This document shows positions 1 through 64,000 of a DNA stretch of 64,000 nucleotides, piece after piece. The DNA comes from Macrostomum lignano. Its lineage: Eukaryota. The position numbers and the translations under genes were made by a program. Position 1 is the stretch's first letter. Each line of letters starts with the position of its first letter. The DNA is taken from positions 124,001 to 188,000 of the forward strand of contig NIVC01001948.1 in assembly GCA_002269645.1 (NCBI GenBank), written 5' to 3'. The notes under the pieces are model-generated. The model searched no databases. It worked only from the letters and a program-made list of their open reading frames with translations, and had not been told where the DNA came from.

Positions 1-176
1 CTTGGCCAATCGCGTTTCATCTCGTGAAGACAGGTCTAAACGTGAATTGAAAAAAAATAAATAGAAGTCGAAGGAAGAGGATCGATACAAATTTATTTCT
101 GTCACTTTGTACAGAATCGAAAGCGTTACAGTCAGTACGAAATCAGTAGAATATATTCCAGATAATCAGAAATTAC

Positions 177-3100
177 CTTCATATCGCCTTCGTAAGCAAG
201 CAGCTGCACATTAGGCGAATATCGTTCTACAGTTTCATAGATAAACAGTTCGGCTTCGGGAAATTGTTGTCGAGAACGCAAATAGAGCAGGCGCAATTTC
301 TGCTGTTGTTGGCCTAAAAAATTGAGACAGACGGTGTGCATTAACGAGTTGTATTGCTTCATTGTTGTTTAACTACCGATATGTATAGACAACTAACTAA
401 CAGACAGTACCAGTTGTTAAAATTAAAACTATCGATATTAGTAGTGTACGCAGAGGGGGCCAGGCGCGATCCAGGGATAAGGGGGATCTACCAAGAGACA
501 GGGGGCGCCCACCCACCAAAAGACAGGGGCGTCCACAAGAGACAGGGGCATCCACCAAGAGAGACAGCTGCGCCCACCAAGAGACAGGGGCGACCAACAG
601 GAGACGGGCGCCCACCAAGAGACAGGGACGCTCACTAAGAGACAGGGGCGCCCACCAAGAGACAGGGACGCTCACTAAGAGACAGGGGCGCCCACCAAAA
701 GACAGGGACGCCCACCAAGAGACAGGGACGCTCACTAAGAGACAGGGACGCCCACCAAGAGACAGGGACGCCCACCAAGAGACAGGGACGCTCACTAAGA
801 GACAGGGACGCCCACCAAGAGACAGGGACGCTCACTAAGAGACAGGGGCGCCCACCAAAAGACAGGGACGCCCACCAAGAGACAGGGACGCTCACTAAGA
901 GACAGGGACGCCCACCAAGAGACAGGGACGCCCACCAAGAGACAGGGACGCTCACTAAGAGACAGGGACGCCCACCAAGAGACAAGGACGCTCACTAAGA
1001 GACCAAATATTGGCGCCACTTAGGGTTGCGGCCCCATCCAATATATCAATTCTTGCTTACGCATAGAAAATGTAAGAATTTTACACTAACCCTTACTACT
1101 ACCAATAGTAGTATTGATAGTAGCGGCGGCAGCAGCGTACACCAAATGCAACAAGGCTGTACAATCTTTGCCGCCATTGAAACCAACAGCGATAGCATCC
1201 AGTCCATAGTTACTAATAGCTCGTTTAGCAACATCGAATGCCAGTTGAAACTGGTTCAGATTGTCGGATTGTGTATCAACAATAAATTGTTCAACTTTAA
1301 TGTTGGCGCGTTTCACTGGATCCGGGTCGTAACGAACCAACTCTTTAGCGTCAAATTGATCGGTGAGAAACTTCCTACAAGCTGTCAATTCGTCCACCGT
1401 GCCAGCTTCCAGATAAATCCGAGTCTTATAATATCGATTGTGCCATTCTGGATAGCTGCCAATTGTTACGTTGGGAAATTTCGCAACCAGATGATCAATA
1501 ATTGGTGTCAGATTAATTTCGTCCCGATTAATGTAGATATTATCGGCCGTATCAATTGGTACTGGCGATGGGGAATCGTTGCTTCTAGAAGAAGCCTTGT
1601 CCGTACTGTCGACTGAGTTTGATGATTGCTGCTGATGGCTGCGACCTTTGAATTGGCTCTCCATCAGTCGGTAGGCCTTTGTTAATTGTGTGATAGTCTT
1701 TATTTTTATTATAATTTTATACCTTTACACTAAGTGCCCAGCCCAGAAAAGTCTTTTAACTTTCCGAAAAGCTTAATATAAAAAAATTCAGTTACATCTG
1801 CATCCATTTTTCAACAAATGTCAACACCTACAAGGCATAAACACGTCTACTATTGCGTCAAAAATGTTCAGCCATTGCCTTATCAGAGATGTTCTCGATA
1901 CAAGATGGATAAAGCGGTATTCACGGACTCTGTTTCAGCAGATTTTTTTCTTAATCGAACCATTTTTTTCATCAACGATTTTTTGATTAACTGCAGCCTT
2001 TCGGAAAACTACCTATAGCTAATTGAACAAGTCTCGAGACTTTTCAAACAATATTTATACGTAAAACAATGGAGGCGTTTCATAAATGACTTGTTATGGC
2101 TACAAATGCGACTATTTTCTGCAAGCTAAAAGAGTAGTGAAAAGTTCGTGCTACAAGCGATTTGTTTCATAAAAGCGTCTGTGTCTACGAACCTCGAAAC
2201 TTGTATTGGCTGACTAATTAAATACATGTAGTTGTCTACTTTTGCTCAAGCTGTAATTTTTTTTACTATAAAGCACACGTTATTCGAACCTGACTCACCA
2301 AACGCAAGTTTTATTGACTGTATTATTGTACTTATCCGACGCCCAGAGACGTAGACGTTTTTTACCATAGACGAAGAATAGCTACAGGCTTGTAAACTTG
2401 AATTTTTTGGCTAAAACTTACAAGTAGCCTTGTAGCCTTTGCTAGCTGTTTATCATTATTTTGCATCTTTAAGACTATTATCAAGTCTTGGCTGATATTT
2501 TTGCATCATGTTAAATTTCCGGTCTTAATTATGGAAACAGTAAATATTTATTTGGCCAAAGTTCAAAGAAGCAAGATGTACAGGTACCTCTCTTTACCAA
2601 TTTTAGCTTAGTTGTTTTGTATCACAAGCATTTTGACTACCGTTGCCTTCAAGGAATCAAACTAAGTTTAAGTTGCAGTTTTACATGACGCATTAGGGGG
2701 CTGTAGCCTAGTAGTTAAAGCGTCGGACTCGTGACTGAAAGGTCGGGGGTTCGATTCCCGATCCTACTGGCAAATTTGTGTCATTGAGCAAGACACCTAA
2801 CTCTACATTGCTTCAGTTCACCCAGCTGTCAAATGGGTGCCAGTATTAGCTGGGGTAATTGAGGCTGTGTGGCGACCCGCCAGTCCTTGGACTGAACAGC
2901 CGTACGCAGCCTTCAGATGCGCTGCGCAATAGCTGCGGCTGAGCTATCGATTGCATATCTGGCCCAATTGGGGCAGTTGTAATCAATTATTATTATCATT
3001 ATGACGCAATGCATTAATATGCATCTAAATTTTCAAATAATCACCTTCTTGCACAGACTTGGCACGCCAGGAAAGACGAAAACGTTGCTAACGCTAACTA

Positions 3101-3713
3101 CCGGATATTCGGAGCGTTTGCTAGTGCTAGCATCAAATCCGTAATTTAGCACAGCTGACAACGGCACCCGGCACAGCCGCATGTAAGGCTTGTGAATATA
3201 GGACTCAATTGGTTCGTTAGGATCAGCAGTTTTATCAAAATATTGTCTAACAATCGACACCAACTCAGGATGATGATGCGTCGGTTCGTTGAAGGCGCCA
3301 GCGACTGCTTCAAAAGTTACATCGTCATGCGTCGGCCCAATGCCGCCTGTGGTGATGACGTAATCATAGTTGGCTGACAGATACCGGACTCGATCGGCAA
3401 TGACCTGTTTGGAATCCGCTATGACTGACACTTCGCAAACTCGATGACCCAGCGAAGTTAACTGACGACAAAGATAATAAGTGTTGGTATCGGCAACTTG
3501 GCCTTTAAGAATTTCATCGCCAATAACCAGAAGAGCGAAACGTCTATTACTAGCGAAGCTTGGGGTCTGCTGCATTCCTGTAGTCTTTGTTTTTGCTGCT
3601 GCTGATATTGTGAAACAACGTAAGCTCTGCGCGGAACAATTTAACAAGAGTTTACGTCCAGGTCTTATCGAAGAAGCAATGTTAATTAGAAAACAATTAG
3701 ACATGCAGCGCAT
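177..3713 (-). CDS. FLAD1: Bifunctional FAD synthase (molybdopterin-binding-like domain + PAPS-reductase-like FAD synthase domain); exons 3713-3045, 1676-1091, 313-177; 3' exons lie outside the window
   Basis: Motifs LVIGDEILKGQVADTN, TTGGIGPTHDDVT, VFVFPGVP, GSYP, FNGGKDCTALLHL, LLYLRSRQQFPE; GT-AG sites join in phase 0 (CKK|AYRL) and phase 1 (G|GC); R/S/L-rich N-terminus resembles a mitochondrial presequence. Confidence 0.93.
442..1020. repeat. 20-bp minisatellite (GACAGGGACGCCCACCAAGA, about 490-1000) inside a small MITE-like element in a FLAD1 intron
   Basis: Tandem units visible directly; left end TAGTGTACGCAGAGGGGG resembles non-autonomous DNA-element termini; related diverged sequence at about 19060-19190 (opposite strand). 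Confidence 0.8.
2696..3000 (+). mobile_element. tRNA-derived SINE with CORE (MIR-like) domain, copy 1
   Basis: A box TAGCCTAGTAG 2704-2714, B box GGTTCGATTCC 2748-2758, tRNA-Thr(CGT)-like head, core TGTGTCATTGAGCAAGACACCTAAC...CAGCTGTCAAATGGG similar to MIR CORE, (ATT)n tail, possible TSD ATGACGCA (2685-2692 / 3001-3008); two more copies in window. Confidence 0.88.
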
Positions 3714-4019
3714 CAATAATTAGACAATTTCGAAGAGAAAAATCTATTCATCTTTAAAGAAATCTTTTCTTCAGTAGAATCCAAATGTTTTTAGTCATAC
3801 TTGATGATCATAAATCATAAAAGTTCGCAAGAAAAATTAAAGCGAAATTTTTAATTTCATCAAAGTGTACTCAAACAGACATATAACACCTTTACTAATG
3901 TACTATCTACCCACTGAACAGCTGTACCCATGCACTGTCCGCTTCAGCCCGTGAAGCCTCTCTATCCGACCCTCGGGTCTTTTGAAACTTTACAATAGCA
4001 ATTCGGACCGCTTAATGTT

Positions 4020-4585
4020 TGTTTCTTCTTAGCTTTCTTGTATTTTTCCCTTCTCCTCTCTTATCTTACCTCCCTCCTCTCTTCTCCCCCTCCACTATCT
4101 TCCTCCTCTCATCTCTGCATTCTCACCTCTTTTCCACTCTCCTGGGTATCTCCACTCTCTTCCCTTTCCTCTCTCCCCTCTCGTCTCTTTTCATCTTTCA
4201 TCTCTAATCTCCCCTTTATTTCTCGTCTCCCCTCTACTCTACAGTATTTCACCTCATTCTCCTCTCCCATCTTTTCTCTCTCATCTTCTATCTCACCTCC
4301 TGTCCCCTCTTCTCTCTCACCTCCTGTCTTATCTTCTCTCTCACCTCCTGTCCCCTCTTCTCTCTCTCATCTCGTCTCCCCTATCCTCTCTCACCTCATC
4401 TAACCTCTCCTCTCTCTCACCTTCTCTCCCCTCTCCTCTCTCATCTCTCGCTTCTCCTCTTATCTTATATCTAGTCTCTCCTTTCCTCTCATCTCTCCCC
4501 TCGCTCACCTACTTTCTCCTCTCATCTCCCATCTCCCCTCGCTCCTCTCCTCTACTTTCCCCTTTCTTCGATCTTCTCTCTCTCT
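4020..4585. repeat. CT-rich low-complexity (polypyrimidine) tract
   Basis: Almost exclusively C/T on the + strand with degenerate TCTC/CCTC units. Confidence 0.85.
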
Positions 4586-5614
4586 GGCCAGCAGTATTGC
4601 TCCAGATTCTACTCCTAGTCTATAGCCCTTACTCGTAAGTAAAAAAAACTGAATAAAGAAAGAACCCTGGTCTATGCACTAACCTGCCTACTGAACACCT
4701 AAGCTTATAAACTTGATCAAGGCTACAGAAAATTGAATTAAAAAAGAAAGAAACCAACAAAAATGAAGTCTTTCTGAATAATAGAAAAAACACTGAAGCA
4801 TCATTGATCATTCAATAACACTGCTAATAAATAAATATTAGTAGGCATTAATTACAACATTATTATAGTTATTAATATCGTGCTCTGTGCATTGACTTAT
4901 CTGTTTAGGCTATAAGAACTGCAGGAACACTGAATATCAAAACTTGTTAACAAGCCGTTAAATATGTAGTGATAATTTGCATAGAAAGTACTAAAATATC
5001 AGTATTAATGCTTATAACACAGTACACCAGCTACCGACAATAAGTATAAATAAAGTAAATAAAGTACACCGATTTTTATAATATAAACACACATAACGTT
5101 GATTAGGTAAGTTTTTTTAATTTTACTGCCAGAGAACAGTTTCACGCAATCAAAAATGATTAGAGGGGAAAAACATCTATAAACTACTATCGCCATGACC
5201 AGACAGAGAAAGGTGAATTAAAGACATAAATCAGTGTTCATTTGGTTTTATTGTAAGAAAACTGAAAAGCAAAAAAAAAACGTTTGCAAGCTGTTTGAGT
5301 TTTTTGAAGATCTGTAAATTAAAATTATATAATTGACTAGATTAACAAATTGCACTGCAAAGAGACACTTATTAATAAAACAAAAAGCAACGTGTTGTAA
5401 ACTTACAATGGAAAATATTAAACAAATGACTATTTATATGCTTAACTCTGGAATACAATACATAGAAGATAAAATTAAATTATTTCAATTTCTTTTTTTT
5501 ATTTTTCAGAACAATTAAACTTCTAATTTCAAAAAGTCAACTAAACAACGTAATAAGTTCATACATTAGTAAAAATGACTCAAAAAACCGTTTAATAAGA
5601 TAAGATAACAAGAC

Positions 5615-5940
5615 GTAATTGTTGTCAGGTGTAATTGCTGTCAGGTGTAATTGCTGTCAGGTGTAATTGCTGTCAGGTGTAATTGCTGTCAGGTGTAACT
5701 GCTGTCAGATGTAATTGCTGTCAGGTGTAACTGCTGTCAGGTGTAATCGCTGTCAGGTGTAATTGCTGTCAGGTGTAATTGCTGTCAGATGTAATTGCTG
5801 TCAGGTGTAATTGCTGTCAGGTGTAATTGCTGTCAGGTGTAATTGCTGTCAGATGTAATTGCTGTCAGGTGTAACTGCTGTCAGCTGTAATTACTGTCAG
5901 GTGTAATTGCTGTCAGGTGTAATTGCTGTCAGGTGTAATT
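5615..5940. repeat. 16-bp minisatellite (GTAATTGCTGTCAGGT)n
   Basis: About 20 near-identical tandem units. Confidence 0.95.
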
Positions 5941-6102
5941 TCGGTCAGTTCATTAGGCTGTTTAATTTAAGAAGAATGAAGTAAATATTTTAAAGAATTT
6001 TATAATTTTAAATTATAAAAATCATCAATCCTACTTTAAGTAGCATACTTAAGATGAGTAGTAAGCAGGAGGCATAATAACACATTTTGACGTAAATCAA
6101 AA

Positions 6103-9100
6103 TCACGGTATGCCAGCGCCAGTCTCCACAACATTTTTATTATCTCCTGTGTACCAGTCGCCGCCGTAGGCCTGCTCCGGGTGCATGCTCTTGAACCAGC
6201 TGGTCTCTTTGAATAGGAACCAAAGGCTGCTGGCCCACAGGAATACGTTGGCGTAGCCGCAGATCTGCATGCAATAAAGAAAAATAGAATTAAAAAGGAC
6301 TCAAGTTTCTCACATAATATGAATCTCAAGGGGACTGAATCTGAATCTCATAGGGACTTAATCTGAATCTCATAGGGACTTAATCTGAATCTCATAGGGA
6401 CTGAATCTGAATCTCATAGGGATTTGGGATAATCCGAATCTCATTTGGGATAATCTGAATCTCATGGGGATAATACGAATCTCTTGGAGAAAATCTGAAT
6501 CTCATGGGGATAATTTGAATCCCATGAGGAATATCTGAATCCCATGTGGATAGTCTGAATCTCATTTGAGATAATCTGAATCTCATGAAGATAATCTGAA
6601 TCCCATGAGGAATATCTGAATCTCATGGGGATAATCCGAATCTCATGGGGATAATCTGAATCTCATTTGGGATAATCTGATTCTGAAATCAGCATCCCCA
6701 TAGCAAACAACAATGGCATATCCAACTAACCAGTGAGATATTAAGACCAGTATAGGCAAACTCTTCAATATTATTGCATTCGGCGGTGCCCCGGTAGTCG
6801 GGCAGACAGGCGGTGATCTGGTGGAACAGCCGGCTACTGTAGGTCTCCAGTTTAAGAAAGCTGACACTGACCGACCAGGCAATGGAGGCGATGAACCACA
6901 GTATTGACCAGACGGCAGTCACGATGAAGTCCTGTTCGATTCATGACAGTTAGTTTTTGTAATGCGTCAGTATCAGCTGACTCGATCATCTCCTTTCTGT
7001 GGCCGTTAAGTTTTAACGTTTACTCTGTGCCAATTTACCTTGTTTCTCTTCCTTTTCTTTGTGTCCGTAACCTTCTCACTGTGTCTCTACCCTTTTTCTT
7101 GTGTTTCGACTCTATTCCGTGTCTCTACCCTTTCCCCTGTCTCTACCCTTTCCCATGTCTCTACCCTTTCCCGTGTCTCTACCCTTTCCCCTGTCTCTAC
7201 CCTTTCCCCTGTCTCTACCCTTTCCCGTGTCTCTACCCTTTCCCCTGTCTCTACCCTTTCTTCTGTCTCTACCCTTTCCCGTGTCTCTACCCTTTCCCGT
7301 GTCTCTACCCTTTCCCCTGTCTCTACCCTTTCTTCTGTCTCTACCCTTTCCCGTGTCTCTACCCTTTCCCGTGTCTCTACCCTTTCCCCTGTCTCTACCC
7401 TTTCCCGTGTCTCTACCCTTTCCCGTGTCTCTACCCTTTCCCGTGTCTCTACCCTTTCCCCTGTCTCTACCCTTTCCCATGTCTCTACCCTTTCCCGTGT
7501 CTCTACCCTTTCCCCTGTCTCTACCCTTTCCCCTGTCTCTACCCTTTCCCGTGTCTCTACCCTTTCCCCTGTCTCTACCCTTTCCCGTGTCTCTACCCTT
7601 TCCCGTGTCTCTACCCTTTCCCCTGTCTCTACCCTTTCTTCTGTCTCTACCCTTTCCCCTGTCTCTACCCTTTTACCCTGTCTCTACCCTTTCCCCTGTC
7701 TCTAACCTTTCCCGTGTCTCTACCCTTTCCCCTGTCTCTACCCTTTTACCCTGTCTCTACCCTTTCCCCTGTCTCTACCCTTTCCCATGTCTCTACCCTT
7801 TCCCGTGTCTCTACCCTTTCCCGTCTCTACCCTTTCTTCTGTCTCTACCCTTTCCCATGTCTCTACCCTTCTCCCCTGCGTCTCTACCCTTCTCCCCTGC
7901 GTCTCTACCCTTCTCCCCTGCGTATCTACCCTTCTCCCCTGCGTATCTACCCTTCTCCCCTGCGTCTCTACCCTTCTCCCCTGCGTATCTACCCTTCTCC
8001 CCTGCGTCTCTACCCTTCTCCCCTGCGTATCTACCCTTCTCCCCTGCGTCTCTACCCCCCCCCCTGCGTCTCTACCCTTCTCCGTCTTTTCTTAACTCTT
8101 TTCCTTGTGTCTCTACCATTTTTCATATGTATTTGTGTCTTTCCCATCTGTATTTGTGTCTGTTGACTGTCCTTGTGTCTTTCAAAATTTGTCCTTATCT
8201 TTCATATCTGTCCTTGTGTCTCTCCCACATCAGTTGTTTTCCCACCTGTACTTCCAGCACAATCAAGCAACTCTCAACAAGAAGCCTTATCAAACGTCAA
8301 ACTTACAATCTGCGGCACTCGATCATTGTCCCGGTAAACATTGTCGAAAAACACGTATAGCACAGTGATGCCGATAGTGTATAGAAAAGCCATAACGCCG
8401 ACAAATACATAGAACTGAGCAGAGGATGAATAACTGCCATATGGATAGTAGTCACCAGACGGTGCTAACGTCGTCAAAGCGTCTGTGCAAAACGGCGTCA
8501 CCTTTGACTGGCTCTCCATATGAAATGGATAAGCGATCTGCACAGACACGCTGCCTTTAATATTTGAATTATATTTGCACGCGTAGTTAAACTTTAGTGT
8601 CGAGCTGTAGCCCGCGGTGGTGGCAAATGCCAAGATTGCAAACAGCTGCGGGAATATTCATATATATTTAAATGATGTCCTGGTGTGTCTTGGTGTGTCC
8701 TTATGTGTCCTGATGTCAGATGTCTTGTTGTGTCCTGATTTGTCCTGGTGTGTCCTGATGTCAGATGTCTTGTTGTGTCCTGGTGTGTCCTGATGTGTCC
8801 TGTTGCGTCCTGGTGTGTCTTGATGTGTCCTGTTGTGTCCTGATGTGTCCTGATGTCTCCTGATGTGTCCTGATGTCCCCTGGTGTGTCCTGATGTCAGA
8901 TGTCTTGTTGTGTCCTGATGTGTCCTGGTGTTACCTGATGTGTCTTGATGTGTCCTGATGTCTCCTGATGTGTCCTGATGTGTCCTGATATGTCCTGTTG
9001 TGTCTTGATGTGTCCTGTTGTGTCCTGTTGTGTCCTGATGTGTCTTGATGTGTCCTGTTGTGTCCTGATGTGTCCTGATGTCTCCTGATGTGTCCTGATG

Positions 9101-12100
9101 TCCCCTGGTGTGTCCTGATGTCAGATGTCTTGTTGTGTCCTGATGTGTCCTGGTGTTACCTGATGTGTCTTGATGTGTCCTGATGTCTCCTGATGTGTCC
9201 TGATGTGTCCTGATATGTCCTGTTGTGTCTTGATGTGTCCTGTTGTGTCCTGTTGTGTCCTGATGTGTCCTGATGTGTCCTGTTGTGTCCTGTTGTGTCC
9301 TGTTGTGTCCTGATGTGTCCTGATGTGTCCTGTTGTGTCCTGTTGTGTCCTGATGTGTCCTGATGTGTCCTGTTGTGTCCTGTTGTGTCTTGATGTGTCC
9401 TGTTGTGTCCTGATGTGTCCTGATGTCTCCTGATGTGTCCTGTTGTGTCTTGATGTGTCCTGATGTCTCCTGATGTGTCCTGATGTCAGATGTCTTGTTG
9501 TGTCCTGATGTGTCCTGGTGTGTCCTGATGTGTCCTGTTGTGTCTTGATGTGTCCTGATGTCTCCTGATGTGTCCTGATGTGTCCTGATATGTCCTGTTG
9601 TGTCTTGATGTGTCCTGTTGTGTCCTGATGTGTCCTGATGTGTCCTGATGTCTCCTGATGTGTACTGATATGTCCTGTGTTCTGTTGCGTCCTGGTGTGT
9701 CTTGGTGTGTCTTGGTGTCCTGATGTGTCTTTGTGTCTTCTCAATTCAATTACAAATTACAAAATCAATTACATAGTCTTTCACAATCAAAAAATAAATG
9801 CAGGGAACTTACAAATTGAATGATTCGAATAACACCGCGTGGCTCTTTGAAGACTTCAACATTTCTTCCAGATAGCTATTAAAGTGAAATTTTAAAGTAC
9901 CAGGTAACAATGTTTTTAATAATTTTATAAGCATATAATATTTTGTTTAAGAACTTACAATACATTAGAATTAGACACAATGGTATAGGAAATGAGCCCT
10001 AATTTAGCGAGTATATGACTCAAGAAATCAATATTAAAATAGATTTGTCACATTTTTTAATTTTGATTAAAACTACATCTTGCATGTATTGCTATTAGTA
10101 TTTATAATAAACTTGTCTGTTTTACATGTACAATATACAATAGATATTTGTATTTCTTTTCAACTGTATTTAAAAAGGCAATATATATATTTCTCTATTT
10201 ACTTTAACTATTTTGTATAGGTTTTCCAGAATAAATCTTTAAGACTTTAAAACAGAGACATTAGGCCTAATCTAAAAGTGACAATTGTTTAAATTAATAT
10301 ATTTATTATTATTAACTTCATTCAAATTTTTAGATTTTAACCCAATGCAATCCCAGCAATCAAAAAGACCGACTGATAGCCAAATTGCAACTCAGTCAAT
10401 TGTTACATTTGTGCTACTATATTTTCCTGAAGATAAGACATATTCTGCCATATCTTCAGCTTCAAGCCTTTTGCCAGCCAACTTAAGAAGTACTGATCTT
10501 AGAAAGCTGGAACTAAAGTCTATTATTAGACTTACTAACAACTTTTCTGGCCATGTGGTTGCTGCTAGTGTTAAAGAGTCTAAGTTAATTAAAGCGAAAG
10601 GAAGGCTGGAAAGCCAACTTAACTTAAGAAATGACAATTCTGTAGTTGAACTTTTGGCCTTACTAGATCACAGTGATGCCAATGATGATTTGGCTAGTTC
10701 TAGCGCTTTGGATAGTAGCTATGTAGCAAGTGCTAATGGTGCTAATGCTAATACTATTGGTGCAAGCCATGAGAATCAAGATAATGCTAGTAGTGAGGAA
10801 GAAGGAAGTGAATTGGACATTGAACCTAGTTCAGTTCAGTTTGGCAATGAGGAAAATGATCAACCTGAAGTACAAAGTGCAGTTGTCTTTCAACTGAAAG
10901 AGCTAAACAATAAGCTAGCTAAGTCTATTCAGCTAAATGGCAAGATGCTAAAAGCTCAAGAATCATATGTTAGTGAAACTTGAAAGCTTTGGAAAGCTAT
11001 AGAATCTAGCAAGCAGTTTTCTGGTAATGTCAGTGGAGCAACCAAGCTACTGAAAACATTGAACCTGTCATTTTCAATTTGCCGAGGAATCAATTGTCAA
11101 AAGAATAATAAAAATGCTAAGTAAAACACCTTATCTGTTTTTGGTTGCATTACCACTAACAGTTGAGTTGACATTCTCTTTTACTTGACGCTGACACTAA
11201 GTTTTTCTACTTAGTATATTTTTACTAAATAGTTTTTCTATTTGCCTGATAAGTGGACAGATGCAATGTCCATTTAGATAGTGTATAGTAGCTAAATAGG
11301 TTAGATAGACCATAGTCATAAGTGCCTGTCTAAAATTTTAGGTCCATAAATAAAAGTGGTATAGTAATTATATCCTACTATACTCAATATGACACTCGTG
11401 TATTCTAGCATTTAGTAGAGGTGGGAATTTGAACTATTAACATCTTTTTGTAACTGTTGCTTATTTATTCTTTCCATTGAGGTGCTAGAAATTAAATGTA
11501 TTTTCAATTAGCCATATGACATTTAACATATTTTTGTAACTGTTGCTTATAAATTTATTTATTATTAGGATATAGAAAATATCTCTAAAAATAAATTCAT
11601 CATTCATTGTTTCTTTATGCAGAATTTAAAATTCATTATAGTTAGTTATGCCTAGTTTTTTTAATAATTAACCAAGAGTTGTGCTATCATTTATTTATCT
11701 TATTTTTGGGCAACAGTAGTATGTAAAAGTACGCTTCTAGGACAGATGCCTCCTATCAAACAGCACATTTGAAGGGCTAGAGAGGGGATACGAGGGGGGA
11801 TAAAAAACACAAATAAACACATCCAATCACCCACAACAATCGGGAAAAACCAAAAACACAATTAACATAGCCAATTTAGTTTGCTTAACAAAATCCTCCC
11901 CCTCGTATCCCCCTCCAGCCCTTCAAATGTTTGATAGGTGCACAGTCCTATAAATGTACTTTTACATACTACTACATTAAGATACACCCCAACACTTCCA
12001 TCTCCCATAACACTTCAAACACTTCCAATCACACACAAACTCTCTCTAACCTGCCGCCCATGCTGCAGGTGCAAAGGGTCTGAAAAGAGCGTTTTTTTGT

Positions 12101-15100
12101 TACTAAAAAATGAACCCTGTTTACAAGTTTTCTGTTAATGATACTTTTGAGACTGTTGCTAAAAATTCAGAGATAATAAAACAGCATATACTGAATGGAA
12201 TAATTGATGAAGTTTACCTAAAATACGATGGCGGAAATGAACTAAAACTTTATCCACTTGAGTTGGATGGCTTCTTTTTCTTTTTTTCAAATTCTCCAAA
12301 AGTAACTTTAACTTTTTCAAGATTGTTATAGGCTTGTTGAGGAGACATATTTAATGCCGAATGATATGAATTATTATAACCTTTCACCAGGAAGGCCATT
12401 TAGGTGTCAAAGGTGAGACACTACTTTCTGAGCTGCTCAGAGTTCCAGAAAGAGCCCCACTTGATGTAATGCACTTGGTGTACATTAATGTTTGCAGCAA
12501 AATGATCTACTTTGGAATCAGGAAAAAGTTGCTAGATAGGACTGCTGTGTCTGCTAAGCTCGTAAATATTAAGGTGCCTCAACATTTTACTAGAAAACCT
12601 AGAACTCTCTATGATCTTGCACACTGGAAAGCGAGTGAACTCAAGAATGCACTTCTGTATTTTATTGTTCCACTATTGCTCATCTTGGGTGCTTCAAAAC
12701 AGCTTCTGTTTTGTTGTCTCTCATTTTAATGGCAACTTATTTACTATCATCTGACTATGTTCAGCGCGATCAACTGCCATTAATGGAGTGCATGATTTAT
12801 TGTTTTCAAGCTACTCTTGCTGCATGGTTTGGTGCAGAGTCTTGCACAATGTCAATTCATGCCCTGGAGCATCTTCCATCGCAAGTGAAGGCCTATGGAC
12901 CTTTGTGGTATACCTCAGCAGCTTTATTTGAAAGCTTTTTTGGGCGTTTGGTCTCTAAGATTCATGGGACGAGAAATGAGGTAGCAATTATGATAAGAAA
13001 TTTTCTTCAATGAAAGCAGAAAACTAGAGATAGTGCTGGCTTGAATCCAAATCTTGGTGCATCAAGGACTTCTGAAAGTGACCATCAACATCAAATATTT
13101 GTAAATGGTAACACCTTTATGACACTGCGTGCTGACAAGCATATAAAAAAATGCTAACTACTTAGCTGTGGCTCAACTTTGTAGTCAGAGAATGTTCTTA
13201 CGGATCAACAGTATCATCTGCCACAAGGGAAACTACTATTGTGAGTGCTTTGCCTTTAACAATGTGCAATACTTTTGTTAGCGTGCAGGCTTCAGTGAAA
13301 TACAATGTAGTTCCCAATGTAGTATCCATTGTAAGCTGAATGTGTCCTATTTACACATTGACTCCTAGTTTTTTGTTACTATAAATGCTAATCTACTTAA
13401 GGGGCATTTTATCTATATTCCTGCTGATTTTACTGTTTCTTTTGCTGTGCCTATAATAATAGATTTTGAACATGATAAGGCGATTTCTTTGTATGTACAA
13501 CACAACCAGTATAAGAAATGACATGAATTGTGCCAATGTCACCTCTCAAAGTGGCCATTATTTAACATTCCCACTGATATTGATCCTATGAGCTGGTTGA
13601 TATACTATATTAATTTTGCTATTTACTATTTTATGTACTCTTGTACTATGTAAAAATGGATATGATATCATTTTTATTCATCTTTTGGGTATATTACCGA
13701 TACTCAAATACTCATGCAGCAACATTGAAAAGTTGCCACTCTATGCGCCAGTGAGTAATTTCTCTTGTACTATTTACTATCCTGAAACTAACGATACAAG
13801 AAAACTGAAGGTAGCTTTAATCTGTCTAGCCTTTGCACACGGCTTCCCTACTTCATTCCTCAGCATAAGTATGCAATGTTAAGTTGCATAGTTAGTTGTG
13901 TCACTTGCAAAGACCAAATTTACTTGTACTCTCAAAAGTTGCAGCCACAGATGGAATCTTCTGTGATGGCTACTTCTCAATGTTGCAGAGTATTATGTTA
14001 AGTTTAAACTTTTTTGCTGCTAGGTTGCTCTAGGTTGCTTCCCTATCTGTTTTCTGTCTTACAAATGTAACCACAAACTAACAAAATTGTTATTTGTAAT
14101 AAACTTTTATTTACTTATATTACCATTTACTGTTACATGCATAGTGCATCTAAGGCCCTATTCAATACCCATCTAAACAAGTTTCTATGGTGCTGTAGCC
14201 ACCTAGGTAATACCTTTGGCAATATATTTTTCTGTTTGGTGCAACCAAATGTGATATAACAAACTTGCTAACTATTATTTACTAACTAACTATTATTACT
14301 ATTGCTAACTTTGTTTAAAAGTTGTTAAATTCAAAAGAATAATTAAATCTGCAAAACTAGAGGATTGTCTCACTTCCATTACCTAGCATTAGTCTAGCAT
14401 TTTAAAAAACAACCAGAAAAATGCCACTTTAAAAAAAGTAACTTCCACTACTACGTCAAAAATGCTAGAACTTTGCTCAACATTGCTAGGTACTTGTATT
14501 TAGAGCCTAGGTTATATATACAACCATTATAGATCCATATACTAAAAATGAGTTGTTTGTATGTGTGCTTATGCGCAATCGATTATCTCCCAAATGGCTC
14601 AACCGATTTTGTTCAAACTTGCACCATTTGATCAGAAATACAACCATTATAGATATAAGACTAATATAGAAAATAAAGATTAAAGATTAGGCATTCCTTT
14701 GGTTTACAATCACCCCAAATAGTGACAATCTTAAATAGTGACAATCACCTTAAACAGTGACAATCACCACAAAAAACAGTTGTAGGACATAAAATCCATA
14801 GTTTCTAATGAAACAAAATCAAATGTTGGCGAACTGACTTTGTTTATTTCAAAAGATGGTAAGATTGTCGTACCACCTTATATTTCACCTTTAGTTTACG
14901 ATCACCCAAACATATGTTGCCCAAAATGATTGTGAACTGAAGCTGGCCATAATAAAGTATACTAAGGCCAAGGGTTGACATGCTTTCCTACAGCCAGCTT
15001 TGGTTTATGATCATTTCAATGGAGTGTATGTGTAGAAGTGATCGTAAACTGAAAGTGAGGGGGGTATGGCACTGAAGATTAATTATACTAAGCTAGCATT

Positions 15101-17579
15101 GACATGCTTTCCTACAGTCAGCTTTAAATGATCGTAAACCAAAGGTGATATTATAAGCTAAACTAGTGAAGATGTACAAATATTTTCAATTTCAAATAAA
15201 CAAAGTTAGTTGATCAGCAAACTTTTGCTTTCTTTTCATTTGAAACTACTGTTGGTTTTTATGTCTTAGTTTTGAATATGCCATTTTTGCATTGCAATAA
15301 GCAGAATATAAGGTGATCATAAACCAAAACTAGAAAAATAGATGATAGTTAGTGTTCCGCCGTAGCCGTAGCTATGGCTAAGGGATCCTACAGCAAATAC
15401 GGTAAAATAGGTGCCTACAATAGCTACGGATATGCCCATGGTAGCTAGCTGCTTTTATGGCTATGACTACGGAAATATGGTAGTTGCTGTCACATTCCGT
15501 AGATTCCCATAGCTATAGTCATTAATGTTAAAGATTGAAAAAATATTAGAAACAGTTAGAGTAAAACAAAGACACTTTCAGTAAACTGTATTATCAACCT
15601 AAAAACTTATAAAATATACCTAATAAGTATAATAAAACACTAGCAAACTCTAATTTTTATTAATGTGAAAAAGTTTAGCGTTAGTACTTTCAATAACAAG
15701 TAAGTATTGTTGCTCTGAAAAAAGACGAAACATAATCTTACAAAGACAATTAAGTGTTTCTTTTATTTTCTAATTTAATTTGCAGTTGTTTAAGCACTAG
15801 GTTATCTTTTTGATTCAAAATATTTTGTTTTTTTAGACTTTTTGAATTTTGTTAAAACTATGGCTACAGCTATAGGAACTATGGGAATATGGTAATTTTG
15901 GGGTCCCTACAGCTATGAAATACAGAGAATTGGAGTAAGCCATAGTTTTGCTTATTGCTACGGCTATGCCACACTCAAGAAGGTTACATGTAAGCCAGAA
16001 TTTTCTAGCGTACCATTGAAAAGTGTGGCTATTTTGGCATACCACTTTGGCATACCACTGAGCTCAAGAAATTTTTGGCATACCAATTTTGGTGAATAAA
16101 TTCATGCCGTGTATAAAAATTGTAATGTAAATTAACCCTTTTTAGTTTTTACATAAATTGAAGGAAAATTTGTATAGTCTAGAAAGTCAGTGATAAACTT
16201 TTTGCTTTTATTAAAATTAAAAATGAATAAAACTTGTGTAAACTATTGCTAAGAATGTAAATTTTACATTCTTTTTCTGTAGGTTTAATTTATGTTTGTT
16301 TAAAATAAAAATATTTATAATATTTAAAAGAATTTTTGTATGAAAGCCTTTCTTAGAAAACTCTACTTGTGAAAACTGAATGACCTTTTTTAAAGAAGGA
16401 AGAATTTTTGGCATATAGTTTAGGGAATTTTTTTGTTTTTGGTGTACACTGGCGTACATTTAGCTGAGATAGGATTCTTGTTCCAGTGTCACTACTACAC
16501 GATCCAAACTGTGGTGGCTATGGTACATGGACCCTCCTTACAGCGCCATAGTCAGGATAATGTATATTACGCCAGAAATTTCTAGCATACAATTGAAAAT
16601 TTTACTTTTTTTGGCGTACAATTGGCATAAAAAATGAGGCAAAATATATTTGGCGTACTTTTTGGCGTGATGCCATGGCGTAAATACACCAAGCAGTGTA
16701 TGCCAACTCCAACCTTCACACTAAAGTTAATATTAACAATTGTTGGCATAACGCCGTAATCTCAGAATCTTATTATAAAATCATAAAAACCGTAAAACTT
16801 GTAAGATGAAAGTTCATAACTATTTGTGATTTATAAAAATTTAAAATTCCACGCAAACTAATTGTGTTAATTTTCTAAAAATACTTAAACAAAAAATTGA
16901 TTTTTGTTGGCATTATCTGTAAGCCAATTTACTTTAAAGGAAAACCACACATTTGTTAAATTTTTATTGTTAAAAAAATGTGTAATATGCAAAAAAGGTC
17001 ATTTATTGTTGCAAAGCCTAGAAAACCTGGCGTAAATTCCTAGGATCTTGGCGTACGTTTCAGTATGAAGTGGCATAGATTTTTTTAGGGGACTTTTTAT
17101 TCCGGCGTATACCATGACATGATCCTAACTATGGTTATAGCGGAACACTAGTGATCATAAACCAAAATTGGCAAAATAGATAGTGATCATAAACCAAAGG
17201 ATTGCCAATTATATTATATACAAGGCTAAAAAATATAAGGATATATAGGCCTAGCCCTATATATAAGCCAATAAGGTCAAGGACATCTTTAATTATTATA
17301 AATATAAATTATTAAATATATATAGCCTATAGGCCTATCATCAAGATACTTTAAAAGCATCTCGCCATGTAGGCTCCATTGAGCACACTGAGTTTTGAAA
17401 TTAATCTGTATAAAGTAAAAGTTACTATACTATATTATATTATATTTAACTAGGCCTAAATTAGTTAAAGAATAACTAAAATTAAATAAATAAATAATGA
17501 ACTAAATTTAAAAGAATAAATAAGTGGAGGTGAGGAAGTGTGTTTCGAAAATGCATACAGCTTTACTTACTGGATCCAT
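6103..17579 (-). CDS. SYP-like: Synaptophysin/synaptoporin-family MARVEL tetraspan vesicle protein, 257 aa; exons 17579-17571, 9875-9813, 8645-8307, 6931-6731, 6264-6103
   Basis: Spliced product MDP|LSGRNVEVFKEPRGVIRIIQF|LFAILAFATTAG...SSAQFYVFVGVMAFLY...|DFIVTAVWSILWFIASIAW...|ICGYANVFLWASSLWFLFKETSWF; all four introns phase 0 with canonical GT-AG; the 9-nt first exon (ATG GAT CCA|GTAAGT) is inferred and less certain; symbol is family-level only. Confidence 0.9.
6319..6682. repeat. 21-22-bp degenerate minisatellite (GGGATAATCTGAATCTCAT...)
   Basis: Tandem units in the last synaptophysin intron. Confidence 0.9.
7080..8080. repeat. 18-bp minisatellite (TCTCTACCCTTTCCCGTG) switching to a 21-bp variant near 7860
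   Basis: Direct tandem periodicity; produces the (CLYPFP)n and (LYPSPLR)n artefact ORFs. Confidence 0.95.
8675..9740. repeat. 10-bp minisatellite (TGTGTCCTGA)n with internal block duplications
   Basis: About 100 tandem units in a synaptophysin intron. Confidence 0.95.
10285..13300 (+). mobile_element. Decayed EnSpm/CACTA (CMC)-type transposon: accessory ORF 10285-10983 and frameshifted transposase about 12110-13300
   Basis: Transposase motifs PLDVMH, FTRKPRTLYDLAHWKASELKNALLY, HALEHLPSQVKAYGPLWYTSAALFESFFGRL typical of this superfamily; split by frameshifts and stops. Confidence 0.8.
11752..11938. mobile_element. MITE-like foldback element, about 55-bp imperfect inverted arms
   Basis: CCTATCAAAC...CATTTGAAGGGCTAGAGAGGGGATACGAGGGGGGA versus TCCTCCCCCTCGTATCCCCCTCCAGCCCTTCAAATGTTTGATAGG; no clear TSD. 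Confidence 0.7.
14534..14636 (+). mobile_element. Possible Helitron-type 5' end fragment
   Basis: A|TC start followed by CATATACTAAAAATGAGTTGTTTGTATGTGTG...CAACCGATTTTG resembles non-autonomous Helitron 5' ends; bracketed by a 17-bp direct repeat ATACAACCATTATAGAT. Confidence 0.35.
14781..15270. repeat. Old imperfect inverted-repeat (foldback) element
   Basis: 14781-14855 (GACATAAAA..TAGTTTC.AATGAAA..ACTTTGTTTATTT) matches the reverse complement of about 15190-15265. Confidence 0.45.
15350..17150. mobile_element. Non-autonomous DNA transposon, 1.8 kb, about 25-bp TIRs (TAGTGTTCCGC...GCGGAACACTA)
   Basis: 11-bp perfect and about 25-bp imperfect TIR; interrupts a host GTGATCATAAACCAAA repeat seen on both sides; internal short repeats GCTATGG/CTACGG and TGGCGTA/TGGCATA; no ORF. 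Confidence 0.72.
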
Positions 17580-19614
17580 CCTTAGTCGCTAAGATGTTTT
17601 TTTGACAAACGCTACCGAATAAAGAATAGTTTAGTCAGGTCAGGTTCTCAGACCTCAGTGAGTTGATCCAGCTAATAAGTTGATAACTTCTTTGTTGTTT
17701 AGTATAGTATCACAATAATGGTAATACCACTCTAAACAGCTTGTTCTGATTGCAATGGGAAAATTAAGTACCGGGCTAAATTAAATTTGAGCGACAGTAG
17801 AGTTTTATGGATTGGAAATGCTTAGGAGTAAAAAATGTGGATGAAGTTTGCTTTGGAGCGAGTTTTGACAATTATCCAAGAATCGTAGTTTTCGTAGAAG
17901 TCACTTTAACAAACGTTAAATAAAACATAAAAACTTTTTTAATTAGTGTACATGTATATTTTTTATTATTGTTTTTCTATCACATGTGATTTTGGGATAA
18001 GCCCACTTTAACATGTTCTACTTTTACCATTAGAAAGAGAAACGCGTTATGTGAAAAGCCATAACAATATATATTGTGGCGGCCAGACTGGTGCATGGCC
18101 GAGAGCGGGGCCCACCTGTACACAGGCCCCTGCACGCCTGGCTGCTGGGGAGTTTTGCCCAGCCAGCCAGTTCGATCTGACTCATAACTCCCTAATTCTC
18201 GTTATGTATAAATAACTATAATGCTGAACAAATATATACACAAGATATTTTTGCTCGCTTGCTATACTAGCTACCACTCGCAAGCCGCTTCAATATGTTA
18301 AGCGAATGTGCTGTGATATAGCTGATGTTGTTCTTGATATATGAATTAAAAATGTACAGTTCGTATAATTAAGCTGCGTTATATTACATGGGCATGTACA
18401 GTTTCTAGCTAGAGACCTGGACTATAACTAGAGAAAATTAATCTGAAATTACATGTACGCCACATAATGTATATTTATTAATTTGCTTGTAGGACGCTGG
18501 CTGCAGGTGTTGTACAACGGTAACTTTTAGTTTTTCTAGCATGGTTCTTTTGTTGCATTGCGTGAACAAAAATTCCATGTATCATAAAATTGGTAAGTTA
18601 TTTATTTTATTTAAAATTTAAATTTTTTCGTAATGTCCTGCTGAAAAACTGCACACGTAGCGCTCATCTCAGCTGCGGCACAAGGACCACTGTATATAGC
18701 TATACAGTGTATATAGTAGCTATACAGTGTATATATACAGTATACAGTGATACAGTGTACCTAAGTTATATGTACTCGTACAAAGTAATTGTAGTGTAAA
18801 GTTCACCTGAATTCAACTGACAATTCAGTACGGGAAAATTGAGACAATTCAATAAATTTCCCTGAATCCTGCAGTACTCTACTCTCAGCAATTAAATAAA
18901 CAGTATAGCTTAATAAGCATTCTGTAGAATCTAAGAAACGATGCGGGGTCAGCTAGAAAGTATTTACTTGATCGGATTCCTTCAGATGCACATAATTCTT
19001 ATAATTACATCACATGCATTTTTATGTATCTTTGAAGAGGCCGCAAACCTAAAGAGACACCAATTTTATAGTAGATTTGGTTTTTTCGAAGGTGGCCCTT
19101 ACTGTCTCTTGGTGGGAGCCTTATATTGTATCGTGGTGGACGCCACGGTCTTTTGGTAGGCCGCCCAATCTTCTGCGCGTACTGGGGAGGGGGGGGGTGT
19201 TTCACAAACTCAAAATTTCACAACGTCGTAGAAAATGTAGAAAACTACTGCATAGTTCTTGTTATATTAATTTTTCGTCGTTGTGAAATTTCGATCTTGT
19301 AAAATTTTGACCTTATGAAGTCTTCGATGTTGAAATTTCGACCTTGTGAAAGCACCGGCCCCACGTACTCTGGTGGATGAGGCCATGTCCAAGTGGTGGC
19401 AAAACGTTGCTCTCCAGTCATTTCGTCGAGCTTCATGTTGGTTAATACTACAATTGTATTTAGTTTTTATTAGAACGTAATTTTTGGGGGGGGAGATTGG
19501 TATCAGACAGACAGTCTCTAAACATTAGTGTCTTGGCACGTGGAATGAAAATAATGGCAGCTAGGCATAGATGTAAGACAAATTCAGCCCTCTGTCTCCT
19601 CAGTCTCTGCAGAC

Positions 19615-20460
19615 TCATTGATCGTCGAATCCATCATCATTGGTTGCGGATGCTCTTCCATTAGGCGTAGTTGGCGGCGCCCTCAATGGCCTCAGCAGAT
19701 TAGCGCCATCGTCGGCTTGTGCACCTTCTTTAGCACCACCGGCCGCGCCATCCTCGTGAGCGTCATCAATAAAAACGAAGCCACAGACTAGACAAACAGG
19801 GCCTCGATGCCGGCTGATGTAGATCTGTCTCCTGCGATGCCGAACGCAGCGACATATTCGCAAACGATGATTGGATTGAAGCATTTGATAGTTAGTCTGT
19901 TGCTGCTGGTTTTGCTGTTGAAGGTCCAGCTGCTGGTGTCGATGAAGCAGCTGGTAGTGAGGATAGTGGCTGGACTCCTGCGGCAGCGTTAGGCTGTTCA
20001 ACCTTCGTAGCGTTGGTAGCAGTCGTAGTGACACTGAGTCGGATTTCGATTTGCTGCTAAAAATAGTCTTGTTACCGCCCTGCTGAGCTGGTTTCGCCTG
20101 CTCACCCGAGGCTAAGGTTGATTGCGTCTGCGATTAGAGCGCGTTTTTAGTTAGTTTACTCAGAAGTTTTTTTGTCGATTGAGGCTTCAACTTTTCAGAA
20201 GTTCATATAATATTAATGGATTTCTCTGCGTGTAAGACGAAAACCAGTTCTCGACTTGGCGGCCCTAAAGGTACACTGGACTATTGGACCAAAGTCAAAC
20301 CATTTTCAAGAAAATCTCCACAGTAAGCGGAATTTCGACGCCACTTTATAAAACGCTCACCTCCTAATCAAAAGCTTCTAACACTTCAGACATCAGGCGT
20401 TTTGACATTTTTTCGGCAGGCCTGTGTTAAACCCCATCAAACTCTGAAGACCTTTTACGA
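19615..20460 (-). pseudogene. Coding-like decayed segment, possibly the 3' part of the orphan gene at 23578-24823
   Basis: GC-richer than the flanks, Q/A-rich open stretch 19615-20130 and a stop-interrupted frame (EKMSKRLMSEVLEAFD*EVSVL*SGVEIPLTVEIFLKMV*LW); no family recognised. Confidence 0.25.
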
Positions 20461-20496
20461 TGTTTTTAGATTAAAAAATCTAAGAACTAAAGGTAC

Positions 20497-23319
20497 CCCT
20501 AGTTGACAATCTTACAAACTGACTTGTCAGATCTGATTTCTCTTGAATAGTCTTATTAAATCTTCTCAGATCTGTTCAGAAAATGTAAGTGACAGATAAA
20601 AATCTATGATTAGTATGTTTTGTATGCAAACAATATTTTCCTGCTTTAAAAGTCGAAAAAGCTTTTATAATGTGATAATTTAATTCACTAATTCACAGTT
20701 TAGTTGATCTAACAGATTTCGCAAGGTGATAATGCAAGTTGCGATTGCATATGTATCGAAGGGAAAATTTATAATAGGTAAAAGGAGTACTGCACAGCAG
20801 AATTGTATTACATATAAAATTTCAGCATGATGTGTTTCATTTTTACAGTTTAGTAATCTTAAACTGGTATTCCTATGTACATGTGTACACATATGTAGTC
20901 ATTTTTACACTGTCGTAAAATATTTGCTAAATGTATAAGAAACTATAAAAACGTATTTGTACACTTAAGTAATATATAATAGTTGTATTTACTTATCTAA
21001 ATGGGCAAATGGGCAAGTTTATAAATAAAAAATGTGCCCTGTTTGTTTTAACTATGTTTTCTTTTAAATAAGCTTCTGCTGTATTTACTTTCGTAGATCG
21101 ATTTATCGGATATTCATCTAGGCTACAAATTTACCAACGCGTCTGCTAATTTGTAGGCCTAAGCCTATGAAAAGTTTTTTGCTACTTTCTATTTTAATTT
21201 TTCAGTAAATACTTTATTTGCAATGCAAGTGACAAGAGCAGCCATTAATGGCCCGAGTCCAGGAAATGAAGCTAAAGTCTTTGTGTCTTTGTACTGCATT
21301 CTGTGCTGTGGTAGCAGTACTAAGAATTTTTTACAAATCTTCAAGCTAACAGACACTCGATTTTCATCATGTTCTTTAGAAGCACGCCTGCGTTGAGATT
21401 TTGTAAGTATGGAGCTCTACATTGTTAATTAGAGAAAAAATGATGATAAGCATTGGCCTAGCCCTAGCCTACCTAGCCTAAGCCAAGCCCTAGGCACATG
21501 ATGAAGATGGCCACAGCTCTAAATATCTAAATAGATCATAGGCCTAGGTCTATATATTTCCTCATTTCCTATTATTAGTATAATGGAGATAAGTAAGGGA
21601 GATAAGTACTAGGGCATATATATATATATATAAAATGGAATTAGATTAGGCCTAACCAAACAAAAACTTGAAAAAACAATTTTGTATTGTGAATAAAGTC
21701 TAAAAATCTGTTATTGCATGATATTTATATATTCAATTATAATTAAACTTCATAATTTACATAATGATGGCACTAGGGGGGGGGCCTAAGTTATGAATTA
21801 ATATTAAAAAGTTGATAATACAGAGATTAAAAAATTCTATGCTGTAGCCATCTTGGACTTGGTTTTACACCCTACATGTATCACTAAGCCATGTTGCCCT
21901 TCCATTGTCATTCTATCCTAGTTTGGTTTTCACATTTTTTTTCTAATTTTGACCTAGACCTAATTTTTTAAAAGTATTTGGGCTAAAAATATAGCAGTGA
22001 AGTATAATTTGCATATTTAAAAACATTAAGGCAAAACCTTTATGCTTTTTAATCATTGGGACAGATATTTTAAACCAAATGTGTAGTGTATAAAGGCATT
22101 GTCCAGTGTCCAAGCCATTAATTCTTTTATACCCGTAGCCACAGAGCCAACAAATCTGCTGTCAAGTTTGATTGATATGGTAAATCATCAGATTTTAGAA
22201 AGAAGCAAACAAATGCTTTCAAGAAATCATGCAAAATATTGATTTTAACCTACCTGCAACTTGAGTAAGTATTGTGCATATTTCTCTGAAAAGTACTAGT
22301 GTATTTCATTATCATTATTTCAATTATTGTATATGTATACTCCACTTTATTTTTATTTCAAGATGCTTTTCGGGCTTGCTATGGACAGACACTGGAGAGC
22401 TACTTGGCTGTTGCTCAACCAAGCATCTAGATATTGTGCCAGGACAAGTGTCAAGAAGCACAGGTGTCAGCAAGCCAATCTGCCAATGGCCGCAGCAGAT
22501 GGCACTATGAATGGTGCTTGACTTGGTGTGTCAGTTTTTATAAAATTCTTCTTTAACTTCAAAGTTTCGGATTTGTTTGTTTTTTATGTAATGCACTTAA
22601 GACACAAAATTAAAAAAGTAAGGTAAAAAATTACAGTTGCTTTTAACTTTTTGATTGATTAATTAACTAATTGCAGGTAAAACTTGAAGGAATTTTAAAA
22701 GTTTCCTTCATAAAGACGTCAATTAAAACAATTTTTGCTGTTGGTTTTAGTGCTAAATAGTTAAATAGAAGTACTGGTATAATAGTGAGTTAAACATCTT
22801 TTAATTGTTATTAAATTGTTATGCAGTGCTTAAAAGACCTTGCTTTTTGGTTTAGTTGTGACTGCATTTGCAGATGAATTTTGTTTGCATGTTTCTTTGT
22901 GCCAATTTTTCTGTCCTAAATAAATTGCCAAAGTTGATTTTTGGTTTTCTAATGCCTACAGTCTGTCTTGAATATAATTAAATGACAATAATAAATGCTT
23001 TTTTCTAATAAATCCAACCTTATATTAAATTATTTATTGCTGTACATAAACACAAATATAAAGCTTTTTAAGCAATTAATTGTTTATATTCTTTTTTCCT
23101 TTTATTAATATTCGAGAATCAAATAACCAAAAATGCTGACCATTGAATTCTGCATAGATAAACATATGCAAAATTTCCTGCGATTTCTTGCCAGATCTTA
23201 CCCAACTCTTGTCAAATCTTACAGGATACCTTAAGTAAGATCTTATAATTTCTTTGGAATTATTGAAGGAATTGGTAAGTCAGATTTTGTAAGATTTGGC
23301 AAGTCATTGTCAACTAGGG
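20497..23319. mobile_element. Non-autonomous EnSpm/CMC-type DNA transposon, 2823 bp
   Basis: Perfect 14-bp TIR CCCTAGTTGACAAT (20497-20510 / 23306-23319), 2-bp TSD AC on both sides, subterminal AATCTTACAAA and TGACTTG repeats. Confidence 0.82.
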
Positions 23320-23577
23320 ACATTTATGCACTTTCTTTATTCTCAAAGCGTTAAAACAAAGTCTGTCCATGCTCTGAAACATTGCCTTGAGCTGGAAGTT
23401 CATCCTTATTCAGGATTTTGTACCACTTTATAAAAGTGGTCATTTCTAGGAAACTGTCGCGAGCAAGCGTTCCTAGATCATTTTTAGAAGCATCCGGCCG
23501 GAAGTTGATATGGTTTGTAAAACTCAGAGCTCGAGAAAAATTATTGAAAGGTTTATAGGTTGAGTCAAATTAAGCAC

Positions 23578-24823
23578 CTGAATATAAGTAGCTCGTATTG
23601 TAAGGCTCTGGAAAAAATGGTGATTGCAATCGCGACATCCTGTCGACTAGAATTTTCGGTTGTTTTTAAATTGTGGATTACATTCCAGTTGGACTCTCCA
23701 GTTAACATCTCATTTCTAATCTATGAAACCAGCATACAAAGCTTATAGGCAAGTATTTCTAATTTTATATTACAAAGAAAATTGTACCTCCATGAAATCA
23801 GCAGTAGCAGTCGCTTTGTTAATAGCAGAAAACCAGTTAAAACCGGTGGTTCCATTCAATTCTTCGCCTTGACTTCGCTTAGAATGTCTAAAACCTTGCA
23901 GTCCGGCCGCGTCGCCGAGTTTTCTCACTGGGAACCGGTGTCGCAACGACGCGGTCGGGGCGTAATTTTGCACCTGAACGCAGCTGCGAATGCCTAACGA
24001 CCAATCGTAAAGGCTGGCCACCTGGTCTGACAAGCGCTTTTTCTGCTTCTGCTGCTGCTGCTGCTGCTGCTCAGAACGTGGGTTGCCTGGCGTTAAATCA
24101 GACTCAGGAGACGGTTGTTGACCCCCGGGTTGCGATCTGAATAGGCGGATGATGCAATATGATCTCATCGATTCATATGACAATTATGATACATAATTGA
24201 TTGCACCCGCCCTAATGGCAGGTAACTGACAGCTCAGCCGCAGCTATTGAGCGGCACATCTGAAGGCTGCGTACGGCTGTTCAGTCCAAGGACTGGGGGC
24301 AGCCACACACACCCTCAATTATCCCAGCTATTGCTGGCAGCCATTTTACAGCTGGGTGGGTGAACTGAAGCGAAGCATGAGTCAAGTGTCTGGCTCAAGG
24401 ACACAAATTGTTCTGAAGTGGATTCGAGAATCGAACCCCCGACCTTTCAGTCGTGAGACCTACGCTTTAACTACTAGCCTTCAACCCCTCGATTCATAAA
24501 ATGCAAATAATTGTATTGTATACCTGTAGTTGCATAAACTCTTCGAGGTATTATTAAAGCAATGATGGTAATCCACTTTTACATCCTGTATACTACAAAT
24601 TAGTTGTCTATGGGTTTTTGCATGATCGATCTTTCTTTGAAAAAATAAAAAATACCTATTGACAGCCTCAAAATTACCTCATCGATTGTTGCTGCTGCAG
24701 TCCATCTTCGACTCCAGTCTGACCAAGCAGCACCTGCTGTTGCTGACCAGCTTCAACGATACTTGATGAAGCTTCGCTTTTGCTGGCCTGCCACATTTTT
24801 TCACTTGGTGCTGTGTTTTGCAT
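23578..24823 (-). CDS. Unidentified spliced ORF (orphan or pseudogene); exons 24823-24678, 24136-23788, 23720-23578
   Basis: Three open exons joined by GT-AG introns in consistent phase (2, then 0; 67-nt second intron); Q-rich N-terminus; 3' continuation unclear and cut by the TIR element at 23319. Confidence 0.45.
24190..24488 (-). mobile_element. tRNA-derived CORE-type SINE, copy 2
   Basis: Reverse complement aligns over its full length with 2696-3000, including A/B boxes and the 3' CAGTCCTTGGACTGAACAGCCGTACGCAGCCTTCAGATG block. Confidence 0.88.
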
Positions 24824-25699
24824 AGCTACACTGACTCAGTACCAAAGACTCTGTCAGTCGCTGAATACGCCAATATAATTTTTTTAGCTTCTTTCCTCTA
24901 ACAGACTGGCATTGGCTTTTATTCGCTCCTTGCCCAAGGTTTCCTTTTCCGCTCTAAAGAGCAGGAGCAGCAGGAGCACTGGGATGGGGAGCTGAAGCTT
25001 CTTTGGGGATGGGAGAGAACAAGGCAGCTTAAGCCACGGTTTGATAGACAGATCGGAGAGCGCAGGCGATAGGTGAATAACAATAGGTCGCGAGGATGGC
25101 AGACGTGGGTGCAACAATGTAATTTTGGAGGGCCAACTTTTACCCAATTGCTGCTTCTTTAGGCAGAAGCCTATAGAGCTGGTTAATACGCTGCTGGCTT
25201 ACAGTTGATAAGAAATACAGTTGTTCTCAGGCTTGGCACAAAGCTTTGTTGCTTAAGTCAGTAAGGAAGGAACTGCGATGTAGAACAGTGAGAATCTGGC
25301 AATGGTTTCACGCCAGATATAGGCTTGACACACCAGCAGCTATAAGTATAGGTGAGAATTGCGCGGAAACTTTGATCATAAAACTATGCGCCCGTACTTG
25401 CAATGGATGCCTGCCATTGTTCGGACAGATCATATCCAGTGCCGCGCTTGTTAGGTGAATGCGTGAGGACTGTATAGAAAGTTATTGGACAATTCTTTTT
25501 TATACTTCTTCCGTGTAAATATGTGAGCCTCCAGCCTTTTCTACCTCCATATTGATCCCAGTTCCAGTTCATTACTTTTCCCGTGCATATATATACGTTA
25601 CAGTGTATGAGCGTACTTCAGCTCAGAAATCCAGATGGATATTGGATTTACAGCTGTTTTTAGAGAGAAAAAATAGCTACTATAAGTAGTAAGTTATAT

Positions 25700-27257
25700 T
25701 TACAGGACCGAGTGACGCGTGGGCGGGGCGTATGTGGCTCGGCAGTCCCGGGCCAGTGAGTCAGGCCAAGTCACCCTCATCAGCTGTCGCCGCTGTCGTC
25801 TTCGCAGCTGACTCGCTCGGACCAGACGTGGACGACGCATTCGTCGGCTTCGGTGCGGGGGCGGGTGGCTTTGCTGCTGTTGGTTCTCTTGCCGAAGTTT
25901 GCAGAGTCGCAGCCTCTTGTGCGGCTGCCACACCTCTGGATGCTATGACCAAACCCATGACCAAGTAGTTTTGGCTCGGACGGGCGCGTCAGTCTTGATC
26001 GATTTACATTAGTACCTTGTGATGATACCCATTCGGAAACAGGCTTCCGTCGTCTCCGTATTGAATAAAAACACCCTAATCAGATGAGTGGGTGTGTTAC
26101 TAGTTCTGGCTGAAATGCGACTGGCCGAGATGACGTTGAGGCCTAAATCCTCCCGCAGGTGCAGGTGCTTCAAGAATGCCGCCTTCCCGATCTCCACCTG
26201 CACCCCTCGGACCACGAAGGAATGAGTTGTTGAGACCGGTCAGCGGGGGAAGACTGGTCTGGGCTCCGGCCACGTTTTGGGTGGTCTCTGGGACTCTCTG
26301 GGTCTCTGGAACTCTGCGTCTCTGGAACTCTCTGGGTCTCTGGGACTCTCTGGGTCTCTTGTGACTCTCTGGGTCTCTGGGACTCTCTGGGTCTCTGGGA
26401 CTCTCTCGGTCTCTGAGACTCTGGGTCTCTGGAACTCTCTGGGTCTCTGGAACTCTCTGAGTCTTTGGGACTCTCTGGGTCTCTGGAACTCTCTGAGTCT
26501 TTGGGACTCTGGGTCTCTGGAACTCTCTGGGTCTCTGGAACTCTCTGGGTCTTTGGGACTCTCTGAGTCTTTGGGACTCTCTGAGTCTCTGGGACTCTCT
26601 CGGTCTCTGGGACTCTCTCGGTCTCTGGGACTCTCTGGGTCTCTGGGACTCTCTGGGTCTCTGGGACTCTCTGGGTCTCTGGGACTCTCTGGGTCTCTGG
26701 GACTCTCTGGGTCTCTGGGACTCTCTGGGTCTCTGGGACTCTCTCGGTCTCTGGGACTCTCTGGGTGGTCTCTGGGAGTGTGGCAGCTAGGGAAAACCAG
26801 GTACCCAGTCTCAAGACTCATTTCGTGGACATCTGGTAACTGTGGCCCGAGCCGACCCTTGAAAGTTGGCCGCGAGCCACTTTCGGAAGTCGATTTGATT
26901 ACTGTCCTTCTCTATATTGAATACGACAGGTACTACTCTAGCTGGCCTTGGAATTCGCCGCTGTGGCGTAGGAGCCGCCGTTGCCGCTGCCTCCCTTCCC
27001 GGCGTTGCCGCTCCCGCCTCGCTGGGCCTGGGGTCCGCCTGGCACCGCAGGGCCGGGCGCGCCGGCCGCCCCGACGCAGCAGCCGTCAGGGGACCCAGCG
27101 TAGCAGGGCTGGTGCCTCCCAGGCACTTGTTTGGCGCTTTCTGCTGCTGTTGGGCCTCCGCGCCCCGGGGTGCCAGCGCCAGGGAAATTTTGACACCTTC
27201 CTGGTCGCCGATAGCCGTGACGCTGTGTTTGTATTTTCGCTGGCACGCCCCGGCCAT
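25700..27257 (-). mobile_element. Relic ORF1 (gag-like) of a non-LTR retrotransposon, probably I/Jockey group, containing a minisatellite
   Basis: Segments HSFVVRGVQVEI...PTHLIRVFL...GIITRY and a degenerate knuckle GHGFGHSIQRC resemble LINE ORF1 proteins; frameshifted; no ORF2 recognised. Confidence 0.45.
26284..26770. repeat. 18-bp (2x9-bp) minisatellite CTCTGGGTCTCTGGGACT
   Basis: Direct tandem periodicity; (PETQRV)n artefact ORFs. Confidence 0.95.
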
Positions 27258-27794
27258 GATGATGAACTATGAAAAATAACGAAGTGTTCCAAGGGTCCGA
27301 TCCTTTCTCTTTACTTGAATAGAAATCCATAAAAAATTTGTCAATTCCAACTACTAACATTTCCCTAGCCTGAACTACTTCAAGTAGTGTAAAAGCAAGT
27401 CTACTTGCATGATATATTATTCATTGGTACGGTTTAGGAATTATGCAGCCAATGCTATATACGAGTATCAGATGTCCAGCTAATTTTATGCTTGCATGCA
27501 ATTGTTTTTATACTTGCACGTTTCTGAGCCGGGTGATTGTAAAACCATGGCTCTGCTCACATGCGCCCGTAATATTAAGATATTCCCGACTTTTGGAACT
27601 CTTGTAGCAACTACTTACAGTAATAGCCGGGGCTGTTGCCCCCAGGACCCCGGATTCTGCACGCAATGGCGTGGTGAACTATCTGTGCAGTATGAAACTG
27701 GTATGGCCCTTATCCCAGCCAGCGATACTCACACCTACCTCCCCTGGCGGGCTGATAGCTCAAGAGACTCCGTCTCCTGAATTTCACCTGCAAG

Positions 27795-27865
27795 GCGCAC
27801 TACGAAGGGTACTCGTCCCGTGGGTGTTATGGCAGGCCTTCTTGGGCCTTGCCGAGCTGATTCGT
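27795..27865 (+). ncRNA. Candidate HDV-like self-cleaving ribozyme in the LINE 5' UTR
   Basis: Hand-fitted: P2 ACGAA/TTCGT, P3 GGG/CCC, L3 TACTCGT, P1.1 AC/GT, P4 GGCAGGCC/GGCCTTGCC, J4/2 G-C-T-G-A; P1 GCGCAC/GTGGGT has one mismatch (alternative 5' strands ACTCAC 27727 or ACCTAC 27733). Confidence 0.62.
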
Positions 27866-28512
27866 TGGCGCCGGATCCTGGTGTGACCATATAAACGCAC
27901 CCTCTAATGTCCCAGTGTAACTCTGTGCTGATGGACGCTTGGCCAGGGAGTAGTCTGGTCGCTAACGGTTCCCCTTGCGCTTTTGGGTCCCCCGCAGGGT
28001 GGTATTTTGATTTTTGGCGGCCTGCCGCTTGGTTTGGGGTTGCAGCCTTGCGACTCTTTGCCTGTGTTCTGCAGGAAGTCCCAACTTTTTACTTCCAGCC
28101 AATGGCTTCTAGCCGAAGTAATCAATCGGCTGTGGATGACACAGTGCCTCCGGCCTCTGCTGGGGCCGTGGACTCCGCGGCCATACCATCTGCTACCATC
28201 GGGGACGCCTCGGTGAGACCCGTGGAACCAACTCTGAGCGGTGCCTCCGAGAAGACACCTGCTACTCCAGCTGCCAAGCAGCTGAGCACCACCTCTGGAG
28301 CTGCCCGCCGTCGGCTTAATAAGGCGAGGCGGGCCAAGGAGGGCGGAAGCCTAACCGGCGCCAGGGGCCAACGGCCCGCGGCAGCGGAAGCTTCCCAATC
28401 TGGGGCGATGGCCCTAGACAGCCCACCTGAAGAAGGCTCCACCGACCCCCGGGCCTCCCACGCTGATGCGGCAAAGAGGCAACCGGCAGTTGTCATTCTG
28501 GGGAAGGACGCG

Positions 28513-29451
28513 TGTAGAAATCTCCAAATACGATACGAAGTAAACTACGAGCTACTGTAAGTAGTAACATGAAAATGCGAAAAACTTGAATGCTTTAAAA
28601 TTGCAAATTGTCATACTCTATTTTTAAGATCATGAATACAACATATGATGAGGTATGAATCAAATTACAACGTATGATGAAATATGAATCACGATTACAA
28701 CCATGATGAAATATGAAGAAATCTGAGCAAATTTACTAATAATATACCAAAATTTGACTATAAATACAAAGCACAATCCGAGCTGAAATCTCAGACTCGG
28801 AGCAAGCCTCAAGACATTTTGAGCTTACTGCAGAAGCAACTCGAGGCTACATCTCTGAGGGAGAAGTAAACCAATCGGTGAGCCTTTGTTCGAGCCTTTG
28901 GTATTTGGATTACTGAGAGCGATTTTATTGCCGGCCGTTATTGTTGATCAGTTGATTTTACTAAGTCCATTGAATTTGAGGCCTCCCATTTTCCTAAGGG
29001 ACTGGATAGGATCTGCGGACCGATTTCGATACCCTTAGAGGATTATTGATTGTTTATTAGGATTATCCTAGATTAACCGGTAGGAGCACACTAGTCCGAT
29101 TCTGTTACTTCTAGAAGAAGACGCCCCTTTTGGAGGACCTCGTGTTAGAAGTTGTTTTTTTAGGGCGCACTATTGATATTGATTTGACACTCGAAAAATA
29201 TATTGATTCCCGCACTCGATGAAATATTGCGACGTCAATTTCACTGTTACGCTCTCACCTTCGGCCGATTCTAGACCTCAAAAAGATTCCTCCGGAGAAA
29301 AAGATTTGAAGAAACGAGCTCGGAGAACCTGCCCTACAACGAAGAGGAGCCCGCACCAGTAAGTGCACTACACCCTATTTTGTTCCCAGGCTTAAAGTGT
29401 CTGGAAGTGGGAGTTTTCGGGTGTCTGATCACCACCCGACCAAACTCTTCA
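28513..29451 (+). mobile_element. Solo LTR, 939 bp, inserted in LINE ORF1
   Basis: TG...CA ends, 4-bp TSD CGCG (Gypsy-like), TATAAATA at 28759, upstream short direct repeats; excision restores the ORF1 frame (ILGKDA|RLSPDQLKQV). Confidence 0.85.
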
Positions 29452-30836
29452 CGCGCGCCTGTCTCCCGACCAGCTGAAGCAGGTGAGAGTTGCCATTGAT
29501 GGCCTCCTGTGGAAGCAAACTTTGAAGGGCACGCCTCTGAACATTCATTCGAATGCGTCGAGGGACTCGTGCCTTCTCATTTGGCCCAGTGATGCTGACT
29601 CGGGTCGGCGGCTCCTTGAGCTGCTGCCCGAGCAGAGCTGGGACCTCAACTTAGCCTTCTGCAGAGAGGACGAGCGCCCCGGACCAAGAGGCATCGAATC
29701 TGGGTTCCGGCCAGGAGCGTCGTTACCTCTGCTGACGAGCTCCGGAAAGGACTGCTAGCAGTCAACCGGGAGCTTCCCGCCGCGGGCCTAGTGGTGCATG
29801 ACACCCTTAAGCGCACCGACGGCACTGGCTTCACAGCCATCCTGGGGCTGTCGGACGCCTGGATGAGGCGCTATCCACACGGCAACTTCATCAACGTCGG
29901 CCTCTGGAAGCTGCGCATCCGCTCCTACGAGGCCGACCCTCCCCGTGGCAGTGAGCAGGGCGGGCGGAATGCTGAGGCAGCCGGGGCCGAGGCGCGAGCT
30001 TCTGCCCAGGCTGCCAAAGCAAACCGCCCCACCCGGCAGCACGGTCGCGCGGGAAAAGCTGAGCGCGCTGCTGAGGGCGGAGGCGACCGACGCCCAGCGC
30101 GCAGCACCAAGCGGCGCGGCTGTACCAGCGCGCAGCTGAGGCGGTCCGCACCACCAAAATCACCAAGCGGAGGCGAGAGGTCGACGGGACGCCTAGGCGC
30201 ACCAGCTCGTCCAGGGAGGGTGGGGACGTCCCAGCTGGGCCCAACCCCTCGCCCATTCCCAATAAACCTGTGCTGGTAGCATCTGCCTATTTCCCAGGCG
30301 ATGCCCCAGTAGTCTGCGACGCGCTAGTCAACCTCATTGACTACGCCGCGTCCCGTCGGTTTGAGCTGCTCATTGCATGGGATGTGAACGCACAGCACCT
30401 GCATTGGGGCAGCAGGAACACCAATAACAGAGGCGAGGAGCTGCTGGCCTGTGTCAGCAGCACAAACCTCAATTTTTCTGTAACGTGGGCAATGCACCAA
30501 CGTTCAATAATGGGCGGTGGGCCGAAGTCATCGACACCACAATCGCTTCACCCGGACTGCTTTCCGCAGTCACGGGCTGGCGAGTGTGGGATGAGGACTC
30601 GCTCACGGACCACCGCTTTATCCGCTTTTGCATTGGGCCGACCAAGGAAAAGCCTAAGGTCACTTGGAGTCGGAACGTCAGGAATACCGATTGGGCCGCC
30701 TTTGGCTCGAAGCTGAGCCGCGGCCTTCGGGATCTTGACCCCCCCCCCAGTGACCTCTCTGACTGCCAGGTGGTGGAGATCTCGCCTCCTCCCTGGGCGG
30801 GGCGATCACCACTGCCTTTGAAGCAGCCTGCCCTCT

Positions 30837-31165
30837 TGTCGCGATTTTCCTAGTCATTTCTTAGTTCACCTTCACTTGTCTCTGTTTACTCTGTTTTCTC
30901 TCTCTCTCTCTGTCGAGCTCAATCTTGTTATTCTTATCTCTCTCTCTCCCTTGCTGCCTTCTGATTGGCTCTCCATTCTCGCCTCTCTCTTCAGTCGCGC
31001 ACTTCACCCCTCTCCTTATTATCTGGAGTCAACCCCCCTCTAAATTGGTCATTTAAATATACTTGTTTGGGCCCTGCGCCCACTTAGCTCGTACTGGCTT
31101 ATCTTAGATTCAATTTAACTCTAATTTAAATATCTCATATTTCAATCGTTAGTATTTTCTCTACA
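30837..31165. mobile_element. Solo LTR, 329 bp, inserted in LINE ORF2
   Basis: TGT...ACA ends, 5-bp TSD CCTCT; excision restores ACPL|KAYKGKKSAPWWNPEL. Confidence 0.82.
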
Positions 31166-33539
31166 CCTCTAAAGGCCTATAAAGGCAAGAAATCTGCTCC
31201 CTGGTGGAACCCAGAGCTCGGGGCCCTTCGGCGCCGAGCCAGGACCCTCCAAAGGCGAGCGCTCAAAACCAAAGACCCATCTGATATAGAGGCCTATACC
31301 CGTGCGATCCACAAGTTTAAGGGCCAAGTCAGAAGGGCCAAGACGGCCAATCGGCACCAATACTGCGAAGGGCTTGAGGGCTCTCGCCCCGTAGCCTGCG
31401 TGGTTAAGGCACTCACGAATGACCGTTTTTCTAAACTCTCTGTTGTGAAGAGACTTGATGGCTCGGTCACAGAGAGCTCTAAAGAGACTCTAGAGCTAAT
31501 GCTCAACAGTTTCTTCCCTAAATCTCCGACTCAGCAGGGCCCGCCTGACCACACCGTGGGAGGGCAAGGCCTAACCAAGTCTATGATCAACAAAGACCGC
31601 ATTATTCGAGCGGCAAGGTCCTTTAACCCGTTCAAGGCGCCTGGGCCCGACGGCATCTACCCAGCGTTCTTGCACGAGGCGGTAAAAAACCACCTCTTCC
31701 TGGACCTGCTCTGTCGTCTCCTCCGAGCTTGTGTGGAGCTGGGCTATGTACCAGTTGCGTGGAGGAAGGCCCGGGTGGTCCTCCGAGGAGTGTGGCGGGC
31801 TCAACATCCTCATGGACTCGATCCCAGCCGCCCTTCTCCTGAGCCAAAGGTATAAGGTCACTATTCAGCCTCGACACGAAGCGAGCGACAGCGCGAGCGA
31901 TTCTGAAGTCCACTGTTACACTGACGGCTCTATGAGGCATGGTCTTTCAGGCTTCGGAGCTTGCGTCTTCTTCAAGGGAGACGTGGTGTGGAGCTTCTCC
32001 TAGCACACTGGGCTTAACTCCAGTGTTTTTCAGAGCGAGGTGCTTTGCCATCAGCTCCTGCGCGGCAGAGCTGCGCCGAAGGCAGCTCAGCGGTCGGAAA
32101 TTTATTTTTCACTCTGACAGCCAAGCAGCCCTTCGAGCCCTCTACCGCTGCACCACCAGCTCCAGGTCCGTCCTGGACTGCAACACCCAGCTCAACGCGG
32201 GCTTGCGCTAGGCAACCAGGTGGAGCTCAGATGGATCCCGGGCCACGCCGGCTTCCTCGGCAACAAGCGCGCTGACCTGCTGGCCAAGGCTGGCTCCGCC
32301 GGCGCGCTGCTGGGGCCGGGCTCGGGAGCCCCCATCCCCGCCTCGGTGATCAACTCCCGCGTTAAGCGCTGGACTGACTCCGAGCATCTCCGCAGGTGGC
32401 ACGACACCCGGAATTGTAGGCAATCCCGTGCGACCGTCCCCTGCCCCTCTCCTCTCCTGCGTAGAGCCCTCCTCAGGCTCAACCGCAGAGACCTCAGAGC
32501 AGTCAGCATGGCCCTCTCCGGGCATGGCTGCTTCTCTCGCCACCGCTTCCTTCAGGGCCAGGTACCCGAGGAGCGGTGCCCCTTCTGCCGCTCAGGCAGT
32601 GAAAATCGAGCACTTTATTACTGCTAGGTTTTCACCAGGGCCAGGCTCACTCACCTCGGGCCAAACCCGGTTCTCTCCGACGTTTGCAGGCCCGAGAGCA
32701 TCCCGCTGCTCGCCCGGTACCTCAGGGACACGGGACGAGCTGATTTCTTCCCCACCGTTGGTGAGGAGGACCGCGCTGCAGGCGAGACCGACGGGTCCCC
32801 CTGAGCGACACCACTTCAACGGAAGTCATTGGTCGCCAGGGGCTAGCGGAATGGGCGGTCCCCTCCGCCTCCTCGCTGCATCCGCCGGACGCCCCCTGCA
32901 GCCAAGTCAAGACTTACAGTAATATTAACAAGCGTACGTCTATGCAAATACATGTGTGCTTTGCAGCAGCAGTTGTGTTTATGCAAATATTTTTCTCACA
33001 AGTGTACAACTACAACTTGTGTGCATGTACATGCACTGCCAACTGATTTCGTATAGTTGATAAGAGTGTATGCATGCACCGTTTGAAACTCTATGAAAGC
33101 GCAGATTTAAGAGAGTTTTGCGTTCTACACTGAAGTCTCTGTGGAACATTACCTCACCTAGATTGCTGTATAAAATACGCACGTATCAAGCGGGTAAGTG
33201 AGAGCTTTTTGTGAGCAAATTTTTATGCCTGAGATCACATGATGTGACGGATAGGTTAAGATAGAACTGCATAATAATAATTATTATTATGAAGTTAGTA
33301 GCCAGGTAGTAAGTATGTAGATGGATGTGTAGATTAGGTAGGCAATGGGTAAATTAGATAGATAAAGGGATATTATCGTAGTTAGTTAATGGTTAAATGG
33401 GTAGAAAATGTATAGATTGGTTAGTTAATGCGTAGATACAGGCTATAATGATATTGGATAAGTGTGTATACAATGCTCTTACAACGATAGGCATCTATTT
33501 GTCTCCAACAGACTTACAACAGCACTAATAATCACTTTA

Positions 33540-36500
33540 ATGGCACTCCTCGTTTGGCCATTGAACAAGCTCTATTGGACAATTTTTCTTATTAGTGTCT
33601 TCACAGTTCTACTGTTTAACGGCAGACTAGTAGTGCAAAGCGAAACTTTATTTTATAATTCGCCATTACGACAAAAAATCTCACTAAATACGCCAAATGT
33701 TCAATGGGCTCTGCGCCGTTCAGATGGTGAGCAATAAATGAAGCATTTACTGTCCCAGTTGATTGATATTCTACAAAATAAATTACACCAAACTTAACAA
33801 CTTTGTAGGTGCGATCTCAGTGCCTGGCTCGGTGCCTGGAGATGTTTACAGCGACTTACGACAGGCTGGGATAATTCCGGATCCCATCACCGAGTTTAAT
33901 GACGTCAAAACGCGTTGGGTTGCCAATGCTAACTGGACCTACGAGGCGAAGTTTTACGGTTAGTGCAGAGCCCGAGAATTTGAAAAGGTGGCCCAGCAAC
34001 TGGAGATCTGGGAGGCTGGCCCAGCAAATGAGGATCTGGGAGGCTGGCCAAGCAACTGAGGATCTGGGAGGCTGGCCCAGCAACTGGAGATCTGGGAGGC
34101 TGGCCCAGCAACTGAGGATCTGGGAGGCTGGCCAAGCAACTGAGGATCTGGGAGGCTGGCCCAGCAACTGGAGATCTGGGAGGCTGGCCCAGCAACTGAG
34201 GATCTGGGAGGCTGGCCAAGCAACTGAGGATCTAGGAGGCTGGCCCAGCAACTGAGGATCTGGGAGGCTGGCCCAGCAACTGGAGATCTGGGAGGCTGGC
34301 CCAGCAACTGAGGATCTGAGAAGCTGGCCCAGCAACTGAGGATCTGAGAAGCTGGCCCAGCAACTGAGGATCTAGGAGGCTGGCCCAGAAACTGAGGATC
34401 TGGGAGGCTGGCCCAGCAACTGAGGATCTGGGAGGCTGGCCCAGCACCTGGAGATATGGGAGGCTGGCCCAGCAACTGAGGGTCTGGGAGGCTGGCCCAG
34501 CAACTGAGGATCTGAGAGGCTGGCCCAGCAACAGAGGATCTGGGAGGCTGGTGATCCAGCAACTGAGGATCTGGGAGGCTGGCGCAGCAACTGAGGATCT
34601 GGGAGGCTGGCCCAGCAACTGAGGATCTGGGAGGCTGGCGCAGCAAATGAGGATCTGGGAGGCTGGTGACCCAGCAACTGAGGATCTGGGAGGCTGGCCC
34701 AGCAACTGAGAATCAGGGAGGCTAGCCCAGCAACTGAGGATCTGGGAGGCTGGCCCAGCAAATGAGGATCTGGGAGGCTGGTGACCCAGCAACTGAGGAT
34801 CTGGGAGGCTGGCTCAGCAACTGAGGATCTAGGAGGCTGGTGACCCAGCAACTGAGGATCTGGGAAGCTGGCCCAGAAACTGAGGATCTAGGAGGCTGGC
34901 CCAGCAACTGAGGATCTGGGAGGCTGGCCCAGCAACTGAAGGTCTGGGAGGCTGGCCCAGCAACTGAGGATCTGGGAGGCTGGTGGCCCAGCAACTGAGG
35001 ATCTGGGAGGCTGGCCCAGCAACTGAGGATCTGGGAGGCTGGCCCAGCAACTGAGGATCTGGGAGGCTGGTGACCCAGCAACTGAGGATCTGGGAGGCTG
35101 GCCCAGCAACTGAGGATCTGGGAGGCTGGCCCAGAAACTGAGGATCTGGGAGGCTGGCCCAGCAACTGAGGATCTGGGAGGCTGGCCCAGCAACTGGAGA
35201 TCTGGGAGGCTGGCCCAGCAACTGAGGGTCTGGGAGTCTGGCCCAGCAACTGAGGATCTGGGAGGCTGGCCCAGCAACTGAGGATCTGGGAGGCTGGCCC
35301 AGCAACTGAGCATCTGGGAGGCTGGTGACCCAGCAACTGAGGTTCTGGGAGGCTGGCGCAGCAAATGAGGATCTGGGAGGCTGGTGACCCAGCAACTGAG
35401 GATCTGGGAGGCTGGCCCAGCAACTGAGGATCTAGGAGGCTGGCCCAGCAACTGAGGATCTGGGAGGCTGGCCCAGCAACTGAAGGTCTGGGAGGCTGGC
35501 CCAGCAACTGAGGATCTGGGAGGCTGGTGGCCCAGCAACTGAGGATCTGGGAGGCTGGCCCAGCAACTGAGGATCTGGGAGGCTGGCCCAGCAACTGAGG
35601 ATCTGGGAGGCTGGTGACCCAGCAACTGAGGATCTGGGAGGCTGGCCCAGCAACTGAGGATCTGGAAGGCTGGCGCAGCAACTGGAGATCTGGGAGGCTG
35701 GCCCAGCAACTGAGGGTCTGGGAGGCTGGCCCAGCAACTGAGGATCTGAGAGGCTGGCCCAGCAACTGAGGATCTGGGAGGCTGGCCCAGCAACTGGAGA
35801 TCTGGGAGGCTGGCCCAGCAACTGAGGATCTGAGAAGCTGGCCCAGCAACTGAGGATCTGAGAAGCTGGCCCAGCAACTGAGGATCTAGGAGGCTGGCCC
35901 AGAAACTGAGGATCTGGGAGGCTGGCCCAGCAACTGAGGATCTGGGAGGCTGGCCCAGCACCTGGAGATATGGGAGGCTGGCCCAGCAACTGAGGGTCTG
36001 GGAGGCTGGCCCAGCAACTGAGGATCTGAGAGGCTGGCCCAGCAACAGAGGATCTGGGAGGCTGGTGATCCAGCAACTGAGGATCTGGGAGGCTGGCGCA
36101 GCAACTGAGGATCTGGGAGGCTGGCCCAGCAACTGAGGATCTGGGAGGCTGGCGCAGCAAATGAGGATCTGGGAGGCTGGTGACCCAGCAACTGAGGATC
36201 TGGGAGGCTGGCCCAGCAACTGAGAATCAGGGAGGCTAGCCCAGCAACTGAGGATCTGGGAGGCTGGCCCAGCAAATGAGGATCTGGGAGGCTGGTGACC
36301 CAGCAACTGAGGATCTGGGAGGCTGGCTCAGCAACTGAGGATCTAGGAGGCTGGTGACCCAGCAACTGAGGATCTGGGAAGCTGGCCCAGAAACTGAGGA
36401 TCTAGGAGGCTGGCCCAGCAACTGAGGATCTGGGAGGCTGGCCCAGCAACTGAAGGTCTGGGAGGCTGGCCCAGCAACTGAGGATCTGGGAGGCTGGTGG

Positions 36501-39500
36501 CCCAGCAACTGAGGATCTGGGAGGCTGGCCCAGCAACTGAGGATCTGGGAGGCTGGCCCAGCAACTGAGGATCTGGGAGGCTGGTGACCCAGCAACTGAG
36601 GATCTGGGAGGCTGGCCCAGCAACTGAGGATCTGGAAGGCTGGCGCAGCAACTGGAGATCTGGGAGGCTGGCCCAGCAACTGAGGGTCTGGGAGGCTGGC
36701 CCAGCAACTGAGGATCTGAGAGGCTGGCCCAGCAACTGAGGATCTGGGAGGCTGGCCCAGCAACTGGAGATCTGGGAGGCTGGCCCAGCAACTGAGGATC
36801 TGAGAAGCTGGCCCAGCAACTGAGGATCTGAGAAGCTGGCCCAGCAACTGAGGATCTAGGAGGCTGGCCCAGAAACTGAGGATCTGGGAGGCTGGCCCAG
36901 CAACTGAGGATCTGGGAGGCTGGCCCAGCACTGGAGATATGGGAGGCTGGCCCAGCAACTGAGGGTCTGGGAGGCTGGCCCAGCAACTGAGGATCTGAGA
37001 GGCTGGCCCAGCAACAGAGGATCTGGGAGGCTGGTGATCCAGCAACTGAGGATCTGGGAGGCTGGCGCAGCAACTGAGGATCTGGGAGGCTGGCCCAGCA
37101 ACTGAGGATCTGGGAGGCTGGCGCAGCAAATGAGGATCTGGGAGGCTGGTGACCCAGCAACTGAGGATCTGGGAGGCTGGCCCAGCAACTGAGAATCAGG
37201 GAGGCTAGCCCAGCAACTGAGGATCTGGGAGGCTGGCCCAGCAAATGAGGATCTGGGAGGCTGGTGACCCAGCAACTGAGGATCTGGGAGGCTGGCTCAG
37301 CAACTGAGGATCTGGGAGGCTGGTGACCCAGCAACTGAGGATCTGGGAGGCTGGTGACCCAGCAACTGAGGATCTGGGAGGCTGGCCCAGCAACTGAGGA
37401 TCTGGGAGGCTGGTGACCCAGCAACTGAGGATCTGAGAGGCTGGTGGCCCAGCAACTGAGGATCTGGGAGGCTGGCCCAGCAAATGAGGATCTGGGAGGC
37501 TGGTGACCCAGCAACTGAGGATCTGGGAGGCTGGCCCAGCAACTGAGGATCTGAGAAGCTGGCCCAGCAACTGAAAATCTGGGAGGCTGGCCCAGCAACT
37601 GGAGATCTGGGAGGCTGGCCCAGCAACTGAGGGTCTGGGAGTCTGGCCCAGCAACTGAGGATCTGGGAGGCTGGCCCAGCAACTGAGGATCTGGGAGGCT
37701 GGCCCAGCAACTGAGCATCTGGGAGGCTGGTGACCCAGCAACTGAGGTTCTGGGAGGCTGGCGCAGCAAATGAGGATCTGGGAGGCTGGTGACCCAGCAA
37801 CTGAGGATCTGGGAGGCTGGCCCAGCAACTGAGGATCTGGGAGGCTGGCCCAGCAAATGAGGATCTGGGAGGCTGGTGACCCAGCAACTGAGGATCTGGG
37901 AGGCTGGCCCAGCAACTGAGGGTCTGGGAGGCTGGCCCAGCAACTGAGGATCTGAGAGGCTGGCCCAGCAACTGAGGATTTTGGAGGCTGGTGACCCAGC
38001 AACTGAGGATCTGGGAGGCTGGTGACCCAGCAACTGAGGATCTGGGAGGCTGGCCCAGCAACTGAGGATCTGGAAGGCTGGCCCAGCAACTGGAGATCTG
38101 GGAGGCTGGCCCAGCAACTGAGGGTCTGGGAGGCTGGCCCAGCAACTGAGGATCTGAGAGGCTGGCCCAGCAACTGAGGATCTGGGAGGCTGGCCCAGCA
38201 ACTGAGGATCTGGGAGGCTGGTGACCCAGCAACTGAGGATCTGGGAGGCTGGCCCAGCAACTGAGGATCTGGGAGGCTGGTGGCCCAGCAACTGAGGATC
38301 TGGGAGGCTGGCCCTGCAACTGAGGATCTGGGAGGCTGGCCCAGCAACTGACACTCTGGGAGGCTTGTGACCCAGCAACTGACGATCTGGGAGGCTGGCC
38401 CAGCAACTGAGGATCTGGGAGGCTGGCCAAGCAACTGAGGATCTGGGAGGCTGGTGACCCAGCAACTGAGGATCTGGGAGGCTGGCCCAGCAACTGAGGA
38501 TCTGGGAGGCTAGCCCAGCAACTGAAGATCTGGGAGGCTGGCCCAGCAACTGGAGATCTGGGAGGCTGGCCCAGCAACTGAGGGTCTGGGAGGCTGGCCC
38601 AGCAACTGAGGATCTGAGAGGCTGGCCCAGCAACTGAGGATCTGGGAGGCTGGCCCAGCAACTGGAGATCTGGGAGGCTGGCCCAGCAACTGGAGATCTG
38701 GGAGGCTGGCCCAGCAACTGAGGGTCTGGGAGTCTGGCCCAGCAACTGAGGATCTGAGAGGCTGGCCCAGCAACTGAGGATCTGGGAGGCTGGCCCAGCA
38801 ACTGAGCATCTGGGAGGCTGGTGACCCAGCAACTGAGGTTCTGGGAGGCTGGCCCAGCAACTGAGGATCTGGGAGGCTGGCGCAGCAAATGAGGATCTGG
38901 GAGGCTGGCCCAGCAACTGGAGATCTGGGAGGCTGGCCCAGCAACTGAGGGTCTGGGAGGCTGGCCCAGCAACTGAGGATCTGAGAGGCTGGCCCAGCAA
39001 CTGAGGATCTGGGAGGCTGGCCCAGCAACTGGAGATCTGGGAGGCTGGCCCAGCAACTGAGGGTCTGGGAGTCTGGCCCAGCAACTGAGGATCTGAGAGG
39101 CCGGCCCAGCAACTGAGGATCTGGGAGGCTGGCCCAGCAACTGAGCATCTGGGAGGCTGGTGACCCAGCAACTGAGGTTCTGGGAGGCTGGCCCAGCAAC
39201 TGAGGATCTGGGAGGCTGGCGCAGCAAATGAGGATCTGGGAGGCTGGTGACCCAGCAACTGAGGATCTGGGAGGCTGGTGACCCAGCAACTGAGGATCTG
39301 GGAGGCTGGTGGCCCAGCAACTGAGGATCTGGGAGGCTGGTGACCCAGCAACTGAGGATCTGGGAGGCTGGTGACCCAGCAACTGAGGATCTGGGAGGCT
39401 GGCCCAGCAACTGAGGATCTGGGAGGCTGGTGACCCAGCAACTGAGGATCTGGGAGGCTGGCCCAGCAACTGAGGATCTGGGAGGCTGGTGACCCAGCAA

Positions 39501-42500
39501 CTGAGGATCTGAGAGGCTGGTGGCCCAGCAACTGAGGATCTGGGAGGCTGGCCCAGCAAATGAGGATCTGGGAGGCTGGTGACCCAGCAACTGAGGATCT
39601 GGGAGGCTGGCCCAGCAACTGAGGATCTGAGAAGCTGGCCCAGCAAATGAGGATCTGGGAGGCTGGTGACCCAGAAACTGAGGATCTGGGAGGCTGGCCC
39701 AGAAACTGAGGATCTAGGAGGCTGGCCCAGCAACTGAGGATCTGGGAGGCTGGCCCAGCAACTGAGGGTCTGGGAGGCTGGCCCAGCAACTGAGGATCTG
39801 AGAGGCTGGCCCAGCAACTGAGGATCTGGGAGGCTGGCGCAGCAAATGAGGATCTGGGAGGCTGGCCCAGCAACTGGAGATCTGGGAGGCTGGCCCAGCA
39901 ACTGAGGGTCTGGGAGGCTGGCCCAGCAACTGAGGATCTGAGAGGCTGGCCCAGCAACTGAGGATCTGGGAGGCTGGCCCAGCAACTGGAGATCTGGGAG
40001 GCTGGCCCAGCAACTGAGGGTCTGGGAGGCTGGCCCAGCAACTGAGGATCTGAGAGGCTGGCCCAGCAACTGAGGATCTGGGAGGCTGGCCCAGCAACTG
40101 AGATCTGGGAGGCTGGCCCAGCAACTGAGGATCTGGGAGGCTGGCCCAGCAACTGAGGATCTGGGAGGCTGGCCCAGCAACTGAGGATCTGGGAGGCTGG
40201 TGACCCAGCAACTGAGGATCTGGGAGGCTGGCCCAGCAACTGAGGATCTGGGAGGCTGGCCCAGCAACTGAGGATCTGGGAGGCTGGCCCAGCAACTGAG
40301 GATCTGGGAGGCTGGTGACCCAGCAACTGAGGATCTGGGAGGCTGGTGGCCCAGCAACTGAGGATCTGGGAGGCTGGTGACCCAGCAACTGAGGATCTGG
40401 GAGGCTGGTGACCCAGCAACTGAGGATCTGGGAGGCTGGCCCAGCAACTGAGGATCTGGGAGGCTGGCCCAGCAACTGAGGATCTGGGAGGCTGGCCCAG
40501 CAACTGAGGATCTGGGAGGCTGGCCCAGCAACTGAGGATCTGGAGGCTGGCCCAGCAACTGAGGATCTGGGAGGCTGGCCCAGCAACTGAGGATCTGGGA
40601 GGCTGGCCCAGCAACTGAGGATCTGGGAGGCTGGCCCAGCAACTGAGGATCTGGAGGCTGGCCCAGCAACTGAGGATCTGGGAGGCTGGTGACCCAGCAA
40701 CTGAGGATCTGGGAGGCTGGCCCAGCAACTGAGGATCTGGGAGGCTGGCCCAGCAACTGAGGATCTGGGAGGCTGGCCCAGCAACTGAGGATCTGGGAGG
40801 CTGGCCCAGCAACTGAGGATCTGGGAGGCTGGCCCAGCAACTGAGGATCTGGGAGGCTGGCCCAGCAACTGAGGATCTGGGAGGCTGGCCCAGCAACTGA
40901 GGATCTGGGAGGCTGGTGACCCAGCAACTGAGGATCTGGGAGGCTGGCCCAGCAACTGAGGATCTGGGAGGCTTGAGGATGAGGCCCAGCAACTGAGGAT
41001 CTGGGAGGCTGGCCCAGCAACTGAGGATCTGGGAGGCTGGCCCAGCAACTGAGGATCTGGGAGGCTGGCCCAGCAACTGAGGATCTGGGAGGGAGGCTGG
41101 CCCCAGCAAACTGAGGATCTGGGAGGCTGGCCCAGCAACTGAGGATCTGGGAGGCTGGCTCAGCAACTGGGGTTATGGGAGGCTGGTCCAGCAACTGAAG
41201 ATCTAGGAGGCTGGCCCAGCAAACCTTCTGCTCCACTAAAATAAACAATAAACGAGTTCATGAAAGAAAGGGCAACTAGTTATTGAATATTAGCTTTCTC
41301 TGCTAAATGAATATATAATAAAAGAAACATTTTTTCAATCAGTAAGTTTTATTCTGCATCAAGTTGTTTCACCCTGTATCTGGATAGGTTCGCATTGGCC
41401 ATGCTTGTACAGTAGCAATAGGGTGGTCATCCACTCTGTCAGATGAGACAGTTAATACGAGCTGTGATGGCTGATACAAGCGTAGACGAGGTAATCAGGA
41501 ATAAATAAATATGTTTGAAGTTAACACGTGAAGACATTTGTTAACAGCCAGAGTCACAGCAACCGAATCATAGCCAGAATGACGGCGGTGGCGAAGGCGG
41601 TAAAATTCCAGCCTCGAAGGCTGGCGGCAGAGTTGCAGTAGTCCCCGCTGTTGCACGCTCTACAGTTGCTATAGGAGTCGAGCTTTGAGCACTCTCCACA
41701 GCCGGCGAAGAAGATCTATGATGATGGGGACAATACTAGTGTTGTTGAAGACTGTCTAACAGGTTGACGTCACTGTCTAACAGGTTGACGTCACTGTCTA
41801 ACAGGTTGACGTCACTGTCTAACAGGTTGATGTCACTATCTAACAGATTGACGTCACTGTCTAACAGGTTGACGTCACTGTCTAACAGGTTGACGTCACT
41901 GTCTAACAGGTTGACGTCACTGTCTAACGGGTTGACATCACTGTCTAACAGGTTGATGTCACTGTCTAAACAGGTTGATGTCACTATCTAACAGATTGAC
42001 GTCACTGTCTAACAGGTTGACGTCACTGTCTAACAGGTTGACGTCACTGTCTAACGGGTTGACATCACTGTCTAAACAGGTTGATGTCACTATCTAACAG
42101 ATTGACGTCACTGTCTAACAGGTTGATGTCACTGTCTAACAGGTTGACGTCACTGTCTAAACAGGTTGATGTCACTATCTAACAGGTTGATGTCACTATC
42201 TAACAGGTTGACGTCACTGTCTAAACAGGTTGACGTCACTGTCTAACAGGTTGACGTCACTGTCTAACAGGTTGACGTCACTGTCTAACAGGTTGATGTC
42301 CCTGTCTAACAGGTTGACGTCACTGTCTAACAGGTTGATGTCACTGTCTAACAGGTTGATGTCACTATCTAACAGGTTGAAGTCACTGTCTACCAGGTTG
42401 ACGTCACTGTCTAACAGGTTGACGTCACTGTCTAACGGGTTGACATCACTGTCTAAACAGGTTGATGTCACTATCTAACAGATTGACGTCACTGTCTAAC

Positions 42501-45500
42501 AGGTTGATGTCACTGTCTAACAGGTTGACGTCACTGTCTAAACAGGTTGATGTCACTATCTAACAGGTTGATGTCACTATCTAACAGGTTGACGTCACTG
42601 TCTAAACAGGTTGACGTCACTGTCTAACAGGTTGACGTCACTGTCTAACAGGTTGACGTCACTGTCTAACAGGTTGATGTCCCTGTCTAACAGGTTGACG
42701 TCACTGTCTAACAGGTTGATGTCACTGTCTAACAGGTTGATGTCACTATCTAACAGGTTGAAGTCACTGTCTACCAGGTTGACGTCACTGTCTAACAGGT
42801 TGACGTCACTGTCTAACAGGTCAAAGATGCTGTCTAACCGTTAAAGAGATTTTTATACTTCAATTCTATAAAATTATAAAATTAGACATTACTTCAGCAC
42901 TCCGACTTGAGTCTGAAACTCACATCGATAGTAGCATAGGTAAAGCTGTACTCATAGCAATAGCTACTTTCACATCTCCTCCTCCTTCGGCTGCTGTGAA
43001 GATAGTCTCCATTGCTGTAGTAACAGTTCAGAACAGGCGGTCGAGTATTGCAGTAGCTGGCAGTGCACGCTTTGCAGGTGGTGTAAGAATACCCGGAGCA
43101 GGTGCCACAACCAGCAAAGTTGTCCTGTACAGGGTCAAAATTCGGTTTTGCTGCGGTAGACTTAACGAGGTAAGTGCACAGTGGTTTTATACTTATTTAA
43201 AATTGCTTGGGTTAGATCAAGGAGTAATGAGAAACGTCGGATGTGAGTCAGTCGTGTCGATAAGGAGTCAGTGGTGTCGATAAGGATTCAGTTGTGTCAG
43301 GAAGGAGTCAGTGGTGTCAGGAAGGAGTCAGGTGTCAGGAAGGAGTCAGTGGGTGTCCGGGAAGGAGTCAGTGGTGTCAGGAAGGAGTCAGGTGTCAGGA
43401 AGGAGTCAGGTGTCAGGAAGGAGTCCGGAGGTGTCAGGAAGGAGTCCGGAGGTGTCAGGAAGGAGTCAGGTGTCGTCAGGAAGGAGTCAGTGTTGTCAGG
43501 AAGGAGTCAGTGGGTGTTGAGAAGGAGTCAGTGGTGTTGGGAAAGAGTCAGTGGTGTTGGGAAAGAGTCAGTGGGTGTCGGGAAAGAGTCAGTGGTGTTG
43601 GGAAAGAGTCAGTGGTGTTGGGAAAGAGTCAGTGGTGTTGGGAAAGAGTCAGTGGGTGTCGGGAAAGAGTCAGTGGTGTTGGGAAAGAGTCAGTGGTGTC
43701 GGGAAAGAGTCAGTGGTGTTGCGAAGGAGTCAGTGGTGTCGGGAAGGAGTTAGTGGTGTTGCGAAGGAGTCAGTGGGTGTCGGGAAGGAATCAGTGGGTG
43801 TCAAGAAGGAGTCAGTGGGTGTCGGGAAAGAGTCAGTGGTGTTGGGAAAGAGTCAGTGGTGTCGGGAAAGAGTCAGTGGTGTTGGGAAAGAGTCAGTGGT
43901 GTTGGGAAAGAGTCAGTGGTGTTGGGAAGGAGTTAGTGGTGTTGCGAAGGAGTCAGTGGTGTCGGGAAGGAGTTAGTGGTGTTGCGAAGGAGTCAGTGGG
44001 TGTCAAGAAGGAGTCAGTGGGTGTCGGGAAAGAGTCAGTGGTGTTGGGAAAGAGTCAGTGGTGTTGGGAAAGAGTCAGTGGGTGTCGGGAAAGAGTCAGT
44101 GGTGTTGGGAAAGAGTCAGTGGTGTTGGGAAAGAGTCAGTGGTGTTGGGAAAGAGTCAGTGGTGTTGGGAAAGAGTCAGTGGTGTTGGGAAAGAGTCAGT
44201 GGTGTTGGGAAAGAGTTAGTGGTGTTGCGAAGGAGTCAGTGGGTGTCGGGAAGGAATCAGTGGGTGTCAAGAAGGAGTCAGTGGGTGTCGGGAAAGAGTC
44301 AGTGGTTTCAGGAAGGAATCAGTGGGTGTCGGGAAGGAATCAGTGGGTGTCAAGAAGGAGTCAGTGGGTGTCGGGAAGGAGTCACTGGTTTCAGGAAGGA
44401 ATCAGTGGGTGTCGGGAAGGAATCAGTGGGTGTCAGGAAAGAGTCAGGCTAAAACGAGCGTGTGACGCACTTCTCCGTAGTCATATGTGTAGCAGCTGCT
44501 GTCAAAGGCACAGAGGGTCGTAGTTCCGTTGCTGGTATAGCTAGTCGATGAGGACCTCGAGTAGCAGGTGATCGACGCAGCAGCGTTCGCTGTGAAAATT
44601 AAATGATGGGCTGCGTGATCAATCTGTCTCTATGGAAACTGTCCCTAACTCTTCCGTCTAACAGGTGTCTCCTCTGTGTCTAACAGGTGTCTCCTCTGTG
44701 TCTAACAGGTGTCTCCTCTGTGTCTAACAGGTGACTCCTCTGTGTCTAACAGGTGTCTCCTCTATGTCTAACAGGTGTCTCCTCTGTGTCTAACAGGTGA
44801 CTCACTGTGTCTAACAGGTGTCTCCTCTGTGTCTAACAGGTGTCTCCTCTGTGTCTAACAGGTGTCTCCTCTGTGTCTAACAGGTGACTCCTCTGTGTCT
44901 AACAGGTGTCTCCTCTGTGTCTAACAGGTGACTCATCTGTGTCTAACAGGTAACTCCTCTGTGTCTAACAGGTGTCTCCTCTGTGTCTAACAGGTGACTC
45001 ATCTGTGTCTAACAGGTGACTCACTGTGTCTAACAGGTGTCTCCTCTGTGTCTAACAGGTGTCTCCTCTGTGTCTAACAGGTGTCTCCTCTGTGTCTAAC
45101 AGGTGACTCCTCTGTGTCTAACAGGTGACTCCTCTGTATCTAACAGGTTACAGAGAATTAATATGGGAAACTTACAGATAAAAGCAGCCAAAATGGCAAC
45201 AGAGACAATCAAGTATTTCATTTTTGCAATCCGTATTTCTTAGAAGTTTGTTGCTTGTCGTTGCTTTTTGAAAAAAAATTACTGAGAAATCCTGCCATTT
45301 ATAACACTCGGTTGCCATGGTGAATACGAGGGGGGGGGAGAGAGAGATAGAAAAGCTTCTGTTTTTTTGGTTGAACAGTGCGAGCGTAGCAATTTGCGTG
45401 CGAGAAAAACATATTTTTCACAAATAGGACAGAGAAATAGAGGTCAGGTGAAGTGAGAGAGATGCAGATGCCAGAAGGACAATTAAAAGAGAAAAAAAGC

Positions 45501-48500
45501 AAATTTGGGGCTTGTCCGACAGACTCAGTAGCCGCTCTGTGCATTGCTTAACGAATAGATGAGGTTGGCTCAACTGGTCTAAGAAATTTATTGTGCGTTT
45601 TCAGATTTTATACACCATTGTCCTGAATTCCCCTGTCCACAATGCTCCGAAAGTAGCAATGTTTGGCAATAGCGAAAACACACAATAATATAAGCATATT
45701 TTTTTGCTCAGAATGAACGCGAAGTGGATTTAAGTCTCAGTGGAGGCTGCGCAGATTCAAAAACAAGACAGAAATGTGACGCAAAGTGGCAGAATGGCTA
45801 TGCTTGTGACAATTCATGCTATTGTTTCACAAGAAAGTTAGGAAAGCAGTTGAGAGCTCACTGCATGCTTGTCAATGCTCAAGTATTGAACGCAAAGCAA
45901 TTAAGTACCGGCGTACTGAGATACTGAGAGTGGCTGTTGGGTGTGGCCAGGCTTCTAGTTCTACGAATACTCTGCGGAAATTTTGTGGAAAATTTCTAAA
46001 AAAAACTGAGCTGGCTATTTTGTAAACATCTAAACCGAATAGCTGTTTCCTAACATCAGAGTTTAATGCAATGATGCTTTATGTATTAAAGTTGCCACGC
46101 TATGCCCTCGGAGACAGAAAGATAGAAAAAATCCGGGAGGCTGCCCAGCAACTGAGGATCTGAGAGGCTGGCCCAGAAACTGAGGATCTGGAAGGTGGCC
46201 CAGCAACTGACACTCTGGGATGCTGGCCCAGCAACTGAGGATCTGGGAGGCTGGCCCAGTAACTGCGGATCTGAGAGGCTGGCCCAACAACTGAGGATCT
46301 GAGAGGCTGGCCCAAAAAAACTGAGGATCTGGAAGGTGGCCCAGCAACTGACACTCTGGGATGCTGGCCCAGCAACTGACACTCTGGGAGGCTGGCCCAG
46401 CAACTGACACTCTGGGAGGCTGGCCCAGCAACTGAGGATCTGGGAGGCTAGTGACCCAGCAACTGAGGATCAGGGAGGCTGGCCCAGCAACTGAGGATCT
46501 GGGATGCTGGCCCAGCAACTGGGGATTTGGGATGCTGGCACAGCCACTGAGGATCTGGGAGGCTGTCGCAGCAACCTGCTGAGCGGTGGTGGCTGCTCAG
46601 CAACCTACGGTCTAGGAGTTCGCTTAGAAAGGACTTTAAGCAACAATTTTCAACATAAATATTGCTTTACGTTTGAAAATTTTCAGTCAACCACAGCGCT
46701 GCCCAATCATCGGCCGCAATAGACTTGGTACTAGATGGTGTTGACACCATCGGTCAGGTGATTCTGAACAATCGTCATCTAATAGCCAGCTGCGATAACT
46801 ACTGGAGAGAGTACCGAATCAGTGTGAAGAGCTTGTTAGTTGTAAGTTGCTTGCTAAAATTTCAGGACTTTGGAGCGTTTATAATAAAGAATCTATGTAG
46901 GTCCACCCTGACGCAACGCTCTCAGCGACATTTTCCCACAACCAAGTACTGCTGAGGCGATTCCATTTTGCTTCTTGGTGGCGCTACTGTTGTGGCATAT
47001 TTTCTAGTCAAGCCTTACAAATGGGTTCACTGACCTAAAAAAAGTTTTGACAGGGGTCAAATCAACAAATGTATCCCCCCTCAGGTTGGAGAGAACAACC
47101 TCACAGTCAGCCTGACGTCTCCCATTGTCTATGCAAGACAAGCTGCAGAGAATTACGCGTCGAAGTTCGGCTATCCAGTGCCGCCAGACTGTCCGCCGTT
47201 GACCTACAACGGCGAGTGTTACTTCAATTTCATTCGCAAGCCAGCCTATTCGTTCAGCTGGGACTGGGGCCCGGCGGTACCAACGTCGGGACTTTGGTGA
47301 GTCGTTGAACTTTTGAAGTTCATTTAGTTGTGGTGTCGTTGGTGTCATAGTGGGTTTATGGGTGCATTCACTGACAGCTTTAAAAGTTAAGAAGAGTCGA
47401 CTACGGTGAGTTCTCTATTGAGATGGTGGAATTGTAGTAGACTGCTACACCTTGGGTTACCTAGGTAGCGGATTTTCTATTTTCTATTCTAGTGTATTTT
47501 ATTCACTAAGCCATAGAATATTCACGGAATCCTCAATAATTATTCTTACGACTACAAAAAAAGTATTAAAATTCGCATAAGCCTACTTTTTTTATAAAAT
47601 TTCTCAGTAGCACGATGCAAATTTATGAAAATACGACCTATATTGCAAATGTTTGCAAATATCCGTTTTGCCTCCTTAATTTTACTCACAAAGAGTGTGG
47701 CTAGTGTAAAATGTAATTCTTGCACGAGAAATGTTCTTCAAAATACATTCTCAATCGAGGGTTCGGATTACTAACGAAACATTGCTGATATTGGTAAGCG
47801 GCTACAAAATGTCTCCCGCAGGCGCGCAGTCTATTTGGACCTGTACTCGGGTTTGGCCATAGACTATGTCAAATTTACGGCCTCACCGAGTCTCGATAGC
47901 AGCAGCAACGCTTGGTGGGCAATGGCAACTGCTGGTGTGAAATTTGGCGATAGGTTCGATCAGAAAATTGGTCAGGTGTGCATCGTTGCTCAGATAGACG
48001 AACTGACGGAATCTTTGAAACGATGCGTCAAACTGCCCTCAGAGACTTCGCCCCAACCGTCTATAATTGATGCAGCAGAGAGTAATTTCACTGTCGACGT
48101 TAGATTTGATCAGATTGTAAGTAATTGGATTTATATTTCTCCGAAAATATTAGATAATTTACTATTACGCTCGTAGTTGTTTTCTACTCAACCAACAATT
48201 AGCAACCAACAACTCGAAATGTTATTATTAAAGATTGATACGAATATATATGGCGGAATTTGGCGTTCATTTTTTCGTAGCATAAAGTTCATTGTTCTGG
48301 GTGTGTGATGATGTGGCTTTAAACTTCTTGTTTTATGTGTAGTTCTAAACTTTTAGTTGAGGATGTGGCTTTAAACTCTTTGTTGCGTAGATTTGACTCT
48401 AAACTATTTGTTCTGAATGTGGCGCATCGGTAAGGTTTTTAATTTGTCGCCTTAGAGACTAAAAGTTACTTTGACAGACTCTGGTCCTTCGTGAATCTAG

Positions 48501-51500
48501 CTCGCACAAGTTGTAATCGCAAAACTCTTCATTCTGTGTGAACTCAGAATTAAACTTAATTGCCTTGGATGTGACGCCAAAGTCTTGGTTTTTCGCTTGA
48601 ATCTTAAGTATTTTTGTGAGTTCTTGCGCTAAAAAACAGCATTAAATCAAATCAACTTGAACAGATCAATCCTCAGCTTTGGTGGCCAAACGGTTACGGC
48701 AGTCAGCGTCTGTACACCCTTCGAGTTCGTCTGTGCCTTGATGGTCCAGACTGTCGTCTGCTGGACAACTGGGAAACCCGACGGGTAGCGTTTCGTCAAG
48801 TTCAACTGCTACAAAATTCGATTGGTAATGAACTTGGTCAGGGACTCAATTTCAATCTGGTGGTCAATAATCGGCCGGTGTTTATTAAAGGCTCGAATTT
48901 TGTACCGATTGGGATGAGCATTCCGGGAGCGGATGTTAGCGACTATGATTGGTTGATGAGGTCGGCTGCTGCTGCTGGCATCAACATGCTACGCGTCTGG
49001 GGTGGAGGGGTGAGTGCTGGTTGGTCGACTCTCTGTGTGAGTTTACCGTAGTTTATGTCATTAATATTCGCCATAGAAATGATCTAACAAGCTGCAATAT
49101 TTTACTTTACTTATGACCTTCGGGATTTCTTTGTTTGACCTTCTGAACTTCCGAGTCTGAACTTCTGAACTTTCGAGCCTGACGTTCTGAGCTTCCGAGT
49201 CTCATCCCCTAAACTTCCGAGTCTCACCCCCCTGAACTTTCGAGTCTCATCCCCCTGAACTTTTGAGTCTCATCCCTGAACATCCGGGTCTCATCGTCTA
49301 AACTTCCGAGTCTGACCTTCTGAACTTACGGAAAATCTCAGTCAAGATTAAGCCTAGGCTGTACAAATCCATCCCGATTGATATTGAGCAAATTACGAAT
49401 TTTATATATTAGTAAAACCACAGTTGTCATCTTCAACTCTCTTTTCACCTGATGAAATCCAATCGCAATCAGACAATCGAACGAGCCGAATTCTATGACC
49501 TCGCTGACCAGCTGGGCATAATGATTTGGCAAGATTTCCCATTCGCCTGCGCTCTCTATCCTACTGACGAAAAGTTTCTGTCAACAGTGAGGTCGGAAGT
49601 TCGAGCCACTGTTCGCCGGCTTCAGCACAGAGCCAGTCTGGCCGTTTGGGTTGGCAACAACGAGAACGAAGGCGCTCTGGCCAACGACTGGTGGTCATTG
49701 TGGGCCAACCGAACCGAGCGTTACTATGACGACTATAGAAAACTGTACATGCGATTGGTCAGACAGCAGGTGGTTGCTGAGGACTCTACTCGACTGGTGC
49801 TATTATCGTCGCCTAGTAACGGAGACGCTACAGAGTGGGAGGGTGGCATTGCTCACCAGCCGCAGAGCACACTGTTTGGCGACGGTGAGAGTTAACGAAT
49901 TTTCGGTGCTGACAGGACGATGGTTTTAGATGAACGTTCCAGCGAAATGGTTGCTCAATTCCAGAAAATAGCGTTTGTGGTTGTTATGAAGCAAACGTGT
50001 CCTTTAAGGAAAACTATTGATTTCAGTAACGGGTCACAAGGTTGGGGGAGGACGAAGCATTGGCATGTCCCCCATAGCTTTCACTTTAGCTTTTACCCTC
50101 ACCTCTGTGTGCTCCAACATAAGACGTAAGTGTCCGTTACGTGATAGAAGTGTCCATTATGACATTTAGCATCCATTAGGAAATAGAAGTGTCCATTTCA
50201 AGGAAATCGTGAAGACTTGGGCGGCACTTTGTACACAATCGAGACCAAGTGAGTAAACAAAGATTAAATTTATGTATTTTAACACCCTCTCACAGTTCAC
50301 TTCTACAGCTACACAGAGGACATGTGGCTACCAGAGACTACGCCGCTGGCCAGATTAATGTCGGAATTCGGTTTCCAGTCTCATCCAAGCCTCATCACGG
50401 TACTGTCGGCAACTCGCGACCCAAGGAACATCGGCATTGATACTAATTTCACCTTGCACAGAGAGCATCAACCGAACGGCACTCTGACCATTGCCCGGCA
50501 CAATGCCAGACACTTTGCCAGTCAGGTGCCCAAGTGGCTGATTGGCGTGAACGATGACGTCATTGGGAAGCTGCTTGTACGCAATTTTTCGGTGCCGTCT
50601 TCTGAGGTTTGTTAATTTTTCTTCCAAGGCTATGAAATATGGAAATTTGTTATGAGATGCTACTGAAACTTCGAAAGAGGCTTCGCGGGTTGCATGTGGG
50701 CTTTGCCTTAATCGATAGTAATGCACCTTCTCAACTTCCGAATTATAAAGCGAGAACTTGTTTATTTTGTTAGAGGCTGTGCTGTATTATTGTGTTCTCA
50801 AAACTGACATATTGATTGAGAAGTGGGTTTTACCATAGATAAAACTTGGTCCACAAAAGAGAATTCGTGATAGAACAGCTGATGGAACAGCTTATTCGTT
50901 TATCTACTGACATTTCTAGGAAAGATAGGTTCGGTGAACTGGTCTTCAGTGAAAATCACACCAGAAAACCTCCGAGGGTCGGGTTCTTCTACTCCAGTTG
51001 TCTACGAATAATTGGCTAATGAGGCTTGTATTTGTATCGATTTTGTTAAAAATACTTCTTCAGTTAAAACAGCTCACAGACCGCCTAGCAACGTACGCGT
51101 ACCAGTCTTACGCTAGTCAGATCGATCAAGCTGAAATTTATCGTCGAATAACTCATCAACACGCATTCAATCGATGCCGCCTGCGGTCGGCTGCAAATCA
51201 AGCTAAAGGTCTAGAGGGCATGTCTTCCGGTGTGATGTACTGGCAGCTCAACGATGTCTGGTCCGCGCCCACCTGGTCAAGCATCGAAGTCACCGGGGCT
51301 TGGAAAGCGACGCACTATTACGCAGCGCGTTACTATGCCAACAGACGGCTTGCTATAGCGTTGGCTGACAGCGAGCAAAGGATAGTTGAGGCTTTCTACA
51401 TCCGGGATTCCAATCCGAACCAAAGAGGATCTGAGCAGATCGAAGTTCGCTTCGACTGCTACGATGTTGATAGCCTGGCTAGGCTAAATAGTTGGACTAT

Positions 51501-53472
51501 CATAAAGAACTCCGTGAGTGGTTTTGTAGGTAAAAAGCTTAGTAACGAACTAGCCAATTCCAACCCCTGTTGGGGCTTGCTATCCTAATTCTATCCTTGG
51601 TTGCTCCCCACAAAAAACTCCATGAGGCTGTCTTTATCATGAAAATTTCCACAATATATAGAATCCCTTTCTCATTCAGATCATGATTTCGACATTCACC
51701 AGATAGCTCGTAGCAAGCATACTCCGATAGAAAGCATCCCCGATAGCTAACATCTTCCAGAAGCAAGCAATCTCATCAATTCCGCCAGTAAGCCTTGGCT
51801 CTCTTAGCAATCCCCCCTCTGTAAGCCTTGCAGTATCAATAGTTCTCTTCGTAGGCCTTGGCATCTCAGAAATTACCCCAGTAAGCCTTGTAATATCAAT
51901 AGAGTATGTGTGCGCTTCGACTTGCCCTGAACTACTGTGACTAAAAGTGGTAAAAAGAAACTACAAAAATCCGTAAACATGTACTTTTCAGACATCGCCA
52001 AACTGCCCCACTGAACTCTTTCGCCAATCTGAAGCTGATCTGCTTAAACGCTGCAATTGCAGCCTCGCCAGCAACTGTCTTTTAGAAGCAAAACTCGTTA
52101 CAAACTGGAACAGACAGAACGGAGCAGAGCCTGATGTTCAACCGGAGCAGTACTATTTTGATGTGCCGAATAATTTTAAGCGACTTAAAAGTCCTTCATT
52201 GGTAAGGGAATCGATAACGCACTTGAAAGTACACACTGACATGAGATTATAAAGTCGCAAAAACAGGATGGATGGCAAATACTGTGAAGGTCTGATAGCT
52301 GCAGCGGTGTTAATTAAAGGAATGGTATTAAGGGGTTAGAGATTCTCACTGAAGGATCGGCACTGAGGGATAAGGATGCTCACTGAAGGATCGGCACTGA
52401 GGGATAAGGATGCTCACTGAAGGATCGGCACTGAGGGATAAGGATGCTCACTGAAGGATCGGCACTGAGGGATAAGGATGAGGGATAAGGCAATGAGGGA
52501 TAAGCGAATGAGGGATAAGGATGCTCACTGAAGGGTCGGCACTGAGGGATAAGGATGAGGGATAAGGCAATGAGGGATAAGGGAATGAGGGATCGGATGC
52601 TCACTGAAGGATCGACACTGAGGGATAAGGATGAGGGATAAGGCAATGAGGGATAAGGGAATGAGGGATCGGATGCTCACTGAAGGATCGACACTGAGGG
52701 ATAAGGATGAGGGATAAGGCCATGAGGGATAAGGGAATGAGGGATCGGATGCTCACTGAAGGATCGACACTGAGGGATAAGGATGCTCACTGAAGGATCG
52801 ACACTGAGGGATAAGAATGAGGGATAAGGGAATGAGGGATAAGGGAATGAGGGATCGGATGCTCACTGAAGGATCGGCACTGAGGGATAAGGATGCTCAC
52901 TGAAGGATCGGCACTGAGGGATAAGGATGCTCACTGAAGGATCGGCACTGAGGGATAAGGATGCTCACTGAAGGATCGGCACTGAGGGATAAGGATGCTC
53001 ACTGAAGGATCGGCACTGAGGGATAAGGATGCTCACTGAAGGATCGACACTGAGGGATAAGAATGAGGGATAAGGGAATGAGGGATAAGGGAATGAGGGA
53101 TCGGATGCTCACTGAAGGATCGGCACTGAGGGATAAGGATGCTCACTGAAGGATCGGCACTGAAGGATATAAGGATGCTCACTGATGAGATCAGTGCTGA
53201 TGAGATGTGAACTCACTCACCTCACATTGCAGTCTGTAGACGTGACTAAGATCAGTCAGCAGCATTTTCGCATAGACCTAACATCAGGTCAGACAACGCT
53301 ATACGCCGTGAATCTGCAGTTCCTATGCCCGTGGCTAACTAGGGCAGTATTATCTGACAATGCCTTTCATATGACGGCGAAAAAGCGTTCATTAGAACTT
53401 CTAGTGCCCGCCGTTGGCGACTCAAGAAGTGCAAAAGATATCAAAGAATGTTTACTGGTTCACTTTCTGTAA
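33540..53472 (+). CDS. MANBA: Beta-mannosidase (GH2), about 988 aa; exons 33540-33726, 33809-33958, 46687-46841, 47085-47296, 47822-48116, 48665-49009, 49473-49884, 50296-50606, 51064-51513, 51992-52201, 53233-53472
   Basis: Motifs VPGDVYSDL, LDGVDT, FSWDWGP, LWWPNGYG, KGSN, NMLRVWGGG, WQDFPFACALYP, GNNENE (acid/base), GDVHFY, SEFGFQS (nucleophile), YWQLNDVW; all introns GT-AG and in phase; hydrophobic N-terminus; the donor of exon 8 could be 50576 instead. Confidence 0.95.
33961..41238. repeat. 7.3-kb array of a 28-bp unit (CCCAGCAACTGAGGATCTGGGAGGCTGG; 31-bp variants), roughly 250 copies, bounded by TAGTG...CACTA
   Basis: Direct periodicity 33985-41220; short unique ends TAGTGCAGAGC and GCTCCACTA form an imperfect inverted pair. 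Confidence 0.97.
41554..45221 (-). CDS. Nested antisense gene: secreted, GPI-anchored protein with two 8-Cys three-finger (Ly6/uPAR-like) domains, 175 aa; exons 45221-45176, 44589-44471, 43124-42924, 41715-41554
   Basis: MKYLIVSVAILAAFISNAAASITCYSRSSSTSYTSNGTTTLCAFDSSCYTYDYGEDNFAGCGTCSGYSYTTCKACTASYCNTRPPVLNCYYSNGDYLHSSRRRRRCESSYCYEYSFTYATIDIFFAGCGECSKLDSYSNCRACNSGDYCNSAASLRGWNFTAFATAVILAMIRLL*; donors GTAAGT/GTGCGT/GTGAGT, acceptors CAG/CAG/TAG, phases 1,0,0; candidate AATAAA at 41353-41348. Confidence 0.88.
41750..42835. repeat. 21-bp minisatellite TCACTGTCTAACAGGTTGACG filling intron 3 of the nested gene
   Basis: About 50 tandem units. Confidence 0.95.
43255..44445. repeat. 20-21-bp minisatellite GAAAGAGTCAGTGGTGTTGG filling intron 2 of the nested gene
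   Basis: Tandem units with length variants. Confidence 0.95.
44655..45148. repeat. 22-bp minisatellite GTGTCTAACAGGTGTCTCCTCT filling intron 1 of the nested gene
   Basis: About 22 tandem units; shares TGTCTAACAGGT with the 41750 array. Confidence 0.95.
46134..46570. repeat. Second, short and diverged array of the 28-bp family at the 3' end of MANBA intron 2
   Basis: Same unit and orientation as 33985-41220. Confidence 0.92.
49140..49325. repeat. Degenerate short tandem repeat (CTGAACTTCCGAGTCT...)
   Basis: Several imperfect units in MANBA intron 6. Confidence 0.7.
52347..53165. repeat. 34-bp minisatellite GAGGGATAAGGATGCTCACTGAAGGATCGGCACT with shorter GAGGGATAAGG subunits
   Basis: Tandem units in the last MANBA intron. 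Confidence 0.95.
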
Positions 53473-54048
53473 GTTCATGCAAGATTTGCGTATTTAAATT
53501 TTTAATCATAAAAACGACTTACTACTGTACAATTTACTAGCAATACACTGTAATGTATTCAGTACTAATGGCACAGTGATTATACTAGTGACTATTAAAC
53601 GTGTTTAATCCTGGAAGGCACTTTCATAAAATAGCTCAATCAAAGAAGCCAGTGTAGACATCAAATATGAGTATTAATTGGTTTGTAAATGTTAAAAAAA
53701 ATTTTTTGAATGCGTGATTTTGATATCTTTATTGTAATAATTGTGTGCTAAATAATTATTCAAGCAGCACTCGAAGAAATAAATAAATGTGATCAGCAAA
53801 GGCGCTATAAAGCAAAAAAGTTATCTTCGAAAAACAGAGATTTCTTTTCTGTTCGTCTAGATTCCAAACAGGTTGGTGTGTCACAAGTAGTAAAACAGGC
53901 ATTGATAAGTTGGAGTCTAATAAGATAGAAAGCAAAATGACATTATCATTAATAAATATTCTCCCAAAATCGAGTTATCAGGTCCTTTTCGATGCTAAGC
54001 AAACCCTTTAAAAATGAAGTCGCATCCCTTAGTAAAACACGAATGACG

Positions 54049-59616
<5,568 letters not shown>

Positions 59617-62379
59617 TTCAATGTAGAAAGTAAGTCAGATTACAGCTGCAAGAAAAATATATAGCACTTAAATATTAAAAAGAATGCTTGACTATGCTAC
59701 TAACCATTTTATTGTCTTGCAATATTTAAAACATTATTTAAAGCCAAAGGTAACATTTAATAGAGAAAACCTTAACAATGTTTTGTTTGTTTACTGAAAT
59801 AAAAAACATGTTCCCTAACATCAAGCTATTATTATGCATGTATTTCATTAATGAAAAATACATTTCCGTAGTAAAGGCATATTTAAAAACAAAAAGTCAG
59901 TACCAAGTCTATATTACAGTTGATTTAAACAATATAAGGCTATTATGACAATAATGTAGCATATGCTATATACATGCAGTACAACTACTCAAGGAAGTTA
60001 TTGAGTATCTTGAGTTTTTGTCTGAAAAATGGTAACTTTCTGGTACAATTATCGATACTATGTTTTATTAATCAATAAAATTTGATTAACTATCCATTCT
60101 GTGCAAAGCTGAACTTGCTAGTGCGTATTTTCGCAAAGAAACAAGTTAAAAGCTCATTATTTAAAAGATAAGACACCATAAGAATTTTTATACAATAATT
60201 TATTAGTAAAAAAGTGTTTTCATTTTGAAATGAGCTAAGTGAGAAATATCGACTAAGAAAGTTATTTTTTAGAAGTTTGTGGCTGGCGTCTGGCGAGGCA
60301 TCACTGCTAGAAAAGGTAGGAAATTGGACACTTGTATAGCCGTTTGGAAATTAATGCCAGGGCATTAACTCTAATTAGAGTTTTAACTCTAGTAAAAATA
60401 TTGGTATCGGCTATCTAGCTTATTGCTCAACATAGATTTTTAGCATCAAACAAAGGTGGTACAATACATGTACAAAGTCTTACTGCAAGCATTTTGTTTG
60501 TATAAGAACTAAATCTGAGGTGTTAGAGCTTTTGTCAGCAGTAGCAGTTGTGCAACTAGTGTTATTTATGAGAGAAAAGCTAATAGCTTTTAATAATTAA
60601 AATAAATTTTATGATTAAAAGTAAAATGCTTTGCTTTAAGTAATAAAAAGTAAAATGCATACTTGTAATTCTAGGCCCTCATATATTTATAAAAAACATT
60701 GAGACAATAATAATTCTTCTATTTACTTCTCTGAGGCAGTATGCATGCAGGTCGTCAATGTCATTACATAATTCGAATGCAAAATGGTATGCAGCACTCA
60801 AGTAAAAACAGGAAACGTATGAAACAGCTGTCTATATGTTTTCAGTATATTTCAAGCAGCGCCTTTAAGTCGAATATTTATTTTTTTTGCACCTTGAATG
60901 TAGATGCCAAAGGTATCGATGACATTACCAGTGTGTTGTGTAGCGTGTAGTGTTTTTAAAAAACCACTTTCTTAAAGCATAATAGTTGCCTAAGTTAAAT
61001 AATTTCCGCGCGTGCCTATCAGAAGCAAAATTAAAAAGAATCTAAAACCTCCGAGCTATTTTCTAAATAAAATTTGTATTCATTAGTAAATTTCAATAAT
61101 ATTTCATTTTTGTACAGTATTAAAAATTTTGTGCAAAAATATTTGTTCGAAATGAAACCTCTGAAAAACCTCAAAACCTCCGAAACCTCTCGATGAGAAT
61201 CACCCTCGGTTGCAACAGTTTTAATGTTAATTTAATCCTGCTAAAAAATTTCTAATTGCTTCCTTGGCAACCTACTACGGAGCGTTGGACTAATCAGTAC
61301 TATATACTACCTAAAATAGCTTTGATCTATTGCCAAATTATGTCTATAATCAAATTATTATGTTCGTAATTGTTATAGATCTAACCTGTTCTGTTCTGTT
61401 CCTTCCTGCTAGTTAAAGTACATTGCCTCAAACTAAAAGTAAAATTTAATAAAATGATATCGTGATTTTCTATTCATATATTGTCCTACTTATAAGCATA
61501 ATGAAAGAGTAGGCCTACTGTATAGATGTTTATTTACTTTAGCTGAGGGTTTTTGATACAATTTTTTATTTTTACGTGGCATAGGACCTATAGGCAAGGA
61601 CTAGACTCTTCACCCTTCAGTTCAATGAAGTGAGGCCATGATGGTCCTAGCCTATGACTTTCTAATTATAATATGCATGCATGCTAAACAAAAGACAAAT
61701 AGGAATTTAAACTAGTTTTTAGTAGACTAGTACTATAGTAGACAAAAGAAGAAAGAAAGAATACAGGAGGGGAGAAAAATAAGTAGAAATCTGTAGAGTA
61801 GAGTTTGAGAGAAAAGAGAGGAAATAAATGATAAAGGAACTCGTAAAGAAAAAAGATAAAAGAGTATATATTTACAGAGACAAGATTAAAGGTATAAGAG
61901 CAGAGACAAAAGACAAAAGAAAAAAGGAAAAGTGTGTATTCTGTTTTGGGGCTGATATGCCTAAGAGGCTAAGTAATGCTGCCTCAATTCTGGTAGTAGG
62001 TTATTATATTTTCTTTATTGTTGCGGGCCAGCCAAGCACTTATACTAGTGCATAGGCCTACTTTAGGCTATAGAAAGAACATAATAATGAATATGTATTA
62101 ATCCAAAATCTTCCCTTTACGAGCATAATACTAATAGTATATTGCATACAAGTAATGTTTGCTTCCCTTCCCCTCCTTGTCACAAGATCTTGGGTTCTCC
62201 AACTTCTTATATCAAAACCTGCATCCTGGAACCCCTTTGTTCAATCGTTGACTTTCCTTGGGACAATATTCATAGTTGTTGGCTTAGGCATCAGTGTGTG
62301 TACAACTCTGGCTGGCTAGTAGGCTGGTAACATTATTGACAGGCAAATTATTGCTAATAAGCTGCTCTTGCAGCAGACA

Positions 62380-64000
62380 CTTCCAGATAAATATAGTTTT
62401 AATGCAGGATCCGGCCACTGGCCAGCTTGATGTGGTAGTCTCAGTGCTTGCCAACTTCTACAATTATCCCTTTAGTTTCCTAGCACTTTATTACTAGACT
62501 CTGAAGAACAACATGAGCTCCAATGTGGAAAGATAGCAAACATCATTTTGTCACATTGTAGCATTCTTGAATGCACGCTTGAACTCTTGCTACAGTCCTC
62601 TCTATCTTATAGATCTTATCCTTCCAAACCTTGGCAAAACTCTTTTGGTGAACTAGTAAAGTATCCTATACTGGGTGTCCAAATATCATAATAGAAGGCA
62701 CTCTACCATCATATAGCAGAGTATTACGCAGCTGCAACAAGCCTTGTGCTAACTTGTCTTTGTCAATGTCATTTGCACGGTCATCCCATGCTTCACGTAT
62801 AATTTTCTTTATGCTCTTGACAGCAGCCTCAGCTCTGCCATTACTTTGATAATGATAAAGAGATATGTGTTGAATCTGCACTCTCCAGCAACTCAAAAAA
62901 TAACAAAGTTATTGCTTTAAATTGAGGACTAAAGTCTAAGCAAAGTTTTTCAGGCACTGATGTATAGTAGAAAAGTTATTGACATGCATTAATGAGTTTA
63001 TAAGTTGGTGCTCAATAACCAAAGTTCCACAGAGATGGCCAACCAAAATAGGCATCCATGATTACTAAGAACTTTTTGTTGGCATATTCATAGAAATTTG
63101 CATATACGAGTCTGTGCTAAAAACATCATTCTGGTAGATTTAATATGCTCATAGGCTCCCTAACTTGTGACGGGAAGTGTTCCTGGCATGACTTATATTG
63201 TCTTGTAGTGCTCTCAATGTCTCAGTCGATGCCTGGCCATTCTAGCCCTCTGTTTTGTCTTGGTAATTCCTTGGTGGCTTGAGTTTAGCTGTATAAGAAC
63301 TTGCTTTCTCAAAGCTTGTGGCACAATGCATTGACTTTCACAGAGGATGATCCCATTTTTGATAGTAAGCTTTTTGTGCACATTCTAGAATGGTTGCACA
63401 TTGTTGGGCATATTGGCCTTGTCATTTGGAAATCTGTCTGTAATGTGCTGCTTTAGGTCCTGCAGATCCTGAACAATAGTTGTGTTCTCTTACACTCTAC
63501 ACAAGCTAGGGTCTAGTTCTGCACTTTTTAGCATCATGATAAGCAATTATAACAGGTAAAAGTCTGCTGATTCTGCTAGCCTATCTTGTTGAGTCAGATA
63601 ATCTATAGGTGCTCTTGATGGATCATCAGCATTGGCATTGTCTTTGAATAGCAGACTCAGTTGTAGTGACCTTTTCTTATCACAGTGCAACAAATTTTGT
63701 TTTTGGCCAGACATGGCTTACCGCAGTCTTTAGACTTGCCACAGTAGCCACATTGAGGATTGTTAGCTTGAATGCTTGGCCCTTTGCCAATCCAGGATGC
63801 TTTGTCTTCTTGTAGGCTAACATTTTCAATGCGTGCATATTGGAAGACTTGCAAATTTTGTCTTTCTGTTTTACGCATGCTTCTTCAGATTGGCAAATTG
63901 TAATTGCCTTGGAGAGACTGATTTTTAGCTGAGCCAGTAGGCATTTTACAATATCTAGATCTTTGAGGACTTTCTGAGTCCTCATCAAGTCTCTTAATTC
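62380..64000 (-). mobile_element. Decayed Ty3/Gypsy gag-pol relic, continuing past the right edge
   Basis: Gag LSKAITICQSEEA and knuckle CGYCG...GH; integrase zinc-binding region (IVPQALRKQVL...SHQGITKTKQRAR) and core (QSNGRAEAAVKSIKKI, LLQLRNT); many stops. Confidence 0.85.

Follow-up and report, generated by a model that had tools for sequence, protein, structure and literature searches.

A gene nested antisense in a beta-mannosidase intron of Macrostomum lignano probably encodes a GPI-anchored protein with two divergent Ly6/uPAR-like domains

The closest described systems are found among the Ly6/uPAR (LU) proteins of flatworms, snakes, and vertebrates. Sm29 (SmLy6D) of Schistosoma mansoni is a GPI-anchored tegument protein with two uPAR/Ly6 domains (PMC4492491); an earlier note on the present DNA, made from the letters alone, had correctly named it as a double-domain flatworm Ly6 antigen. 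The Ly6 definition used for flatworm and insect searches comprises 10 cysteines with an N-terminal C1-x-x-C2 (2-3 disulfide), zero or one residue between Cys8 and Cys9 (CC or CxC), and three to five residues between Cys9 and Cys10 (PMC4492491). A further criterion is C-N, an asparagine directly after the last cysteine (PMC6600238, PMC4492491). In canonical LU genes, a signal-peptide exon comes first, and the domain that follows is interrupted by an intron at the loop II tip (PMC6600238).

The flatworm protein described here, Mlig005947 of Macrostomum lignano, resembles each of these systems in part. Like Sm29, it is of flatworm origin and combines a signal peptide with two tandem LU-type domains and a hydrophobic C-terminus that is a putative GPI signal; Sm29, too, has very low similarity to classical Ly6 proteins and was long held to be unrelated to any family. 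In contrast, an N-terminal C-x-x-C is present in SmLy6 proteins, and Cys8 and Cys9 are at most one residue apart, whereas the M. lignano family lacks C-x-x-C at that place and has a spacing of two in all 16 domains. Domain 1 of Sm29 is without the 7-8 disulfide, as are the N-terminal LU domains of mammals (PMC6600238), but the equivalent cysteine pair is kept in both domains of Mlig005947. Sm29 comes from the tegument of a parasite and Mlig005947 from a free-living worm. The short-chain three-finger toxins of snakes (erabutoxin, 5ebx; toxin alpha, 1iq9; mambalgin) share with Mlig005947 an 8-Cys framework without the loop-I (2-3) disulfide, a domain of about 60 aa, and the order C...C...CY...GCG(x)C...C(xx)C...CN. 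They are single-domain secreted proteins with adjacent CC and GCGC, while Mlig005947 has two tandem domains, an anchoring-type tail, GCGxC, and CxxC; the two belong to taxonomically unrelated lineages within the superfamily. Vertebrate uPAR, C4.4A/LYPD3, Haldisin, and a zebrafish two-LU cluster (PMC6600238) are GPI-anchored and, like Mlig005947, for which such an anchor is putative, consist of tandem LU domains only.

The window analyzed is a stretch of 64,000 nucleotides from M. lignano contig NIVC01001948.1 (positions 124,001 to 188,000). Its minus strand harbors, at 41554-45221, the gene Mlig005947, which is already annotated. Four exons (Table 1) of 46, 119, 201, and 162 nt, the last including TGA, splice into a coding sequence of 528 nt (175 aa and the stop), with GT..AG at every intron and phases of 1, 0, and 0. 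The earlier note had proposed this four-exon open reading frame, and the exact coding sequence, the splice sites, and an identical GenBank protein bear it out; its junction numbers denote the last and first exon bases, and a reading shifted by one base fails. The product is 100% identical to PAA62339.1/PAA72061.1 (BOX15_Mlig005947g1/g2), a "hypothetical protein" in GenBank and likewise in UniProt, and the GenBank gene span on this contig is exactly 3668 bp, that of the present model. The Mlig_3_7 GenBank annotation derives only from RNA-seq assemblies and TransDecoder (PMC5730564). The gene is therefore neither hidden nor likely to be missed by annotation, contrary to what the earlier note had supposed. 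The model is confirmed as a real gene rather than a chance reading frame because of this identical protein and matching span, four genomic copies with the same exons, and three paralogous genes with the same intron positions.

Table 1. Features of Mlig005947 and its host gene, in window coordinates
Feature	Position	Strand	Description
Exon 1	45176..45221	-	start codon ATG and the larger part of the signal peptide, MKYLIVSVAILAAFI plus 1 nt; then phase-1 intron, donor GTAAGT
Intron 1	44590..45175	-	586 bp, phase 1; 22-bp minisatellite x22.5 at 44656-45148
Exon 2	44471..44589	-	end of signal peptide and N-terminal half of LU domain 1 (Cys1-Cys3); stops at loop II tip
Intron 2	43125..44470	-	1346 bp, phase 0; 20-bp minisatellite x59 at 43245-44447
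Exon 3	42924..43124	-	C-terminal half of domain 1 (FAGCGxC...CxxC...CN), RPPV linker, N-terminal half of domain 2 with RRRRR in loop I
Intron 3	41716..42923	-	1208 bp, phase 0; 21-bp minisatellite x51 at 41751-42821
Exon 4	41554..41715	-	C-terminal half of domain 2, small-residue stretch, polar spacer, hydrophobic tail, TGA
Host exon 1 (beta-mannosidase, MANBA-like)	33540..33726	+	predicted exon with putative start codon; MALLVWPLNKLYWTIFLISVFTVLLFNG...QWALRRSD; donor GTGAGC
Host exon 2	33809..33958	+	AISVPGSVPGDVYSDLRQAGIIPDP...NWTYEAKFY; donor GTTAGT
Host intron 2	33959..46686	+	12.7 kb; encloses the nested opposite-strand gene and ~7.7 kb of 28-bp minisatellite
Host exon 3	46687..46865	+	begins after ttttcag, VNHSAAQSSAAIDLVLDGVDTIGQV...; 3' end approximate

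In the precursor, two 8-Cys domains lie between a signal peptide and a short, hydrophobic tail that resembles a GPI signal, the architecture given in the earlier note and recovered here from motifs read by eye, the hydropathy profile, and the cysteine positions (24, 42, 48, 61, 64, 72, 75, 80 in domain 1; 89, 106, 111, 128, 131, 140, 143, 149 in domain 2). Each 8-Cys unit closes with C-N. The motif AAA|S, which lies in exon 2, marks by eye the probable cleavage site of the signal peptide, while a sequon, N36-G-T, is present in loop I of domain 1. Near the C-terminus, a spacer of eight residues separates the candidate omega site (N150-S-A-A-S) from a hydrophobic tail of 14 residues.

The detectable relatives of the protein are M. 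lignano paralogues with two, four, or seven tandem copies of the same domain, and an exhaustive phmmer search found homologues only in this species and none outside it. At the level of detectable sequence similarity, the family is restricted to Macrostomum, and the search, which gave only M. lignano relatives, detected no specific kinship to Sm29. The members are Mlig005947, Mlig005402, Mlig007435/031483, Mlig014447, and A0A1I8HQT5, and every one begins with a signal peptide and ends in a hydrophobic tail. The paralogues are 34-49% identical, and all 16 cysteines and the intron positions are conserved. Ser/Thr/Pro-rich segments are typical of surface-displayed proteins. The longer paralogues contain such a segment, directly before the tail in Mlig007435 and, in Mlig014447, as a linker that precedes the last two domains.

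Mlig005947 is a transcribed and spliced gene that likely encodes a double-LU, probably GPI-anchored surface glycoprotein. Transcription and splicing of the four exons yield the 175-aa precursor, which the signal peptide would direct into the ER with cleavage probably after A18-A-A20. The two tandem domains of ~60 aa would each adopt the three-finger fold, held by four core disulfides for which we infer the connectivity Cys1-3, 2-4, 5-6, and 7-8 (snake short-chain toxin 8-Cys numbering). N-glycosylation is probable at N36, which sits at the loop I tip of domain 1, and a GPI anchor probably replaces the C-terminal signal (S151-A-A-S154, spacer, and tail). The predicted product would be a double-LU glycoprotein on the outer leaflet of whichever cell type produces it, and its putative ligands would be partner proteins bound by the protruding loops, by analogy with other LU proteins.

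A soluble, secreted double three-finger protein, such as a toxin-like, defensive, or glandular secretion whose tail is not a GPI signal, is unlikely. The closest profile and fold matches are indeed snake toxins, which are secreted and share the 8-Cys framework, and the tail is short at 14 residues and includes Arg173. However, secreted LU proteins stop soon after the C-N motif (PMC6600238), whereas all paralogues, with two, four, or seven domains, end in a comparable tail, hydrophobic and preceded by small residues, with no cytoplasmic residues; the Ser/Thr/Pro-rich segments of Mlig007435 and Mlig014447 also speak for surface display. A GPI anchor on the Mlig005947 product is probable, and the sequence pattern that suggests it recurs in the paralogues.

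Assignment of the domains to the LU superfamily relies on the cysteine framework, the predicted fold, and the position of introns. LU domains are characterized by 60-90 residues, 8 or 10 conserved cysteines in a stereotyped order, and four core disulfides that pair 1-5, 4-6, 7-8, and 9-10. All 16 family domains have about 60-75 residues, within this range, and are invariant in their 8 Cys, the glycine of CG, and the Asn that follows the final Cys. The last two cysteines are separated by four to five residues, within the three to five of the Ly6 definition. By contrast, the N-terminal C-x-x-C is missing from all 16 domains, in which only 8 Cys occur and the first two are 10-25 residues apart, and neither CC nor CxC is found. 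The departure of the CxxC...CN ending from canonical CC...CN, noticed in the earlier note, extends to the whole family, as C-x-x-C is invariant in 16/16 domains. In profile searches, the order and spacing of the cysteines align with the short-chain three-finger toxins. Against PDB sequences, snake three-finger toxins account for 50 of the 51 matches of a 16-domain profile (best E 0.0017) and for 18 of the 19 matches of a 10-domain profile. Comparison with a small canonical LU alignment by hhalign gives a P of 4.9e-4 with a probability of only 32%. Pfam scans of single domains return weak matches to Toxin_cobra-type (E 0.008) and UPAR_LY6 (E 0.14), in one domain each, and no Pfam family, PF00021 (UPAR_LY6) and the snake toxin models PF00087 and PF21947 included, attains its gathering threshold in the full-length protein, its single domains, or the paralogues.

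An AF2 model of domain 1 (residues 21-85), for which the alignment was shallow (10 paralogous domains), has a pLDDT of 90.8 and a pTM of 0.75, with five strands in three-finger order. In a Foldseek search of the PDB, all 50 matches listed are three-finger proteins (best E 0.0095). Among them, short neurotoxins have TM scores of 0.6-0.73 (probability up to 1.00), and CD59 has a TMq of 0.70-0.72 (probability 0.99); others listed are SLURP-1, Prod1, uPAR, Lynx1, GPIHBP1, and TGF-beta receptors. The short-chain snake toxins are the best fold matches among those listed, as they are the best profile matches. The full-length model is poor (pLDDT 50), but uPAR is nonetheless its first match. AF2 may recognize the cysteine pattern rather than independent covariation, and none of the single matches, whether by sequence or by Foldseek, has strong statistics.

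The gene structure is partly that of LU genes. The signal peptide is interrupted by a phase-1 intron and every domain by an intron between Cys3 and Cys4, and the paralogues Mlig005402 and Mlig007435 conserve both. In both domains of Mlig005947, as proposed earlier, a phase-0 intron lies directly before xxFAGCG (E55|D56 and D122|I123); in the model of domain 1, E55|D56 falls at the loop II tip, in the turn that joins strands 28-33 and 36-41. The layout of a signal-peptide exon and an intron at the loop II tip is present here, and vertebrate multi-LU genes likewise have each domain split at this point (PMC6600238). Vertebrate LU domains are, however, encoded by their own exon pair with phase-1 flanks (PMC6600238), whereas in Mlig005947 the introns within the domains are of phase 0 and none separates domain 1 from domain 2, with exon 3 joining halves of both. 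Symmetrical, mostly phase-1 introns that flank the exon pair of each domain are absent, and no inter-domain intron is present, in the three gene structures examined.

A lineage-specific cysteine-rich fold outside the superfamily that resembles LU domains by convergence is distinctly improbable. In its favor are the missing significant matches to Pfam LU models, the confinement of phmmer homologues to M. lignano, the CxxC in place of the hallmark CC, and the low hhalign probability. On the other side, the PDB matches of the profile are almost exclusively three-finger proteins, the confident model of domain 1 matches only three-finger structures among those listed, the Asn that follows the last Cys never varies, and the exon layout is typical of LU genes. 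That fold and intron position should both have converged is unlikely. The earlier assignment to a divergent Ly6/uPAR-like family is supported by the fold prediction, the profile matches in the PDB, and the loop II tip intron (PMC6600238), and both domains are most likely divergent three-finger domains of the Ly6/uPAR type.

The open reading frame and exons are kept with identical splice sites in four genomic copies, whose four variable coding sites consist of two synonymous changes and two in cleaved signals (Y3S and A152V), with zero in the mature domains. The conservation of cysteines and introns in the paralogues implies long-term purifying selection on the family. A decaying copy or transcript-assembly artefact in a repeat-rich intron, yielding no functional protein, is very improbable: the gene lies inside the intron of another gene, the minisatellites, one per intron, make up ~75% of its 3668 bp, the DV1 assembly is highly redundant (PMC5730564), and a literature search found no publication mentioning Mlig005947, but the four copies have intact reading frames and unchanged mature domains, and paralogues at 34-49% identity keep all 16 cysteines. 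Expression-site or functional data for the gene were sought and none were found.

Mlig005947 adds one more, unremarkable member to a protein family that is very widespread, and the gain is mainly one of annotation, as M. lignano proteins labeled "hypothetical", "Secreted", "Laminin EGF-like", "TNFR-Cys", and "Pacifastin" can be brought into one divergent tandem LU family that is probably GPI-anchored. This early-branching flatworm has kept the LU intron at the loop II tip even in cases where sequence models fail, and intron position is therefore a useful marker for cryptic LU genes. It is a speculative and rather unlikely proposal that this 8-Cys family of two to seven domains with invariant CxxC forms a surface coat or a recognition system specific to Macrostomum; it might act at the surface of the epidermis or of gametes, or correspond, in a free-living worm, to the tegumental Ly6 antigens of neodermatans such as Sm29. 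If so, this worm, which is tractable to transgenesis, would reveal the roles of tandem LU proteins before parasitism evolved.

The nesting of Mlig005947 antisense in intron 2 of a beta-mannosidase gene, also claimed earlier, is confirmed. A tblastn search with a human MANBA query detects plus-strand exons from 33808 to 51339 with E values down to 7e-35, and host exon 2 is ~42% identical to residues 36-85 of human MANBA. Host exons 2 and 3 join in frame in phase 1, and at a paralogous locus a GenBank gene of 988 aa with a Glyco_hydro_2_N2 domain likewise encloses the nested gene. A nested antisense gene in a minisatellite-packed intron illustrates the genome architecture of M. lignano and is not unusual among animal genomes. 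Intron 1 of the nested gene ranges from 586 to 2227 bp across the four genomic copies, and its repeat has the core ACCTGTTAGACA in common with the 21-bp repeat of intron 3.

The nested gene, Mlig005947, is encoded by four exons recovered by splicing the minus strand as read over 41400-45400. All three introns begin with GT and end with AG (the donors read from the sequence are GTAAGT, GTGCGT, and GTGAGT), lie in phases 1, 0, and 0, and leave a 528-nt coding sequence with the product MKYLIVSVAILAAFISNAAASITCYSRSSSTSYTSNGTTTLCAFDSSCYTYDYGEDNFAGCGTCSGYSYTTCKACTASYCNTRPPVLNCYYSNGDYLHSSRRRRRCESSYCYEYSFTYATIDIFFAGCGECSKLDSYSNCRACNSGDYCNSAASLRGWNFTAFATAVILAMIRLL. The junction numbers of the earlier note are correct as last and first exon bases; as intron ends they were rejected, because stop codons arise. 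The protein carries 16 cysteines in two blocks of eight, each closed by C-N, and FAGCG lies two or three residues past each phase-0 intron; the spliced model bears out the claim that such an intron splits both domains before xxFAGCG. A hydrophobic N-terminus carries an A-A-A motif followed by S, the C-terminus passes from small residues (S-A-A-S) through a polar spacer to a hydrophobic end of 14 residues, and serine (23) and tyrosine (17) are unusually abundant in the 133-residue mature part. By Tandem Repeats Finder, every intron is filled by a minisatellite, the repeat units being 22, 20, and 21 bp long. The initial description of exons, open reading frame, cysteines, introns, tail, and minisatellites was accurate in every detail checked by splicing and Tandem Repeats Finder.

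Coordinates of the nested gene, its host gene, and neighboring features, in window positions
Feature	Position	Strand	Basis
Mlig005947 exon 1	45221-45176	minus	splicing
Mlig005947 exon 2	44589-44471	minus	splicing
Mlig005947 exon 3	43124-42924	minus	splicing
Mlig005947 exon 4	41715-41554	minus	splicing
Beta-mannosidase exon 1 (inferred)	ATG 33540 to 33726	plus	sequence reading; hydrophobic N-terminus
Beta-mannosidase exon 2	33809-33958	plus	sequence reading
Beta-mannosidase exon 3	start 46687	plus	in-frame join to exon 2, phase 1
Beta-mannosidase tblastn exons	33808-33958, 46719-46865, 47094-47297, 48650-49012, 49479-49883, 50295-50516, 51076-51339	plus	human MANBA query
Beta-mannosidase, GenBank model	47922-53472	plus	GenBank
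28-bp minisatellite	33959-41260, 46131-46575
Mlig005947 intron-1 minisatellite	44656-45148
Mlig005947 intron-3 minisatellite	41751-42821
Non-LTR retrotransposon, degraded	~30075-32624	plus
TIR-domain fragment	55364-55606	minus
Further minisatellite arrays	1-1020, 6900-9750, 26100-26800, 56960-57420, 58450-59270

The gene had been described as hidden and likely to be missed by annotation, which is contradicted by an identical protein already in GenBank and UniProt (100% full-length identity to PAA62339.1/PAA72061.1 = A0A267ENB8). The annotated gene at NIVC01001948.1 spans exactly 3668 bp, and near-identical copies are also on record (g3, g4 (partial), and g5). The annotation of GCA_002269645.1 was built only on RNA-seq-derived transcripts, using StringTie/TACO, a de novo transcriptome, the TBONE pipeline, and TransDecoder (PMC5730564). 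Since the annotation is purely transcript-derived, a spliced minus-strand transcript with the Mlig005947 junctions was assembled from RNA-seq reads. The concern that minus-strand spliced transcripts might be lacking is answered indirectly, as the transcript-based GenBank model has these junctions. No mention of Mlig005947 or its paralogues was found in literature full text or in papers' supplements, and a literature search turned up nothing relevant on Ly6 or three-finger proteins in Macrostomum.

Pfam scans of the Mlig005947 protein, its paralogues, and single domains gave no match above threshold (best sub-threshold single-domain matches: Toxin_cobra-type, E 0.008; UPAR_LY6, E 0.14), and at the level of sequence models alone the domain is not classified. 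Searched against PDB sequences, a profile of 10 family domains returned snake three-finger toxins as 18 of 19 matches, aligned across the whole domain. A 16-domain profile returned them as 50 of 51, with a weak toxin (E 0.0017) and mambalgin (E 0.0022) at the top. Comparison of the family with a small alignment of canonical LU domains gave P 4.9e-4 and a probability of only 32% in hhalign. The AF2 model of the full-length protein, built with five sequences, was poor (pLDDT 50) and used qualitatively only; in its Foldseek list, uPAR (E 0.03) ranks first and nearly all entries are three-finger proteins. Domain 1 (residues 21-85), modeled with the 10-domain alignment, reached pLDDT 90.8 and pTM 0.75; its strands span 2-7, 18-22, 28-33, 36-41, and 53-55. 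Among the PDB matches listed by Foldseek for this domain, 50 of 50 are three-finger proteins; those listed comprise short neurotoxins (TM 0.6-0.73, probability up to 1.00) and CD59 (TMq 0.70-0.72), and also SLURP-1, Prod1, uPAR, Lynx1, GPIHBP1, and TGF-beta-family receptors. None of the E-values falls below 0.0095, a modest level that is usual for domains of 60 residues.

A signal peptide, LU domains, and a hydrophobic tail form the standard layout of GPI-anchored Ly6 proteins. LU genes contain a signal-sequence exon and then two domain exons, and the intron within the domain lies at the loop 2 tip (PMC6600238). In Mlig005947, the phase-1 intron interrupts the signal peptide and a further intron splits each domain between Cys3 and Cys4; in the AF2 model, the domain 1 intron falls between E55 and D56 (model positions 35 and 36), exactly at the turn between the loop-II strands. 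Mlig005402 and all four Mlig007435 domains share these intron positions. Because the PDB profile matches, structure prediction, gene structure, and architecture converge, we conclude that these are divergent LU/three-finger domains, and the fold family proposed at the outset was right.

LU proteins are ubiquitous in animals and have already been described in flatworms; Mlig005947 is a new divergent member of this known kind, within a small lineage-specific family. While canonical Ly6 domains have 10 cysteines, those of Mlig005947 have eight, and they lack the N-terminal C-x-x-C of the 2-3 disulfide, a loss shared with snake short-chain toxins. In place of adjacent hallmark cysteines (CC; one residue apart in SmLy6, PMC4492491), the family has an invariant C-x-x-C, and the canonical G-C-G-C is G-C-G-x-C. 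Unlike canonical Ly6 genes, Mlig005947 has no interdomain intron, exon 3 joining the second half of domain 1 with the first half of domain 2, and its intradomain introns are in phase 0. Two of the three strict motif rules by which SmLy6 proteins are collected would exclude the protein; membership therefore lies at the superfamily level (fold and gene structure), in no curated sequence family. The analogy drawn with Sm29, the double LU-domain GPI-anchored protein of Schistosoma mansoni, stands as an architectural likeness.

An exhaustive phmmer search of 1.84 billion representative proteins found relatives in M. lignano only: A0A1I8HQT5 (two domains, 49% identity), Mlig005402 (two domains, 34%), and Mlig007435/Mlig031483 (four domains and a Ser/Thr-rich stalk). 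Four or five repeat-rich phmmer matches were dismissed as low-complexity artefacts, P0010, P0012, and P0013 on reading their sequences and P0009 from its hit-table row. A full-length profile search yielded a further member, Mlig014447, with seven domains. In word-indexed searches, the full-length profile matched only M. lignano proteins and the 10-domain profile had no match; tblastn detected no further copies of the family domains in the 64,000-nt window. A signal peptide and a short hydrophobic tail at the C-terminus are common to all family members. The eight cysteines, the glycine of C-G, and the asparagine after the last cysteine are invariant in the 16-domain alignment, which follows the pattern C-[YFW]...C...C-[YFH]...[AG]-C-G-x-C...C-x-x-C...C-N. 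Ser/Thr/Pro-rich linkers are present in Mlig014447g1 (P0023, 604 aa; seven domains) and Mlig007435g1 (P0014, 371 aa; four). The automatic UniProt names of the paralogues (TNFR-Cys, Laminin EGF-like, and Pacifastin domain-containing) are unsupported by Pfam scans. At L004, the Mlig007435 locus, a 55-bp tandem repeat (x9.2, 97% matches, 4797-5301) starts within coding exon 5 (4639-4842) and extends into the next intron; tandem amplification appears to have affected the exon end together with its donor.

Exon boundaries are identical in the four full genomic copies of Mlig005947 that were examined (L001, L002 = window, L005, and L006). The coding sequences vary at only four sites, two of them synonymous; the other two alter the protein, Y3S affecting the signal peptide and A152V the putative omega region. 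With so few variable sites, selection analysis was uninformative. Intron lengths range over 586-2227, 1274-1571, and 760-1706 bp as a result of differing minisatellite copy number. Large duplications are known in M. lignano DV1 (PMC5730564).

Exons of the host gene were located by tblastn with a human MANBA query. The exon 2 end and exon 3 start place intron 2 at 33959-46686, which holds Mlig005947 on the opposite strand; tblastn and exon reading thus uphold the proposed antisense nesting. At the paralogous locus L005, GenBank has a 988-aa Glyco_hydro_2_N2 gene within whose range the nested gene lies on the opposite strand. This full model lies at 1754-17417, whereas the GenBank model in the window, at 720 aa, is truncated, has no recorded Pfam hit, and leaves out the exons at 33540-47297.

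Following transcription and splicing, indicated indirectly by the transcript-based annotation, the protein would be imported into the ER, with signal-peptide cleavage probably after A20. Two three-finger domains are predicted to fold with four disulfides each, which would pair cysteines 24-48, 42-61, 64-72, and 75-80 in domain 1 and 89-111, 106-128, 131-140, and 143-149 in domain 2. N36 is a candidate N-glycosylation site, and a GPI anchor would be attached near S151-S154. Most N-terminal-type domains in the family likewise carry a loop-I sequon. By analogy with LU proteins, the product may be displayed on the cell surface with its loops free for protein binding (PMC6600238). In the membrane-proximal domain, loop I is basic (RRRRR in Mlig005947; RTKK, KSETKK, and SRKDKK in counterparts) and, speculatively, may mark a binding or processing site. 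None of the known LU roles (receptor/co-receptor, channel modulator, junction organizer, or protective surface protein) is favored by these data.

The 28-bp minisatellite GGCTGGCCCAGCAACTGAGGATCTGGGA makes up ~7.7 kb of beta-mannosidase intron 2, flanking the nested gene on both sides; it is strongly skewed in both GC and AT and has a GC content of ~0.62. The core ACCTGTTAGACA is common to the minisatellites in introns 1 and 3 of Mlig005947. On the MANBA sense strand this core reads TCTAACAG followed by GT, that is, a branch-point-like CTAAC and then juxtaposed acceptor- and donor-like AG/GT; it is repeated ~70 times inside the host intron. The degraded retrotransposon retains fragments of an endonuclease-reverse transcriptase (Exo_endo_phos_2, E 6e-8) and of RNase H (E 2.5e-6), which lie in differing reading frames. 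Downstream of MANBA, the TIR-domain fragment (TIR_2, E 6.6e-5) belongs to a minus-strand gene with neighboring ORFs to ~57600, and a 762-aa TIR_2 gene occupies the corresponding position at the duplicate locus L001. The many further arrays in the window give rise to long spurious ORFs in several frames and fit the 15% of the M. lignano genome that is reported to be simple and tandem repeats.
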